NCBI GenBank assembly: GCA_002269645.1
Contig: NIVC01001111.1
Span: forward strand, 186,001-250,000
Length of the DNA stretch: 64,000 nucleotides
Origin: Macrostomum lignano
Taxonomy: Eukaryota
Reading direction: 5' to 3'
Part shown: one piece after another, positions 1 through 64,000 of the stretch
Numbering within the stretch: the stretch's first letter is position 1
Layout of the letters: each line of letters begins with the position of its first letter
Made by a program: the position numbers and the translations under genes
The notes under the pieces: generated by a model
What the model saw: the letters and a program-made list of their open reading frames with translations, nothing else
Told to the model about the DNA's origin: nothing
Database searches by the model: none

Positions 1-184
1 TGCAATCTGAGTACTTGCTATTTTATTTGTTGTGTTGTGTTACTTAAACTTATTCATTTTCTAATATTCTCATACAATTTTTTACTATAACCTACTGAAA
101 ATATTTTCATACTGTTATTATACTCATACTTGAATGATTGCTTCTGCCAGTTAATGCTTGTAACTTGAGAGCATGAAAAAAGTT

Positions 185-219
185 GGCCCCCCCTCAAGAA
201 ATTCCTGGATCCGCGCCTG
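185..219 (-). mobile_element. Isolated MITE-like terminus (reverse complement CAGGCGCGGATCCAGGAATTTCTTGAGGGGGGGCC)
   Basis: GC-rich 35-bp island in AT-rich, CpG-poor DNA, resembling the CAG-starting ends of non-autonomous DNA transposons. The partner TIR and a TSD were not found in the window. Confidence 0.3.
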
Positions 220-1240
220 GTGCACCCAGCATGATCCAGACTATGGACAATATATAGAGTGTAGCCTACAGGGTACAGGCTACAATGCAGTTTAGTACTG
301 CAGTCTGCAATGCTGCATAAGTGAATAAGTAAATGATAAATCAATTGGGAGAGAGTGAGGGCAGGAGAAATGGAAGAGAAATGAGGTACTTCTATTTTTC
401 AATAAGCACAAGCAGGTAAGGTATGCTACCCCCCTCCCCTGGTCCTTCAGTGTAGCAGTACATAGGTAAGTTGCAAATCTGGACAAAACAAAGTCACACT
501 AGATGGGTAAAATTTTGAGGTTGGGCATATATGATGGAATCTTTGTATAGCAATTTTAAAATAGAAACTTATGTACAAACTTTTTGCAAGTTTCTAATTC
601 CACAAAAATGCATAAATTTTTTATGTTGCTATAATAAAGGACCCTCTTGCAGTTTTAACAAAAGGCCTAAGCTACCTTTTTTGCAGTTTTAACTAAAAAT
701 GACCTTTTTAGGAAGCAAGTTACCTTTTATATGCAAAAATTTGTTTTATATGTTACAAGTAGAATATAAAGCTTTTTAAATGAAATAAATAGTTCTAGGT
801 AACTTCTAGTTTATTTATTGCAGAAGATTTTTATAAAAGGTCTAAACAACTATATAAGATTTTTTCAGTGTACATAGAAAACATTGAGAATTTTGAACAA
901 AAAATTTTTTTCTAGTTTGTAATTTGTAATTTATTTTTTACCACTTTGATGACCTCTTTATCTGACCTAAAAAGACAAAAGCAAAGAGAAAAGTCTGATT
1001 TTTTTGTAAAAGGTCAAAAGTCTAGGGGCTCAGACAGTTAGACTATAAGTATTTTCTGAATTAGGCCTAATGTCAATGGATTAGCACTTATTAATGACTA
1101 TCAGTTGGCAAAATTTCAGACAACTTAACAGAATTAAGAGTTAAAAATTCACATTTTTTGCTTTAGGTTTAATGGCAATACTAGGTCTAATGCATGCAAT
1201 GCTTTTGTCATTGATTAATGAAATTTAGGATTTTTCCTTA

Positions 1241-2011
1241 GGCAGTGCTTATTTAGCCGGCACCGGTCGAATAAGTTCGCTACTATTTAGCCGGCACTGG
1301 TCAAATAAGTGCGTCACTATTTAGCTGGCAGTCCTGCCCTACTGCCAGTCAAATAAGTGCGTCACTATTTAGCCGGCAGTCCTGCCCCACTGCCAGTCAA
1401 ATAATCGTGTCACTATTTAGCCGGCAGTCCTGCCCCATTGCTGGTCAAATAAGTGCGTCACTATTTAGCTGGCAATTTTATAATTGCGCACTGCTCATCA
1501 TGACCTTAAATTAATAATTTAACATACTATAAGCAAACTTTTTATCCTACAATTTTGGAGTTTTTTCAATAAAGGTGTTTACAGTGGTTTTTTGGCTTTA
1601 ATGAGTGGTTTTGATTCAGAGATTAAAGTGAAAGTAAAACATGCATAATTAATTTTTAATTTGTTTATGTGTCTTCTGCTGCTATAAATAATTTCTGGAA
1701 TATGTAAGACTTCCAGAAACAATTAAACAAACTTGAAGACAAATAATAAATTGTACTAAATCTGCATTGATTTATATTTGCTGTACATACTTTGTATTGC
1801 CCAAAGTTTAAATATCTCAAATAAATATATATAATGGCTTGGCCATTGGGGGCCAGGATTGCTGGCTAAATAGTGATGAGCTTATTTGACCGGCAGTGGG
1901 GCAGGACTCCCGGCTAAATAGTGACGAGCTTATTTGACCGGCAGTGGGGCAGGACTGCTGGCTAAATAGTAGCAAACTTATTCAGCCAGTGCCGGCTAAA
2001 TAAGCACTGCC
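1241..2011. mobile_element. Mutator/Foldback-like MITE (771 bp) with tandemly repeated arms
   Basis: TIR GGCAGTGCTTATTTAGCCGGCAC at 1241 has a perfect reverse complement ending at 2011. A perfect 9-bp TSD TTTTCCTTA lies at 1232-1240 and 2012-2020. The arms (1241-~1475 and ~1856-2011) are built of ~49-bp subrepeats in inverted orientation. Confidence 0.9.
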
Positions 2012-4366
2012 TTTTCCTTAATAGTAACCAACACTGTTATTAACACTGGTCACAGGTATTGAGTATCAAAAAGAATCTGAAAGAATAAGAGAAGTAAACA
2101 AGAAGCATTGCCATGGCATGGCATTCTTATCAATCTTATGCAATTAATATTATTATTAGTTATGCAACAAAAATCTACTATAATTTTAAAAGCCTAAAAA
2201 CTAAGAGACGGATTGTTAGATTATTACATACTGCTGGCCAATTTAGTCACATAAAAACCTAGAATTCTAGTTTTTTACAGTTCTGAACTAAGCTTAACTT
2301 ACATTGAAAATAGTGAAAAAATACTTTACTTCTATTAATTAGGCTTAGCTGTTTCAAGGAAATTAAAAGATTAATAAAAAGTATGGGGTGTTGGTATTTA
2401 CACGTTTTGCGTTATAACAATACACAATACATTATTATGTGAATAAGAAAGGTAAAAAGAAAATAATTGTTTTGAATAAAAGATTTTTATTATTTTAGAC
2501 TGTACCTTGGTTTTCATTTTTTTGCAAACGGGCTGGCTCTATGTTACGACTGATCGATCTGGATTCAAATTAGACACCAAAAACCAAGTAGTAATGGTCC
2601 TTTTTCTTTTAGCCAAAAGGACTTTGTGACTTGAAATCTTAGAATTTAAAACTCGAGATAACAATATTATATTGAAATAAAAAATTGTCTGACATATACT
2701 GTCATTTAAAGGAATATAACGGAATGATCTTTTGAAGGCGGCTAAAAATAGTGAGGGCTACTAAGGGCCGTGGGATTTACCCAAATACAACACCGACGGA
2801 ACCTGACGCATTGTGATCTGCTCCCTCAACGAACATCTGGTCTCTGACATTAATTAGGCAAAGGTCCTGAATTTTTGTACAAGGTGACTGGATTATATAC
2901 ATCATCTATTTCGTATACTGATGTCTTTTTCAAAAATAGGTTGGTTAATAAAAATAAATACATGTACATGCACGAGTTTTACATGATCTTTACGGATCCA
3001 ACAAAGGCATAATAGCTATAGGCAGAATCCCAAGGACTTATAATCCCATTGTAGTCTTAACTGTTCTTATAGAAGCGTTTCACCGATATGCTAATAATTT
3101 ATGAGTTAAATCCCATCTATAAAAAAGTTAAATTAATTTTCTTAATATTCAGTCAGTTAATTACGATGAGTAGACAATGTTCAATAACCGACATGACTTG
3201 AGTATAGACGCTTGATATTGCTGGACTGTACCAAAAGTACAAAGCAAAAGAGAATTATGGTTTCGCATGTATTTAATACAATTTTGCACAAAATGAGGTA
3301 ACGAAATGAATGAGTAAAGGATCAGCGTGTTTTTTATCATAAAGTTATTTAACGCTATTTAACACCGGACAGATACAACTAAATTAATATACTGCCGAAT
3401 AAAAATTGTTACATTTACTAACACTTAATTCCGTTCCAAACAGTTATAACTCGATGTACTCACATGAGCAGAGGAACTGACTCTTCTTTCTACAATATAC
3501 GAGCGTAGTACATGTAGCAGCAATGTTTCACTTCAATTCTTTCAACGAGTATTAGACTCAATAAATATAAAATGGTCCCAAACTGTCAAAGAAATCAAAT
3601 GTAAGACTGCGAGCAATTATATATACGATTCAAACTAATAAATATTATAGGCACGAATACGCACAGCCCTCAGCTGTACATAGATTAGCGCATAGCACAA
3701 TTAGCACATATGATGAATGAGAAAATGCAAATGAAAATCCATTTTAATGAGGCAACAAAGCATTAAGTGTGCTAGTGTACAGTAGATGCATAGTACAGTG
3801 ATAAAATACAATAACAGTTACTGTAGCAACATTTGATAAAAACGCTAATTTGCTCGTGCAAACGCGCTATAATATATTGCATGGAATTATAACTGTTCCT
3901 GTCTAACAGAATAATTTAGTAAAACTTTAAATATAAATAAATCTAATAAACAACAACAAAACGAAGGCACAGAGACTTGAAAATTTATCACATCTAATAC
4001 AATTTTATTACATTATTTCAGGCCTCAGGGTTAGAAATCTATAAAAAACTTTTATTAACTAATACCCGATTAAAAGTCGCCATTTCATCCTCTGAAACAA
4101 CAAATTTAAGGATTGTCTCAGCTGACTTAGACCTGTTTTTGAAGGAGCAAAAAAGTGAATTGAAATGGAATTAAGCGTCGTGACCAAACAAAATAAATAA
4201 AAGATTAGAAAAACACAGAAAAATGAAGGAACATTATTCAAAGAAAGCAAATATTAAAGCAAAATCTAGCAGTGCAAAGGTTACCACGAGTATACACGTG
4301 GAAAAATGAGGGACTAGCAGCAGTAGCAGAGCGGCCAGCCAAAGATCTGTAGACTGAGGGGATCAG

Positions 4367-5094
4367 CGGGTAGCGGCCAGTTGAATGACCATGAAGGAAG
4401 TGGGTAGCGGCCAGTTGAATGACCATGAAGGAAGTGGGTAGCGGCCAGTTGAATGACCATGAAGGAAGTGGGTAGCGGCCAGTTGAATGACCATGAAGGA
4501 AGTGGGTAGCGGCCAGTTGAATGACCATGAAGGAAGTGGGTAGCGGCCAGTTGAATGACCATGAAGGAAGCGGGTAGCGGCCAGTTAAATGACCATGAAG
4601 GAAGTGGGTAGCGGCCAGTTGAATGACCATGAAGGAAGTGGGTAGCGGCCAGTTGAATGACCATGAAGGAAGTGGGTAGCGGCCAGTTAAATGACCATGA
4701 AGGAAGCGGGTAGCAGCCAGTTGAATGACCATGAAGGAAGCGGGTAGCAGCCAGTTAAATGACCATGAAGGAAGTGGGTAGCGGCCAGTTGAATGACCAT
4801 GAAGGAAGCGGGTAGCAGCCAGTTAAATGACCATGAAGGAAGTGGGTAGCAGCCAGTTAAATGACCATGAAGGAAGTGGGTAGCAGCCAGTTAAATGACC
4901 ATGAAGGAAGTGGGTAGCGGCCAGTTGAATGACCATAAAGGAAGCGGGTAGCAGCCAGTTAAATGACCATGAAGGAAGCGGGTAGCGGCCAGTAAAATGA
5001 CCATGAAGGAAGTGGGTAGCGGCCAGTTGAATGACCATGAAGGAAGTGGGTAGCGGCCAGTTGAATGACCATGAAGGAAGTGGGTAGCGGCCAG
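4367..5094. repeat. 34-bp minisatellite (GGTAGCGGCCAGTTGAATGACCATGAAGGAAGTG)n, ~21 copies
   Basis: Directly visible 34-bp period. It starts ~70 bp past the ADAP stop codon and explains ORFs 4238-4732 and 4314-4664. Confidence 0.97.
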
Positions 5095-5163
5095 CTGAAC
5101 TAGAGAGCAGTAGCTCAGGGAACGCGCATAGCCACTGTGTAAAAAAATTCAAGTCGAAGACTT

Positions 5164-7409
5164 CTAACAATATAGAAAATCTTGCGGAGTCGGCGGCACG
5201 GCCAGCAAGTCGGCGATGGCGGCCACCCAGCGTCGGCAGCAGTCCGCGCTGTCGGTGGAGAAGGCGTAGTCCCGCTCCGGCGTGCGCACGGTGAACACAT
5301 GGTTGCCAACTGACTTTCGTCGCAGGCCGGTGGGCGGTCCGGTCAGGACCTGATAGGCAGGTGCCTCGCCCAGCCAAAGCTCGCCCTTGGCCAGCGGCTG
5401 CATGCTGGCCGAATAGTACAGCAGACTGCGGCGCAGCAGGAGGCACCAGCGCCGGCGCCACGGCTCAGACAGGCGCGGCCCAGTTTTATACAGCCAATCG
5501 GCCAGGCGCGGCTCGTAAGACAATTGCAACAGCCGCTCCGGCGGAACAAGCGACATGCGCAACCGATAGTACTGGCAGCCGCGGATGGCGTTGTACCAGG
5601 CCACGATCTCTTCGCCGTCCTCGTGATAGACGTAGAGACAGCGAGTGTACTCACCGCTGGGATAGCTGATCTGTTGAGGAGAGAGATAGAATAGCACTAT
5701 AGACGACTCTAAAACGACGAGATGTCTCAAGACAAGTTGCCAAAAGTCGTCAGTCTATTTGAGGCGCTTTATTGATTGCCTACGACTCCAAAACGACTCT
5801 GGGGCAACTCTAGTGACTCTGGGGCAACTCTAGTGACTCTGGAGCAACTCTACTGACTCTGGGGCAACTCTAGTGACTCTGGAGCAACTCTACTGACTCT
5901 GGGGAAACTCTACTGACTCTGGGGCAACTCTAGTGACTCTGGGGCACCTCTAGTGACTCTGGGGCAACTCTACTGACTCTGGGGCAACTCTAGTGACTCT
6001 GGGGCAACTCTAGTGACTCTGGGGCAACTCTAGTGACTCTGGGGCAACTCTACTGACTCTGGGGCAACTCTAGTGACTCTGGGGAAACTCTACTGACTCT
6101 GGGGCAACTCTAGTGACTCTGGGGAAACTCTACTGACTCTGGGGCAACTCTACTGACTTTGGGGCAACTCTAGTGACTCTGGGGAAACTCTACTGACTCT
6201 GGGGCAACTCTACTGACGCTGGGGCAACTCTACTGACTCGGGCCGTAGAGTCGAATCTGAGGCGTGCCACAGCCGCTATAAAATCACTGAGTTGCGTCTA
6301 AAGCGCATCCGCGCAACTTTATGAATTTAAGTCGCATTTCGCGTTTATAACAACCCTATTTAGACTACTTGAGTTAGTAGAAAGTTTAGCGCGTAAAACA
6401 GCGACTGTTGGACAACTTTTTAGCGACTCTTTTACGATTCTGCACCCTGCTACTTTTTCCAGGGCTGGAAGCTACGCAAAAATTCACCTTCCATGCTTTA
6501 CTTAAAGTAGCAATAATCATAAAACAGTCGAAACTGATTCACCGCCATTCTGACGCTTAAAACCAACCCAGAGTGCAATAATATTTGGTGTTTGTTAACC
6601 ATGCAAAGGCTGCAACAGACACGATTTTTAATGAGTTTCAGAGTTGTCAACAGAACAGCATTAACTGTCTTCACTCTCCCGTTCAACAGAGTAACAAAGC
6701 CAGGGGAAATCTAAAATATGTACAAACATCATTATCACGAATCCTCGCTCACCATCATGAGATGCGGATGCGCCATCTCAATCAGGGCGCCAACCATGGC
6801 CACATTAAGCTGATCCAACGGCAGTGAAGCTCTCACGGTTGAATCCGACGTATCGTCGCTATGGTAACGCAGATAATTATCTCGTTCGGACAGTTCAAAG
6901 AGACGCTGAGAGAACTTCCCGCCGCTGGAGCTGCCACCGGAGCCGCTATGCAGGACGGAGGCGGCCGCTACGGACGGCACAGTCAGGCGCTTCATCAGCC
7001 GGCCGGACTTAACGAAGCCGCCGCCAGAGCGATGATAGGCGGCCTGCCTGGCCGGATTGGCGAACTCGCCGCGCTTGTACTTGGCCAATACGAACTGCAT
7101 CCGAATGACAGCCGGATCGTCCGGCATTGGACGGCGATAGAATGGCGGCATTCGAGTCTCAAGAGTCTCGGCCAGAACTGAATTGCCCTGCAGCTCGGCC
7201 GTCTCCGACTCCTGCCAGCGGTCGCGCTCGATCGATCTGGTCCGGTAGCCGGCCTGGCGGTGCGCCACCGCGCATGCGCCGCATACGAAAGCGCCGCCAA
7301 CATTAACGGAGACAGCGCAGGGTGGCGCCGAGACGCAATCGGCGCACACCCGATTGGCTGCCTGCTCGGCTAGGGCCGAGATGGCCGCGATTGGCCCGGC
7401 TGTTGCCAT
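5164..7409 (-). CDS. ADAP1: ArfGAP with dual PH domains (ADAP / centaurin-alpha family), 2 exons, ~387 aa
   Basis: Exons 7409-6753 and 5670-5164, with ATG in ACCATGG context and a GT..AG phase-0 intron. The protein has an ArfGAP zinc finger (CADC..CGAC-x4-R) and PH1 (GRLMKR..FSQRLF). The spliced junction HPHLMM|ISYPSGEYTRCLYVYHEDGEEIVAWYNAIR matches ADAP1 TRNIFVYHEDGKEIVDWFNALR. PH2 reads WLYKTGP..WRRRW. Confidence 0.92.
5721..6405. mobile_element. Dispersed repeat of unknown class, with a second copy inverted at 51393-51420 plus 52204-52358
   Basis: 6282-6307 matches the reverse complement of 52204-52229 (25/26). 6365-6392 matches the reverse complement of 51393-51420 (27/28). 5721-5805 aligns with gaps to the reverse complement of 52274-52358. 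No TIR or TSD was identified. Confidence 0.75.
5795..6239. repeat. 20-bp minisatellite (GACTCTGGGGCAACTCTAST)n, ~22 copies, in the ADAP intron
   Basis: Directly visible 20-bp period, embedded in a dispersed repeat (see findings). Confidence 0.97.
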
Positions 7410-7937
7410 GGTGATGATGACCACTGAAGGATGTGAATTCTCTTTGCTTTTAGATATCAAATTTGTCAATTAATAGATGCAATATTATAGTAAATGTAAA
7501 CTATATATTTATCTAATATCTTCATGTTAAAATAATTTCAATAAAATGGGCCAAAATAGGCATTTTTGACACCCTATAAACTTATAAACTCCCTTGGCTT
7601 TTAACACCCGACACCCTAGGAGCTGGGTTTTTTGGGCCATGCGAGGTTTATTGGCCCCTTGAAAATCTCATTGGCAACAGAATTTTTGGCATCAGAGGCC
7701 TGTGCCTTTCCCTGTGCCAGTTGCCAATTTCAAAAATGATATTGTATTTGTAAGTGTAAAAAATTGTCATATGAATCGATATGATGGAGTTGTTAGTTTG
7801 TTATTGTTTGCAGCATAGACAGCAATCTAAGAGTTAAGAACAAATTTCTGCTTTTCAAATGCATTCTCGATAATTTGGCTAGTTGCCATTGGGCAATCGA
7901 AAATAGCCATTGGCAACTGGATTTTGAGCCTCAAAAG

Positions 7938-8816
7938 CAGTGTTGGGCACCATTAATGAAAATCTTAACTTCCGTTAATAGCAAAAGCGTTAGCGTTAAA
8001 ACAAAAAATCTTAACTTTTTAACTCCTAATTTCGTTAAGTTAACTGAAAGTTAACTGATAATCGTTAATAAGCATTAATCCGTTAAAGTTAACACAGAAA
8101 ATATGGAAATCTTGCACATTTTTTCCAAAACAGACTTTGTATTGCACGTCTTTGCTATTCCATCTTTTTAGCGAAACACAGAGGTCATCTAAGCGATTTG
8201 AAAGCTAAAAAAGTAATAAATAATCATTTTAAAAACTTGCATGCATAATACTACTAAAAGTAAAGCATAGGGTAAAAAAGTAACTTATTTTATTTGAAAC
8301 TTAAAAGCTAATAGCAAGAAATTCATAATTAAATTTGTATAGAAGGTTGTTTCAGTACCATTAGCAGGCGCAGCAGAAAGTTGTGAAAGATTGGGACAGA
8401 AGTGAATCAAAGCGATTGATGCTCACGCGCAAGAAATAAAGTTTCACACTATTTTAATTCATTATTTTAAAGTTTATTTGTAAGAAGTTGTTAATTACAT
8501 GTACGTCTGTATGATCATTGTCATAAATAAAGAGATTATATTTAGGCATATAGGTAAGCTCAAATACTTTTGTAATGTTTAAACTTCTTGTAAGACTTCT
8601 ATTTTTTGTTCCTTCTTTGCGTCTTTGGTCATTGACATAGACACTATCGTTAACGATGAATTTATCGTTAATTCACAAAATTTTTAATGCAAATTTGTTA
8701 ATCCGTTAGTTTAAAAAAATCTTAACAACAGTCCATTAATGTTAATGAAAAATCTTAACGCTTATTAATGCTTATTAACGGATTAACGCTTATTAACGGA
8801 CTGGTGCCCAACACTG
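7938..8816. mobile_element. hAT-type MITE (879 bp)
   Basis: 14-bp perfect TIR CAGTGTTGGGCACC / GGTGCCCAACACTG and a perfect 8-bp TSD CTCAAAAG (7930-7937, 8817-8824). Many subterminal TTAAC/GTTAA motifs; no ORF. Confidence 0.92.
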
Positions 8817-10466
8817 CTCAAAAGCCAGATGACAACTGGACTTCCAACCTTTAAAAAACCAAGCCTAGGAGTGAGTGCTGTCTGCAGTAGTTAAAAAATG
8901 CATTGTGTTGCAGATGAGTGCCATAGTGATTTACATTCAAAACACATCTCAACAGGCCATGTGACAAAAAGACTGAAAAGATAGCCTTAAAAGTCAAAAG
9001 CAAAGAAACAAGATTCTATAGGATATCAAGACAATTTATAGAAATCTTGATCAAATAAAATTGATTATCTTTAATATTGATTAGCAGAAGCAGTTATAGA
9101 AATCTAATACTGGGCTAACAACCTGATAGCTTCTACATCCAGCCTTAGCCAAAGTGGTTAAGGATTACATAGCTGCTATGAAGATGAATTATTGCTTTCT
9201 ACACTATAATCATACCATTTGTAGGACCCAAGCTAAAGTTGTCTTGAATTGAGATATATTGGGCACTTACTTGATTTTGGCTCAACTCACTAGTAATAAA
9301 TGGTCACTTCTATTTAGTCTACATGTATCTCTAATAAAAAGAAAAATAAAATACATAAAATAAAAATGTCTAAATGCATACAAAAACATAAAATTCTATC
9401 ATTACTTCATTTTTTCTCTATATGGGCTTCTTTCAAATTGATATGAGTCTCTTATATAAAACAAATTTTTAAATCATTCTTTCTTAGCTTCAGAATCTAC
9501 TTGTAATAGCATTTTTCTTTACCACCTTTAAACAACATGTCAGTTTCAAGCAAAGCCAAAAGTGCTATCATCTATTATACACAAATGTATGATATAGTAG
9601 CAAAGAAAATCAAAGCCCATTTGCATGAGCAACATGGGTTTCAAGGCAGTCATATTGCACTATCATCTACTAGATCACAGTTTCAAAAGAGGCAAATTCT
9701 TTGAAATGAACTTCAAGCTAGGAGACCTTAAGACCTCTACTAGCTAGAGTGTCATTGATAATAGCTATATCTTCCTTGATAAGGATAGACAAGTAACTAT
9801 TGCTAAGAGCAGATAATCTAATACATTAGTTAAGGCAGCATAGTCTATCCTAATAGTCTAGCTAGGAATATGTTCTAAAAACTCCTGACTACTAAGATGC
9901 AGTGCAATATGATGCTGGCTTATAGCAACTATTCCACTTGGCATAGTACTACCAAAATGAGTTTCTTGATTCTTGTTATTGAGAATAAGTTGATATTTTC
10001 TTTAAATATAAGCTGGAAACAAGTCTAATGCATGCAGTCAGTAAGAATCCTCTAATGAGCCCATTTTACTAAAAGGCCAAGATGATACCATCAATAAATA
10101 AATAGATAAAAGGACTATCTTCTACTATTAGCAAGAGGTGCTACTAATTGAGTGGCTACTTGGTAAGTAAATAGTCAGGATACTTCTATTAAAAAAACGT
10201 GTATTGCATTTCTTTGGCTCCCCAACAGGGGGCATAGATTGCTAGTCTAGTGCTAAAAAGCTCACTATATGGATGCCACTAGCCTAGGCTATAGTTACTA
10301 AAATTACATATTTGCTAAACTAGTAGTATATATAATATCTTGCTAGATTTATGAATAAAATTAAAAACTAACAATCATACCTTTTCTTATAACCTTTAAG
10401 TTTTTTATATAGGGGGTAACCCCCAACTGGGCTCTATAGTTTTGTATAGTATATATGACTCTATGA

Positions 10467-10857
10467 CTGGGTTTTTTGTGCGAATGGATGCAAATAGCAT
10501 CCTGGTCTTAAAAATTGCACCCTGAAATTTGACTCAGGGTGCGAAAAGTGCACTAGAATTTTTTGCAAGGATGTGATGTAGATTTCACAATTTAGTGTTA
10601 TGGATGCCTTAAGTCTGTAACTTTGTATTCTTAGAATTAGCCAGTAATTTTTTGAGTCCTTAAAAATGTAATTTAAGGAAATTTCAACTGTCGATTCAAT
10701 TTTGGTAAGCAGAACCTAATGAACTGAATACTGAATGGTGGAAAGCCTGGGTTTTTTGTGCAAATGGGTGCGAATAGCATCCTGGTCTTGAAAATCGCAC
10801 CCGGAAATCTAGCACAGGGTGAAAAATCGCACCCAAGTTATAGACCAAGGAACCCAG
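10467..10857. repeat. Imperfect ~90-bp direct duplication (10467-10560 vs 10748-10835), probable DNA-transposon relic
   Basis: CTGGGTTTTTTGTGC..AATAGCATCCTGGTCTT.AAAAT.GCACCC occurs twice ~280 bp apart. No convincing TSD. Confidence 0.45.
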
Positions 10858-12113
10858 CTCTGTGAGATATTGCATATATAAATATTTAAAACATTACATT
10901 ATATCTTAAGAAATATTTAAAATTATTTAAATTATTTAGAATTCTTTCTTAAAATTCTTTAGAAATGCTTTATTTAGTTTAGGCATTATTGAGATCAATA
11001 AGTTATAGCTTTAAATAGTTGATGTTGCAATTTACTTAGACTTTTTAACAGTATATTTTAGTTCCTAATGCAATTTAGTATTATTAATATTAGTTCTTCC
11101 AATGCTTAGCTAAGGCTTTTCTGAGCCTAAGGAAATAAGTTAAGTCTAATCTAATTAAAAGCTAGGCCCTATTAAAAGTTGGAAGTCAAATCCAAGACCA
11201 AGTTGAAAGAGACAGACAATAGTTTAATATGTTGGTTGCTTTTTCCTTTTTGGCCTTCTACTTAATTTATATCAGGTTTTGAAAGAGACTATAATAAATT
11301 TTATAGACAGAATAGGGCCTTTTTTCTAATAATATTATATTATTATAAAAATTGGCAAAGGTTAAAATGTAGTAGGGCCTAGTTTTAAAGGCACAGCAAA
11401 GACATACTAGACTATATTATAATCTATAAATGTATAGAATGTGTATATATAAACTGTCACATTGTCACTGTTAGTGGTCTAGCCCAGGCTACAAAACCCA
11501 TGGAAAAAATAATATAAAAAATATTGTAAGCCTTGTGTATCTATAATCTATGGTATAGTATCAATATCTCTAGATTAGAACATATAACCATAATTAATAT
11601 AAACAAAAACTTAAAAGGCCTACTTACTACTACTACTACTAGGTGTACTTATTATTACTACTTATACTACTATACTAGGCCTATACAGTACCACAATGTG
11701 ATAATACTAGGCAATCTTTCAGTTTTTTTGCATTAAATTATTTTAATGTGTTACGCATTCTAGCTTTATTACTATAGCTGGAAGACCAACACTGACTAGG
11801 CTACAATTGTACCTCTTATGGAAATAAGGCTAAGGCCCAGCATTGAACTTGCAATATCTAGCTCAACCATTGGGAATTGGTTCAGGCCATGCCCAATGAT
11901 CTAGCTTTGATGCTGCAATGTGCTGGCTGGCAAAATTTTATACCTAAAAGGTAATAAAAAGAAATAGGATCAAAATTAGACAACTGCAACCAATCAATAT
12001 ATACTTAGCCTAACTTTAAGTCGGCCTATTTGCTGTTCAGTCTATAGTGGTAATGTGGTATAAGCTAAGACTAAGATTAAAGCCTATATAGGTCTAAAAA
12101 GAGGAATATATAG

Positions 12114-12691
12114 CAAGGACGATTTAAGTAGAAGGACAGGAAACCTCGTTTTTTAGAAAATTTTCGGAAGCAAGTTTCCCGAAAAAATACACTAGGCCCT
12201 ACAGTCACGGAGATAGGAACTTTTCATTTTACATACATTTCCTGTACCTAAAAATCATAAAAATGCATGACACAGTCACACAGCTCGAATCTTTGGTTTT
12301 ATGAATCTATTTTATCATCTCTGTTACAAATTTTTGTTACACAGTCAGCTAAGAATGATAAAATAGACTCATAAAACCAAAGAGCCGAGCTGTGCAATTT
12401 CAATGGTTTTTAGGCACAAGACACGTGCAAATGTAGGCCTACGTAGAATAAAAAATTCACATAGAATCCTAATTTTCTGAACGAAAAGCTCTAAGAATAT
12501 CGATAGAGCAAGAAGAAAGGCACAACATATCAAAAGATGAGCACTGGATCTGCCTACTATCAAAAGCAATAGCAATTTTTGTGCTAAAAAAATGAAGTTC
12601 CTTTCTCCGTAAGTGTATTTTTCGGGAAAACCTGCCTTCTAAATTTTTCTAAGAAACGAGGTTTCCCGTCCTTCTACTTAAGTCGTCCTTG
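12114..12691. mobile_element. Long-TIR MITE (578 bp), P-element or hAT type
   Basis: TIRs start CAAGGACGA.TTAAGTAGAAGGAC and extend imperfectly for ~120 bp. The 8-bp TSD is ATATATAG / ATATGTAG (1 mismatch). The CAAGG end fits both CANRG (P) and YARNG (hAT). Confidence 0.85.
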
Positions 12692-13060
12692 ATATGTAGA
12701 CCACCACAACACATAATTACCATAGCGTCTTAAAAAAACTATCTGGTTTTTAATCTATGATCAACTTCAATTTTTATTTTCTTAAATTGAATTATTGGTG
12801 CAAATTTCCATTTTGCCGGTGCTCTTTTTGTCATTTCGTTTCGCTTTTTCACTTTTCTACTACTGAGTAAAATATAATGCATTTTATATAAAAAACCTAA
12901 TCGTGCTAAACTTCTAAAAAACTTTTTTTTCTTTTTGTTCTCTTTGCTTTTGCGTTTTGCTTTATATAGGCTTACCGCGAAATATTTAAATTTGCACAAA
13001 TTCAAGTTAAAAAATTTCATAGAAAATGTTCGTTTGGACAACAAGATTCATTCAATCAGT

Positions 13061-13486
13061 GGGTGCTGACCATTTCGGCGAAAGACCACTTCGGCGAAGG
13101 CCACTTCAGCGAATGACCATTTCGGAGAATCCACTTCGGTGAATGAAATGACCACTTCGGCGAAGCTTGTGAAACTTAACGAAAAATTAGTGTATCAAAA
13201 CAAGACAACAGAATGCTAGTACGAGTTTATCTCCAGCAGAGAAATTAATATCCTCTTCTTGTAATATTGAGTTCATCGCGATCTACTACACCTTTTCACG
13301 TTCAATTGGCCTGCTAATTGAACGTGAATTGAAATACTATTAAAATTTAATTATATAAAGTTAAATATACTATATTATATCGTTCGCCAAAGTGGTCATT
13401 GCATTCGCCGAAGTGGATTCTCCAAAATTGTCTTTCGCCAAAGTGGCCTTCGCCGAAGTAGGCTTTCGCCGAAATGGACTGAAACC
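13061..13486. mobile_element. MITE (426 bp) with subterminal CCACTTCGGCGAA repeats
   Basis: About 5 copies of CCA(C/T)TTCGGCGAA on the left are mirrored by TTCGCCGAAGTGG on the right. The termini align without gaps. The flanks CAATCAGT / AAATCAGT form an imperfect 8-bp TSD. Confidence 0.8.
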
Positions 13487-14894
13487 AAATCAGTTATAGG
13501 CCTATAAAGTTATCAGTAAATACAAAGCGCAATATAAAGTTTACCTCGTAAATGTCCATGGCTGAAATGATTTAAAGACTAAACGACCTGTTACTAGACA
13601 TTTATTGATTATTTATTCTGATTATATAAAATATTATGACAAAAATGAAGACAAAGCTTTGTAATGTAATAAATTCATCGATGTTGTCCTTGCTCCTTGT
13701 CCATTCTAGGGCCTATCAATATCATATAGGCAAGGTCCTTTACCTTTAGTCTTTGGACTTAACTGCGGTAAACAGGCTTCTAGCCCCTAGGCATTTTCCA
13801 ATTTTGGTAGATGGTATCCAAGCATGGATTGGCCTAGATGTAGAAGTGGCATGGTATATGTGATAAGCCTACGGTATTACCATATTGGTAAGGTGGGTAG
13901 AAGCCTAGAAACAAAGGAAATGCAGCAAGATTTTGGAAGGATAGCAAGGAAATATTTAAGAAACAGCAAGTTAGGAAAAGGTATAGCAAAACAAGGAGAA
14001 ATACAATGCATACAATGCAGCAAGGCAAGAAGAAAAGCAATGTAACAAGGCAAAGAGAAATTCAATATAGTGTGGCAAAGTTAATATAGGAGTCTGGTCT
14101 GGTATACTCAAGTTAGTTGTGCTGCAAAGGAGCCATATAAGTTTAGTTTTTCAAATTGCCTATGAACATTAAATAAATTAAAACATCTTTATTTGGTTGT
14201 GAACTTTTATCAAAAAATTGTCAAAAATCATTAATTGTCAAAGTTAAAAGAAAAAAGAGATATGATGATTTTTAAGTGGGCCAAAAGCTGCAAATTGCTA
14301 TTCTAAAGTTTCAAAGGACCAAGAGTCAGGTAAAGACTTTGCTCGCTATTCATATTTGTAGCCTATAAGCCTGAGTTTTTTCAACCATTATTATTAGCTT
14401 GTCTTAAAAGTAGATTAATAAAGTGCAATCCATTTTTATATTTAGTTATTTTTTATTTATTAAGAACATTTTTTAATTTGAATACTTGTAGTATATTCTA
14501 ATTGTAGATCTAATTAAATTCATTTATAATGTAATGCATATCTTTCAAATTAGCATTGTAGGCTTAAGGAGTAAGATGAAAATTAGATAATATATGATTT
14601 TTATAACAAAATATTATTTTTAATTCATGTAGTTTTTATAGAAGCTTAGATAAATACTTTGTTTCACTTTGCTCTTCATTAAAGCTACATATTATATCGC
14701 AGAATAAGTATAAGTATTGTGATTGATGTCAGAATTAATAATTAAATAATTTTAATACCTTATATAAAATATAAAAATACCTTCAGAGCTTGCAAAACCA
14801 ATCATACAAAAAATAACTGCATGTAATATGCCTGAATGAAAAATGAAATTTGATTGCATGTGTGGCAAACCTTCCTACTATGCCTCAGCTATAA

Positions 14895-16688
14895 ATGGAG
14901 GAAGAGTACAGTTTGCCTCCAGATGCATCTGTTGTGCGGCCAACAGTCTCTAGTAGCAGCAACACCACTTCACCAGAGACCGAAAGTTTCTATAGTGAGC
15001 CATTGAAGGCTAGCGGCAGTGGAGTTTTCAAGCATCATCCAGCTAGTCCGTTTGAACTGGTGGCGCAGAAGTCGCCTAACAGTGGCGGGCCATCTGTGGA
15101 AGTTGGCTTTGGTACTGGCGCCAATCATGCTGGGAACAGTGAGGCCAAAGCACCATGCCCCCAACTGAAACCTGTGCACAAAGTTGGAACTGTTGGTTAG
15201 TTTATTTACTATTGATTTTATCTTTCTCTTTCATTATTCTAATCAGACTGGAAATTACTAATTTTTCTATTGATAATAAAATTGCTGTTACAAGACCTTA
15301 CAATCGTGCATTATAGTGTATGTTGACTATAGTTGGAATCCGTTTTCCAAAATTCAAAATTCCATCGTCAAGTCAGTCCCGTTATTAATCATCAAGTCAG
15401 GGTCCCGTTATTAATCATCAAGTCAGGGTCCCGTCATTAATCATCAAGTCAGGGTCCCGTTATTAAGCATCAAGTCAAGATTCCGTCATTAATCATCAAG
15501 TCAGGATCCCGTCATTAAGCATCAAGTCAAGATTCCGTCATTAATCATCAAGTCAGGATCCCGTCATTAAGCATCAAGTCAAGATTACGTCATTAATCAT
15601 CAAGTCAGGATCCCGTCATTAAGCATCAAGTCAAGATTCCGTCATTAATCATCAAGTCAGGATCCCGTCATTAAGCATCAAGTCAAGATCCCGTCATTAA
15701 TCATCAAGTCAGGATCCCGTCATTAAGCATCAAGTCAAGATTACGTCATTAATCATCAAGTCAGGATCCCGTCATTAAGCATCAAGTCAAGATTCCGTCA
15801 TTAATCATCAAGTCAGGATCCCGTCATTCATCATCAAGTCAAGATCCCGTCATTAATCATCAAGTCAAGATCCCGTCATTAATCATCAAGTGAAGATCCC
15901 GTCATTAATCATCAAGTGAAGATCCCGTCATTAATCATCAAGTCAAGATCCCGTCATTAATCATCAATTTAAGATCCCGTCATTAATCATCAAGTCAGGA
16001 TCCCGTCATTAATCATCAAGTCAAGATCCCGTCATTAATCATCAATTTAAGATCCCGTCATTAATCATCAAGTCAAGATCCCGTCATTAATCACCAATTC
16101 AAGATCCCGTCATTAATCATCAAGTCAAGATCCCGTCATTAATTATCAAGTCAGGATCCCGTCATTAATTATCAAGTCAGGATCCCGTCATTCAGAATAT
16201 TTTTTGTCTACCCTGCCTACTCTGCAGCAGCGTCCAGCTGGACCCCAGTCGATCCCAACCTGCCGCTATCCGAGCAGCCCTGGTTCCACCCTGGCCCTGG
16301 CATGGACCGGCAGACCGCTGAGCAGCTTCTCCGGCCCCATCCCGAAGGCGCATTCCTGGTCCGCTGCTGTCAAACAGCTGACAGCTCGGCTGATCAGCAG
16401 CAGCGGCAGTACTCACTGAGCCTGCGCGGCCGTCACGGCCAGCAGTGCATACACATGCGCATCGAGCGCACCCAGCAGGGTCAGTACGTGCTCGGCCAGT
16501 ATTCCCAGCCATTCGCATCCGTGCCGCTAATGATTCGCCACTACGGCGAGCACCTGTTGCCAATTAAAGGCATTGATAGAATTATTCTGGGCATGCCGGT
16601 TGTAGCCAGCGGCAGGTCCGCCACCAAGGACGCCAAATCGGCAGGGGAGCCGCTTGGAGACAATCAGGCTTCAACTACTCAGCTCTAA
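14895..16688 (+). CDS. SH2 adaptor of the SHB/SHD/SHE/SHF family (at least 2 exons, at least 253 aa)
   Basis: Exons 14895-15195 (GT donor, phase 1) and 16228 or 16231-16688. Exon 2 reads VDPNLPLSEQPWFH..MDRQTAEQLL..AFLVR..YSLSL..CIHMRI..YVLGQYSQPFASVP..LPIKG, which is the family signature. Exon 1 carries YxxP motifs. Additional upstream exons are possible. Confidence 0.88.
15367..16192. repeat. 26-bp minisatellite (TCATCAAGTCARGATCCCGTCATTAA)n, ~32 copies, filling the SH2-gene intron
   Basis: Visible 26-bp period with an alternating 52-bp dimer in the 5' half. It ends 35 nt before the acceptor AG. Confidence 0.97.
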
Positions 16689-16930
16689 ATATCATGTGTA
16701 TAACATTTTCCGCTCAGCTTCATCCAGTCATTGAAGTCAATCTTAAAGCTTGAAAACTGGGCTACTTGCTATCTATGCAATGCAAATTAGATTTTAGCCT
16801 GATAATATCGTTGGAAGATGCAGGTTCTGTCGGTCTTGACCGTAGACAATGCAAACTAGATTTCAGTCATAATATCGTAACACACGCAAGCCTGTTGGTT
16901 TTGGCCATAGACTGCTAATATTGATTACAC

Positions 16931-17790
16931 GCATAGGTCTGTCTGTCTTGGCCATAGACAGTGTAAACTATATTTCAGTCAGATCATACTGATGACACGC
17001 ATAGGTCTGTGGGTCTTGGCCATAGACAATGCAAACTATATTTCAGTCAGACCATACTGATTAGGTCTGTGGGTCTTGGCCATAGACAATGCAAACTATA
17101 TATCAGTCAGATAATACTGATTAGGTCTGTGGGTCTTGGCCATAGACAATGCAAACTAGATTTCAGTCAGATAATACTGATTAGGTCTGTGGGTCTTGGC
17201 CATAGACAATGCAAACTAGATTTCAGTCAGATAATACTGATTACACGCATAGGTCTGTGGGTCTTGGCCATAGACAATGCAAACTATATTTCAGTCAGAC
17301 CATACTGATTAGGTCTGTGGGTCTTGGCCATAGACAATGCAAACTATATATCAGTCAGATAATACTGATTAGGTCTGTGGGTCTTGGCCATAGACAATGC
17401 AAACTAGATTTCAGTCAGATAATACTGATTAGGTCTGTTGGTCTTGGCCATAGACAATGCAAACTAGATTTCAGTCAGATAATACTGATTACACGCATAG
17501 GTCTGTGGGTCTTGGCCATAGACAATGCAAACTATATTTCAGTCAGACCATACTGATTAGGTCTGTGGGTCTTGGCCATAGACAATGCAAACTATATATC
17601 AGTCAGATAATACTGATTAGGTCTGTGGGTCTTGGCCATAGACAATGCAAACTAGATTTCAGTCAGATAATACTGATTACACGCATAGGTCTGTGGGTCT
17701 TGGCCATAGACAATGCAAACTAGATTTCAGTCAGATAATACTGATTACACGCATAGGTCTGTGGGTCTTGGCCATAGACAATGCAAACTA
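16931..17790. repeat. 60/68-bp minisatellite with a 248-bp higher-order repeat
   Basis: Units start at 17003, 17063, 17123, 17183 and 17251 (60+60+60+68), and the block recurs at 17251 and 17499. Confidence 0.95.
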
Positions 17791-19535
17791 TGCATAGTAG
17801 AGGCGTGAGTTTCGACCATAGACGAAGGTTTTCCCTCAATTTTTAATCCTGCAGCTCAGCCAATTAGCTTGAGTCCAATTTAGAAATGAATTGCAATCGA
17901 TAAGAATCTACAGGTTCGATTTCATTAAAGTACTTATCATCACTTTTAGTCTATGGTCAAAAGCCTGAGCTGGTTGGCATAGCCTGGGAAGTGCCTGTAC
18001 TTATCAGTGCATATTGAGTCAGATATTTTGGCAGCTTTTGATTTTGTTTTTGAGCTCTCTAATAAATAGAATTTTAATGGTTCTTAGTCAAAGTTTTGTT
18101 TGGCTGCCAAGTGTGGCTTATACGAGTATGAATGCAAGTTCAATATTGTCACTGGAGACATTGTTTCTGTGTATAGCAATTCTATCATATCATTTTTCCT
18201 AACTTTTACTAGCTGGTAATTGCGCACATTTTATTAGAATATTCCATTTCTAAATCTTCTGCTGATTGATTTTTTAACAATTAAAAGTCATTTATATAAT
18301 AGCGCTGTACCTTGATCTGATTCATGCGCTTGCACTTTTTCTGCGTTTTTGCTTCATTTCCAGCTTTCAACACTTTTAATTCAGACCTGAGGTTTAATCT
18401 GTAGGTTCCACTTCCCAGTTGTCGCCGGAAACTAAGAAATTTGGGCACCTTTTAAAAACTTTTCAAAAAATACAAGCAAAAAATTTCCAATTCTCTACTT
18501 TAAGTAGAAATTTTGTCATGGAAACTTGTATCATTTTTTAGATAAAATTGATTAAAATTTGATTCCCTACTACAAGTCATCAACAAAGAAATTGTTAGTC
18601 ACATTGGTTTTTTTAATTGTGAAGTCTAGGGAGTATTTTAATCGCCAAGAACCTAAAAAATGCTGAAAAGGCTCAGTATTTTTTGTGTGTACATATCATC
18701 TTTTGAATTATTCTATTTGCTAGCCTAGCAAATTTCCCTTTATTTTATAGAGTAATTTTTCATATTTTAATCGGAATAGAATGATATATAATGATAATTA
18801 TTATTGTATTGATAATGCAGATATTTTGTACATTTTATAAATCAAGCAAGGACCAATTTTTGCTAACTACGCTATCGTCCAAGGTTCTGTCTCTGTCTAC
18901 CTTTGCTTTGGTGCCTTGGCCCGAGGGACAAGATTAGCCAAATTGTCAATTGTAATTCTATTTTGTTTTGCTTTACTAATCCCTGATCGATTTCAAAATC
19001 CAATTTATTTCGCCTATTCCTTGTGTGCGTGTGCCAGTTTTTTATTAACTGTTTTTATAAGCGCTTCTCATTTTTATTAATATTATTATTGATATTGCTC
19101 ACGTATTTAAAGAGTAGCAACGGCGACAGCAATAGTAAGTTTGCCTTCAAGCGGTGCAATATATCCTATCCATAATCTATATGCGCGCCATTATACAGCT
19201 TTGTTGAGGAGCGACTCTTATAACTAAATAGCTGATTTTTACTTTTAAGTGCTAACTATTGTAAGTTCTTTTTGTGTTTAAGAACGGACCAGGATTAAGG
19301 TAGTGAGTCATTAATGTCTTTTAATTAGATTGACCCCTTTTATTCTGAGCTAGGGGTGTTACAATAGCCAAAATGGCGTCAAGACGAAGTTGAGCGCCAA
19401 GATGAGGATTTGATGCTAATAAGAGGGTTTGACACCAAGAAGAGGGTTTGACGCTAGTAAGATGTTGGTTGAACCTGTAATACGTAAATGCATTTCAAAA
19501 TGTTCATTCGATTGAAATTGCATCGCAGACTATAT

Positions 19536-19749
19536 CAAGGGTCCGCGAAGCCGCCCTATCTGACACTCTGGTCCGTGAAACTTCACATTACGGCCCGCTT
19601 AAGGTTTGTATCTTCTCTCCAGTCTCCACTTTTCTCACCTCTCCACCCCTTTCTCGCCCCTCTCATCTCCCTCTCCTCTCTGCCCGCAGGCCGCAGTCGT
19701 GCACACATGCTACATCAGACCCTATGTTAAAAAAGTTTGCTGACCCCTG
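19536..19749. mobile_element. Small hAT-type MITE (214 bp)
   Basis: Imperfect TIR CAAGGGTCCGCGAA / TTTGCTGACCCCTG and an 8-bp TSD GACTATAT / GACTACAT. The internal GAAACTTCACA..TACGGCCC.GCT.AAGGTTT plus CT-rich tract is shared with 50155-50345. Confidence 0.75.
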
Positions 19750-20929
19750 GACTACATAACATAGATATATTGTAACATTGACACCGTATCGTTGTCCACA
19801 ATTTGTCCTCAAACTACTCAGTAGTAGCGAGTGTGGTAAACTGTGGTAAAATGCAGAAGACAAAACCGGCTTAAATAGGAGTCATTGCGCATCGCTTAGA
19901 CATCGTTCGGAGCGCTTTTTGATCGATAGCTTCTTATTCTCAAAAAGCATGCAATGCATTCCGGACTGCGTGGTACTTTTCCGTTTATCTTGGCCGGTCG
20001 GACAGACAACAAACGAAAAAGTCCTATTATTTAATATTATATTTTTTACTCGTGGGGAAAAGCAGCTCAACGTGCGATAAAAACTGGCTATAGGAACAGA
20101 ATACAGAAGTAAAAAACGCACGACCGGGGGGGGCTGAGAAAACGCTGCAAAACAAAAGCGGCACGAGCTGCAAGATAAGGAAAAATCTCTTTAGAGTGGA
20201 ACAGAATCGAGTTCAAAGTTGCTTGCCGGTCCGCTGAGACCCTAGTTACCGGCAGCTATTTACTATCGAGAACACTCGACCTGCTATACAAGCAGAATGC
20301 AGATTTGTCTATGCAATAATATAGCAGTCTGCGATATACTTGCTGAATAGCTACCGGTGCCTAGGGGGGCCTCTGGGCGTTGTCGGGACCGATATAATTC
20401 CAGAGAAGGACTGGGAAAGTTGGAATAGATACGAGAGAGGAGACAGATTTTACACTACTATCAGTATGTACTGGATTTTCTCAAAAAACTAATTCAGTCC
20501 TTGGCTTTCTGCCAGACGCTGTAAGCTATACCGGAAGCAGAAAAGATGTGGAATTAATTTTAATTGGCTATCTTCGGCGACTATGGCACAAGCCGTGCAG
20601 CTCTTGATCAGGCAGCTCGCCGGTTCCCAGTCTAGCAGGAACCATGTTGCCATGGCAACACGATAATATAAATCGCTTCGAAATGCCCAATTCGGAGCTG
20701 CACAGCCGAATGCTATTCGCGCTGCTCTTTCATTCGCTTTAATTACCGTTACCGATTAACTTACCGACAGGGAGGCAAGGCCAAACTCCTATAGTATAAT
20801 GCTGATAAGCCATATTACACGGCATATATAAAAATAAGATAGTTTGCCGGAAAACTGGCTCAAATTGTTAAGGGCGAGCTAATATATATACGGCCTATAC
20901 TATAGTAGAAGGCAGGCAGACAGGCCGTG

Positions 20930-21120
20930 CCGCGGGGTCGGTGGCGTGTGTGGGGGTGAGAAATAGTCGGTCAATCAGCTGTTCGCCAGGCGCGCTCGGA
21001 TTGGACAGTCAGGGCTGGCCCTCTCTCCCCCCACACGGGGTCCTACTACTGGTAGCGCACATGGCTTGTGCACACGCCGCGCTGGACTTGATCATCAGCT
21101 GATACAGTCACACCCGCCCT
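20930..21120 (+). promoter_or_regulatory. CpG-rich promoter-like island (CCAAT-like boxes, E-boxes)
   Basis: GC/CpG-rich patch with TCAATCAG, GATTGG and CAGCTG motifs. No associated ORF was recognised. Confidence 0.25.
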
Positions 21121-22006
21121 CTTAGCCCCCCTAACCCCCCTGTCTCTCTTAGTTTTAGCAAGCACATGGAGCGCTTTAATCTTTCTCACATATATGCCCC
21201 TCCCCACCCTCCAGTTGGTTTGTCTCGCTGCGCACATAGTTGATCTAGAAACCGCTGCCTGCCCGCCTGCCTGCCTTCACTCACTGCCACCCCATTGCCT
21301 AAGATTTTTAACACGGCTTTCTCTTTCTTTCACCAAGCCCTTTAGCCCATGTAAACCCAATGGTAATTTGTCAGGGTGTAGAATTGTAGAACTAACCTGA
21401 CTAACATGCAGCTAAAAGGACGGGCTTTAATAATGCATTCTTATTACTCTGAGGTGCTTGCTGGGCTGGCTGCTCAGCCTTGATGCCCAGCTAGCTATTT
21501 AACAGCTATTGTACAGTGCAGTTGCAACACTTGTGCACGCGGGCTCATGGGCCCGTTGGGCCTGTACTCAGAGTGTCTGTCTGTTCACACAGAGTGTTCA
21601 CAGCTAGCTTACTGGAAATGCCAAATAAGGCTGAGCAATGAAGAGTAGCCAGAGACTGTGACTGTGAGAGAGAAAAGCAAGGGAAACAGACAGGATTATT
21701 ACAGGAAACAATCTTAGTGAAGCGTAAGAAGCAATTCCGAATCCTTATGTCCGACTGTAAGCAAGGCTTACTAGCAGCAGTGATCGCAAGAATGTAGAAC
21801 TGATGCCACCCCTTGCTTGTAGCAGTTTTTGTTTTCAGCCAGCCACCAATCCAACCCACCGCTGTGTTGTACTTGTTGCTAATTCAGATTCGAATACTAT
21901 CAATAGATGCTGCTGTTTCCGATCGAATGAATGCAGCAAATGCTTTCTGCAATTTTCTACGACATTCAGGCTTTTTGTTGTGACACTGGCTTTTCCGTGA
22001 CAGCAA

Positions 22007-22257
22007 GTGACCCACTGTCTAGCCGGTGACCCACTGTCTACCCGGTGACCCACTGTCTACCCGGTGACCCACTGTCTACCCGGTGACCCACTGTCTAGCC
22101 AGTGACCCACTGTCTACCTGGTGACCCACTGTCTAGCCGGTGACCCACTGTCTACCCGGTGACTCACTGTCTACCTGGTGACCCACTGTCTATAGCCAGT
22201 GACCCACTGTCTACCTGGTGACCCACTGTCTACCCGGTGACCCACTGTCTACCCGGT
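22007..22257. repeat. 19-bp minisatellite (GTGACCCACTGTCTASCCG)n, left part (interrupted by LINE copy 1)
   Basis: About 13 visible units, continuing at 28161 after the retrotransposon. Confidence 0.97.
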
Positions 22258-22501
22258 GCACGCGAAGGCGTATTCAGCATGCCAGTGAAGTATGAGACAG
22301 ACTAGGCCCATGGGCTAAGGTCTGCGATGCTTCACGCCTGCCCCTATCTTCAGCAGGTCAAGGCTGGTGGGAGGTCTGCACCCTCTATTTGCCTCTGGCA
22401 GCCGCAGACCCCCCCCCCCACGCTGTCTCGCAAGTCGACCCAGGGTACTCGTCCCCGCGTGTGTTCAAGGCAGTCCCTAGGGCTGCTGGACAGACTGGGC
22501 T
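22258..22501 (+). ncRNA. Predicted HDV-like self-cleaving ribozyme at the 5' end of LINE copy 1
   Basis: P1 GCACGCG (22258-64) pairs with CGCGTGT (22456-62), giving a G1-U wobble. P3 GGG/CCC closes L3 TACTCGT. P1.1 AC pairs with GT (22463-64). P4 spans 22465-90, the candidate catalytic C is 22491 (CAGA), and P2 is ACCCA/TGGG. The predicted cleavage site coincides with the TSD-defined 5' end. Confidence 0.8.
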
Positions 22502-22777
22502 CCGGCGCTGGCGACCCTATCCAGTGGCTTCGGCCGAATTTGGGTATGCGGGTCTGGCTCGCCAACCTGCAGGCCGTGGTACTGCTCAACGTACTCTCTA
22601 ATGCCTAAGGTGTTGACCGTGCCGATGGGCTGGAAGGCCGGGGAGTAGTCCGGTCGCAAGCGGTCCCCCTCCTGGTGTCGGGCCAGCCTTGAGGGTGTTA
22701 TTGGCCTACTGCCCGGTCAGGTGGAGCGGCCGGGTGGGTACCGCGCCCCTTTGAGGGTAGCCCACCAACCTTTTATC

Positions 22778-24298
22778 ATGGCCTTCGAGCCGACTATGGA
22801 TAAACAAGCTATTTCTAGGGACGGGGACCCTTCTAAACCCCAACCTCAGTCCGAAGGACCGGCCGGCCCTGCTGGCAGATCCCAACCGACTGATTCAACT
22901 GTGGCAAAGGAAGGACCGGCTGGCTCTGCTGGCAGATCCGACCAGAGCTACCAAACTCAAAATACCCTAAGACCTGCCAGCTCCGCTGGTGGATCTAAGG
23001 GAACCGCGAGCTCTGAGCCTAAAGGACCGGCCAAATCTGGCAGATCCGATGAAGCTCAGCGGGCTCGGCTTGAGCGCAAACGCGCTAAACAACGCGCCAA
23101 AAGGCAGGCCAAGAAGGGAGCTGCGGGGGCCAAAGCGGCGGCGTCCACCATGGATGCTGAAGCGACTGGAGTCCCAAGGCAACCAGGCGGGCCGGCCGGT
23201 GGAAGCTCCAGTAGTTCAGCGGCGGCGCTCCCTGGAGCTGCTGCCGCGGCTGCTGAGGCCGAAACCACGGCGCAACAAATGGCCACTGCCAACAAGGAGG
23301 TTCCTTCGGGAGCTACCTTTGCGGCGAAGGCCAAGGCCAAAATCCCGGGAGTGATCATCCAAGGTCGCGACCAGGACTGGACCACTGATCAGCTTCAAAA
23401 AGTGTGGAGTGCTGTTGACTCCTATCTGATTGAGCTGACTGTCGAGGAGGGAATCTCCATCGGCGTTGAGCGGATGGTGCTGCGAAGCACATTCGTTCTT
23501 ATTGCTCCTAGCAGCGAGGAGGACGCTCGGCGGCTGCTCCAGCGGCTACCGACGGTCTCCTTGGATGCTGACCTTGGCGGAGCTCTTTTTCTTCGCGAGG
23601 GCCAGCGTCCAAAGACGATACCCTATGTGGTTTTCGTCCCTGCTAAGAGCACCGCAGCTGGACCAGACGTTATTCGCCGGGTCCTACTGCGTCTGAACCC
23701 CGACCTCCCTGCTAGTGGACTGGTGTATCACCGTAAAGTCCGCAGGGGGGAGACGGGCAACTCAATTGTCCTCGGCCTTTCCAGCACTTGGGCGAGTCGG
23801 TACCCTAATGGATCCTCTTTCCAGCTGGGTGCCCTCAAGCTCAAGTTGCGCCGAGGAAAGTCTGCCAAAGGGAAGGCTACTGCCAACCCCGGCATCTCCG
23901 GCAAGAGCGGGGCGCAGTCTAAGGCCCAAGGAAAGGCGCAAGCCGATCCCAAAGCCAAAGCTGCATCTCGCCCCTCTGCTAGCAGCAGTTCGGCGACCGC
24001 GGTAACGGCTCCGGCCGAGCCCCGGGAACCAAACCTGCCAGTCGGAGAAGGAGTTGAGGACGAGGCCGGGTCTTCGGAATCCGAGCTCTCCTCGGCCACC
24101 TTGGTGGGGTCTGAAGGTAAAGATGCAGGTGAGGAAGCTTCCTCCATCCTGTCATCGGAGCCTGAGGACTCTGCTGGGGGGCCGGTGGGGGTGAGGAGGC
24201 CATGGACGTCGACCAACTCCCATCTCCCAGTCAAGCCCCAGCGGCCTGGGACGAGGACGATCTGTTGTCCAAGTCTCCTTGATGGCCCTGGGCTCTAG
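22778..24298 (+). CDS. LINE copy 1 ORF1 (gag-like nucleic-acid-binding protein, DUF4780-like core, no CCHC)
   Basis: Long ORF with first ATG at 22778. A basic low-complexity N-terminus precedes a core (VIIQG..LLIAPSSEEDARRLL..YVVFVP..VLLRLNPDL..IVLGLS) homologous to copy 2 ORF1. The true C-terminus is probably in the -1 frame, ending at 24282. Confidence 0.85.
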   Translation: MAFEPTMDKQAISRDGDPSKPQPQSEGPAGPAGRSQPTDSTVAKEGPAGSAGRSDQSYQTQNTLRPASSAGGSKGTASSEPKGPAKSGRSDEAQRARLERKRAKQRAKRQAKKGAAGAKAAASTMDAEATGVPRQPGGPAGGSSSSSAAALPGAAAAAAEAETTAQQMATANKEVPSGATFAAKAKAKIPGVIIQGRDQDWTTDQLQKVWSAVDSYLIELTVEEGISIGVERMVLRSTFVLIAPSSEEDARRLLQRLPTVSLDADLGGALFLREGQRPKTIPYVVFVPAKSTAAGPDVIRRVLLRLNPDLPASGLVYHRKVRRGETGNSIVLGLSSTWASRYPNGSSFQLGALKLKLRRGKSAKGKATANPGISGKSGAQSKAQGKAQADPKAKAASRPSASSSSATAVTAPAEPREPNLPVGEGVEDEAGSSESELSSATLVGSEGKDAGEEASSILSSEPEDSAGGPVGVRRPWTSTNSHLPVKPQRPGTRTICCPSLLDGPGL

Positions 24299-24321
24299 CC
24301 AGATATTGCATTTAATACAGT

Positions 24322-27300
24322 ATGACTAAGCTCCACGCTGCCAAAGGAGCGACATTCTGTCTGCAAATAAATTTACAGCATTGCGTATCTGCGTCAGTAA
24401 ATCTGATGAAGATTGCTGAGCTGTACAGGCCAGGCCTCATCCTGATCCAGGAACCCTGGATGCGCAACGGTAAGTTGCCCAACATTCCCTCTGGCTACTC
24501 TGATTTTTATGTGTGTGGCCCGGGGAACAGCCGCCCTAGAGCGGCTATCCTCGCTGCTAGCCATCTCCAGGCTTGGCTGAGGACTGATCTCTCTGATGGA
24601 GACCTTTGCGTCATCCAATCTAATCATTTCTCTCCGCGTACGTGTCTTGTTGCCTCGGTTTATATCCCAGGCGACAGAGACCCTGCTCCCGAGAGTTTAC
24701 TGCGCCTTGCGCAGTACTGCGAGTCCCAGAACGCTGAGCTGTGCTTAGGGGGCGACCTCAACGCGCACCACAAGCACTGGGGCAGCAAAGATACCAACAC
24801 TAGAGGAGAGGAGCTTCTGGCCCTCATCTCTAACACAAACCTCATGCTCTGCAACCGCGGCAGCACTCCTACCTTTAATAATGGCAGATGGACCGAGGTC
24901 CTCGACGCCACACTCGTTACCCCAAGACTCTTTGACAGAGTCAAGGAGTGGAGAGTCTGGTCTGAGGAGCCCTCCCTGTCTGACCACTGCTTTATCGCCT
25001 TTAATATCGCGGACACTAAAACCCAGTCTCCGATCACTTGGAGACGCAATATCCGCAACAGTGATTGGGCGGCCTACAAGGCTGCCCTTGATCTGCACCT
25101 GCAGGAACTCACGGACTTACGTCCGATTGAGACCTGCGAGGATGTGGATCATATGGCTGAGACGCTGACAGGTTGCATTATTGCAGCCTACGAAGCGGCT
25201 TGTCCTGCTCGCGCCTACAGAGGCAAGACCTCGGCGCCGTGGTGGAACCCGGAGCTGGGGAAACTCAGGCGGAAGGCCAAAAGCCTTCATCGCCGTGCCA
25301 TGAAGACCGGAAACCCGGAGGACATGGAGCTTTTCCGGCAAGCCTCCCGCAATTTCAAATCTGAAGTGCGCAAGGCCAAGGAATGTAAGTGGCGCCAATT
25401 CTGCAATGAATTGGATCAAGACAGACCTACTTCTAGGCTTGTCAAGGCCCTTACAATGGACAAAATGTCCAAATTAGCCATGATCAAAAAAGATGATGGC
25501 TCTCTTACTAAAGACCCTGAAGAAGTGCTTCAGCATATGCTTAGCACATTCTTCCCGAGGGTACCTACTGCTAGACCGGAGCCCAACCATTCGATGGATG
25601 GAGCCACCCTAGCGGCGGGCATTGTCACTGAAGACCTAATCGCTCGTGCGGTCAGAACCTTCAAACCCTTCAAATCTCCTGGACCTGATGGTATCTACCC
25701 TGTTCTCCTTCGTGAAGCAGCCAAGATACCCTCGTTCCTGAGACTCACCCGCAATCTTATGCGGGCCTCTATCCAGCTGGGATACGTTCCCAAAAGCTGG
25801 ACTGAAGCTCGAGTAGTCTTTATTCCCAAACCTGGGAAGGGTGACTACCAAAGCGTCAAGGCCTTCCGGCCAATTAGCTTAACGTCAGCAATGCTTAAGC
25901 TCACTGAGAGGCTTATTCTCTGGCGGCTGCTCTCCTGCGAGCTGACAGCGATGCCCCTCAGCAATAATCAGCACGCCTTCCGTACCGGGAGGTCGACTGA
26001 CAGCGCCCTGCATGCGATTGTCGAAAAGATTGAACGGGCGGTACTGGGTGACGGTTACGCCCTGGCTCTCTTTCTTGACATTGTTGGCGCCTTCGACAAC
26101 GTTATCTTTGAAGCGTTTCAGAGGGCCCTTCAAAATCGCAAAGCTCATGCTACCCTCATACGGTGGATCATGTACATGATCTCCAACCGTACGGTCACTG
26201 CCCAACTTCTTGGGCAAACTGCCTCCACCAGAGTCTGTAAGGGTGGTCCCCAAGGCGGAGTCCTCACCCCGACGCTCTGGAACCTGGTCATGGACGCTCT
26301 TCTGAGTGACTCCCGACCTGACCCCGTCTTCAAAGTCGGGTATGCTGATGACGTCACGGCCATTGTGGCAGGACCGTCTCCCAGCACGCTCAGGGATCTG
26401 ATGCAGAGCTTTATCCGCAAAGCAGAATCCTGGGCCAATGACAATGGTTTGGAACTCTCTGAGCCCAAAACCGTTGCCATTATGTTTACCAGCAGACTAC
26501 GCTGGAACATAAGTCCTCTGCAGCTCTACGGCAGAGATATTGCCTTCGCGCACCAGACCAGATGTCTCGGGGTCACACTTGACCACCGGCTCAACTGGTC
26601 CTTCCATGTGAAAGCAAAAGCTAAGCGTGCCTCAGCCATCCTGGCCCAGCTCCGACGAGCACTTGGCACTTCTTGGGGTCTATCCCCAAAGCGGCTTTGG
26701 TGGATCTATACTTCCGTAGTTAGACCTGCCATTACGTACGCCTCTGTTGTCTGGGTTAGCGCTACCCAGGTCAAAAGCCATGCAGACCTGCTCAACACGA
26801 TCCAAGGCAGAGCGTGTAGGCTCATCTGCAACGCCACCAGGTCCACGCCCTTTGCTGGCATGGGGGCCTTTCTTAATCTTCCGCCTCTTGACCTCTTCAT
26901 CAGGGGTGAGGCGGCTAGAACGACGCGGCGTCTAATTGATGCCGGCGTCAAATTCATTTACATGAGAGCACCTGCTAAGCGGAACCTTGTCCCGCATAGC
27001 GATCTGTGCCTCAACTTTCTCAACGAGTGTCAGGCCAATCGCGTCTTCACCGATGGCATTGCCTCAACGCTCAACCTGAGACAGCGCTACTCCGTAGCTA
27101 TCGACTCGCGCGATAACATCAATGACCATTGGAACCCTGGTGAGCTTCATTGCTACACCGACGGTTCTAAGCAGTCAGCCAACACCGGCTTTGGTGTTGG
27201 AATCTTTCTGAACGGGAGGGTCATCGCTACCCACGCTCAATACACTGGGGTCAACTCCAGTGTTTTCCAAAATGAAGTTCTGGCCATCAGCTCCTGCACT

Positions 27301-28062
27301 GCAGAGCTTCTCACCACTGGCGTTACTGGTAAGAACATCATTTTCCATTCGGACAGCCAAGCTGCCTTGCACGCCATCAGTGGCTGCAGCACCAACTCTG
27401 CTACAGTCCTTGACTGTATCAAACTCCTCAATGTGTTGGGTTCCGCCAACAAAATTACCCTTAAGTGGGTTCCGGGGCATGTGGGGATCCGAGGAAATGA
27501 GTTGGCTGACACCCTTGCAAAAGTTGGTGCCTCCGGCTCCTCTCTCGGCCCCGAACCTCTTGTCCCGATTCCTGGCTGTGTCATCGACTCGCGCATCAAA
27601 GCGTGGATCAGGACTCAGCACCGCTCGACTTGGGCGAACCGCACGAACTGCAGGCAATCCAGAGGCGCTGTCCCTCAGCCCTCTCACCAGCTCCGGAAGC
27701 TCCTCTTGCGCCTCTCGCGCAGAGACATCCGGGCTGCCACCATGACCCTCTCTGGTCACGGCTGCTTCTCCAGGCACCAGTACCTGCAGGGCAACGCCAC
27801 CAACGCCACCTGTAGTTTCTGCAACTCAGGTGACGAAACCGCTGAGCATTTCGTCAGCATCTGTCCCGCCTTCACGCGGGCCAGACTCACTTACCTCGGG
27901 CCACACACATCTATTACTGAAGCGTGCAAACCCGAAAACTTTAATCAGCTCATGCGCTACCTTCGGGCCACCCGCAGGGCTGAACTCTCCTTTCCAGAGA
28001 GCACCATAGCTGCTGGCGACACTGGGGGACATCCCTGGGCGGCGCCAACCCTCCGTCCATAG
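24322..28062 (+). CDS. LINE copy 1 ORF2 pol: APE endonuclease, reverse transcriptase, RNase H, CCHC finger (1246 aa, intact)
   Basis: APE motifs QEPW, GDLNAHH and SDH. RT motifs RPISL, FLDIVGAFD, PQGGVL and YADD. RNase H motifs YTDGSK, FQNEVLAI, HSDSQ and WVPGHVGIRGNELAD. C-terminal C-x2-C-x8-H-x4-C. Confidence 0.97.
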   Translation: MTKLHAAKGATFCLQINLQHCVSASVNLMKIAELYRPGLILIQEPWMRNGKLPNIPSGYSDFYVCGPGNSRPRAAILAASHLQAWLRTDLSDGDLCVIQSNHFSPRTCLVASVYIPGDRDPAPESLLRLAQYCESQNAELCLGGDLNAHHKHWGSKDTNTRGEELLALISNTNLMLCNRGSTPTFNNGRWTEVLDATLVTPRLFDRVKEWRVWSEEPSLSDHCFIAFNIADTKTQSPITWRRNIRNSDWAAYKAALDLHLQELTDLRPIETCEDVDHMAETLTGCIIAAYEAACPARAYRGKTSAPWWNPELGKLRRKAKSLHRRAMKTGNPEDMELFRQASRNFKSEVRKAKECKWRQFCNELDQDRPTSRLVKALTMDKMSKLAMIKKDDGSLTKDPEEVLQHMLSTFFPRVPTARPEPNHSMDGATLAAGIVTEDLIARAVRTFKPFKSPGPDGIYPVLLREAAKIPSFLRLTRNLMRASIQLGYVPKSWTEARVVFIPKPGKGDYQSVKAFRPISLTSAMLKLTERLILWRLLSCELTAMPLSNNQHAFRTGRSTDSALHAIVEKIERAVLGDGYALALFLDIVGAFDNVIFEAFQRALQNRKAHATLIRWIMYMISNRTVTAQLLGQTASTRVCKGGPQGGVLTPTLWNLVMDALLSDSRPDPVFKVGYADDVTAIVAGPSPSTLRDLMQSFIRKAESWANDNGLELSEPKTVAIMFTSRLRWNISPLQLYGRDIAFAHQTRCLGVTLDHRLNWSFHVKAKAKRASAILAQLRRALGTSWGLSPKRLWWIYTSVVRPAITYASVVWVSATQVKSHADLLNTIQGRACRLICNATRSTPFAGMGAFLNLPPLDLFIRGEAARTTRRLIDAGVKFIYMRAPAKRNLVPHSDLCLNFLNECQANRVFTDGIASTLNLRQRYSVAIDSRDNINDHWNPGELHCYTDGSKQSANTGFGVGIFLNGRVIATHAQYTGVNSSVFQNEVLAISSCTAELLTTGVTGKNIIFHSDSQAALHAISGCSTNSATVLDCIKLLNVLGSANKITLKWVPGHVGIRGNELADTLAKVGASGSSLGPEPLVPIPGCVIDSRIKAWIRTQHRSTWANRTNCRQSRGAVPQPSHQLRKLLLRLSRRDIRAATMTLSGHGCFSRHQYLQGNATNATCSFCNSGDETAEHFVSICPAFTRARLTYLGPHTSITEACKPENFNQLMRYLRATRRAELSFPESTIAAGDTGGHPWAAPTLRP

Positions 28063-28160
28063 CGACGCGTCGGCCGTTCAGGGACTAGCGGAATGGGCGC
28101 CCGCGCCTTCCCGCTGTGTCCCCTCCGGGACAGCCCTGCAGCTAAGTCAAGTAAGTCAAG

Positions 28161-29637
28161 ACCCGGTGACCCACTGTCTACCCGGTGACCCACTGTCTAC
28201 CTGGTGACCCACTGTCTACCCGGTGACCCACTGTCTAGCCGGTGACCCACTGTCTAGCCGGTGAACCACTGTCTAGCCGGTGACCCACTGTCTACCTGGT
28301 GACCCACTGTCTACCCGGTGACCCACTGTCTACCTGGTGATCCACTGTCTACCCGGTGACCCACTGTCTAGCCGGTGACCCACTGTCTACCTGGTGATCC
28401 ACTGTCTACCCGGTGACCCACTGTCTAGCCGGTGACCCACTGTCTACCTGGTGATCCACTGTCTACCCGGTGACCCACTGTCTAGCCGGTGACCCACTGT
28501 CTACCTGGTGATCCACTGTCTAGCCGGTGACCCACTGTCTAGCCGGTGACCCACTGTCTAGCCGGTGACCCACTGTCTAGCCGGTGCCCGGTGACCCACT
28601 GTCTAGCCGGTGACCCACTGTCTAGCCGGTACCCAGTGACCCACTGTCTAGCCGGTACCCAGTGACCCACTGTCTAGCCGGTGACCCACTGTCTAGCCGG
28701 TGTCTAGCCGGTGACCCACTGTCTACCTGGTGATCCACTGTCTACCCGGTGACCCACTGTCTAGCCGGTGCCCGGTGACCCACTGTCTAGCCGGTGACCC
28801 ACTGTCTAGCCGGTACCCAGTGACCCACTGTCTAGCCGGTACCCAGTGACCCACTGTCTAGCCGGTGACCCACTGTCTAGCCGGTGTCTAGCCGGTGACC
28901 CACTGTCTACCTGGTGATCCACTGTCTACCCGGTGACCCACTGTCTAGCCGGTGACCCACTGTCTAGCCGGTGCCCGGTGACCCACTGTCTAGCCGGTGA
29001 CCCACTGTCTAGCCGGTACCCAGTGACCCACTGTCTAGCCGGTGACCCACTGTCTAGCCGGTGTCTAGCCGGTGACCTACTGTCTACCTGGTGATCCACT
29101 GTCTACCCGGTGACCCACTGTCTAGCCGGTGACCCACTGTCTAGCCGGTGCCCGGTGACCCACTGTCTAGCCGGTGACCCACTGTCTAGCCGGTACCCAG
29201 TGACCCACTGTCTAGCCGGTGACCCACTGTCTAGCCGGTGTCTAGCCGGTGACCCCCTGTCTTGCCGGTGTCTAGCCGGTGACCCCCTGTCTAGCCGGTG
29301 TCTAGCCGGTGACCCCCTGTCTAGCCGGTGTCTAGCCGGTGACCCCCTGTCTAGCCGGTGTCTAGCCGGTGACCCCCTGTCTAGCCGGTGTCTAGCCGGT
29401 GACCCCCTGTCTAGCCGGTGTCTAGCTGGTGACCCCCTGTCTAGCCGGTGTCTAGCCGGTAACCCCCTGTCTTGCCGGTGTCTAGCCGGTGACCCCCTGT
29501 CTAGCCGGTGTCTAGCCGGTGACCCCTGTCTAGCCGGTGTCTAGCCGGTAACCCCCTGTCTAGCCGGTGTCTAGCCGGTGACCCCCTGTCTAGCCGGTGT
29601 CTAGCCGGTGACCCACTGTCTAGCCGGTGACCCACTC
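28161..29637. repeat. 19-bp minisatellite, right part, grading into 27/30-bp derivative units
   Basis: The same unit continues after the LINE. From ~29230 it becomes a regular 30-mer (GACCCCCTGTCTAGCCGGTGTCTAGCCGGT). Confidence 0.97.
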
Positions 29638-30471
29638 TCTTGGCAGACGATCGGTGTACGCCGATACAACGTGTGTACAGTCACAATGTACGCCAGCAAT
29701 TTTTAGTCGAACTTTTTATTACATTAACCCTATGAGCAGGATTATAGCAGGAATACCGCTAGCCAAAGCCTCCCAGCGAAAGCAAAAATTACAACCAAAA
29801 CCACTTCCAGGTCTCCCCCCAACCCCCCTACCCTAGCTCTGTCGAGTACGAACCGGGACTGCATCTGCTGTCTGAGTTTCGAGACTAGGAGCAAGAGCTC
29901 GTGAGCAGTGGGGGCATAGTCCGCATACGTATCGGAGAGAGCTTGAAGCGAATCTTTTCAGAGAGAAAGAGAGAGAGAGAAATACGCAGAAATCGATCAA
30001 CGCGCATTGCATACTTTGCGAGCCCATAGGCCCGCTTCACTCCTTCCTCTTGTGATCCCCTCTCCTCACAAGCTAATATCCCTCTCTCCCTCTACTAAGT
30101 CCCACTCCCTGCTGTCTGACTCAGATATGAAAGATCTTGGTCGGGGGATGATTTTTTCAACTTACTCTCTCCCCTCACAATACAATCTGTACCGTCTAGA
30201 GTCCTTGGCTTGCCCTAGGCATAATATAGTATAATCTATTTCACACAATTCGTTTTGAGCACAGAAAAAACAATCCCGAGTGTCTAAGACTCTAAGCTTG
30301 GATCCCAGTTGGTAGGAATTTTTAAGATTGCAAATCTGAGTCACCTTCTCACCCACTCATCTTGTGTGCACGCGAGAGTGACGTGATTGACTGTTGAAAA
30401 TAATCCACGAAATATTAGCTAAAAGTATTAATGTATTAAAATATTAGCAAGTTTCCAGCGTGCCAATGCAA

Positions 30472-30659
30472 GTCTAGACCCACTGCACGTCTAGACCCAC
30501 TGCACGTCTAGACCCACTGCACGTCTAGACCCACTGCACGTCTAGACCCACTGCACGTCTAGACCCACTGCACGTCTAGACCCACTGCACGTCTAGACCC
30601 ACTGCACGTCTAGACCCACTGCACGTCTAGACCCACTGCACGTCTAGACCCACTGCACA
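30472..30659. repeat. 17-bp minisatellite (GTCTAGACCCACTGCAC)n, 11 near-perfect copies
   Basis: Directly visible 17-bp period. Confidence 0.97.
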
Positions 30660-31439
30660 TCTCTACCCCTGGGACCCCACTGCACAACTATTTAATAACT
30701 GCTTCGTGTTTATGCAATTCAATCACTAGTCGGTCACCAGAAGAAAAACAGAAAAAAGTACAAACTGACAGGTACAAGGCTGACCGACACGAAGGCAAAT
30801 AGACACTCTTGCAGACGATCGTATATAGCACATTGAAAAGTTTACTGTTTTTTTCAGCTTGTGGAAAGGTACAGTCTTGTGCTTTGTTAGTACAGACTTT
30901 CTCTTTACGTACTTACTATTACATATACATGCAGCCATCATTATGCACTTGCTTCTCATTAAGTCAAAACTGACTCATTGTAATTTGTAAGCCTTTCATG
31001 TATTTTGAGTCACTCACTGATTTAGACCGTGCAATAATCTAATGAGTGTAGTTACAAAATTACTTTATTTGTTAAATATGCTACTGTTTGAAGTTTAAGT
31101 AGTATTTCTCGCACAGTTTTAGACGCTTGTCTCGTAACCAACATTTGACTGGTTTGGTCGATTCTGAAATGCAGAATCTAATTTCCTCTTAGGATAGAAA
31201 GCTCAAGGCGCGTACATGTACGAGTATCAATAGCCGTACACATACATGCATTCTAGTGAGATCAAAAGTTTGGATAGCAGGACGAGGCATTTTAGTACAG
31301 CTTTACGATGCTCTACAGAGATACGATATGTAATGAATGAGCCTAGCTTAATGCATGTCTATAATTACTCTCGAAATAGACTCAGATCGACGGCAAAAAT
31401 GCTGTCTTCCATCTTCCTTACCCAGATACTTGGGACCAC

Positions 31440-31520
31440 CGAGCACGCACTCGGCGGTCGGGCACATGCACGTGATCCGCTGAGCATGCGCCGAGAGTGC
31501 GCATTGTGTTGCGCTTTGAC
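31440..31520 (+). promoter_or_regulatory. Probable promoter of the JmjC gene (NRF1-like GCATGCGC/GTGCGCAT and CACGTG E-box)
   Basis: CpG-rich motif cluster 200-290 bp upstream of the ATG at 31728. Confidence 0.35.
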
Positions 31521-31727
31521 TCAGTGGAAGCATGTCTTTCTCAGTACAAGACAATAGACACGACTCGAGCAAGCACAATGGCAGAAATGTACAACAGAGA
31601 CAGTGGCGCAGACAGAGACTCTGGTAGCATGCAAATTGATAGTTGAGTGAGAAGAGAGAAAGATAAAAGCTGGCCCAGCTAGGACTCAGCTCGGGCAAGA
31701 ACAAGCGCGCATCAGACAGCCACGCAG

Positions 31728-32956
31728 ATGAAGCCCGAAGCTCGGCAAGCCGCCCAGGCCGCCTTTCTATCGGAGGCGCTCGCTCTCCAGCCAGCCGACC
31801 GAGCCCGTCTCCTGTCCGAGTTGGACAGCAAAAGCTGCCGCGGCCGCCGTCCATTGCTGGCAAACTTCTGGACGATCCTGACGGTGATCGTAGTTGCACT
31901 GTACGCGGCCGCCATCGGCTTGGGCCACCTGCGGCCAGGTGGAACGTGTCTAATCTTCGCGGGAGAGTTCCTGTCTGACGCCGCTCGCTACCCAGCCAAC
32001 TGCGACCGGGTCTGCGCCGGCCTGACCGCCGTGCCAGTGGAGCCAGCCAATATCAGCCGGGCTCGATTCCGGGAGCTCTACGCTTACACCGGTCGGCCGG
32101 TGCTGGTGAAAGGCGCCGCCAGCGACTGGCCAGCCAAGCAGCACTGGAACCTGACATTCTTCCGGGACCTGTACGACCGCTACCCCGACTCCTACCGGAC
32201 CCAGAAGCGCCGGGCCCGCTACCTGCCATTCAGAATCGAGCTGCAGACGTTCTACGAGGCGCTGCACATGTCCGAGGAGCGACAGCAGCAGCCGTACTAT
32301 TTCGGCTGGAGCAATTTGGACAACAATGTGCACAACGAGTTGATGAAGTACTACACCTGGCCGCAGTACCTGCCGTTAGGTGTGCAGGGCTCCGTGCTCG
32401 ATTGGTTCTTCATTGGGGCGGCCGAGTTCGGGGCTCCGGTGCATGTGAGTTAGCGCTAAAACTGTTGACTTGCATCGGAACATTTTCTAACCAATAAACA
32501 CGAAATGTTGACTTTTTAAAAGCAGCAACCAATGCACTATATCTCTATTTAATCAAACGCAGCTCGACCACATTCTGCGACCCAGTTGGCAGGCCCTGAT
32601 CAAGGGTCGCAAGACTTGGGAGATTCAACCGCCTAGCGAGTGTTCCAGCGTCTGCCAGACCCTCCGAGTGCAGATGGAGCCCGGGGACATATGTAAGCCA
32701 GGCCCGAGAGCATTGATGAATGATATAAGAATTTTATAGAAGTTTTGTTCGTGAAATCTTGGATAAAACATGCGTGAAACACGTGTGAAACCATGCATAG
32801 CTGCATAATTGCGTCATATAATTTCTAACCTTTCCAAGCTAGCTAAATAAAAACTAACTAATCATTCCAGTCAACGTGGACACGAACCAGTGGTATCACG
32901 CTACCTTCAACGAGCCGGGTGTGTTCAGTCTCACTATTGGAGCCGAGTACGACTGA
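31728..32956 (+). CDS. Membrane-anchored JmjC/cupin-like 2-oxoglutarate oxygenase, 3 exons, 310 aa
   Basis: Exons 31728-32444, 32563-32692 and 32871-32956 have GT-AG boundaries and consistent phases (0,1). An N-terminal TM helix (FWTILTVIVVALYAAAIGL) precedes YAYTGRPVLVKGAASDW. The iron triad H-L-D ... WYH and the G-R-K-T-W strand are present, and the protein ends IGAEYD. Confidence 0.9.
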
Positions 32957-33265
32957 GTTAGACGCAAATTTTAAACAAACTGCATGACCATCAAAACAGA
33001 CTTTTAGACTTTTAACCAACACTTGGTTTGATACTGAAGCCGGCGTTGACTTCTTACAAGCATACTTAATCAGTGCTATTAAGTGAATTTAAAAAAATAA
33101 TGCACAATATGTTTAATACAATTGCTCTCTAATAAACTACCATTCATCGAAATTGTGACTTACAACGTGTTGGTGTTGATGCGTTTGAATTTAGTCAAAA
33201 ACAGCATATCACTGACATCAGTTACTTCATTCAATGCTTCTAAATTATTCATTACTCAAACAATA

Positions 33266-33392
33266 CATTCTTCAGTGAGCCTCATTAGAACTTCATTCTT
33301 CAGTGAGCCTCATTAGAGCTTCACTCTTCAGTGAGCCTCATTAGAACTTCATTCTTCAGTGAGCCTCATTAGAACTTCATTCTTCAGTGAGC
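33266..33392. repeat. 28-bp minisatellite (CTTCAGTGAGCCTCATTAGAACTTCATT)n, ~4.5 copies
   Basis: Visible 28-bp period. Confidence 0.9.
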
Positions 33393-33914
33393 CACTGGTT
33401 CCTTATTCGGTGAGGCTCATTAAAACACTATTTTTAATTAGATACCCCTTCATTATTCAGTGAATGATCTGTTTTATTAAAGGTTCTATCGTGGGAAAAG
33501 AACAAAATAAGCGAACAAAACTGATTTGATTGCGCATTTCCGCTACAACAATTGATGTAGGGTAAAAGGGAAACAAAACAAAACGACTTTTATCTGTTCT
33601 AGGCACAATTATATAATATAGTAATTACCAATTTTTATTGAAAAAAGCGACAACACAATACTCCACAAGACAAATAACAATCTATTTAGCGCGATATTCT
33701 CTACACAAAAGTAAACTGAGTCAAAGGGTGGAGCCCGCACAACAAGGTGCGTCGCAAAACAAATGTTAAGAGGCAAAAAAGCAAAGACAAAAATAGGATA
33801 AGTGTATATAACTTGGTGTATATGTGTAGCAAAGCATACCCGGAGGAAAAAGATAACAGTACTTTGCGTACTTTAATTTGACTGAAATAGGGTGGAAGTT
33901 GATTTCACTTCTAC

Positions 33915-34340
33915 GGGTAGCGATTGGTGTTATCGGGGCTGGGCGTGGCCGTGTGTACATTAAGGTAGGAGTTGATGTTATCGGGGCTGGGCGTGGCCGT
34001 GTGTACATTGGGGTAGGAATTGATGTTATCGGGGCTGGGCGTGGCCGTGTGTACATTGGGGTAGCGATTGGTGTTTATCGGGGCTGGGCGTGGCCGTGTG
34101 TACATTGGGGTAGGAATTGATGTTATCGGGGCTGGGCGTGGCCGTGTGTACATTGGGGTAGCGATTGGTGTTATCGGGGCTGGGCGTGGCCGTGTGTACA
34201 TTGGGGTAGGAGTTGATGTTATCGGGGCTGGGCGTGGCCGTGTGTACATTGGGGTAGGAATTGATGTTATCGGGGCTGGGCGTGGCCGTGTGTACATTGG
34301 GGTAGGAATTGATGTTATCGGGGCTGGGCGTGGCCGTGTT
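33915..34340. repeat. 48-bp G-rich minisatellite, ~9 copies
   Basis: Unit contains TATCGGGGCTGGGCGTGGCCGTGTGTACATTGGGGTAG. The period is divisible by 3, which explains ORFs 33766-34385. Confidence 0.96.
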
Positions 34341-35016
34341 TACAGTACCGTATTAAACAGCCAAGGCATTTCAAGCAGCCAATAACCTAGCCGCAAAACC
34401 AAACAAAACTTTCCATCCGGATATGAATACACTCGTATATGAGCGTAATAAAGAAATAATCACAACTCGTAAACTCGCTTATGTTTTAACACAGACACAA
34501 GGAAGCAGAGAATAATTGACGAACAGAGATTGATAAATAGGAGAGACGATCTCCTGTGCAATAGACTTCATACACATTTAAATGAATGAATCGGCAGCAA
34601 GGGCTGTGCAACCATAACACCAACGCGCCCTGTGACCAGAAAGAAAATGAATGGTAGCCAAATAAAAATACTAACGATATCATGGAAAGAATATGCCACT
34701 GAAGTCGGAATATGAACTGGACTGTGCATTGCTTTGTTTTGGAATAGATAACAAAACATTTGGAAGTTTCACATTATAAGCAAGCAAGTAGACAATAATT
34801 ACAAAATTCATTACTCAATTATCAATGATAAATTGTTTACTGCAAATTTCAGGTACTCGTTTTTAGTATAATCAATAATCAATAATGCTAACACGAATGT
34901 CGTACGAGTAAAATAAGCCATTTCTATGCAGACGCTTACTGGAAAAGGGGGACTGTGTCTAGCAGCTGATTTCAAGCTCAATTACTGCCTGGGTCAGACA
35001 GGGACCCAGGCTGAGT

Positions 35017-35210
35017 TATCGATTTTCTGACACGACAGCCACCTCCCCCAAAGGTCTATCGATTTTCTGACTGGCTAAAGGATAGCCATCTCCCCCAGAG
35101 GTTTATAGATTTTCTGACTGACTACACGACAGCCACCTCCCCCAGAGGTTTATCGATTTTCTGACTGACTACACGACAGCCACCTACCCCAGAGGTTAAT
35201 CGATTTTCTA
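35017..35210. repeat. 47-bp minisatellite, ~4 copies, downstream of the SNX14 stop
   Basis: GATTTTCTGA recurs at 35061, 35108 and 35155, and GATTTTCT at 35202. Confidence 0.88.
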
Positions 35211-35480
35211 GAATACAGCCTACATTGAAGAATAAGATATGATTGCTCGATATCCAAAATAAAACGCTGACAACCAAGACGTTTGGAATAATCGCGCACT
35301 ATGTAAAGGCGAGATACATGCATCCGGGAGCGCATACGTACACAACACGCAACTGATTAGCTAGTAAAGTTTGATTGATAACACAGATAAAGGATCGATC
35401 AGTTAAAAGACAGCCGACAGAGACGGCTAGGGACAACAGATCTAATTTTAAATAAAAATAAATCCGCCAGAGTGGGGAGT

Positions 35481-38400
35481 TTACGCAGCCTCCTGGTGCA
35501 GCTCGGGAAACAGTCTGAGTAGAAGAGGGTCGACCAGAGTAAACAGCAGCTGCTTGTTGACCCTAGGATACTGCAGCAGGTCGTGCAGACGGCTCAACGT
35601 CGCCTCGGCAGAGTCCGCGCCAAGCGCTTGCGACACGTCTGAGTAAGGGTAAAAAGCAAGTAGTAAAATTTTTCATAAAATTGTTGTGATACATCAAAGT
35701 CACGATTTGAATTATGACATCCCCTATTCTGTTAATTGAAATCCTCATTCTGCCAATTGAAATCCCACTATGCTCATCAATATCCTCATTCGGAGGATTA
35801 CCAAATCAATCTTATGACCCTTAACGCTTCAAGTTTCAGAGCCACAATTTTCATGCGCGCAACAAATAAAGAACTGAGAGAGGACAACCACAATAAGGAG
35901 ACTCACACACGCTGGAGCAGGCAGTTTTCAGGGCTGCCAAAGCGTCGGCTCGTCGTTTCTGTTTGTCGCCGTCGCCGGGAGCGACGCGACGCTCCGGGAA
36001 GAAGATTAAATCTAGGGTGGCGCGCATTGGCAGTTTGAAATTCGATAAGCTACTACTTTAAACTACTATAATACTAGTATGAGTAGTCAAGTAGCAATAC
36101 GAGCTCGGGCTCACCCCTGAAGAGTTGCACAATGGGCACAGCCCTGTAGTCGCGAGTGAGTTCCAGCACCTTGGCGTTGATGAAATCGCGAATCAGTCGG
36201 TCAATCAGAGGACGCGCCAGCGGCCGGAGGCCCACAAGCAGGTGGCAGAGCCAGCGCCTCCACCAGGGGATGTCTTCGCTGCCGCCGCCGACGCTTGCAA
36301 AGACGACTCGCTCCAGCAGGAACAGGGCCAAGTCGTAGATGCCGAACACGCGGGGCACGGACACCGGGCAGGGGGCGGTCAGGCTGGGCGACTGGTCGGG
36401 TGATAGCGCCGCGTTGTTCCAGAATAGGTAATTGTGCAGCTGCAGCCGGATGGCGGTTTAGAGAGCGATTTTTATTGTGGGGTTGGAGGCGATTTTTATT
36501 GTGGGTTGGAGGCGATTTTTATTGTGGTTGGAGGCGATTTTTATTGTGGTTGGAGGCGATTTTTATTGTGGGGTTGGAGGCGATTTTTATTGTGGTTGGA
36601 GGCGATTTTTATTGTGGTTGGAGGCGATTTTTATTGTGGTTGGAGGCGATTTTTATTGTGGGGTTGGAGGCGATTTTTATTGTGGTTGGAGGCAATTTTT
36701 ATTGTGGGGTTGGAGGCGATTTTTATTGTGGGGTTGGAGGCGATTTTTATTGTGGTTGGAGGCAATTTTTATTGTGGGAGGAAGTGGAGGCTATTTTTTG
36801 GGGGGGGTTGGAGGCGATTTTTATTGTGGTTAGAGGCGATTTTTATTGTGGGGTTAAAGGCAATTTTTTTGTGGTTGGAGGCGATTTTTATTGTGGGGGA
36901 AGTGGAGAATTTTTATTGTGGGGGAAGTGGAGGATTTTTATTGGGGGGGGGGGGTTGGAGGCGATTTTTAATGAGGATCAGGGGTCGATTTTTTTAGAGG
37001 ATTGGAGGCGATTTTATTAGGAGTTGGAAGCGATTTTTATTGTGGTGTTGGAGTTTACTTTATTCGAGGGAGGTTTGGAGGTAATTTTTACTGGGTGTTA
37101 GGGCGATTTTTAATAGGTTTGGAAGCGATTTTCATTAGGATTATTGAGAAAGTTTCGATTCGGGTTTTCATGGCGGGTTTTGACATCGCATACGAGTAGT
37201 ACGAGAATAACAATCTGAGGTCAAATTGCAAACAAACAAGTTAACTGAGCAACTAACCCGACTCTGCTTGAGCGATTCGACGCCGCCGCCGCCGCCGCCG
37301 CCGCCGCCGCTAGTACCGCCGCGCGGCGCCAACGGCTCGGGCGTGGGCGCCTGAGTAGAAGCCAACAGACCGGGCAGGAAATCCTTAGCCAAAAAGAAGC
37401 CGCGCCGTTGAAACTTAGACGTGAGCCGGTTGAGACTGAGATCGGGCAGCAGGCTGGTCTCGAACTCCTGCAGCTGGTCGGACAGGAATAGGCGGAGCAG
37501 CTGAGACTGGCGCAGCAGCGGCTTGGCCAGCAGGGCGCGCAGGAAGCTCTCCAGCTCGGCCCGCTTCCCGGCTAGGAACTCCCTGCTTGAGCTGCCAATC
37601 AGCCGCTTCGACTGCAGCGGCAGGTCGCCGAGAGCGGCGCCGTGAAATTCACGAAGCTTCTCCTCCAGCACGTAGAATTCCGAATACTTTCTGTACACCT
37701 TCCAGCTGTCGCCGCCGTTCTCTGCCGGGCAGCTAACGTGGATGACGTATTTCATCACTCCGCTGGACAGCTGGCCGTCGTCGGCCGAATTCTCGCCGAG
37801 GCCGGTGACCGTCACGCGCCAGTTGGCCATGTCGCTTTGTCGACGCTGCTGCTGTTGTTGCTGCCGTTGACGAGAGCTGGCGGACAGAACCGAGGATGGC
37901 GGGCGGGTCAGCTGGTCGGCTAGAGAGGCGGCTTCCGGATACTCGGACGCGATGGTTGCCGGGTCGTTGCTAGGCAACATTGCCGCACCGCCAAGCGTAG
38001 AGTCCTCCAGTGCCTCCTCAGCTGGCAGCAAAGGAGGCAGCGACGAAGGGTGCTGGGCGGTGCGGACGGCCTGGCCGTCAACTATGGCCGACTGCTGCTG
38101 GCGGAAGAATCGAGACCGGCCTTGACGCTGCGGCGGCGCCAGGGAGCTGGCGAGTGTGAAAGAATAGACGATGGCTTTCAGCGGCTTGAACATACTGTTG
38201 GGCTGCTGATGAGAGACCGATCAGGAGGGTAGGTAGGGAGGCTACTGAGGGACCGATCAGGGGGTAGGGAGGCTACTGAGGGACTGATCAGGGGGTAGGT
38301 AGGGAGGCTACTGAGGGACTGATCAGGGGGTAGGGAGGCTACTGAGGGACTGATCAGGGGGTAGGGAGGCTACTGAGGGACTGATCAGGGGGTAGGGAGG

Positions 38401-41400
38401 CTACTGAGGGACTGATCAGGGGGTAGGGAGGCTACTGAGGGACTGATCAGGGGGGTAGGGAGGCTACTGAGGGACTGATCAGGGGGTAGGGAGGCTACTG
38501 AGGGACTGATCAGGGGGGTAGGGAGGCTACTGAGGGACTGGTTAGGGATGTGCAGTAATACAGACTTCGGATGGCACACAAAAACATAAATTTAAACAGG
38601 ATACGAGCTTACTAACAAAGAAACGAAAAAACCAGTTCAACGTAGGTACAAATCATTTGAATCGAGGTAGAACCAATTAAAATTATTGGTCCAATGAGGG
38701 ACTACCAGTCAGTTAAAGAAAAACACCATTTAAAAATTGTTGAGATAAGATATTAAATGCTGGACTAAAATACCTCAACAAAGGGTGTAAAAGAACGACA
38801 CCGCCTTACCAGCAGGACAAATACGGTACATGCAAACTGAGTAACTTGATTCAAGGCTAAAGCTGCAGTCTCCTCTCACCCAGCTGAGCCTTCATCATCC
38901 GACAGGGCGCTCTTGGCCGCCGCCTCTGCGGTGGCGGTAGCGGCCGCTTTGGTCCGCTCCCACCACCAGGATAGGGTGGATGCGGCGGCGGCGGCGGTTG
39001 CCATGGGGTTGCTATGCCTTTTATTTTATATCAATAGTTAATAGCATATTAATGAATAGGTTAATCAGTTATAAGGAGTGTTTTACAAAGACCACCTGCT
39101 ATTAAGAGTTAGAGGTTAGTCAGGGGGCTGTGTGCACCGCGGCGCACTTTAAGCGACATTGAGAGGCATTGCTGCCCATTCCGCCGACTCCCCTGAGCAG
39201 GCACACAAGCGCGCGGATACGTACGCAGTCATACGCACAGGCACACACTCACACAGGAGATTACAGCGGCCCTAACTTTATTTATCGTTAGGCATGTACA
39301 CTTCACTGTGTCATGGGGGTTGGCCCTCAATGGCGTTAATTGCACGAGCAGAGCCAAGCCGAAATTCCAATTTAACTCCAAATTAATGTGACTGCACTTG
39401 GAATCGAGCCTGGGCCGCTGGGACATCAGAGCGCCGCGCTAGACTACTAGGCTACGGCCGGCCCCTGCTATTAAGAGCAGCAAACACTTAAATAAGTTCA
39501 GAACTGGATTAATTTTCAATAAAGAGCTTAAAACTGAAAATTACCTGTCTCGCTAATTCGGCCTTCAAATATTTCAAAATTTGCTTCTGTTGAGTGCTGC
39601 GACAGTGACCCTTAACATTATATACTACATAGTAAAGCTTCACAACATTTAGATAATAAAAAATCAGGCTTCAGTACTACTAAAATATATATTATAAAAT
39701 CTCTAAGCTTAGCGCAAGTGGATAAAATATGAAATTTCGAGCTTTTAATAATCGCATTTGCATCACATTAAGTCGGCGCCTTGCTTACTTGGCTTTAGCC
39801 GAACCTTGACCGCTGTCCCTGGAGCCCGACTCCTCCAGCACAACCAGCTTCATGTAGCAGTCGCTATTGGCGAAGGCTGGCAGGTAGTGAGTCTCCAGAA
39901 AGTTGCACACCCGCTCGTGAGCTCTGCAATGGCGGGGAAAGAAGGATGTTTATATTTATATTATACGAGCGTAACTGTGTTGCAAGCCTCTTGCTTCACA
40001 ATGCTCGGGAATTGACCAACTGTGCTCATAGCTTGGCTTAACAGTGACCAGCTGTGCTCATAGCTGACCTTAGCAGTGACCAACTGTGCTCAAAGCTTGT
40101 CTTAACAGTGATCAACTGTGCTCATAGCTGACCTTAGCAGTGACCAACTGTGCTCAAAGCTTGTCTTAACAGTGATCAACTGTGCTCATAGCTGACCTTA
40201 GCAGTGACCAGCTGTGCTCATAGCTGACCTTAGCAGTGACCAACTGTGCTCAAAGCTTGTCTTAACAGTGACCAGCTGTGCTCATAGCTGACCTTAGCAG
40301 TGACCAACTGTGCTCAAAGCTTGCCTTAACAGTGATCAACTGTGCTCATAGCTGACCTTAGCAGTGACCAATTGTGCGTAAAGCTTGCCTTAACAGTGAC
40401 CAGCTGTGCTCAAAGCTGACCTTAACAGTGACCAACTGTGCTCATAGCTGACCTTAACAGTGATCAACTGTGATCATAGCTTGGCTTAACAGTGACCAGC
40501 TGTGCTCATAGCTTGCCTTAACAGTGACCAACTGTGCTCATAGCTGACCTTAACAGTGATCAACTGTGCTCATAGCTTGGCTTAACAGTGACCAGCTGTG
40601 CTCATAGCTTGCCTTAACAGTGACCAACTGTGCTCATAGCTGACCTTAACAGTGATCAACTGTGCTCATAGCTGACCTTAACAGTGTTCAACTGTGCTCA
40701 TAGCTTGCCTTAACAGTGACCAGCTGTGCTCATAGCTTGCCTTAACAGTGACCAACTGTGCTCATAGCTGACCTTAACAGTGATCAACTGTGCTCATAGC
40801 TGACCTTAACAGTGACCAACTGTGCTCATAGCTGACCTTAACAGTGACCAGCTGTGCTCATAGCTGGCTTTAACAGTGACCAACTGTGCTCATAGCTGGC
40901 TTTAACAGTGACCAACTGTTTTCATAGCTGGCTTTAACAGTGACCAACTGTTTTCATCGCTGGCCTTAACAGTGACCAACTGTGCTCATAGCTGGCTTTA
41001 ACAGTGACCAACTGTGCTCATAGCTGGCTTTAACAGTGACCAACTGTGCTCATAGCTGGCTTTAACAGTGACCAACTGTGCTCATATCTGGCTTTAACAG
41101 TGACCAACTGTGCTCATAGCTGGCTTTAACAGTGACCAACTGTTTTCATAGCTGGCTTTAACAGTGACCAACTGTTTTCATAGCTGGCCTTAACAGTGAC
41201 CAACTGTGCTCATAGCTGGCTTTAACAGTGACCAACTGTGCTCATAGCTGGCTTTAACAGTGACCAACTGTTCTCATAGCTGGCTTTAACAGTGACCAAC
41301 TGTTTTCATAGCTGGCTTTAACAGTGACCAACTGTGCTCATAGCTGGATTTAACAGTGACTAACTGTGCTCAAATTTGGCTTTAACAGTGACCAACTGTG

Positions 41401-44400
41401 CTCATAGCTGGCTTTAACAGTGACCAACTATTTTCATAGCTGGCTTTAACAGTGACCAACTGTGCTCATAGCTGGCTTTAACAGTGACCAACTGTGCTCA
41501 TAGCTGACCTTAACAGTGACCAACTGTGCTCATAGCTGACCTTAACAGTGGCCAACTTTTTCCAACTTAAATTAAGAAAAAAATCACTTTTCAAACTCAC
41601 ATGAACCAAGCTGAGCTAGTCCGAAGGTTGGGCACAGAACTGGCGCCATCTTTGACAACTGGATAATAAAATACAGGGTAAATTTATTACACCCCTAATT
41701 GAAGAAGAGAGCAGGTAAAAAGATAAAACCGGCTCACCATTTCGCAGGCAGTTCATAAACTCATCTGGAAGCTGCAGAGCCGCTATGATATCCTTGTTGT
41801 GATGCAGAAGCGACTCGTAGATTCGCTCAATGTCCGAGTAGATTCTCTGACAGGTGTTGTCGCGAATCTCAGCCGCCACCAGGTCTTTGTTGATCATCTC
41901 TGCGGAGAATGGCGATTCAATTGGAGAAGTTACAAGCCAAATCATTGAGCAAAGATTCTCCAGACTGAGGTAATTATCTAGCAATGTAAGAGGCGATTCC
42001 CCAGACTCATAGGGGATTCCCAGACTGAGAGGGGATTCCCCCGACTAAGAAGCGATTCCCTGATTAAGAGGGTATTCTCCAGACTGAGAGGATTCCCCCG
42101 ACTAAGAGGGGATTCCCAGACTGAGAGGATTCCCCAGACTAAGAAGTGATTCTCCAACTAAGAGGGGATTCCCCCGACTAAGAAGTGATTCTCCCAACTA
42201 AGAGGGGATTCCCCCGACTCAGAGGTGATTCTCCCAACTAAGAGGGATTCCCCCGACTAAGAAGTGATTCTCCAACTAAGAGGGGATTCCCCCGACTAAG
42301 AGGTGATTCTCCCAACTAAGAGGGGATTCCCCCGACTTAGAAGGGATTCCCCCGACTAAGAGGGGATTCCCGCAGACAGAGAGCTGATTCCCCAGCAGCG
42401 CAACAGGCGATTCCCAAACAGTGTGAAAGCAATTCCTTTGCGGTATAAGAATTCTCCAGTTTGAAAAGCGATTTACTAGTTTAACAGACAAAAAATGAAA
42501 AGGAGGTACAGAAGGCAAGCCAGCCGGCCCCTCACCCAGATCGCCGTAGAAAATCATCAGCTCCAGACTGTCGCACAATTTCATAAAATCGATGAAAGCC
42601 TGCCGAAGCCCGTGATGCTCGTACACGCTGCCAATATTGCTGGGAGGCTGCAGGCCCTGCTGCGGCTGCTGCTGCTGCTGTTGCCATTCGGCTTTGCTGG
42701 CAGCCATAGCCATCTCCGTGTACCGGTGCAGCACAGGCACCCTGGCGACTGGCTGGCCGCTCGGCTGCGGCAGCGGGAAATCGTCCAGCGCCTCCAGGAT
42801 CAACCGGTTGACGGTGTGCGGATTCGCTAGCGAGTCCAGCGCCGGCATCAGCACGGCGACGGTCAGGATCTCCGTTAGTAGCATCTCTAGGCTCCTGGGG
42901 ACGGTTCATTGGGTTTGTTGTGATGAGCTGTTGTGGGGATGTTGTTTGTTGTGGGGATACGGGATTCTGTAGGATTATGGGAAAATAGGATATGGGATTC
43001 TGTAGGATTATGGGAAAATAGGATATGGGATTTATAAGATTATTGGAAAATAGGATGTGGGATTCTGTAGGATTATGGGAAGCGGGGATATGGGATTCTG
43101 TAGGAATATGGGAAGCGGGGATATGGGATTCTGTAGGATTATGGGAAGCGGGTATATGGGATTCTGTAGGATTATGGGAAGCGGGGATATGGGATTCTGT
43201 AGGATTATGGGTAGCGGGGATATGGGATATTCTAGGATTATGGGAAAAGGGGTTATGGGATTCTGTTATAAAATGGGGTTATGGGATTCTGTTGGGAAAC
43301 GGGAATATGGGATTCTGTAGGATTATGGGAAGAAGAGATACGGGATTCTGTAGGATTATAAGGAGCGGGGATATGACTCTAGGATTATGGGAAGAGATAT
43401 GGGAACTGGGATCTCAAATCATAATTTTCAGCTGAAAGCGGGAAAACAGGGTTATTATTGAAATTGCTGACTGGGCTGGATATGTGAAACAATCAATGCT
43501 TACTTGGAGCCCTTGGCCGTGGGGTGAAGCAGATGCGGCAGTACCTTGGACACAAGGCCTTTCACATAGTCATATTCTGCGGTCCGATCCTTCATGGCCA
43601 CGTGCAGGTGGCCTCGCATGTTGCGCAGCATCAGCGACTCAAAGTTGGATGTGGAGCCCAGGTTGCCTGCGGATGGCGGGGTGCGGTGTCAGTCCTTGCC
43701 AGATCCAAATTGTCAAATTTCAAATTCGGGAACGGTTCCGGAGAATTTCGGGAACGGTTCCAGTGATTTTCGGGAACGGTTCCAGTGATTTTCGGGAACG
43801 GTTCCAGTGATTTTCGGGAACGGTTCCAGTGATTTTCGGGAACTGTTCCAATGATTTTCGGGAAAGGTTCCAGTGATTTTCGGGAACTGTTCCAATGATT
43901 TTCGGGAACGGTTCCACTCATTTTCGGGAACGGTTTCAGTGATTTTGGGAACGGTTCCAATGATTTTCGGGAACGGTTTCAGTGATTTTCGGGAACGGTT
44001 CCAATGATTTTCGGGAAAGGTTCCAATCATTTTCGGGAACGGTTCCAATGATTTTCGGGAATTGTTCCAATCATTTTCGGGAAAGGTTCCAATGATTTTC
44101 GGGAACGGTTCCAATTATTTTCGGGAAAGGTTCCAGTGATTTTCGGGAACGGTTCCAAAGATTTTCGGGAACGGTTCCAATGATTTTTGGGAACGGTTCC
44201 AATGATTTTCGGGAACGGTTCCAAAGATTTTCGGGAACGGTTCCAAAGATTTTCGGGAACGGTTCCAATGATTTTTGGGAACGGTTCCAAAGATTTTCGG
44301 GAACGGTTCCAATGATTTTCGGGAAAGGTTCCAGTGATTTTCGGGAACGGTTCCAATGATTTTCGGGAACGGTTCCAATGATTTTCGGGAACGGTTCCAG

Positions 44401-46844
44401 TGATTTTCGGGAACTGTTCCAATGATTTTCGGGAACGGTTCCACTCATTTTCGGGAACGGTTTCAGTGATTTTGGGAACGGTTCCAATGATTTTCGGGAA
44501 CGGTTTCAGTGATTTTCGGGAACGGTTCCAATGATTTTCGGGAAAGGTTCCAATCATTTTCGGGAACGGTTCCAATGATTTTCGGGAATTGTTCCAATCA
44601 TTTTCGGGAAAGGTTCCAATGATTTTCGGGAACGGTTCCAATTATTTTCGGGAAAGGTTCCAGTGATTTTCGGGAACGGTTCCAAAGATTTTCGGGAACG
44701 GTTCCAATGATTTTTGGGAACGGTTCCAATGATTTTCGGGAACGGTTCCAAAGATTTTCGGGAACGGTTCCAAAGATTTTCGGGAACGGTTCCAATGATT
44801 TTTGGGAACGGTTCCAAAGATTTTCGGGAACGGTTCCAATGATTTTCGGGAAAGGTTCCAGTGATTTTCGGGAACGGTTCCAATGATTTTCGGGAACGGT
44901 TCCAATGATTTTCGGGAACGGTTCCAGTGATTTTCGGGAACGGTTCCAGTGATTTTCGGGAACGGTTCCAGTGATTTTCGGGACGAGTCAGGAAGTTTTC
45001 CATAAAATTTTATGAAGACTCTCGGGCACTGACTCGTACTTGGAATTTTGAATTATTAATAGACAACAAACCTCTGCGAAGCACATCGTTGCACACCTGG
45101 TAGTGCGCCACGGCTCCCGGTATCACCTGGTCTTCAACAAACTGGCCGATATCGCACTGAAAATCAAGTGAATTTCTGAAATTTAAGACTCTTGAAAATG
45201 AAACATTATTATTGGTATAGCAATAAGTTTATTAAATCAACATACCCGAGAGCACCGATGCAGCAGTGCAGAGACGGCGTACTTCAGGTGCAAACGAACA
45301 TCATTTACGAAATCTTCGCGAGAGCTAATCTCTCTGGAACATTTTAAACAAGATTTATATAATATTTTACTTGTCAGTACACAGATACTAAAATAACTAG
45401 ATGGGCCACTCAGGCATATATGAGACACCACAAAAGGTGTTGGTCGATACTGACAGCAGGACGGTGGCCATGGAATACACTTAGTAAAACAGCTTTCTAC
45501 TTTCAGTTCAGTAGCAAAGAAGAATACATAAGCTATTTTATAAAAATAAAGCCAGCTGAAACGACTTTGATAAGTTTAGAAGCCCAAGCTTGCAGGCGTA
45601 AATAGCTTGCTAATTGGTTCAGCAATAATGTACATTGGCCAGTCCACTGAAATGTACATGGCAGCTTTAGGCTGGAATTCCGAGAAAGGCAATAAAGATT
45701 GGGGCGGGGCGAGGGGGGTAGTGTGGAAAGGCGCGGTTGAAGGGTTTAAGCTGTGGGTAAGAGCCAATAAATGAGCCTTGGCTTTAAAAATACATTAAAA
45801 TGCTTCTGTTTAACTTACTACTGAACTGAAAGTAGCTTGCACGCAAATGTGCTGAGTGGCCTATCTGGTTATTCTAGCATCTGTGGTTAGTACTCAGTTT
45901 GAAGGCTCAATACAATAATATTTAACTCACTTATACCAACAGAGAATGTATCTGTCTATCACGAGCTCAAAAAACTGTAAATGAAAAGATGTAATAAACA
46001 AATAATAAAGCTTCATTTGCTAGACTTTATGATACTTAATTGGGTGTGCAAGCTGAGTAAAACAGAGGCTGAACTCACCTCGAACAAAGCGTCGCTGACT
46101 GGCTCGTCAACAGTAAAGTTGATGTTCAAATAGGGCGGAAACGAGCTGGTCGATGCACTTCTGAAGTCAATCGAATAGTTACAGTAATAAAATACAAACT
46201 GCATCATTGTAAAGTACGAGGTAGAGTTCCATGTCCGTAGCTAATTAATTTCCCTTAAACTTCCAAAAGTATTAATAATAAACAATCCAATGGAAAGACT
46301 TCTTTTATTCTTTTACTATAATAAAGTGATGAAGTAAAGAATGACAGCAATAGTTTAACCTAACACTCATTAACATCTAATTTATTAATGGTACAAGAAA
46401 AATGGCTAGGATTGCATTTATCTTAACTTCAGCCCCCCACCACCCATCTACACAATGTGCCACATATAAAAAACATCTATATTCATAACTTCCCATAGCC
46501 ACATCTATTACAGTGGAACTCTATTGTAAAGCTGTTTTCATCATCAAATCTGCTTACTTACCTTGGCCTATAGCAGTTAGAATTTCCACAGACTGTGCAA
46601 TGTGGCTCTGCAGACCTGCTTACTGACTCACTTGATTCTGAGCTATTTTCTTCATAGCGAATCCAGTTTGTCTTACTAGAAATTGAATAGTTAAATAAAA
46701 ATTCAAAGATTTACTAAATTTATGTTTGAAAACAATGAAATACTTAAATGCAAAGTTACTCACTCAGTCAGATACCAAATGACTGCCAGGCCAATCAGAA
46801 ATGATGACACATAGAGTAGAAGATAGAGCAGAATTGAAAACATT
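35481..46844 (-). CDS. SNX14: Sorting nexin 14 (TM-PXA-RGS-PX-Nexin_C), 16 exons, ~990 aa; extreme 5' end uncertain
   Basis: Exons (minus strand): 46844-46764, 46675-46562, 46160-46079, 45974-45931, 45333-45246, 45156-45072, 43666-43504, 42894-42536, 41899-41738, 41658-41601, 39923-39789, 39011-38880, 38146-37258, 36439-36115, 36011-35907, 35638-35481. All introns are GT-AG with a fully consistent phase chain. Peptides CTVCGNSNC, LLTEILTVAVLMPALDSLANPHTVN, WKVYRKYSEFYVLEEKLREFHG and NKQLLFTLVDPLLLRLFPEL match SNX14. Confidence 0.93.
36464..37135. repeat. 22/24-bp minisatellite (GAGGCGATTTTTATTGTGG[GG]TTG)n, degenerating rightwards, SNX14 intron
   Basis: Visible unit starting ~25 nt from the acceptor at 36440. 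Confidence 0.93.
38212..38541. repeat. 31-bp G-rich minisatellite (GAGGGACTGATCAGGGGGTAGGGAGGCTACT)n, SNX14 intron
   Basis: Visible 31-bp period, ~10 copies. Confidence 0.95.
39109..39463 (-). mobile_element. tRNA-derived SINE (355 bp) with a LINE-like 3' end
   Basis: Perfect 14-bp TSD CCTGCTATTAAGAG (39095-39108, 39464-39477). On the minus strand the A box TAGCCTAGTAG (39454-44) and B box GGCTCGATTCC (39410-00) are 33 nt apart. The 3' region CAGGGG..GCGGAATGGGC..GCC..CCCCCTG-CTAA matches the LINE 3' UTRs. Confidence 0.88.
40014..41552. repeat. 32-bp minisatellite (AACAGTGACCAACTGTGCTCATAGCTGGCTTT)n, ~48 copies, SNX14 intron
   Basis: Visible 32-bp period with spatially clustered variants. 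Confidence 0.97.
41993..42372. repeat. ~19-21-bp degenerate minisatellite (GATTCCCCCGACTAAGAGG)n, SNX14 intron
   Basis: Recurrent GATTC..GACTAAGA core. Confidence 0.9.
42960..43390. repeat. 33-bp minisatellite (GGGATTCTGTAGGATTATGGGAAGCGGGGATAT)n, SNX14 intron
   Basis: Visible period, producing the 11-aa repeat in the spurious ORF 43025-43435. Confidence 0.94.
43726..44982. repeat. 22-bp minisatellite (GGGAACGGTTCCAATGATTTTC)n, ~57 copies, with a ~527-bp internal duplication
   Basis: Visible 22-bp period. The same variant series recurs 527 bp apart (ORF starts 44114/44641, 43960/44487, 43917/44444). Confidence 0.97.
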
Positions 46845-49400
46845 CTATGCTCCAACTTTTGATAGCTGCTTGTTTGTATTTTCAATTGTCTGCATGAAAA
46901 TTCTGAAACAATTAAAATGTAAACATGGTTTATAAATTAATAAATGCCAAAATAAATAATAGGTTAGAAGATTAGGTTTAAAAAATGCATATAAAATATT
47001 ATTATTAAATAAATTAATCAATACAATTCTTATCAAGAAAAAGTTCTTAAAATTAGGCCTACTAAAAATATATCATCCAATAAATATTTATATACATAAT
47101 ATCCTCTACCTTTATTATTACAATTATGTTCATGAGCATTCTAGAAAGTCTAAAATATTTGTAAATGGTATAAAGCTAATAATCTAAGAGAAAAAATATT
47201 TGGTACTATATTCATTATTATTAAAAGGCAAAAGCCATAGGCCTACCCATTTTTATTATTACTATGAATAATTACTATAGGCCTAGCTATAATCTATTAT
47301 AACAACTGGTAAAAAGTACCAGTGATAGCTACAAATATGCTTATAAGAAAAACTATTCTATATATTGAATAGCCTTATCGATCAAAGCCCTATACTAAAC
47401 AAATATAACCTGTGGTTATACAGAATCATACTACTAGCTACATAATGTAGTTGACTAAAATATATAACTTATTATCTTTGTGACTTACCTAAAAACAAAG
47501 TAATCATCTTTTGTTATCAAATTTTTATCAAAAAATATCAAACTGTCTATAAAGTCATAAATTCTATTTGGTACCATTGGCTTTAGTCTATGCCTATTGC
47601 AGCTTACTCTATCTAGAAAGATTAGCTGTGATTTCAAAAGAAGCCATAGTTTTTCATAAGGCCTAAAGGTTAAAGATATGCTCTAGCTCCACAACATTAA
47701 AAAGTCACCACTCTTTGCCCCAGTGAACAATATCTTTTGACTAGCATCTCTCACATGGCCAAGCATTTTGATCTATTTAAAATGCTTGAAAAAAAAACAA
47801 TAAAAACTGGGTGGAAGCTTCAATCCATCCAATCTTCGCCCTCCACTCCTGACTCTTCCCAATCTCTAGTCACCTAGCCCAACTCTACTCTGTCTATGTT
47901 GTGTGGCGCATGTTTTGTCACTCAAAAGTCAATACTGAACTAGAATACTGTGTGCACACTCTCAAAGGTGGCGACCCTTAAATATTGTTGAGTAGGCCCT
48001 ATATAATATAGTATATAAAGATCCTATTTATGATAAAAATATTAAATAGACCTATATATTATTAGGCCTACTTTGTAATAAACATTTAAGATTCAAGATT
48101 AGATTCAATTCAAGGCCTCAAATTGAAAATTCACAAAATAGTATTTAACATACATCACTATCAATACCACTTCACTCAATGGAACTGGGCTCTTCAGTCT
48201 TCAGTCATGTCAATCCATTACCATTTTTTCGTCTAGACGTCTAAACGTCTAGCCACAGCCTACAGACATACAACCTACTACAGCGTATTATATACTATTT
48301 CTAAGAAAATTATTCAAAACATCGCTTTGAACTTCGCTTAATTACGTTACAACAAAAGCCTTAAGAAGTGTATGCTTATATTTTATTCAATAACTTTACT
48401 ACTACTAGTCTTGAGGTTAAATCAAGATGATTTATGCCTATTAGATCGAAATCTAAAGTAATTCAATATCACCGCCTCATTTGAACGTTTTTTTTTGTTT
48501 TAAATTAGCGTTATTAAGTACTGCATACAACAGCAACAACAGTGACAACCATAAAATTACGCTGTCGCTTAAAATAGAGGAGCTGTCGAGAAGCGTCACA
48601 GCTGATGGAGCGACTCAGGGGCCTGACATGGACGTAGTCGGCGCCGCCGACCCATTCCGGGGCGCCAGCCTGTCAGTATCCAAGTCTCGGCGTTTTATTT
48701 TAAGCAGGACTGTCTCGACCATGCCTGGATCAACAACGCCGCCCTCTGGCGCTAGGTAGTTCGGACTGCGCAAGAATACCCTACATTCGCTGCATATAGT
48801 CAAATGAAAAGGTGTTGCAATGTTTCTTTCCTTCGCCTACAACCAAACACAGACAATTTTGACCTTTCGACCTATAATTCCATTCAAATTTGCACTCAAT
48901 ACCAAAATAAAATAGACTAAAACAGAACAGAACTCCTGGCAAATTATTAAACTGTTTTTCCATATTTCTCTTTTACTTACATAAAGAAATTCTGCGATAT
49001 ACTACCACAGAAAATAATATAATAGAATAAGCTTGTAAACACGATGCTTGACCAAGAACTGTTTATCTATGTTTATGGGTTCGCTATTAGCAAAATTGCA
49101 AAAATACTGTTAGTAAACCTCTGGTTGAAGAATACCAGTCAAAATTTATAGGTCATATACGAAGTCTACTAATGTATAATATAAAGGTAAAAATACTAAG
49201 GGTAATCAATATATATACATTGTGCTAATTTGTTGACCAAAATCGAAGAAAATGGGTGAAAGCCGAAATACTAGATGAACATCTGACATGTACGCTCGTA
49301 TTAACGACTTCTAGCCAAAATAGGGGTACATGTACATCTATAGCTTTTGCGCGAGTGAGTGTACGTATACTAAGATAATTTCTCTATCCCGTTCTTCACG

Positions 49401-49410
49401 CTGATTGGCC
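49401..49410 (+). promoter_or_regulatory. NF-Y CCAAT box (CTGATTGGCC) upstream of the SLC18-like gene
   Basis: Consensus match ~140 bp upstream of the ATG at 49552, in the divergent SNX14/SLC18 intergenic region. Confidence 0.35.
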
Positions 49411-49551
49411 AAGATAGAATTGTATGGGGTGGTGCGGCGCAGAATTTAATGAATTGTTGCCAGAGTCGACTATTCTTTCATTCATGGCTAGCCAGTTTAT
49501 TAGTGCATCGAAATAAAACAGCCGTCGAGAAATCATTCGCGTGCACCAAAA

Positions 49552-52500
49552 ATGTACCAAGAAATTGACGCCGCCAGTGCCGACGCACAGCATGTTGGCC
49601 GGTTGACGCGGCTGCGCGAATCCAAAGGCCTAGTCGTGGCCGTGGTCACCCTGCTGCTCATGCTAGACGTGATGCTCATCACTGTGCTTGAGCCGCTGCT
49701 GCCGGCAATGCTATTTGAACTCGACCAGCTGCAACAAGGTGGCATCACTTGGTCGGCCTGGCTATCGAGTCTGTTCCGCTGCGGCGGCGGCGGCGTCAGC
49801 AGCATCGGCTACTTTTCTAACAGTTCCAATGACCAGCTCGATGGAAGCAGCGAGCGCCAGCTGTACGCAAAGTACGCCCCACAGATTGGTCTCGTGCTTG
49901 GTCTGAAGCCGGGCGTTGAGGTTATCGGTAACCTGCTAGTCGGGCCGCTGGTAGATCGAGTTGGGCACAAGGCGCCACTTCTGATTGGCTCCGGGCTGTA
50001 CTTGGTGCGTGTAATGCCCTTTGTTCTTTTTTATGCAGTATGCAACTGTAAATAGAAGGATTTCAAGGTTACAAGATTACTATAGTCAGCATAGATTTAA
50101 GGGTTAAAAGAAGCGAAGTTTCAGCAGTTCAACAACAAACCAGATAGCGTAGGGCAGGGGTCGGCAAACTCGGGCCCGCGGGCCATATGCGGCCCACCAA
50201 GCCTCTCTATCCGTCCTTCGGACTTTTGAAACTTCACAATAACAATACGGCCCCGCTCAAGGTTTATGTCTCTTCTCAGCTCTCCTCTCTAATCTCCTCT
50301 CCCTTCTCTCCTCTCTTTTCCCTCCCTTCTCTCTCCCTTCTCTTTTGCCTCTGTGACGATAGCCGTTTGCTTAACGCTTTTTGATATAAAATGACAGATT
50401 CAAACAAAAGAAAAGTTATAAGATTTTCCAAACAATTATTATAAATCATAATCATTTTTACGGTCTCTTTCCATACCCAAGTATTGAATATTTCAGCATA
50501 GGGCATAAATTGTACTTTCATCAGAAGCCAACAACGTAAATTACTCATCGTAAATAAGTGACCAACCCGTCTCACCATGCAGGTAACGGCTGGCATGTTC
50601 GGCTTCAGTCCCAACTATCCAATTCTTCTGATCGCCCGCCTGCTGCAGGCCGCCTCCTCCAGCTTGTCCACCGTGGCCGGCCTCGCCCTGCTGGCTGCCA
50701 CCTTCGCCGGCGACGAAGTCGAACGAGCGAAAGCGGCCGCCGTGGCTTTTGGCGGCCTTAGCTTCGGCCTCATCATGGGCTTCCCGTTCGGCGCCGTCCT
50801 GGCGCAGTGGTTCGGCAGAGCCAGCCCGTTCCTGGTGCTCGGCGGCCTCTCCCTGCTAGACATGGCGCTTCGGCTGGCAGTCCGAACGCCTGCGGACTCC
50901 GCCTCTCATGCCAGGAGGGACCGCGGCAACAAAGACAACAGGGAAAAAGACAACGAAGAGGAGGAGAAAAAAGCCAAGCGGAGAGAGTCTACTTCGGCGT
51001 CTTTGAAAGAGATCGGGTAAACTCGACGCTGTTTCTGTCCGTAAAACACTGGAAGGATTGCTCGCTTCTTTCCGATCGCCATTGCTATAAAATCAAAAGA
51101 CGTTTAATGTTGATTTAACTTTAAATTTAGAGCGATTTTATCGGTTGAAACAGAAGTGGCTCTACAGCTACTTGACTCAAACAGTGATCTCCTTTTTTCC
51201 AAGTACTCGCCGATCACTTAGTGACAAGTGACAAAACTCGCTAGAGTCATTGGAAACAATTCACTAGTTGGCGACTCATATGATACGCTCATAACTCAAC
51301 AGTCGCCAATCCGTCGCATTACAGTTTTTTGAGCTGTAAAAAAGTCTATAAAGTCAAGTGAATTGTAGAGTCGTCCAAGAGACGTCGTGTTAGCGCTTAA
51401 CTTTCTACTAACTCAAGTAGAATATATAGAATAATACGAAATGGGGTTCTACGAGCGCAATTCATGGTGGCGTTCTGCAGTAAATAGTATTATCATTCAA
51501 CTGCATTAATAATACTTATTCAATTATCCCTAAATAAGGGCAATTAATATATAACTACCTCATTTATTGTTTTAAAAAAACGAATTTTCAACTGAGTAAT
51601 TAAAGACAAAAGCATTGAAATACTTTCTTTTTCTTAATTAAATTATAGCTTTGTTGTTATAAATATGGACAAAAAATTGTAACACCGGGAGACTTCTATG
51701 GTTTAAACAAAAAGCTCCATATCCTCGCAAAAGAAGCTGTCGCAAGTGCGCCAGTTTCTTAATTATATTCTTTGGACATCTGGCAATTAAAAATGCCAAC
51801 TGTTGCAATGTACAGCTCTGAAAAAGTCGAGTGTCGCAAGCAAAATAAAAAATTCGACCTGTTTTTTAAGTTTTAAGTCCTCTGCTAACCGAACCATTGA
51901 ACTTCCAGATGTGAGAATTTGTCCTTGGTTACAGAACTTGAGGGACTATTAGAATCAGCAACTGTCGCAAGAATTGCCCAAATTTAAAAATTCCTATGCC
52001 CCAAAAACAAGCAATCCGCACGCTATCCGCACACGTAACCAATTTTTAACGCCACCCCACAGACAAGCCCAGTACTTGGAATGCTCTGAACCCTCTGTTG
52101 CATAAATAAAGTGTCTAAATCTTTGCAAAATATTCAGGTTTTTAGCTGTCGCAAACATTTAAAAAAATTTTATGAGGATGGTATGCGGCCAGATTTACGG
52201 GAGTGCGCTCTAGACGCAACTCAGTGATTGTACAGCAACTCGAGAATGACTCATATATGACTCTCTGCTCGTACGGCCCCAGAGTCGTTATAGTCGCAGA
52301 CAAAAAACGCCTCAAATTGACTCTTAGGCGACTTCTTGGCGACTTGTACCGTGACATCGTTAGTGTCATTTCTTTCCTATTTTACCTGTGTTGCCAGCAA
52401 CGACTGAAGCAGCTCTGGGGCAATGCAACTGACTCTGGTACCGTTTTCATTGGGTCACACCCACCGACCTATTGCAGAGCCACTCCAGTGGGAGCTCGCA

Positions 52501-53741
52501 CCTTGTGGCGCCTCGCCACCAACAGGTACGTCGGCACCATCCTGATGGCCGACTTCCTCATCCACTTCGGACTTGGCGCGGTGTTCACCACGGCGCCCAG
52601 CTTTATGCAGGACACTCTGGCCGGCTCGCTCTGGCAGATGGCTGTGGTGGCGCTGGCCTCCACCTGCCTGCAGTTCGGGGTGCAGTACGCCTGCTCCGGC
52701 TGGCTGGCAGCCAGGCCGCTCGCGAGATGGCGCGTCCTGTTTCCCAGCCTGGTTGTATTCGGCATCGGCATGCTGCTGTACCCGGTCGTTGGCGCCACCC
52801 GCAGCATCTGGTTTGCTGCTCTGCCCGAATCAGTGAGAAACTTGAGGATTTGCAGTTCTTCTCAGTAGTAACCAGCTCCCCTCAGTAGTAACCAGCTCCC
52901 CTCAGTAGTTACCAGCTCTCCTCAGTAGCTACCAGCTCTCCTCAGTAGCTACCAGCTCTTCTCAGTAGTTACCAGCTCTCCTCAGTAGCTACCAGCTCTC
53001 CTCAGTAGTAACCAGCTGCCCTCAGTAGTTACTAGCTGCCCTCAGTAGTTACCAGCTCTTCTCAGTAGTTACTAGCTCTTCTCTGTAGTTACCAGCTGTC
53101 CTCAGTAGATTTTTTTCACAAAAACATTGTCAGGTACTCCGCATCGCCCTGGCTCTGTTCACCTGCACGTGTTTTCCCTCGTTAAACTACCTGGCTGACC
53201 GACTGTTCACAGCCGAGTACGGAGCCGTGAACGGTCTGTACACCGGTGCTTTCAACCTGGGCATGTTCTGCGGCAGTCAGTACGCGGGCCTCCTGCTGGG
53301 CTGGCTGGGCTTCGAAGTCTTGTACAGCGCCTTCGCCATGGTGCTGCTGGCTTCAGCCGCGATTGGACTGGTGAGAAACTCAGATTGGTAGCACTGCGGA
53401 CATTGGAATTCGGGTATTGGGATTCGGGTATTGGGATTCGGGTATTGGGATTGAGGTATTGGGATTCGGGTATTGGGATTGAGGTATTGGGATTGGGGCA
53501 TTGGGATTGGGGTATTGGGATTGGGGTATTGGGATTGAGGTATTGGGATTTGGGCACTACGAATCAGACATTGGGATTCGGGTATTGGGATTCGAAGAGG
53601 CATCAAATGCCTTGCTCCCATCGCCTGCAGGTGCACCGCAGTCTCACTGATGACAGAGCGGCGATGTCAGCATCAGACCATGGCGGACGGGACCACCTCA
53701 CCATTCTCGGCCACTCCTCAGCCAGCGGCACAGTTGTTTGA
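49552..53741 (+). CDS. Divergent SLC18-family (VMAT/VAChT-like) MFS transporter, 5 exons, 529 aa
   Basis: Exons 49552-50004, 50583-51016, 52478-52832, 53134-53370 and 53631-53741 are GT-AG with consistent phases. Motifs LLMLDVMLITV, QIGLVLGLK, LVGPLVDRVG, YPILLIARLLQ, DEVERAKA..GGLSFGL..PFG and YLAD..YGAV align with VMAT TM1-TM12. Confidence 0.9.
50155..50345 (+). mobile_element. Partial hAT-type MITE (left TIR CAGGGGTCGGCAAAC), same family as 19536-19749
   Basis: Left terminus plus the internal block shared with the 19.5-kb copy. The right TIR was not found. Confidence 0.65.
52861..53108. repeat. 20-bp minisatellite (CTCAGTAGTTACCAGCTCTC)n filling SLC18 intron 3
   Basis: Visible 20-bp period, ~12 copies. 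Confidence 0.96.
53404..53592. repeat. 14-bp (2x7) G-run minisatellite (GGGATTCGGGTATT)n filling SLC18 intron 4
   Basis: GGG occurs every 7 nt over ~190 bp. Confidence 0.96.
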
Positions 53742-54092
53742 GATGCAAACCTCTCTCTAGCTTCATATCTTTATAGATTTATCTTTGCTTCCTTGCGACA
53801 CTACTTTTAATCAGTAATAGAAATAGGTTGTTTTGCTACCTGTCTGTTTACTGATTGCAGTGTCACGCATGCTTAACTCCTAATGATCGATTGCTATTAT
53901 ATTATTACTAATAGTTTTGTGTACCGTATGTCTATTGTCGCAATAGCAAGTTAATTATTCGACTAGAAAGTGGAAATATTGTCTAAAAATTAAATACAAA
54001 TCGATGTTAATTTCGTTGATGCAGTTTTGTTTCTAAGAAATGCGGGCTGAGTGATTTGTTTCCGGTAGCCAGCAGGGTTCCCTTTTTTAATT

Positions 54093-54165
54093 GGAAGCAG
54101 AGCAGCTGGCGGTGAACCGTCTCTGACTCTCGCGCCGCGACCCCGGGTTCGATTCCGTCTTGGAA
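54093..54165 (+). pseudogene. tRNA-Glu-like pseudogene or truncated SINE head
   Basis: CTCTCGCGCCGCGACCCCGGGTTCGATTCC resembles the tRNA-Glu(CTC) 3' half, with a perfect B box at 54146-54156. The acceptor stem cannot pair, so it is not a functional tRNA. Confidence 0.55.
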
Positions 54166-54679
54166 AGGAAAGCACAATGCTCCGGCTTGGACACTGGGGT
54201 CAAATTATGAAAAAAGATCTCTGGTATCGTTTTGAAACTTTAAAGCCGTGATGACATGGAAATTTCCAAAAATATTTAAGAAGTTGGTAATAATATTTTT
54301 AAGTACAGACTAACTAACACATTGAAAAGTGCATCAAATAATAACCAATGAAGTGGTAAGTCGTCCAAGCAACGTGAAATTCCGAAAAAACGAAAATTCT
54401 AAAAAGCATCGAAACCGGAAATTTGAAAAATCGTTGCCATGTCTAAATAAGTTATTAGTGGTAGAGTAAAAATAATGAAATTTCTGATGCTACATGCATA
54501 ACATCTGTACTACATATGCTACATCTAAATAGCACTAATAATATTTATGCGTAGGTGTTGTGCAAACAAAAATAAGTGCATTCCTTATTTTTGTTTAAGT
54601 GCATTCCTTATTATTTAATTTAAAATAATATTTAATTGATGAATTAATTAAACTGGCTCTCACTAAAAGTAAGATTTCT

Positions 54680-56931
54680 GATTCGGACACATAGTGGTCA
54701 GATTCGGACACAGAGAGATCAGATTCGGACACAGAGTGATCAGATTCGGTCACAGTGATCAGATTCGGACACATAGTGATCAGATTCGGACACAGAGTGA
54801 TCAGATTCGGACACAGTGATCAGATTCGGACACATAGTGATCAGATTCGGACACATAGTGATCAGATTCACACAGAGTGACCAGATTCGGACACGGAGTA
54901 ATCAGATTCACACAGAGTGACCAGATTCGGACACAGAGTGATCAGATTCGGACACAGAGTGATCAGCTTCGGACACAGAGTGATCAGATTCGGACACAGA
55001 GTGATCAGATTCGGACACAGAGTGACCAGATTCGGACACAAAGTGATCAGATTCGGACACAGAGTGATCAGATTCGGACACAGTGATCAGATTCGGACAC
55101 ATAGTGATCAGATTCAGACACATAGTGATCAGATTCGGACACAGTGATCAGATTCGGACACATAGTGATCAGATTCGGACACATAGTGATCAGATTCGGA
55201 CACATAGTGAGCAGATTCGGACACAGAGTGACCAGATTCGGACACATAGTGATCAGATTCGGACACATAGTGATCAGATTCGGACACAGAGTGATCAGAT
55301 TCGGACACGGAGTAATCAGATTCACACAAAGTGACTAGATTCGGACACAAAGTGATCAGTTCGGACACAGGGTCATCAGATTCGGACACAGGGTCATCAG
55401 ATTCGGACACAGAGTGACTAGATTCGGACACAGAGTAATCAGATTCACACAGAGTGACCAGATTCGGACACAGAGTAATCAGATTCGGACACAGAGTGAC
55501 CAGATTCGTACACAGAGTGATCAGATTCGGACACAGAGTGATCAGATTCGGACACAGTGATCAGATTCGGACACATAGTGATCAGATTCGGACACATAGT
55601 GATCAGATTCGGACACAGAGTGATCAGATTCGGACACAGTGATCAGATTCGGACACAGAGTGATCAGATTCGGACACATAGTGATCAGATTCGGACACAG
55701 AGTAATCAGATTCACACAGAGTGACCAGATTCGGACACGGAGTAATCAGATTCACACAGAGTGACCAGATTCGGACACAGAGTGATCAGATTCGGACACA
55801 GAGTGATCAGCTTCGGACACAGAGTGATCAGATTCGGACACAGAGTGATCAGATTCGGACACAGAGTGACCAGATTCGGACACAAAGTGATCAGATTCGG
55901 ACACAGAGTGATCAGATTCGGACACAGTGATCAGATTCGGACACATAGTGATCAGATTCGGACACAGAGTAATCAGATTCACACAGAGTGACCAGATTCG
56001 GACGCGGAGTAATCAGATTCACACAGAGTGACCAGATTCGGACACAGAGTGATCAGATTCGGACACAGAGTGATCAGCTTCGGACACAGAGTGATCAGAT
56101 TCGGACACAGAGTGATCAGATTCGGACACAGAGTGACCAGATTCGGACACAAAGTGATCAGATTCGGACACAGAGTGATCAGATTCGGACACAGTGATCA
56201 GATTCGGACACATAGTGATCAGATTCAGACACATAGTGATCAGATTCGGACACAGAGTAATCAGATTCACACAGAGTGACCAGATTCGGACACAGAGTAA
56301 TCAGATTCGGACACAGAGTGATCAGCTTCGGACACAGAGTGATCAGATTCGGACACAGAGTGATCAGATTCGGACACAGAGTGACTAGATTCGGACACAA
56401 AGTGATCAGATTCGGACACAGAGTGACCAGATTCGGACACAAAGTGATCAGATTCGGACACAGAGTGATCAGATTCGGACACAGAGTGATCAGATTCGGA
56501 CACGGAGTAATCAGATTCACACAAAGTGACTAGATTCGGACACAAAGTGATCAGTTCGGACACAGGGTCATCAGATTCGGACACAGAGTGACTAGATTCG
56601 GACACAGAGTAATCAGATTCACACAGAGTGACCAGATTCGGACACATAGTGATCAGTTCGGACACAGGGTCATCAGATTCGGATACAGAGTGACCAGATT
56701 CGGACACAAAGTGATCAGATTCGGACACATAGTGAGCAGATTCGGACACAGAGTGATCAGATTCGGACACATAGTGATCAGATTCGGACACATAGTGATC
56801 AGATTCGGACACAGAGTGATCAGATTCGGACACGGAGTAATCAGATTCACACAAAGTGACTAGATTCGGACACAAAGTGATCAGTTCGGACACAGGGTCA
56901 TCAGATTCGGACACAGAGTGACTAGATTCGG
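54680..56931. repeat. 21-bp minisatellite (GTGATCAGATTCGGACACAGA)n, >100 copies, left part
   Basis: Visible 21-bp period with 19-bp variants. Variant blocks recur at offsets of ~267 and ~844 bp. Confidence 0.97.
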
Positions 56932-57177
56932 GCACGCGAAGGTGTATTCAGCACGCCAGTGAAGTATGAGACAGACCAGGCCTAAGGGCTACGGTCTGCG
57001 ATGCTTCACGCCTGCCCCTATATTCAGCAGGTCAAGGCTGGAGAGGGAGGTCTGCACCCGCTATTTGCCACTGGCAGCCGCAGACCCCCCCCCTCACGCT
57101 GTTTCACAAGTCGACCCAGGGTACTCGTCCCCGCGTGTGTTCAAGGCAGACCCTAGGGCTGCTGGACAGACTGGGCT
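56932..57177 (+). ncRNA. Predicted HDV-like ribozyme at the 5' end of LINE copy 2
   Basis: P1 56932-38/57132-38, P3 57119-21/57129-31, L3 TACTCGT, P1.1 GT 57139-40, candidate catalytic C 57167. The core is identical to copy 1 except for one P4 base. Confidence 0.8.
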
Positions 57178-57403
57178 CCGACGCTGGCGACCCATCCAGT
57201 GGCTTCGGCCGAATTTGGGTATGCGGGTCTGGCTTGCCAGCCTGCAGGCCGTGGTACTGCTTAACGTACCCCCTAATGCCTAAGGTGTTTGACCGTGCCG
57301 ATGGGCTGGAAGGCCGGGGGGTTGTCCGGTCGCTAGCGGTCCTTTTCTTTTTCTTCTTTCCTCTTTCTTTTGTGACTCAGCTCACTCCTTCCCGCTTTCA
57401 GCT

Positions 57404-58869
57404 ATGGCGTCATCCGCCTCTTTAACCCCCGCTGAAGCCGGGGCCCCGGCAACTCCGGCCGGTGACTCTGGCACCAGCGCCGCCCCACCGGGGGCAGATG
57501 GGCTTGCCGCCGGCTCGGCTGGTGACATGCCCGCACGCGCAACCGGGCCCTCCGCTGAAGCCCGACGCACCCGCAACCAACGCCGCAACGAGCGGCGACG
57601 GCGACTACGGGGTACTGCGGGCCGGCCACCGGCGGAAGGGGAACCTAGGGAGGGCGAGGCTGCTGTTGGGCCGAAAGGAACCACAGCAACCCCTGCCCCC
57701 CAGGATACAACCCCCGCTGGTGAGCCACCCAGTATACCTGCTACAAGCGCGGCCGGGCCTTCGGGAACCGCCGCCACCAACTACGCCTCAAAGGTCAAGC
57801 TCCAACCGGCGGTCATCGTCTTCGGGGAAGAGCAGGACCTCACGGCCGACGAGCTCGACAGTGCCTGGCGCACCATCGATGCTGCGCTCATCGACCAGCT
57901 CCTGGCGGGCCGCCCTGTGAGCGTGGTCAAGTCTGCCAAGACCGACGGCTGCATCTTCATCTGGTGCAGCTCGGAGGAGAGCAGCCGCAATCTACGCGAG
58001 CTTCTGCCAAAGCTGAACTGGCCCAAGAAGCTCGGCAAGCTCGTCTTCGCCAGCGAGGGCGAACGACAGAAGACCCAGCGCTTTCGCGTCTGGATCCCGG
58101 CCGGCAGTGCCATTAAGTCCGGAGATCAGCTTAGGCAAATATTGCTAAAGCTGCACCCCGACCTTAAGGTCAACGGGCTCCTACACCACGCCACTTCCCG
58201 CAAGGAGAAGGGGGCTACGGTGATCCTAGGGCTCTCTGATGACTGGGCTAAGCGCTTGCCGCCTAAGTCCACAATTCATATTGGTCTGACTCAGCTGACC
58301 ATCCTCCGTTGCGAGGAGCGGAAAGCTGATGAAGCCAAGAATGCCAAAGCTTCCGAAACCGGAACTGGGGCCCAGGCTCCTCCGGCAAAGAAGCCGAGGC
58401 AAACGGCCGATCCTATGCCCGGTAAGGCAGTTCGCGCTGCTGAAACCGGAAACGCAATCGCAGACCCGCCAGGAGCACCCGGAGGTCCGGCCTGATCCAG
58501 CGCGCGCTGGACCAGGCCAAGAACCTTCGTGCGCATCGTGAGCGGGCCCGCGCTTCTCGCGCTCCACCCCAACAGCCAGAAGGCCAGACTCTAAGCGGGG
58601 AGGCTCCGACCGACTGGTTCGAGTCTGTGACTCACCAGGAGGCTGGCGCCACCCGCATCGACCTGACCGACGAGGCAGAGGGGACGGGCAGTGACAGCAC
58701 CGAAGCACGCAGGAGAGGCGACGGTAACGTCCACGCTGGGCTCACGTCCGCGGAGGACTCCACAGCCACCCTAACTGCTGAGGACGCTGAAACTCCCATG
58801 GAGGTCTGCGGGTCACCCACCACTGAAAAGGAGGAGGATGACCTGCTCAACGATTCCCCAACTGCGTGA
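57404..58869 (+). CDS. LINE copy 2 ORF1 (DUF4780-like core), split by a -1 frameshift near 58445-58455
   Basis: ORF 57404-58495 is followed by a -1 frame that is open from 58444 to 58869. That frame encodes a basic then acidic tail ending MEV..EDDLLNDSPTA, matching the copy 1 tail. Confidence 0.82.
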
Positions 58870-58871
58870 TA

Positions 58872-61800
58872 ATGATCAGCAACCAGGGAATCCATTGCCT
58901 GCAGATTAATCTGCAGCACTGCGTCGCAGCCTCGGTCAACCTTATGCGTTACGCCGAGCTCGACAAGCCGGGGCTCATCCTCGTCCAGGAACCCTGGACT
59001 CTCAGAGGTAAGCCTCAAAACGCCCCTGCTGGCTACAATTGTTTTTATACTTACCCTCGCGAGGCCAACCAGCCTCCCAGAGCTTGCATCTTTGCGAGCA
59101 AAACGCTCAGTGCGTGGCTCAGATCGGACCTGTCCAACAGGGACATCTGCGTCATCCAATCCGAGGACCTTCTTCCTGGGAAGACCACCCTCATTGCCTC
59201 GGTTTACCTACCAGGCGATGCTGCGGTCGTCCCCAGAGCCCTCGCTACGCTGGTAGAGCTCTGCTCTGCCAAAAACTACGAGCTCATGGTTGCCGGCGAC
59301 ATCAACGCCCACCACACTCACTGGGGCAGCACTGGCATTAATCAGAGAGGCGAAGACCTCCTAGCCTACGTTGCCTCTACGACCCTCGAGTTCTGCAACT
59401 CTGGGTCCACCCCTACCTTTGACAACGGACGGTGGTCGGAGGTGATCGACGCTACGCTCGCAACGCCCAGACTCTACCAGAGTATTGGGGCGTGGCGGGT
59501 GCTTCCAGTGTCCTCACTATCGGATCACAAGTTCATCTCCTTCAACCTAATGGCCGCGCGTAGCGCAACTCGTGTTATGTGGAGACGGAACGCCAGAAAT
59601 ACGGATTGGGAAACCTTCGGGCTCGCCCTGAAGGAATTCCATCGGTCTCCTGGCCAACCATCCACGATCACGTCGTGCCGAGAGGCGGATGAGTGCGCGA
59701 CTGTTTTGACAGAGACGCTAACCGCCGCCTTTGAGGCGTCCTGCCCTTTAAAAGCCTATAAAGGGAAAAAATCGGCGCCGTGGTGGAATCCCGAGCTCGG
59801 CAACCTCCGTCGCAGGGCTAAGAGACTCCACCGCAGAGCAACTAAAACTAAGAGCCCTGCAGACCAAACCGCCTATCATGAAGCAATTCATGAGTTTAAA
59901 AGGCAGGTTAGGAATGCAAAGGCTCAAAAATGGCGACAATACTGTGAGGAGCTAGAGGGCTCACGCCCCACCTCCAGAGTTGTGAAAGCGCTCACGCTGG
60001 ACAAAATGTCTAAGCTCTCCTCGGTCAAACGCACCGACGGTACGTCCACGGACAACCCAGGGGAAACGCTTGATGTAATGCTCACTGCGTTTTTCCCTAA
60101 CGAGCCAGCTAACCAGACCACTCCGGATCACTCGGAGGGAGGTCACGCGCTGGCTGCATCTATCATCACGGAGGACCGCATTGTGAGAGCGGCAAATTCC
60201 TTCAAGCCTTTCAAAGCCCCAGGACCCGACGGCATTGTACCGGCCCTTCTAAGAGAGGCGGTTAAATGCCCAGGCTTCCTGCGCAAACTTTGCAGCCTTC
60301 TTCGGGCATGCATCACGCTTGGTTATGTCCCGCAGGCATGGACCGAGGCAAAGGTGATCTTTATCCCTAAGCCAGGCCGCCCGGACTACCATTCTATCAA
60401 ATCCTTCAGACCGATCAGCTTGACCTCCTCCCTGGTCAAGCTGATGGAGAGACTGGTGCTTTGGCGCCTTCTCTCTGTTGAGCTGAAGAACAAACCTCTC
60501 AGCGAGAACCAGCACGCTTTTCGGGCGGGTCGCTCCACTGAAAGCGCGCTGCACGTCCTGGTCGATAAACTCGAGAAGGCCGTGCTTGGTAGTGGCTTTG
60601 CTCTGGGGATCTTCCTGGACATCATTGGCGCCTTCGATAACGTCCTCTTTGAGGCGTTCCGAAGAGCTCTTTGTGAGAGGCTAACGCACTCACATCTCAC
60701 CAGATGGATCATGTACATGATCAGCCATCGCACGGCCACCGCCAGTCTGCTGGGCTACCAGAGGACGGTCCCCGTCTGCAAAGGTAGCCCGCAAGGTGGG
60801 GTGCTGTCTCCAGTTCTCTGGAATATGGTCATCGATGAGCTCCTCCGGGATGTTCGGCCTGACCCCATTCTGAAAGTTGGATATGCGGACGATGTCACCG
60901 CGGTGGCATCTGGTCCGTCCCCTGATACCCTCAGGGACCTTCTTCAGAACTTCATCTACGCTGCTGAGCAATGGGCGGACCGCTGTGGTTTAAGGCTCTC
61001 TGAGACTAAGACCGCAGCGATCATGTTCACCAGCAGGACCAAGTGGCAGATTCGGCCGCTCACGCTTTACGGAAGGGAAATCCCCTTCTGCAAGCAGACT
61101 AAATGTCTGGGTATTACCCTGGACCACAGGCTGAACTGGTCTCCCCACGTTCAAACAAAAGCCAAAAAGGCCTTCGCAGTCCTCGCGCAATTGCGCAGGG
61201 CCGTCGGCACCACCTGGGGGCTCACCCCCAAGCGCCTCTGGTGGATCTACACTGCAATGGTTAGGCCCGCTATCTCGTATGGCGGCCTGATCTGGGCTAG
61301 CGCCCTGCAGATAAAGACCTGTCTAGAGGCTCTCAGGAGAGCGCAAGGGCGCGCTTGTCGCACGATCATGAGCGCCCCTCCGTCTGCTCCTTACGATGGC
61401 CTCAACGCCTTCCTCAACATTCCTCCGCTGGACATCTTTGTCCGCAGGGAAGCGGCTAAGACTGCCCGCCGTCTAGCTGACGCTGGCATTCGAATCCAGC
61501 CCCATAGGGCCATGGCTAAGCGCAAGCTTCTGCCCCACGCTGACCTCTGCCTCAAGGACTTGAGAGACAGCGGCGGGCTCCACGTCCTATCTGACGGCGA
61601 ACCCCGCACTCTCAACCTCTTTCAGCGCTACAAGGTCACCATCCCCTCTAGGGATGCTGCCAATGACCACTGGAATTTCCAGGAGGTCCATTGCTACACG
61701 GACGGATCCATCAAAGACGGTCGCGCCGGCTTTGGGGTCTGCATCATCATCAACGGCCGCGTAATTGCCACGCATGCCCAGCACACTGGTAGACTCTCCA

Positions 61801-62575
61801 CAGTCTTCCAGAACGAAGTCCTTGCCATCAGCTCTTGCGCTGCAGAGCTAAACGCCAAGGTTACGAGAGGAAAGACTATTGTCATCCACTCCGACAGCCA
61901 AGCGGCCTTACAGGCCCTTTGCCACACCACAACGAACTCCCGGACAGTCGCCGACTGCGCCCGGCAGCTCAACCTCCTGGCCAGAAGCAATACTGTCAGG
62001 CTGAAGTGGATCCCAGGGCACGCAGGGTTTCCGGGGAACGAGCTGGCAGACACCCTCGCCAAGAGGGGCGGCTCTGGCTCTTTTTTCGGCCCTGCCCCCT
62101 GGTCCCTATGCCCTTGACAGTCATCAATCGTCAGATCGACGACTGGGCTGACTCCCTCCACAGGGACAGATGGGCGGGCACCCAAAACTGCCGGCAATCT
62201 CGTGCCGCGGTTCCTTGCCCGTCTCACAGGCTCAGAAACATCCTTCTGAACCAGAATCGGAAGGATATTCGAGCCCTTGTCATGACCCTTACCGGCCATG
62301 GCTACCTCGCCAGGCACTGCTTCCTCCGAGGCGACCTCGAGAGCGAAATTTGCCCCTTTTGCGAGTGCGACAATGAAGATGCTCAGCACTTTGTCTGTCA
62401 CTGCCCTTTCTTTAACAGAGACCGGCTACGCTACCTCGGGCCGAACCCGTCCATTGACGAGGTTTGCCAGCCCGACAGCATCCCACGGCTCATCCAGTTC
62501 CTTCGGGCGACTAGACGAGCCAGTTTCTTCCCAACGGAAGATCACGCTGCAGGACGGACCGGCGGACCACCCTGA
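58872..62575 (+). CDS. LINE copy 2 ORF2 pol (APE-RT-RNase H-CCHC), one -1 frameshift at the C5 run 62095-62099
   Basis: ORF 58866-62117 (first ATG 58872) continues in ORF 61835-62575. Adding one C restores GPAPLVPMP.., collinear with copy 1 GPEPLVPIP. YADD, YTDGS and CPFC-x8-H-x4-C are present. Confidence 0.93.
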
Positions 62576-62688
62576 CCGGCCCCACGCCTCTGCCTGTCTG
62601 CGGGCCTTCAGGGGCTAGCGGAATGGGCGACCCTCGCCTCCCCGCTGTGTCTACGGACCACCCTGCAGCTAAGTCAAGTAAGTCAAAG

Positions 62689-62830
62689 ACTAGATTCGGA
62701 CACAGAGTAATCAGATTCACACAGAGTGACCAGATTCGGACACAGAGTAATCAGATTCGGACACAGAGTGACCAGATTCGTACACAGAGTGATTAGATTC
62801 GGACACAAAGTGTTCAGATTCGGACACGGA
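62689..62830. repeat. 21-bp minisatellite, right remnant after LINE copy 2
   Basis: About 7 units of the same array. Confidence 0.95.
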
Positions 62831-62876
62831 GTTGTCAGAAATTTAATCAAGGTCTGCACCACTGACGCGAGGTGCA

Positions 62877-63793
62877 TCAGCGGTTCACAATGGTCTGGCC
62901 CTCGGCAACCAGCCGGCGGCTGCGCTGCATCTGCAAGTCGACCACCTGACTGTAGCTCCGCTCCAAACGGTTCATCTGCTCGTCCAGCTGCTGCCGCACG
63001 GCGGACAGAGCGGCCAGCATCATCGCCTTGCGGCAGCGGGCCATCTCGTCGGCGTCTGCGACCCGATACGATTCTGTCGTTGGCTTCTGCTGCATCATTT
63101 GCGACGGCGCTCCAATCTCAGTCAGCTGGCGAATGCGGGCCTCCAGAGACTGCTCGATGCGGCAAATCTCCGCCGACGTGCCCTCCTCGCTGTCGGCGGC
63201 AATCGAAGCAGTCGACGTCGCCGTGGACCCGACCAGCTCCGTCAGTCGGAGGCTGCTGGACACTGTGGACGCACTACCATCGCCGCCGCTTCCTCCGTTG
63301 TCGCCGCGAACCGACGAGGTCGATGAGAACAGCCGCAAAGAGTCGGCGTCGTCTCCCTCGTCGTAGAACTCCAGGACGGAGCTGCCGACGCTCCGCGGCT
63401 GACCGCGTGGATTCCGTCGCCGATGAATTTCTCGGCGTCGGTCGTTGTCGTCTTCGGCAGCTGAGCAGTCCAGAGCCGGCCCGCCGTCCTCCCAGCGGTG
63501 TTGCCGGCGCAGGCGGCGAACCTTTGACGGTGGCTGCGACGGCTGCGGTTGAAAAATCGGCAGCACAACGCCTTGACAGTGCGGACAGAAGGCCGTCACC
63601 AGCTGCTGCTGATCCTCCAGCGACGAAGCCGAAGCTGGCAGGCCTTCATCGGAGCTGCCGCTGCTGTAATCGACAGCGTCATCGGCGGTAATGGCATGCT
63701 CGGCGGCTGAGACTCGGTGGCTGCGGCGCCGGGACAGAAGCCGACCCAGGCTAAACGCGGACTTCCGGCTGTTCTTGGCGTCAGCCTTGCCGT

Positions 63794-63838
<45 letters not shown>

Positions 63839-63902
63839 GCTTCGGCCGGCGGAACAGCTGGCCCCAGCGCATCTGCGGGTCCATGGCGGCAGAGGTCGGC
63901 AT
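62877..63902 (-). CDS. Hypothetical protein, 341 aa, low-complexity with a C-terminal predicted coiled coil
   Basis: GC-rich ORF with the same codon style as the host genes (poly-Ala, poly-Gln). ATG is in GTCACCATG context, just after a candidate acceptor AG near 63927. No family was recognised. Confidence 0.65.
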
Positions 63903-64000
63903 GGTGACTTCGGGGATGCCGTCGGCTACAGAATCGGGCAGGCTGGATGAGTTTTTATATTCGTATTTTCGTGTGCAGATGGCGAGCAGTTTAGGAATCA

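Follow-up and report, generated by a model that had tools for sequence, protein, structure and literature searches.

The 64,000-nt stretch of Macrostomum lignano DNA analysed here (the window) contains two LINE-type retrotransposons, E1 and E2. E1 (22258-28160) has an intact ORF1 and an intact ORF2 of 1246 aa, and E2 spans 56932-62688 (Table 1). Pfam matches in ORF2 comprise Exo_endo_phos(_2), RVT_1 and RNase_H; with this APE, reverse transcriptase and RNase H content, a separate upstream ORF1 and TSDs of 7-11 bp, both are non-LTR (LINE) elements of I/LOA/R1-type architecture. ORF1 and ORF2 of E1 match Macrostomum lignano UniProt/metaclust entries at 76-98% identity, the other ORF2 homology matches being environmental or host proteins. 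Exact look-up of the E1 ORF2 sequence returned no database record, and ORF1 homology searches, with single sequences and with profiles, yielded just three chimeric M. lignano UniProt entries and no additional 5' UTRs. The window as a whole is satellite-rich and animal-like, and also holds ORFs resembling host exons, which encode PX and ArfGap domains.

Table 1. Features of the two elements and of the predicted ribozymes at their 5' ends (window coordinates)
Feature	Positions	Strand	Basis or remark
E1 5' TSD ACCCGGT, at the end of the upstream 19-mer array (22007-22257)	22251-22257	+	heptamer recurs at 28161-28167, in phase with the array
E1 5' module: predicted ribozyme plus ~165 nt of further conserved 5' UTR	22258-22666	+	93% identical to E2 56932-57342
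P1 5' strand GCACGCG; predicted scissile bond 5' of G22258, element base 1	22258-22264	+	pairs with 22456-22462; E1/E2 homology starts here; descriptor match; covaries in L001
J1/2 peripheral domain, 174 nt	22265-22438	+	same closed three-hairpin architecture in MFE folds of E1, E2 and L001
P2 5' strand CCCA	22439-22442	+	pairs with UGGG 22496-99; L001 equivalent CUCAGA/UCUGAG
P3 GGG (22443-45) / CCC (22453-55) around L3 UACUCGU (22446-52)	22443-22455	+	L3 signature kept in homologues and RF02682 consensus
P1 3' strand CGCGUGU (22456-62), then P1.1 3' strand GU (22463-64)	22456-22464	+	both P1.1 pairs change two-sidedly in L001
P4: U22465-A22490, C22466-G22489, AA/G internal loop, hairpin 22469-22487	22465-22490	+	fold and L001 comparison
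J4/2: predicted catalytic C22491, A-G-A, spacer C22495	22491-22495	+	fits C-N-R-A
P2 3' strand UGGG, predicted ribozyme 3' end	22496-22499	+	pairing; covariation in L001
E1 ORF1 (ATG at 22778; open frame from 22721)	22778-24298	+	
E1 ORF2, intact: APE endonuclease, reverse transcriptase, RNase H	24322-28062	+	Pfam; homologues
E1 3' UTR ending (UAAGUCAAG)x2, then TSD 28161-67	28063-28160	+	
E2 5' TSD ACTAGATTCGG, end of the 21-mer array 54680-56931	56921-56931	+	repeated at 62689-62699
E2 predicted ribozyme copy: P1 56932-38/57132-38; P2 57115-18/57172-75; P3 57119-21/57129-31; L3 57122-28; P1.1 57123-24/57139-40; P4 57141-66; predicted catalytic C57167	56932-57175	+	
E2 body: ORF1 57404-58495; ORF2 ~58866-62590 with one frameshift near 62090-62100; 3' UTR	57404-62688	+	

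E1 and E2 belong to different subfamilies, their ORF2 proteins being 60% and their ORF1 cores 37% identical at the amino acid level. Despite the divergent ORFs, the first 410 nt of the two elements are 93% identical, and the homology between them begins at G22258/G56932. Their 3' ends have CUGCAGCUAAGUCAAGUAAGUCAA in common.

The window contains more than 20 tandem arrays with units of 14-60 bp (TRF). Each element sits within such an array, which resumes in phase on the far side, and both TSDs are in phase as well; in the case of E1 the 19-mer array resumes after the 3' TSD and runs up to 29629. Since array repeats lie in phase on either side of each element and have the TSD in common, we prefer insertion into pre-existing arrays, and rejected the idea that the arrays are 3' tails made by the elements. 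The 3' end of the element family was not found ahead of any other array in the window. The element boundary is unambiguous in E2, where base 1 is G56932, the counterpart of G22258; in E1 it is ambiguous at G22258, because the repeat would give a G there too.

In both elements the first ~240 nt (22258-22499 in E1 and 56932-57175 in E2) form an HDV-like nested double pseudoknot, with an identical core in the two copies. The order of its parts (P1, J1/2, P2, P3, L3, P3', P1', P1.1', P4, J4/2, P2') is the canonical one, and is the same in a homologue, L001, described below. A previous reading of this DNA, made from the sequence alone, had named P1, P3, L3, P1.1 and J4/2, and all of them are present in both copies where it placed them. 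It had also put the predicted scissile bond at the boundary defined by the TSDs; indeed, G22258/G56932 is both element base 1 and the first P1 nucleotide, unambiguously so in E2 and with the ambiguity at G22258 in E1.

The first P1 pair of E1 is G22258.U22462, and P1.1 is made of C22448-G22463 and A22447-U22464, which engage L3 positions 2-3. Between P1 and P2 lies a J1/2 of 174 nt (178 nt with the P2 5' strand included). L3 reads UACUCGU in E1 and E2, UCUCCGU in L001, and UCUACGU, UCCACGUU or UCCUCGU in four more distant relatives (L004, L010, L018 and L029), such that U1 and C5-G6, positions that are conserved or important in R2 ribozymes (PMC3774820), are kept in all seven. At the junction of P4 and J4/2, both E1 and E2 have the C followed by N-R-A and then P2 that marks a catalytic C in this fold (C22491-A-G-A in E1). 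The two copies deviate from the norm here in that an extra C (C22495, which could alternatively pair with G22443) precedes a P2 of just 4 bp; the sequence-only reading had singled out P2 as the weakest part. P4 of E1 starts with UCAA, matching the GCAA of L001 and of the RF02682 consensus. HDV itself has GCAA at the equivalent position.

How often would such a fold be met by chance? A loose descriptor (7-bp P1, 3-bp P3, 7-nt L3, 2-bp P1.1, J1/2 of up to 260 nt, CNRA, and P2 of at least 4 bp) matched 23 times in the window on both strands, as compared to 11.95 times per block-shuffled window, which is not above chance; with G1.U there were 4 matches versus 1.9 in the shuffles. The helices that the sequence-only reading had "read directly" are thus there, but the fold alone is statistically not meaningful. 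A stricter core (L3 of the form U...CG., Watson-Crick P3 and P1.1, 7-bp P1) matched on the plus strand of the 64-kb window at 22258 and 56932 only. In a shuffled window it is expected 0.575 times, both strands counted, or 4.5×10−6 times per start position; its coincidence with the first base as defined by the TSDs is thus highly non-random. What lifts the structure above chance is only this coincidence with the element boundary, together with the L3 signature and the covariation. A permissive descriptor that leaves a loop of 170 nt free could happen to fit the start of an element, as the ~12 loose matches per shuffled window illustrate; against such a chance resemblance stand the low expected frequency of the strict core at that very base and its independent recurrence at base 1 of L001, where pairs have changed in a compensatory manner, and we consider it extremely improbable.

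The structure is not detected by any Rfam model. No ribozyme family was returned by an Rfam scan of the whole window at the gathering threshold, and the Rfam HDV-family models (HDV_ribozyme, CPEB3, drz-agam and HDV-F-prausnitzii) had no match in 22150-22750 at E<=10; a plausible explanation is that these models are unable to span a J1/2 of 174 nt. The minimum free energy of the whole E1 ribozyme region was no better than that of shuffles (z = −1.36). The MFE fold of L001 contains P1.

L001, reached via ORF2 protein homology only, is a 6492-nt Logan contig (ERR14788467) with an ORF2 57% identical in amino acids and an ORF1 of 525 aa; two other contigs with close ORF2 matches, P0004 and P0005, end inside ORF1. 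The 5' UTR of L001 is collinear with that of E1, with just 41 nt aligned by BLASTN (88% identity). Its core consists of a 6-bp P1 (GCCUGC/GCAGGC), P3 GGG/CCC, L3 UCUCCGU, a P1.1 of U-A and C-G, and P2 CUCAGA/UCUGAG. The contig starts exactly at G1 (GCCUGC), yet extends ~540 nt beyond the 3' end of the element into a non-repeat flank, which is how we would expect an RNA-derived assembly of a processed transcript to appear.

Because a MAFFT alignment of E1, E2 and L001 misaligned the core, the helices were compared by hand and with a script. Between E1 and L001, 23 of 41 pairs are unchanged, 3 are changed on one side, 14 show compensatory changes on both sides, and 1 is lost. The core helices contain seven of the compensatory changes (two each in P1, P1.1 and P2, and one at the base of P4), as well as one one-sided change and the lost pair (P1 pair 7). 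Of the three helices for which the sequence-only reading had asked for covariation, P1 and P1.1 covary in L001, which is essentially the single independent homologue on which this comparison is based, and P3 is unchanged. In P1.1 the shift is from C-G/A-U in E1 to U-A/C-G in L001, with both pairs compensatory. The AC/GU P1.1, which had been described as rare, is therefore present and covarying, but is not strikingly unusual: as P1.1 is UC/AG in both L001 and L004 and varies among published L1Tc ribozymes (PMC4035085), we regard it as a covariant within the known range.

The J4/2 of L001 is CUGC, with C rather than the usual A as its final base. Among the few differences between E1 and E2 there is one compensatory pair, C22269U with G22430A, by which the J1/2 closing stem changes from GCG/CGC in E1 to GUG/CAC in E2. 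The only disruptive difference within a helix is U22474A in P4, a helix that is highly variable among R2 ribozymes and absent in some species (PMC3774820).

The homologue also bears on the choice of the 3' half. In an alternative already raised in the sequence-only reading, the ribozyme is HDV-like but has C22535 (within CGAA) as its catalytic C, a P2 formed by ACCCA (22438-42) and UGGGU (22541-45), and a P4 that becomes a branched domain of ~70 nt (22465-22534). This P2 exceeds the primary one in length, with 5 bp (6 if a G.U is counted), and its two segments are invariant between E1 and E2; however, its counterpart in L001, GGCUAAACCGGGU, has no complement beside P3, whereas the primary P2 covaries from CCCA/UGGG to CUCAGA/UCUGAG. 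CGAA is a canonical HDV J4/2, but it would need a 2-nt spacer (UU) before P2, and C22535 could be sequestered in a GGC-UUCG-GCC tetraloop hairpin, as read from the sequence. Moreover, it is the primary model that yields the HDV-type order of P1.1, NCAA, P4, purine-purine and C found in L001, L004, L010 and the RF02682 consensus (E1, GU-UCAA...GGA-CAGA; L001, AG-GCAA...AG-CUGC; L004, AG-UAA...G-CUGA; L010, GG-UUAA...G-CCAA; L018, GG-AAA...G-CUAA; RF02682 consensus, AG-GCAA...G-CUAA). Since only the primary P2 covaries in L001, we favor C22491 with the P2 strand at 22496-99, and judge a catalytic C22535 very unlikely.

The large insert in J1/2, foreseen as a multi-hairpin region of ~170 nt, indeed contains three hairpins in the folds of E1, E2 and L001: A (22285-22335), B (22336-22358) and C (22362-22419), enclosed by stems at 22268-70/22429-31 and 22275-78/22422-25. 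Hairpins A and C carry compensatory changes between E1 and L001. Hairpin A is in addition conserved in sequence, being the segment that BLASTN aligned between E1 and L001, and has an invariant internal loop (UAUGAGA/CGAUG) and tip (AGGCCCAWGGGCUAAGG). When the 5' UTRs were compared to 83 loci by BLASTN, the hairpin-A match to L001 was the sole finding; a 16-nt match in L004/L060 falls within ORF1 coding sequence and was treated as chance. The conserved hairpin-A motif had zero pattern matches in metagenome, prokaryote-genome and viral collections. The closing stem of this domain would keep P1 and P2 joined at their distal ends, which resembles the "pinch" of large HDV-like ribozymes, where a closed J1/2 accelerates the ribozyme and activating J1/2 peripheral domains have been documented (PMC4908430). 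The sequence conservation of hairpin A, which such a pinch leaves unexplained, may reflect a ligand.

Scanning metagenomes with an ORF2 alignment retrieved 80 loci with 28-40% amino acid identity. Descriptor scans revealed canonical HDV-like ribozymes, located on the sense strand and ahead of ORF1, in at least four distinct relatives with 33-40% identity: L004 (the same locus as L060), L010, L018 and L029. These have in common P3 ACC/GGU, an L3 of the form UC(C/U)NCGU and a J4/2 of the form G-C-N-R-A, observed as G-CUGA, G-CCAA or G-CUAA. L004, for example, has P1 GGGGGGG/CCCCCCC, P3 ACC/GGU, L3 UCUACGU, a 12-bp P2, J4/2 CUGA and a J1/2 of 141 nt; the J1/2 measures 166 nt in L010, 14 nt in L018 and 243 nt in L029. 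From its P1 start, L018 gives full-length, sub-threshold Rfam matches to RF02682 (25.7 bits; gathering threshold 44) and RF01787 (20.4 bits). No core was found with the same descriptor in L084-L086, relatives at 35% identity. The pairing in these relatives is not independent evidence, because the descriptor demands it; independent evidence comes from the position, the strand, the common P3 and L3 sequence, and the Rfam match of L018.

The compensatory changes in L001, the retained U and CG of L3 and the canonical ribozymes of the relatives all support the HDV-like reading, and the 5' ends of E1 and E2 are very probably genuine HDV-like ribozymes. Each element likely encodes, in its first 242 nt, a self-cleaving ribozyme that frees the element RNA at base 1. 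We propose that the element, a non-LTR retrotransposon with APE, RT and RNase H, would be transcribed within a longer read-through transcript that starts in the surrounding tandem arrays or at upstream promoters. The ribozyme would then fold, with a 7-bp P1, a P1.1 of C-G and A-U, P3 GGG/CCC, L3 UACUCGU, P4 and P2 CCCA/UGGG, and C22491 in J4/2 would act as general acid in a predicted cleavage 5' of G22258 (G56932 in E2). This cut would strip all upstream host sequence and leave an RNA that begins at element base 1 with a 5'-OH, and full-length target-primed reverse transcription of the cut RNA would recreate the exact 5' end. The coincidence of the TSD-defined boundary with the predicted scissile bond would arise because reverse transcription of the cleaved RNA reproduces that end.

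Alternatively, the region could be a conserved, structured 5' UTR devoid of catalysis, whose long-range helices (P1-like, P2-like and the J1/2 domain) would act as an internal promoter or like an IRES, or would bind proteins that the element encodes, with the 5' end set by precise initiation at base 1 and the HDV likeness being superficial or a decayed relic. Such a 5' UTR would fit the chance-level frequency of loose descriptor matches, the missing Rfam match, the short P2 and the L001 J4/2 without its usual A; the conservation of hairpin A suggests a sequence-specific ligand, and the 5' module reaches ~165 nt past the ribozyme with equal conservation. It gives no reason, however, for L3 U1 and C5-G6 to be kept while the two bases that follow P1 covary with L3 positions 2-3, for the C at the P4-J4/2 junction in E1, E2, L001 and the relatives, or for canonical HDV-like ribozymes at the same place in the relatives. 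Dual promoter/ribozyme 5' ends do exist, and because Pr77 of L1Tc does both (PMC3383444), a promoter function may coexist with the ribozyme. We therefore hold a purely structural 5' UTR to be unlikely, and retain the self-cleaving ribozyme as the preferred reading; the region might also play a part in translation or protein binding.

E1 and E2 differ by 40% in the ORF2 protein and by only 7% in the 5' module. A speculative reading of this difference is that the 410-nt module might be an exchangeable cassette moving between divergent LINE lineages of one genome, in which the sequence-conserved hairpin A would specifically bind a protein or make a tertiary contact, and thereby activate a large HDV-like ribozyme or couple it to retrotransposition. 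Such ribozymes would then form a separate subclass of "peripheral-domain" HDV ribozymes, centred on flatworms and serving elements that reside in satellite arrays and are transcribed from them. Such exchange of a 5' module between LINE lineages would make an interesting case, although we regard this reading as a whole as rather doubtful.

Our literature search found no paper linking HDV-like ribozymes with Macrostomum. The suggestion that both the variant and the host may be new thus holds for the host, and does not hold for the AC/GU P1.1 as a new principle, this being covariant. The 5'-end strategy itself is well known; the host is new, and the structured insert is unusually large. These results would add a free-living flatworm, and a family of two-ORF LINEs bearing RNase H, to the users of HDV-like ribozymes, leaving unchanged a general concept established since 2010-2011. 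They also provide a natural large-J1/2 variant, combining a conserved three-hairpin domain with an A-U pair in P1.1 and a short P2, that should be useful for studying how a weak core is helped by its peripheral domain. In genome annotation, full-length copies can be recognized precisely by their ribozyme core. As M. lignano is a transgenic regeneration model, the proposal offers a testable account of how clean RNAs may be obtained from LINEs in transcribed satellites.

HDV-like ribozymes at the exact 5' end of the element are known from R4, Dong, baggins, L1Tc and RTE, with a J1/2 of 23 to more than 700 nt and a P1 of 6-7 bp (PMC3774820), and a role in processing co-transcripts is documented for R2, R4, Dong, baggins, RTE and L1Tc (PMC3774820, PMC3185411); R2, RTE, L1Tc and Baggins had been named in the sequence-only reading. 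R4 and Dong are cleaved exactly at the element junction, Dong residing in a simple (TAA) repeat (PMC3774820). The elements described here are like the R2 type (R2, R4 and Dong) in having a 5'-end double pseudoknot predicted to free the element RNA from a co-transcript, a P1 of 6-7 bp, a large and variable J1/2, and a conserved L3 C and G and catalytic C. They differ from the R2 type, which has a single ORF with a restriction-like endonuclease and inserts into rDNA or TAA repeats, by their two ORFs, APE endonuclease and RNase H, and by their location in 19-21-bp tandem arrays. Their predicted ribozymes are set apart from those of the R2 type by P3 GGG/CCC, the A-U pair in P1.1 and the sequence-conserved hairpin in J1/2.

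Baggins encodes an RNase H, as do the elements described here. HDV-like ribozymes at the exact 5' terminus were reported for Baggins1 (LOA clade) and RTE (drz-Agam-2) by Ruminski et al. 2011, as cited in PMC3774820. These are APE-type LINEs with a ribozyme at the exact 5' terminus, as in E1 and E2; in contrast, there is no sequence similarity between the ribozymes and no Rfam drz-agam match at 22258. The ribozyme of Faecalibacterium prausnitzii (RF02682) and the genomic HDV ribozyme show the same order of P3, L3 (UCUaCGU), P3', P1', a 2-nt P1.1, (G/U)CAA, P4 and G-C-U-A-A, but RF02682 gave no match in the window, probably owing to its J1/2 of ~11 nt versus 174 nt here, and it has P3 ACC/GGU versus GGG/CCC. 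In L1Tc, L1TcRz/Pr77 is likewise a ribozyme at a LINE 5' end that processes co-transcripts, and differs from the element here in being a compact 77 nt that doubles as a promoter (PMC3185411, PMC3383444).

Flatworm precedents are an R2 ribozyme of a planarian (PMC3774820) and the LINEs of Schistosoma mansoni, which also have a self-cleaving ribozyme at their 5' end, but of a twister-variant class (PMC8501958). A parallel to the J1/2 domain is offered by large HDV-like ribozymes in which J1/2 is a structured peripheral domain (Webb et al. 2016; PMC4908430) and a closing helix likewise joins the distal ends of P1 and P2; in E1 and E2, three hairpins meet in a junction domain of 174 nt, and one of them keeps its sequence between elements with 57% identity.

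Comparison of E1 and E2, the two non-LTR retrotransposons (LINEs) of different subfamilies in the window, revealed a 5' module of 410 nt that is 93% identical between them and ends at a sharp breakpoint, despite protein divergence of about 40% in ORF2 and about 63% in ORF1. Downstream of this breakpoint E2 carries a polypyrimidine tract, and E1 is collinear with L001, a homologous element in a Logan contig of ERR14788467, as far as the ATG. The near-identity of the module next to such divergent ORFs suggests, at the sequence level, that the 5' UTR bearing the predicted HDV-like ribozyme was recently swapped between LINE lineages. Both ORFs of E1 are intact; ORF2 of E2 contains a single frame change at 62090-62100 (tblastn frame 3, then 2), so that E2 is probably a dead copy.

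Within the J1/2 domain, the three-hairpin insert of the predicted ribozyme, hairpin A has an asymmetric internal loop (UAUGAGA / CGAUG, with GA in both strands) that is invariant in E1, E2 and L001, and its tip is likewise unchanged among these elements of 57% identity. In contrast to hairpin A, the catalytic helices drift with compensation. No matching Rfam family was found for this hairpin, which is a candidate protein-binding or tertiary-contact motif.

An element in the 3' UTR was also kept in all three retrotransposons, with a stem (AGCGG...CCGCU) around AAUGGGCG. It ends in the 9-mer UAAGUCAAG, present in two copies in both E1 and E2. Judged from sequence, this element is likely a reverse transcriptase recognition site at the start of TPRT. 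L001 begins exactly at the ribozyme G1, with zero bases upstream, and continues beyond the element 3' end (5950-6492) into about 540 nt of non-repetitive flank with an antisense ORF; this asymmetry would fit a contig putatively assembled from RNA, with the transcript processed at its 5' end and read through at its 3' end.

Coordinates of features in the window and in related contigs
Feature	Sequence	Position	Strand
5' module	E1	22258-22666	
5' module	E2	56932-57342	
Hairpin A	E1	22285-22335	
Hairpin A	E2	56959-57009	
Hairpin A	L001	27-78	
3' UTR element	E1	28063-28160	
3' UTR element	E2	62590-62688	
3' UTR element	L001	5850-5965	
E1 host array, 19-mer GTGACCCACTGTCTACCCG	window	22007-22257 + 28161-29629	
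E2 host array, 21-mer GATTCGGACACAGAGTGATCA	window	54680-56931 + 62689-62839	
Unrelated tandem arrays (examples)	window	4368-5099; 15364-16192; 40013-41557; 43725-44983	
Exon-like ORFs (ArfGap domain; PX domain)	window	6735-7469; 37168-38193	-
DUF4780 ORF1	L084	927-2582	
DUF4780 ORF1	L085	1619-3400	

E1 and E2 both lie inside tandem arrays, with TSDs (7 bp and 11 bp, respectively) in phase with the repeats. Since arrays occupy only about 20% of the window, these two cases hint at a preference for arrays, or at survival there. The 3' flank of L001 is not an array.

Unrelated tandem arrays, with units of 14-60 bp and up to about 110 copies, are numerous across the window. None in the window is preceded by the 3' end of the E1/E2 family, and we therefore rejected the idea that they are tails of this family. 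Between the repeats, the exon-like ORFs indicate ordinary gene-bearing host DNA.

Two more distant relatives, L084 and L085 (35% and 34% identical), carry the Pfam domain DUF4780 in ORF1; Pfam gave no match on ORF1 of E1. Since a descriptor scan found no HDV-like core in either relative, the ribozyme may be present in only some members of the wider clade.

Follow-up and report, generated by a model that had tools for sequence, protein, structure and literature searches.

A SINE copy in Macrostomum lignano with a 3' end resembling the conserved Y-shaped 3' module of RNase H-bearing LINEs

The borrowing of LINE 3' ends by SINEs is textbook biology and, as partners from the I superfamily are also already known, the principle is not new. 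In the eel pair UnaSINE1/UnaL2, a conserved 3' stem-loop and a short tandem-repeat tail act as the recognition signal of the reverse transcriptase, and this signal is copied by the SINE. Members of the LOA clade of LINEs (Loa, Lian, Bilbo, and Baggins) have two ORFs and carry APE, RT, and RNase H in ORF2, a combination which is not specific to LOA and is also found in I, Nimb, Ingi, and Tad1. The tail repeats of UnaL2 have been described (PMC3747384), and SINEs with I-superfamily LINE partners are represented by Gecko/MosquI (PMC3747384) and by the Meta- and V-SINEs with Nimb (PMC11481361), the accepted SINE/LINE partnerships covering 35-61 bp at 72-95% identity (PMC11481361). In Macrostomum, all SINEs together make up 0.39% of the genome and are annotated in bulk only (PMC5730564, Supplementary Table 4); our literature searches found no described Macrostomum SINE and no LOA-partnered SINE.

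In this study, we show that an intron within a 64-kb window (the whole stretch of M. lignano DNA analysed) is the site of a genuine 355-bp SINE copy, a non-autonomous retroposon. Its features are as follows:

39109-39463, minus strand: SINE copy with head, body, 3' module, and tail, 355 nt, bounded by the duplication
39464-39477: upstream copy of the target-site duplication, reading CTCTTAATAGCAGG on the minus strand, an exact 14-nt direct repeat
39095-39108: downstream copy of the target-site duplication, an exact 14-nt match to 39464-39477
39444-39454, minus strand: A-box-like TAGCCTAGTAG (pol III internal promoter), fitting TRGYNNANNNG
39401-39411, minus strand: B-box-like GGCTCGATTCC, one mismatch to GGTTCGANNCC
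39198-39400, minus strand: SINE body, without similarity in the window, the fetched loci, or Rfam
39121-39197, minus strand: Y-shaped 3' module, from the minimum-free-energy fold and covariance-model alignments
39174-39184, minus strand: 11-mer GCGGAATGGGC, identical in both LINE copies of the window and in the related LINE locus L001
39109-39120, minus strand: short tail ACTAACCTCTAA

The minus strand of the element reads GGCCGGCCGTAGCCTAGTAG...CTCAGGGGAGTCGGCGGAATGGGCAGCAATGCC...CGCCGCGGTGCACACAGCCCCCTGACTAACCTCTAA. All letters quoted in the earlier note for the SINE and LINE 3' ends are present in the sequence, and the perfect 14-bp duplication it had described is indeed an exact repeat (39095-39108 and 39464-39477). 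The SINE anatomy is given by this duplication together with a pol III A/B-box head, the length of 355 nt, the short tail, and the absence of TTTT on the sense strand, which leaves the unit without an internal pol III terminator. The length lies inside the 75-662 nt range of SINEBase (PMC3531059). Moreover, the element is noncoding, with stops interrupting all six frames, and is G+C-rich within A+T-rich flanks. The body had no BLAST similarity elsewhere in the window or in the fetched LINE loci and no match in Rfam, and when the entire SINE was compared by BLAST with the window and every LINE locus, only random 11-13-mers were returned. There is no second copy within the 64-kb window, and the stop-free translations of the SINE found no further copies in a collection of 5.8 billion proteins, and all results on the SINE refer to this one copy.

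The earlier note had called the element tRNA-derived, and this description held for the promoter but not for the tRNA itself. When the T of the A box is set at tRNA position 8, the B box falls at the canonical positions 52-62. The composite pattern TRGYNNANNNG-N28-40-GGNTCRANNCC, searched on both strands of the window, has a single match in all where shuffled windows give 0.03 expected, and this match begins 9 nt inward from the upstream copy of the duplication. Against this, no tRNA was found in the head by ARAGORN at its default threshold or by the Rfam tRNA model, either at the gathering threshold or at E<=10 over 801 nt. A tRNA-Ala called by ARAGORN at an 80% threshold is dubious and was rejected; the call takes in bases of the duplication.

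Two LINE copies are present in the same window:

22258-28160, plus strand: full-length LINE copy 1, both ORFs intact
22721-24298, plus strand: ORF1 of copy 1
24322-28062, plus strand: ORF2 of copy 1 (APE-RT-RNase H)
28077-28141, plus strand: 3' module of copy 1
28142-28160, plus strand: tail of copy 1
22251-22257 and 28161-28167: duplication ACCCGGT flanking copy 1
56932-62688, plus strand: LINE copy 2, a different subfamily from copy 1 (60% ORF2 amino-acid identity)
62607-62668, plus strand: 3' module of copy 2
62669-62688, plus strand: tail of copy 2
56921-56931 and 62689-62699: duplication ACTAGATTCGG flanking copy 2

The duplications that flank the LINEs (7 and 11-12 bp) are of the same kind as the 14 bp of the SINE. 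The window is rich in repeats, copy 1 being surrounded by a 19-mer tandem array and copy 2 by a 21-mer tandem array. The 5' UTRs of the two copies are 93% identical, and ORF2 of copy 2 is split across two overlapping frames near 61.8-62.1 kb. Pfam Exo_endo_phos, RVT_1, and RNase_H were matched in ORF2 of both copies, which carry a C-terminal CCHC motif besides APE-RT-RNase H; no CCHC knuckle was found in ORF1. ORF2 is 43-76% identical to UniRef proteins of Macrostomum lignano along 24-37% of the query, and 95-96% identical to metaclust entries along 12-13% of it; these matches underlie the host assignment, a search with exons of the host gene having given no hits. An exact look-up of the ORF2 of the window likewise found no entry. 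The window LINEs are thus APE-RT-RNase H elements of the I superfamily, and their combination of APE-RT-RNase H and CCHC fits several clades of it, LOA, Nimb, or I being equally compatible.

At their 3' ends both LINE copies read CAGGG(A/G)CTAGCGGAATGGGC-N6/7-GCC..CCGC..CCCTGCAGCTAAGTCAAGTAAGTCAA(A)G, followed by the tail CTAAGTCAAGTAAGTCAAG, as (TAAGTCAAG)2. This 3' module is real and clade-wide. It is Y-shaped and is present in the loci L001-L004, at 43-57% ORF2 identity, as well as in many others at 28-40%; relatives as distant as about 33-37% in ORF2 still keep the Y. The tail TAAGTCAAG is retained at 57% ORF2 identity (L001) and as a variant at 43% (L003), and more distant LINEs read GCGCATTGGGCC in place of the 11-mer GCGGAATGGGC. 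Because MAFFT set P1 and P3 out of register from one subgroup to another, model-guided alignments (A5, A8) were used for the module. The 3' structure that the earlier note had drawn from the LINEs of the window was borne out by covariation, with 98.2% of the pairs formed and 5 compensatory pairs in an alignment of 13 LINE ends. Moreover, a covariance model built from outside-window sequences only recovered both LINE ends of the window at 53.7 and 51.2 bits.

The 3' end of the SINE has CAGGGG, the exact GCGGAATGGGC, and the closing CCCCTG in common with both LINE 3' UTRs. The 11-mer occurs in exactly three places in the window, at 28088 (+), 62618 (+), and 39174-39184 (-), and its exact form is shared solely with the sub-lineage of copy 1, copy 2, and L001; by itself, such a match is unremarkable, 11-mer matches being common in larger searches. 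In local alignments of the last 100 nt, the SINE outscores some 99% of dinucleotide shuffles against each LINE (z about 3; a score at least as high in 5-57 of 3000; targeted p about 0.01), the best alignment having 29 columns with an exact core of 11 nt. The match is located exactly at the 3' end of the SINE and adjoins the tail as in the LINEs. Over 59 model columns the SINE is about 58% identical to the LINE module, with insertions of 2, 5, and 14 nt, which is below the 72-95% over 35-61 bp of accepted partnerships (PMC11481361), and its tail ACTAACCTCTAA has CTAA alone in common with the LINE (TAAGTCAAG)2. Every one of these tests of SINE/LINE resemblance, like the structural ones below, was post hoc, being run once the resemblance had been noticed.

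The SINE module is predicted to consist of the following elements, all on the minus strand:

P1: CAGGGG/CCCCTG
P2: CGGCG/UGUCG when folded by minimum free energy, GCGG/UCGC when aligned to the covariance model
Internal loop: (G)AAU
P3: GGGCA/UGCCU, capped by a GCAA loop
P4: GUGCGC/GUGCAC

Folded independently, the SINE and LINE ends adopt the same topology, [[][]], with the 11-mer at the same structural place. By tree-edit distance, shuffles came as close as the SINE in 2/2000 cases for copy 1, 18/2000 for copy 2, and 1/2000 for the LINE locus L009. The test was weaker when P1 was held fixed (8-196 of 2000 shuffles as close), and 988/2000 shuffles with a fixed closing stem share the coarse topology. 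Bacterial and archaeal genomes and viral contigs were scanned for CAGGGG-N2-6-GCGGAATGGGC and gave only chance matches, which were reused as decoys; among 141 such decoys, CCCTG stood at the right distance in 9, and 3 (about 2%) were as close to LINE copy 1. Under the covariance model R1, the SINE scored 11.6 bits with a window-wide E of 2.1, tied with noise, while untrained LINE ends of 33-44% ORF2 identity scored 17-28 bits. Under the model R2, it scored 8.4 bits, reaching E=0.04 only with the search limited to 136 nt; at E<=10 in the window R2 gave five matches, the weakest at 10.4 bits, and the SINE was not among them. Noise matches elsewhere reached up to 17 bits. Both alignments span 39118-39197 and form all model pairs (13 in the targeted R2 search). 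The LINE 3' mimicry claimed in the earlier note thus stood in that every helix of the module can be formed by the 3' 80 nt of the SINE, but it was not matched by the identity of about 58% or by the scores of 11.6 and 8.4 bits. Taken together, the link of the SINE 3' end to the LINE module is moderately supported; as the match is weak and comes from a single copy, it is too weak to prove that these LINEs move the SINE.

We infer the transcription of the SINE, the homology of its 3' end with the LINEs, and its trans-mobilisation from these data. RNA polymerase III would initiate at the A and B boxes inside the degenerate tRNA-like head and transcribe through the 355-nt unit, which is without a T4 terminator. 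Roughly the final 80 nt of the transcript would then fold into a Y-shaped three-way junction, in which a G/C closing helix P1 surrounds an arm (P2, the AAU internal loop, and the P3 hairpin) and the hairpin P4. This module would copy the architecture of the LINE 3'-UTR module and, in its 5' strand, also the sequence CAGGGG...GCGGAAUGGGC. An ORF2 protein of the resident LINE clade may bind the module in trans and nick the target, and reverse transcription primed at the short SINE tail would leave the 14-bp target-site duplication. A sister family of the two window copies would most likely have donated the 3' end and mobilised the SINE, because the SINE tail ACTAACCTCTAA and the three module insertions differ from the window LINEs. 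A sister LINE within the resident RNase H-bearing clade is thus the probable partner of the SINE, and the suggestion of the earlier note that the differing tails point to such a sister LINE is the reading that the evidence favours. On balance, we regard the full account, of a SINE with the 3' module of the LINE clade, moved in trans and with a sister LINE family as donor, as the probable one.

It is conceivable that the SINE is genuine and that its likeness to the LINE 3' end is a coincidence of a G/C-rich stem and an 11-mer, in which case it would depend on an unrelated or unseen LINE, or on relaxed recognition. The covariance-model scores at the noise level of the window, the frequency of 11-mer matches in larger searches, the unlike tails, the coarse topology shared by 988 of 2000 fixed-stem shuffles, and the post hoc comparison are all in keeping with coincidence, which we nevertheless hold to be rather doubtful in view of the targeted sequence test (p about 0.01), the closeness to LINE copy 1 in only about 2% of motif-matched decoys, the 13/13 model pairs formed, and the position of the match exactly at the SINE 3' end, adjoining the tail like in the LINEs. 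That the family of copy 1 or of copy 2 is itself the mobilising partner seems unlikely. Its tail TAAGTCAAG, kept in L001 and as a variant in L003, is missing from the SINE, and the three module insertions, the identity of about 58%, and the low covariance-model scores also argue against it, although the exact 11-mer is limited to the sub-lineage of copy 1, copy 2, and L001, ORF1 and ORF2 are intact in copy 1, and the SINE and the LINEs share one genome.

A further alternative is that there is no SINE family here and that LINE machinery inserted, on a single occasion, either a retrocopy of some transcript (of pol III or otherwise) or a chimeric retropseudogene. The single copy per 64 kb, the lack of translated copies in the protein collection, and the absence of a recognisable tRNA cloverleaf would agree with this; but the succession of head, body, LINE-like 3' end, and short tail is the standard SINE layout, and one copy in 64 kb is expected where SINEs total 0.39% of the genome (PMC5730564, Supplementary Table 4), which makes a one-off event improbable. 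It is still harder to believe that the element is not mobile at all and that the 14-bp repeat and promoter-like boxes arose by chance in intronic DNA. Repeats are abundant in the window, but the 14-mer lies outside any tandem array, the A/B composite (0.03 expected) begins 9 nt inward from the upstream copy of the repeat, and the 355 nt are G+C-rich within A+T-rich flanks.

Returning to the SINE with a sister-LINE donor, a named SINE/LINE system would be useful in Macrostomum, a flatworm that regenerates and in which transgenesis works. As a by-product, the conserved 3' three-way-junction RNA of a whole LINE clade is a candidate recognition signal of the reverse transcriptase. It should be kept in mind that a striking shared 11-mer and stem may still escape detection by covariance models, and that the assignment of a partner requires a SINE consensus and a complete census of the LINEs of the genome. 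We offer it only tentatively that this is the first characterised macrostomid SINE family, with a 3' end that is a diverged copy of an undescribed Y-shaped module conserved with covariation in a widespread RNase H-bearing I-superfamily LINE clade (found in flatworms, in insects, and in many environmental eukaryotes). Should this hold, the RNA element and its natural SINE mimic could be used, in an animal capable of transgenesis, to study how 3' ends are stringently recognised in the I superfamily.

Among known systems, the window LINEs are like those of the LOA clade in having two ORFs with APE, RT, and RNase H in ORF2, but their ORF1 is without a CCHC knuckle, and the Nimb or I clade fits equally. 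UnaSINE1/UnaL2 is a pair of the stringent type and offers the mechanistic model for the SINE/LINE link proposed here; however, it belongs to the L2 clade without RNase H, it has a single stem-loop in place of a three-way junction, and it was demonstrated experimentally, whereas the flatworm SINE is known from sequence alone. The MetaSINEs and V-SINEs with Nimb in bivalves (PMC11481361; PMC4758252) share with the present case a spiralian host and tails derived from I-superfamily LINEs. They also exchange modules in a mosaic fashion, and the bivalve 5'-UTR segment that is common to unlike LINE families (PMC11481361; PMC4758252) is comparable to the 93% identical 5' UTRs found here; their pairings differ in being based on consensus sequences and on stretches of 35-61 bp with 72-95% identity (PMC11481361). 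Gecko/MosquI of Aedes aegypti (PMC3747384) resembles the flatworm locus in its tRNA-type head, its 3' end related to an I-superfamily LINE, its short non-poly(A) repeat tails, and the stringent 3' recognition inferred for it. Gecko has an insect host and is a multi-copy family with clear 3' identity to its LINEs (PMC3747384), whereas the flatworm SINE is represented by one copy with only about 58% identity over the module.

The SINE is a 355-nt G+C-rich unit, read from 39463 to 39109 on the minus strand, with A+T-rich surroundings and stops in every reading frame. The perfect 14-bp target-site duplication described in the earlier note was confirmed, and the flanking domain matches indicate that a PXA/PX sorting-nexin gene most likely carries the element, in sense orientation, in one of its introns:

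39095-39108 and 39464-39477: exact 14-nt direct repeat, the target-site duplication of the SINE
37168-38193, minus strand: 341-aa open reading frame with a PX domain
42276-42884, minus strand: end of a PXA domain, Pfam match below the curated cut-off

In the SINE head, an A-box-like TAGCCTAGTAG lies nine bases into the element from the upstream repeat, and a B-box-like GGCTCGATTCC begins 43 nt after the start of TAGCCTAGTAG. Numbering the A-box T as tRNA position 8 puts the B box at canonical positions 52-62, and the head is the only match to TRGYNNANNNG-N28-40-GGNTCRANNCC on either strand of the window (chance level, 0.03 matches per block-shuffled window). Because of these boxes and their tRNA-like placement, the head is predicted to be a tRNA-type pol III promoter. 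TTTT is absent from the sense strand. No tRNA was called in the SINE by ARAGORN or by Rfam at the gathering threshold, Rfam at E<=10 across 801 nt gave no tRNA match there, and ARAGORN at an 80% threshold made only a dubious call in the head. The tRNA derivation given in the earlier description of the SINE is therefore putative: the promoter boxes speak for it, and the tRNA searches give it no support.

Two LINEs reside in the window:

22258-28160, plus strand: LINE copy 1, ORF1 and ORF2 intact
56932-62688, plus strand: LINE copy 2, ORF2 in two frames that overlap near 61.8-62.1 kb

The ORF2 frames of copy 2 (58866-62117 and 61835-62575, recorded for the region 61694-62575) point to a frameshift, so this copy is probably inactive. 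Endonuclease, RT and RNase H domains are present in ORF2 of both copies, which also has a CCHC motif at its C-terminus; no CCHC knuckle was found in ORF1. Assignment of the host draws on the ORF2 matches, which are to M. lignano UniRef proteins at 43-76% identity across 24-37% of the query length and to metaclust entries at 95-96% across 12-13%; a query with the host exon gave no match. The copies belong to different lineages, with 60% amino-acid identity in ORF2, whereas their 5' UTRs (22258-22666 and 56932-57342) are 93% identical across about 410 nt, a similarity that stops about 60 nt ahead of ORF1; this suggests, from sequence comparison, that the 5' UTR (promoter) module was exchanged recently between LINE lineages. 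Their final 89 nt are 86.5% identical.

The window is dense in tandem arrays (38 TRF rows), which fits the repeat figures for M. lignano, with 13% tandem repeats, 1.66% LINEs and 0.39% SINEs (PMC5730564, Supplementary Table 4). Copy 1 lies inside a 19-mer array (22007-22258 with 28161-29629; 7-bp duplication ACCCGGT) and copy 2 inside a 21-mer array (54680-56935 with 62692-62839; 11-12-bp duplication ACTAGATTCGG), which may reflect the abundance of arrays or a target preference. Long open frames at 33911-34385, 36295-37020 and 43025-45003 also fall inside arrays (48-mer, 22-mer and 22-33-mer units) and translate into repetitive peptides; they were rejected as genes, being artefacts of open repeats. 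Further host-gene exons were seen at 6735-7469 (minus), 31728-32453 (plus) and 52203-52868 (plus), with ArfGAP (E=2.7e-17) and weak Cupin_8 and MFS_1 matches below Pfam cut-offs.

Immediately ahead of the tail, LINE relatives from public assemblies carry the same 3' element as the resident copies:

28077-28141: Y-shaped 3'-UTR module of LINE copy 1
62607-62668: Y-shaped 3'-UTR module of LINE copy 2
3' UTRs of relatives outside the window: same module in L001-L005, L009, L010, L013, L015, L016, L018, L025, L026, L076, L079, L080, L083

In L001 (57% ORF2 identity) it reads CAGGGGTTAGCGGAATGGGCG..CCGCTG..CCCTGCAGCTAAGTCAAAG; L002-L004 (43%) have variants with compensatory changes; and many of 80 metagenomic loci (28-40%) show GGGG-NN-GCGCATTGGGCC-loop-GGCC-TCA-GCGC-hairpin-CCCC and then microsatellite tails of various kinds. 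Sequences folded singly share an architecture in which helix P1 encloses an arm (P2, an AAU internal loop, P3) and a variable hairpin P4; the conserved module has P1 GGGG/CCCC, P2 GCRC/GYGC, an AWU loop and P3 GGCC/GGCC. Covariation was seen among collected and aligned LINE 3' ends, part of a check proposed earlier: across 13 ends pairing reaches 98.2% and five pairs are altered on both sides, a count biased towards the structure because the model guided the alignment, and slid versions pair at 40-57%. R2, a covariance model built from alignment A5 with sequences from outside the window only, recovered both resident ends, with scores of 53.7 and 51.2 bits. The module is genuine. It is kept, with compensatory changes, in many environmental samples among LINEs whose ORF2 identity is 28-57%, directly 5' of lineage-specific tails (GGTAA, GAAGA, CAAT, AAT, GAA, poly(A)), and is a candidate reverse-transcriptase recognition element of the clade; as a by-product it is more interesting than the SINE.

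All tests of the resemblance between SINE and LINEs were post hoc, run once it had been noticed. Aligned with the last 100 nt of either LINE, those of the SINE outscore about 99% of dinucleotide shuffles (five scoring schemes, local mode). Its 3' end has the same Y shape in its own minimum-free-energy fold, where the exact 11-mer common to the SINE, both LINE copies and L001 covers the P2 5' strand, internal loop and P3 5' strand, just as it does in the LINEs; at the innermost P3 pair the SINE has A-U and the LINEs have G-C. By tree-edit distance, shuffles came as close in 2/2000 (copy 1), 18/2000 (copy 2) and 1/2000 (L009) cases, and in a weaker 8-196 of 2000 with P1 fixed. Among 141 decoys, unrelated bacterial or viral sequences with a chance CAGGGG-N2-6-GCGGAATGGGC, CCCTG was correctly spaced in 9, and 3 folded as close to copy 1 as the SINE did. 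R2 limited to 136 nt aligned the SINE end to end with 13/13 pairs (8.4 bits, E=0.04). Fold and pairing speak for the proposed mimicry of the LINE 3' structure. Against it, identity is about 58%, the alignment requires three insertions (2, 5 and 14 nt), and window-wide scores are at noise: the covariance model R1 gave the SINE 11.6 bits (E=2.1), with noise elsewhere reaching 17 bits and untrained LINE ends (33-44% ORF2 identity) scoring 17-28, and the SINE is not among the five R2 window matches with E<=10 (weakest, 10.4 bits). Part of the extra sequence, 39138-39148 (AGTGCGCCGCG), is complementary at 10/11 positions to 39428-39438 in the head (CGCGGCGCTCT, sense), which could be long-range pairing, a trace of the insertion's origin, or chance.

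On balance we favour, with moderate confidence, a true SINE whose 3' end derives from the module of this LINE clade and functions as that module does. That the SINE is real and its likeness to LINE ends coincidental, as the noise-level scores would allow and the shared fold argues against, we consider unlikely, though well short of negligible. The window holds one copy; a one-off retrocopy carries small weight, as do chance features. For the favoured SINE/LINE relationship, the tails bear on the partner: ACTAACCTCTAA of the SINE shares CTAA alone with the LINE tail (TAAGTCAAG)2, which is retained in L001 and varied in L003. The earlier caveat that a sister LINE may be the partner is accordingly preferred to copy 1 or copy 2. 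The 3' UTR (about 5548-5660) of L064, a distant relative (32% identity), terminates in (CCTAA)n, so CTAAC/CCTAA-type tails like that of the SINE exist in the clade.

The literature searched held no named Macrostomum SINE and no LOA-partnered SINE, an absence that is not proof of absence. The module identity of about 58% falls short of accepted SINE/LINE partnerships, which show 72-95% across 35-61 bp (PMC11481361). Sharing of 3' ends is itself established, I-superfamily partners included, as in Gecko/MosquI (PMC3747384) and in Meta- and V-SINEs partnered with Nimb (PMC11481361), and the suggested 5'-UTR exchange between the resident LINEs resembles one reported in molluscs, where Nimb 5' ends are involved (PMC4758252).
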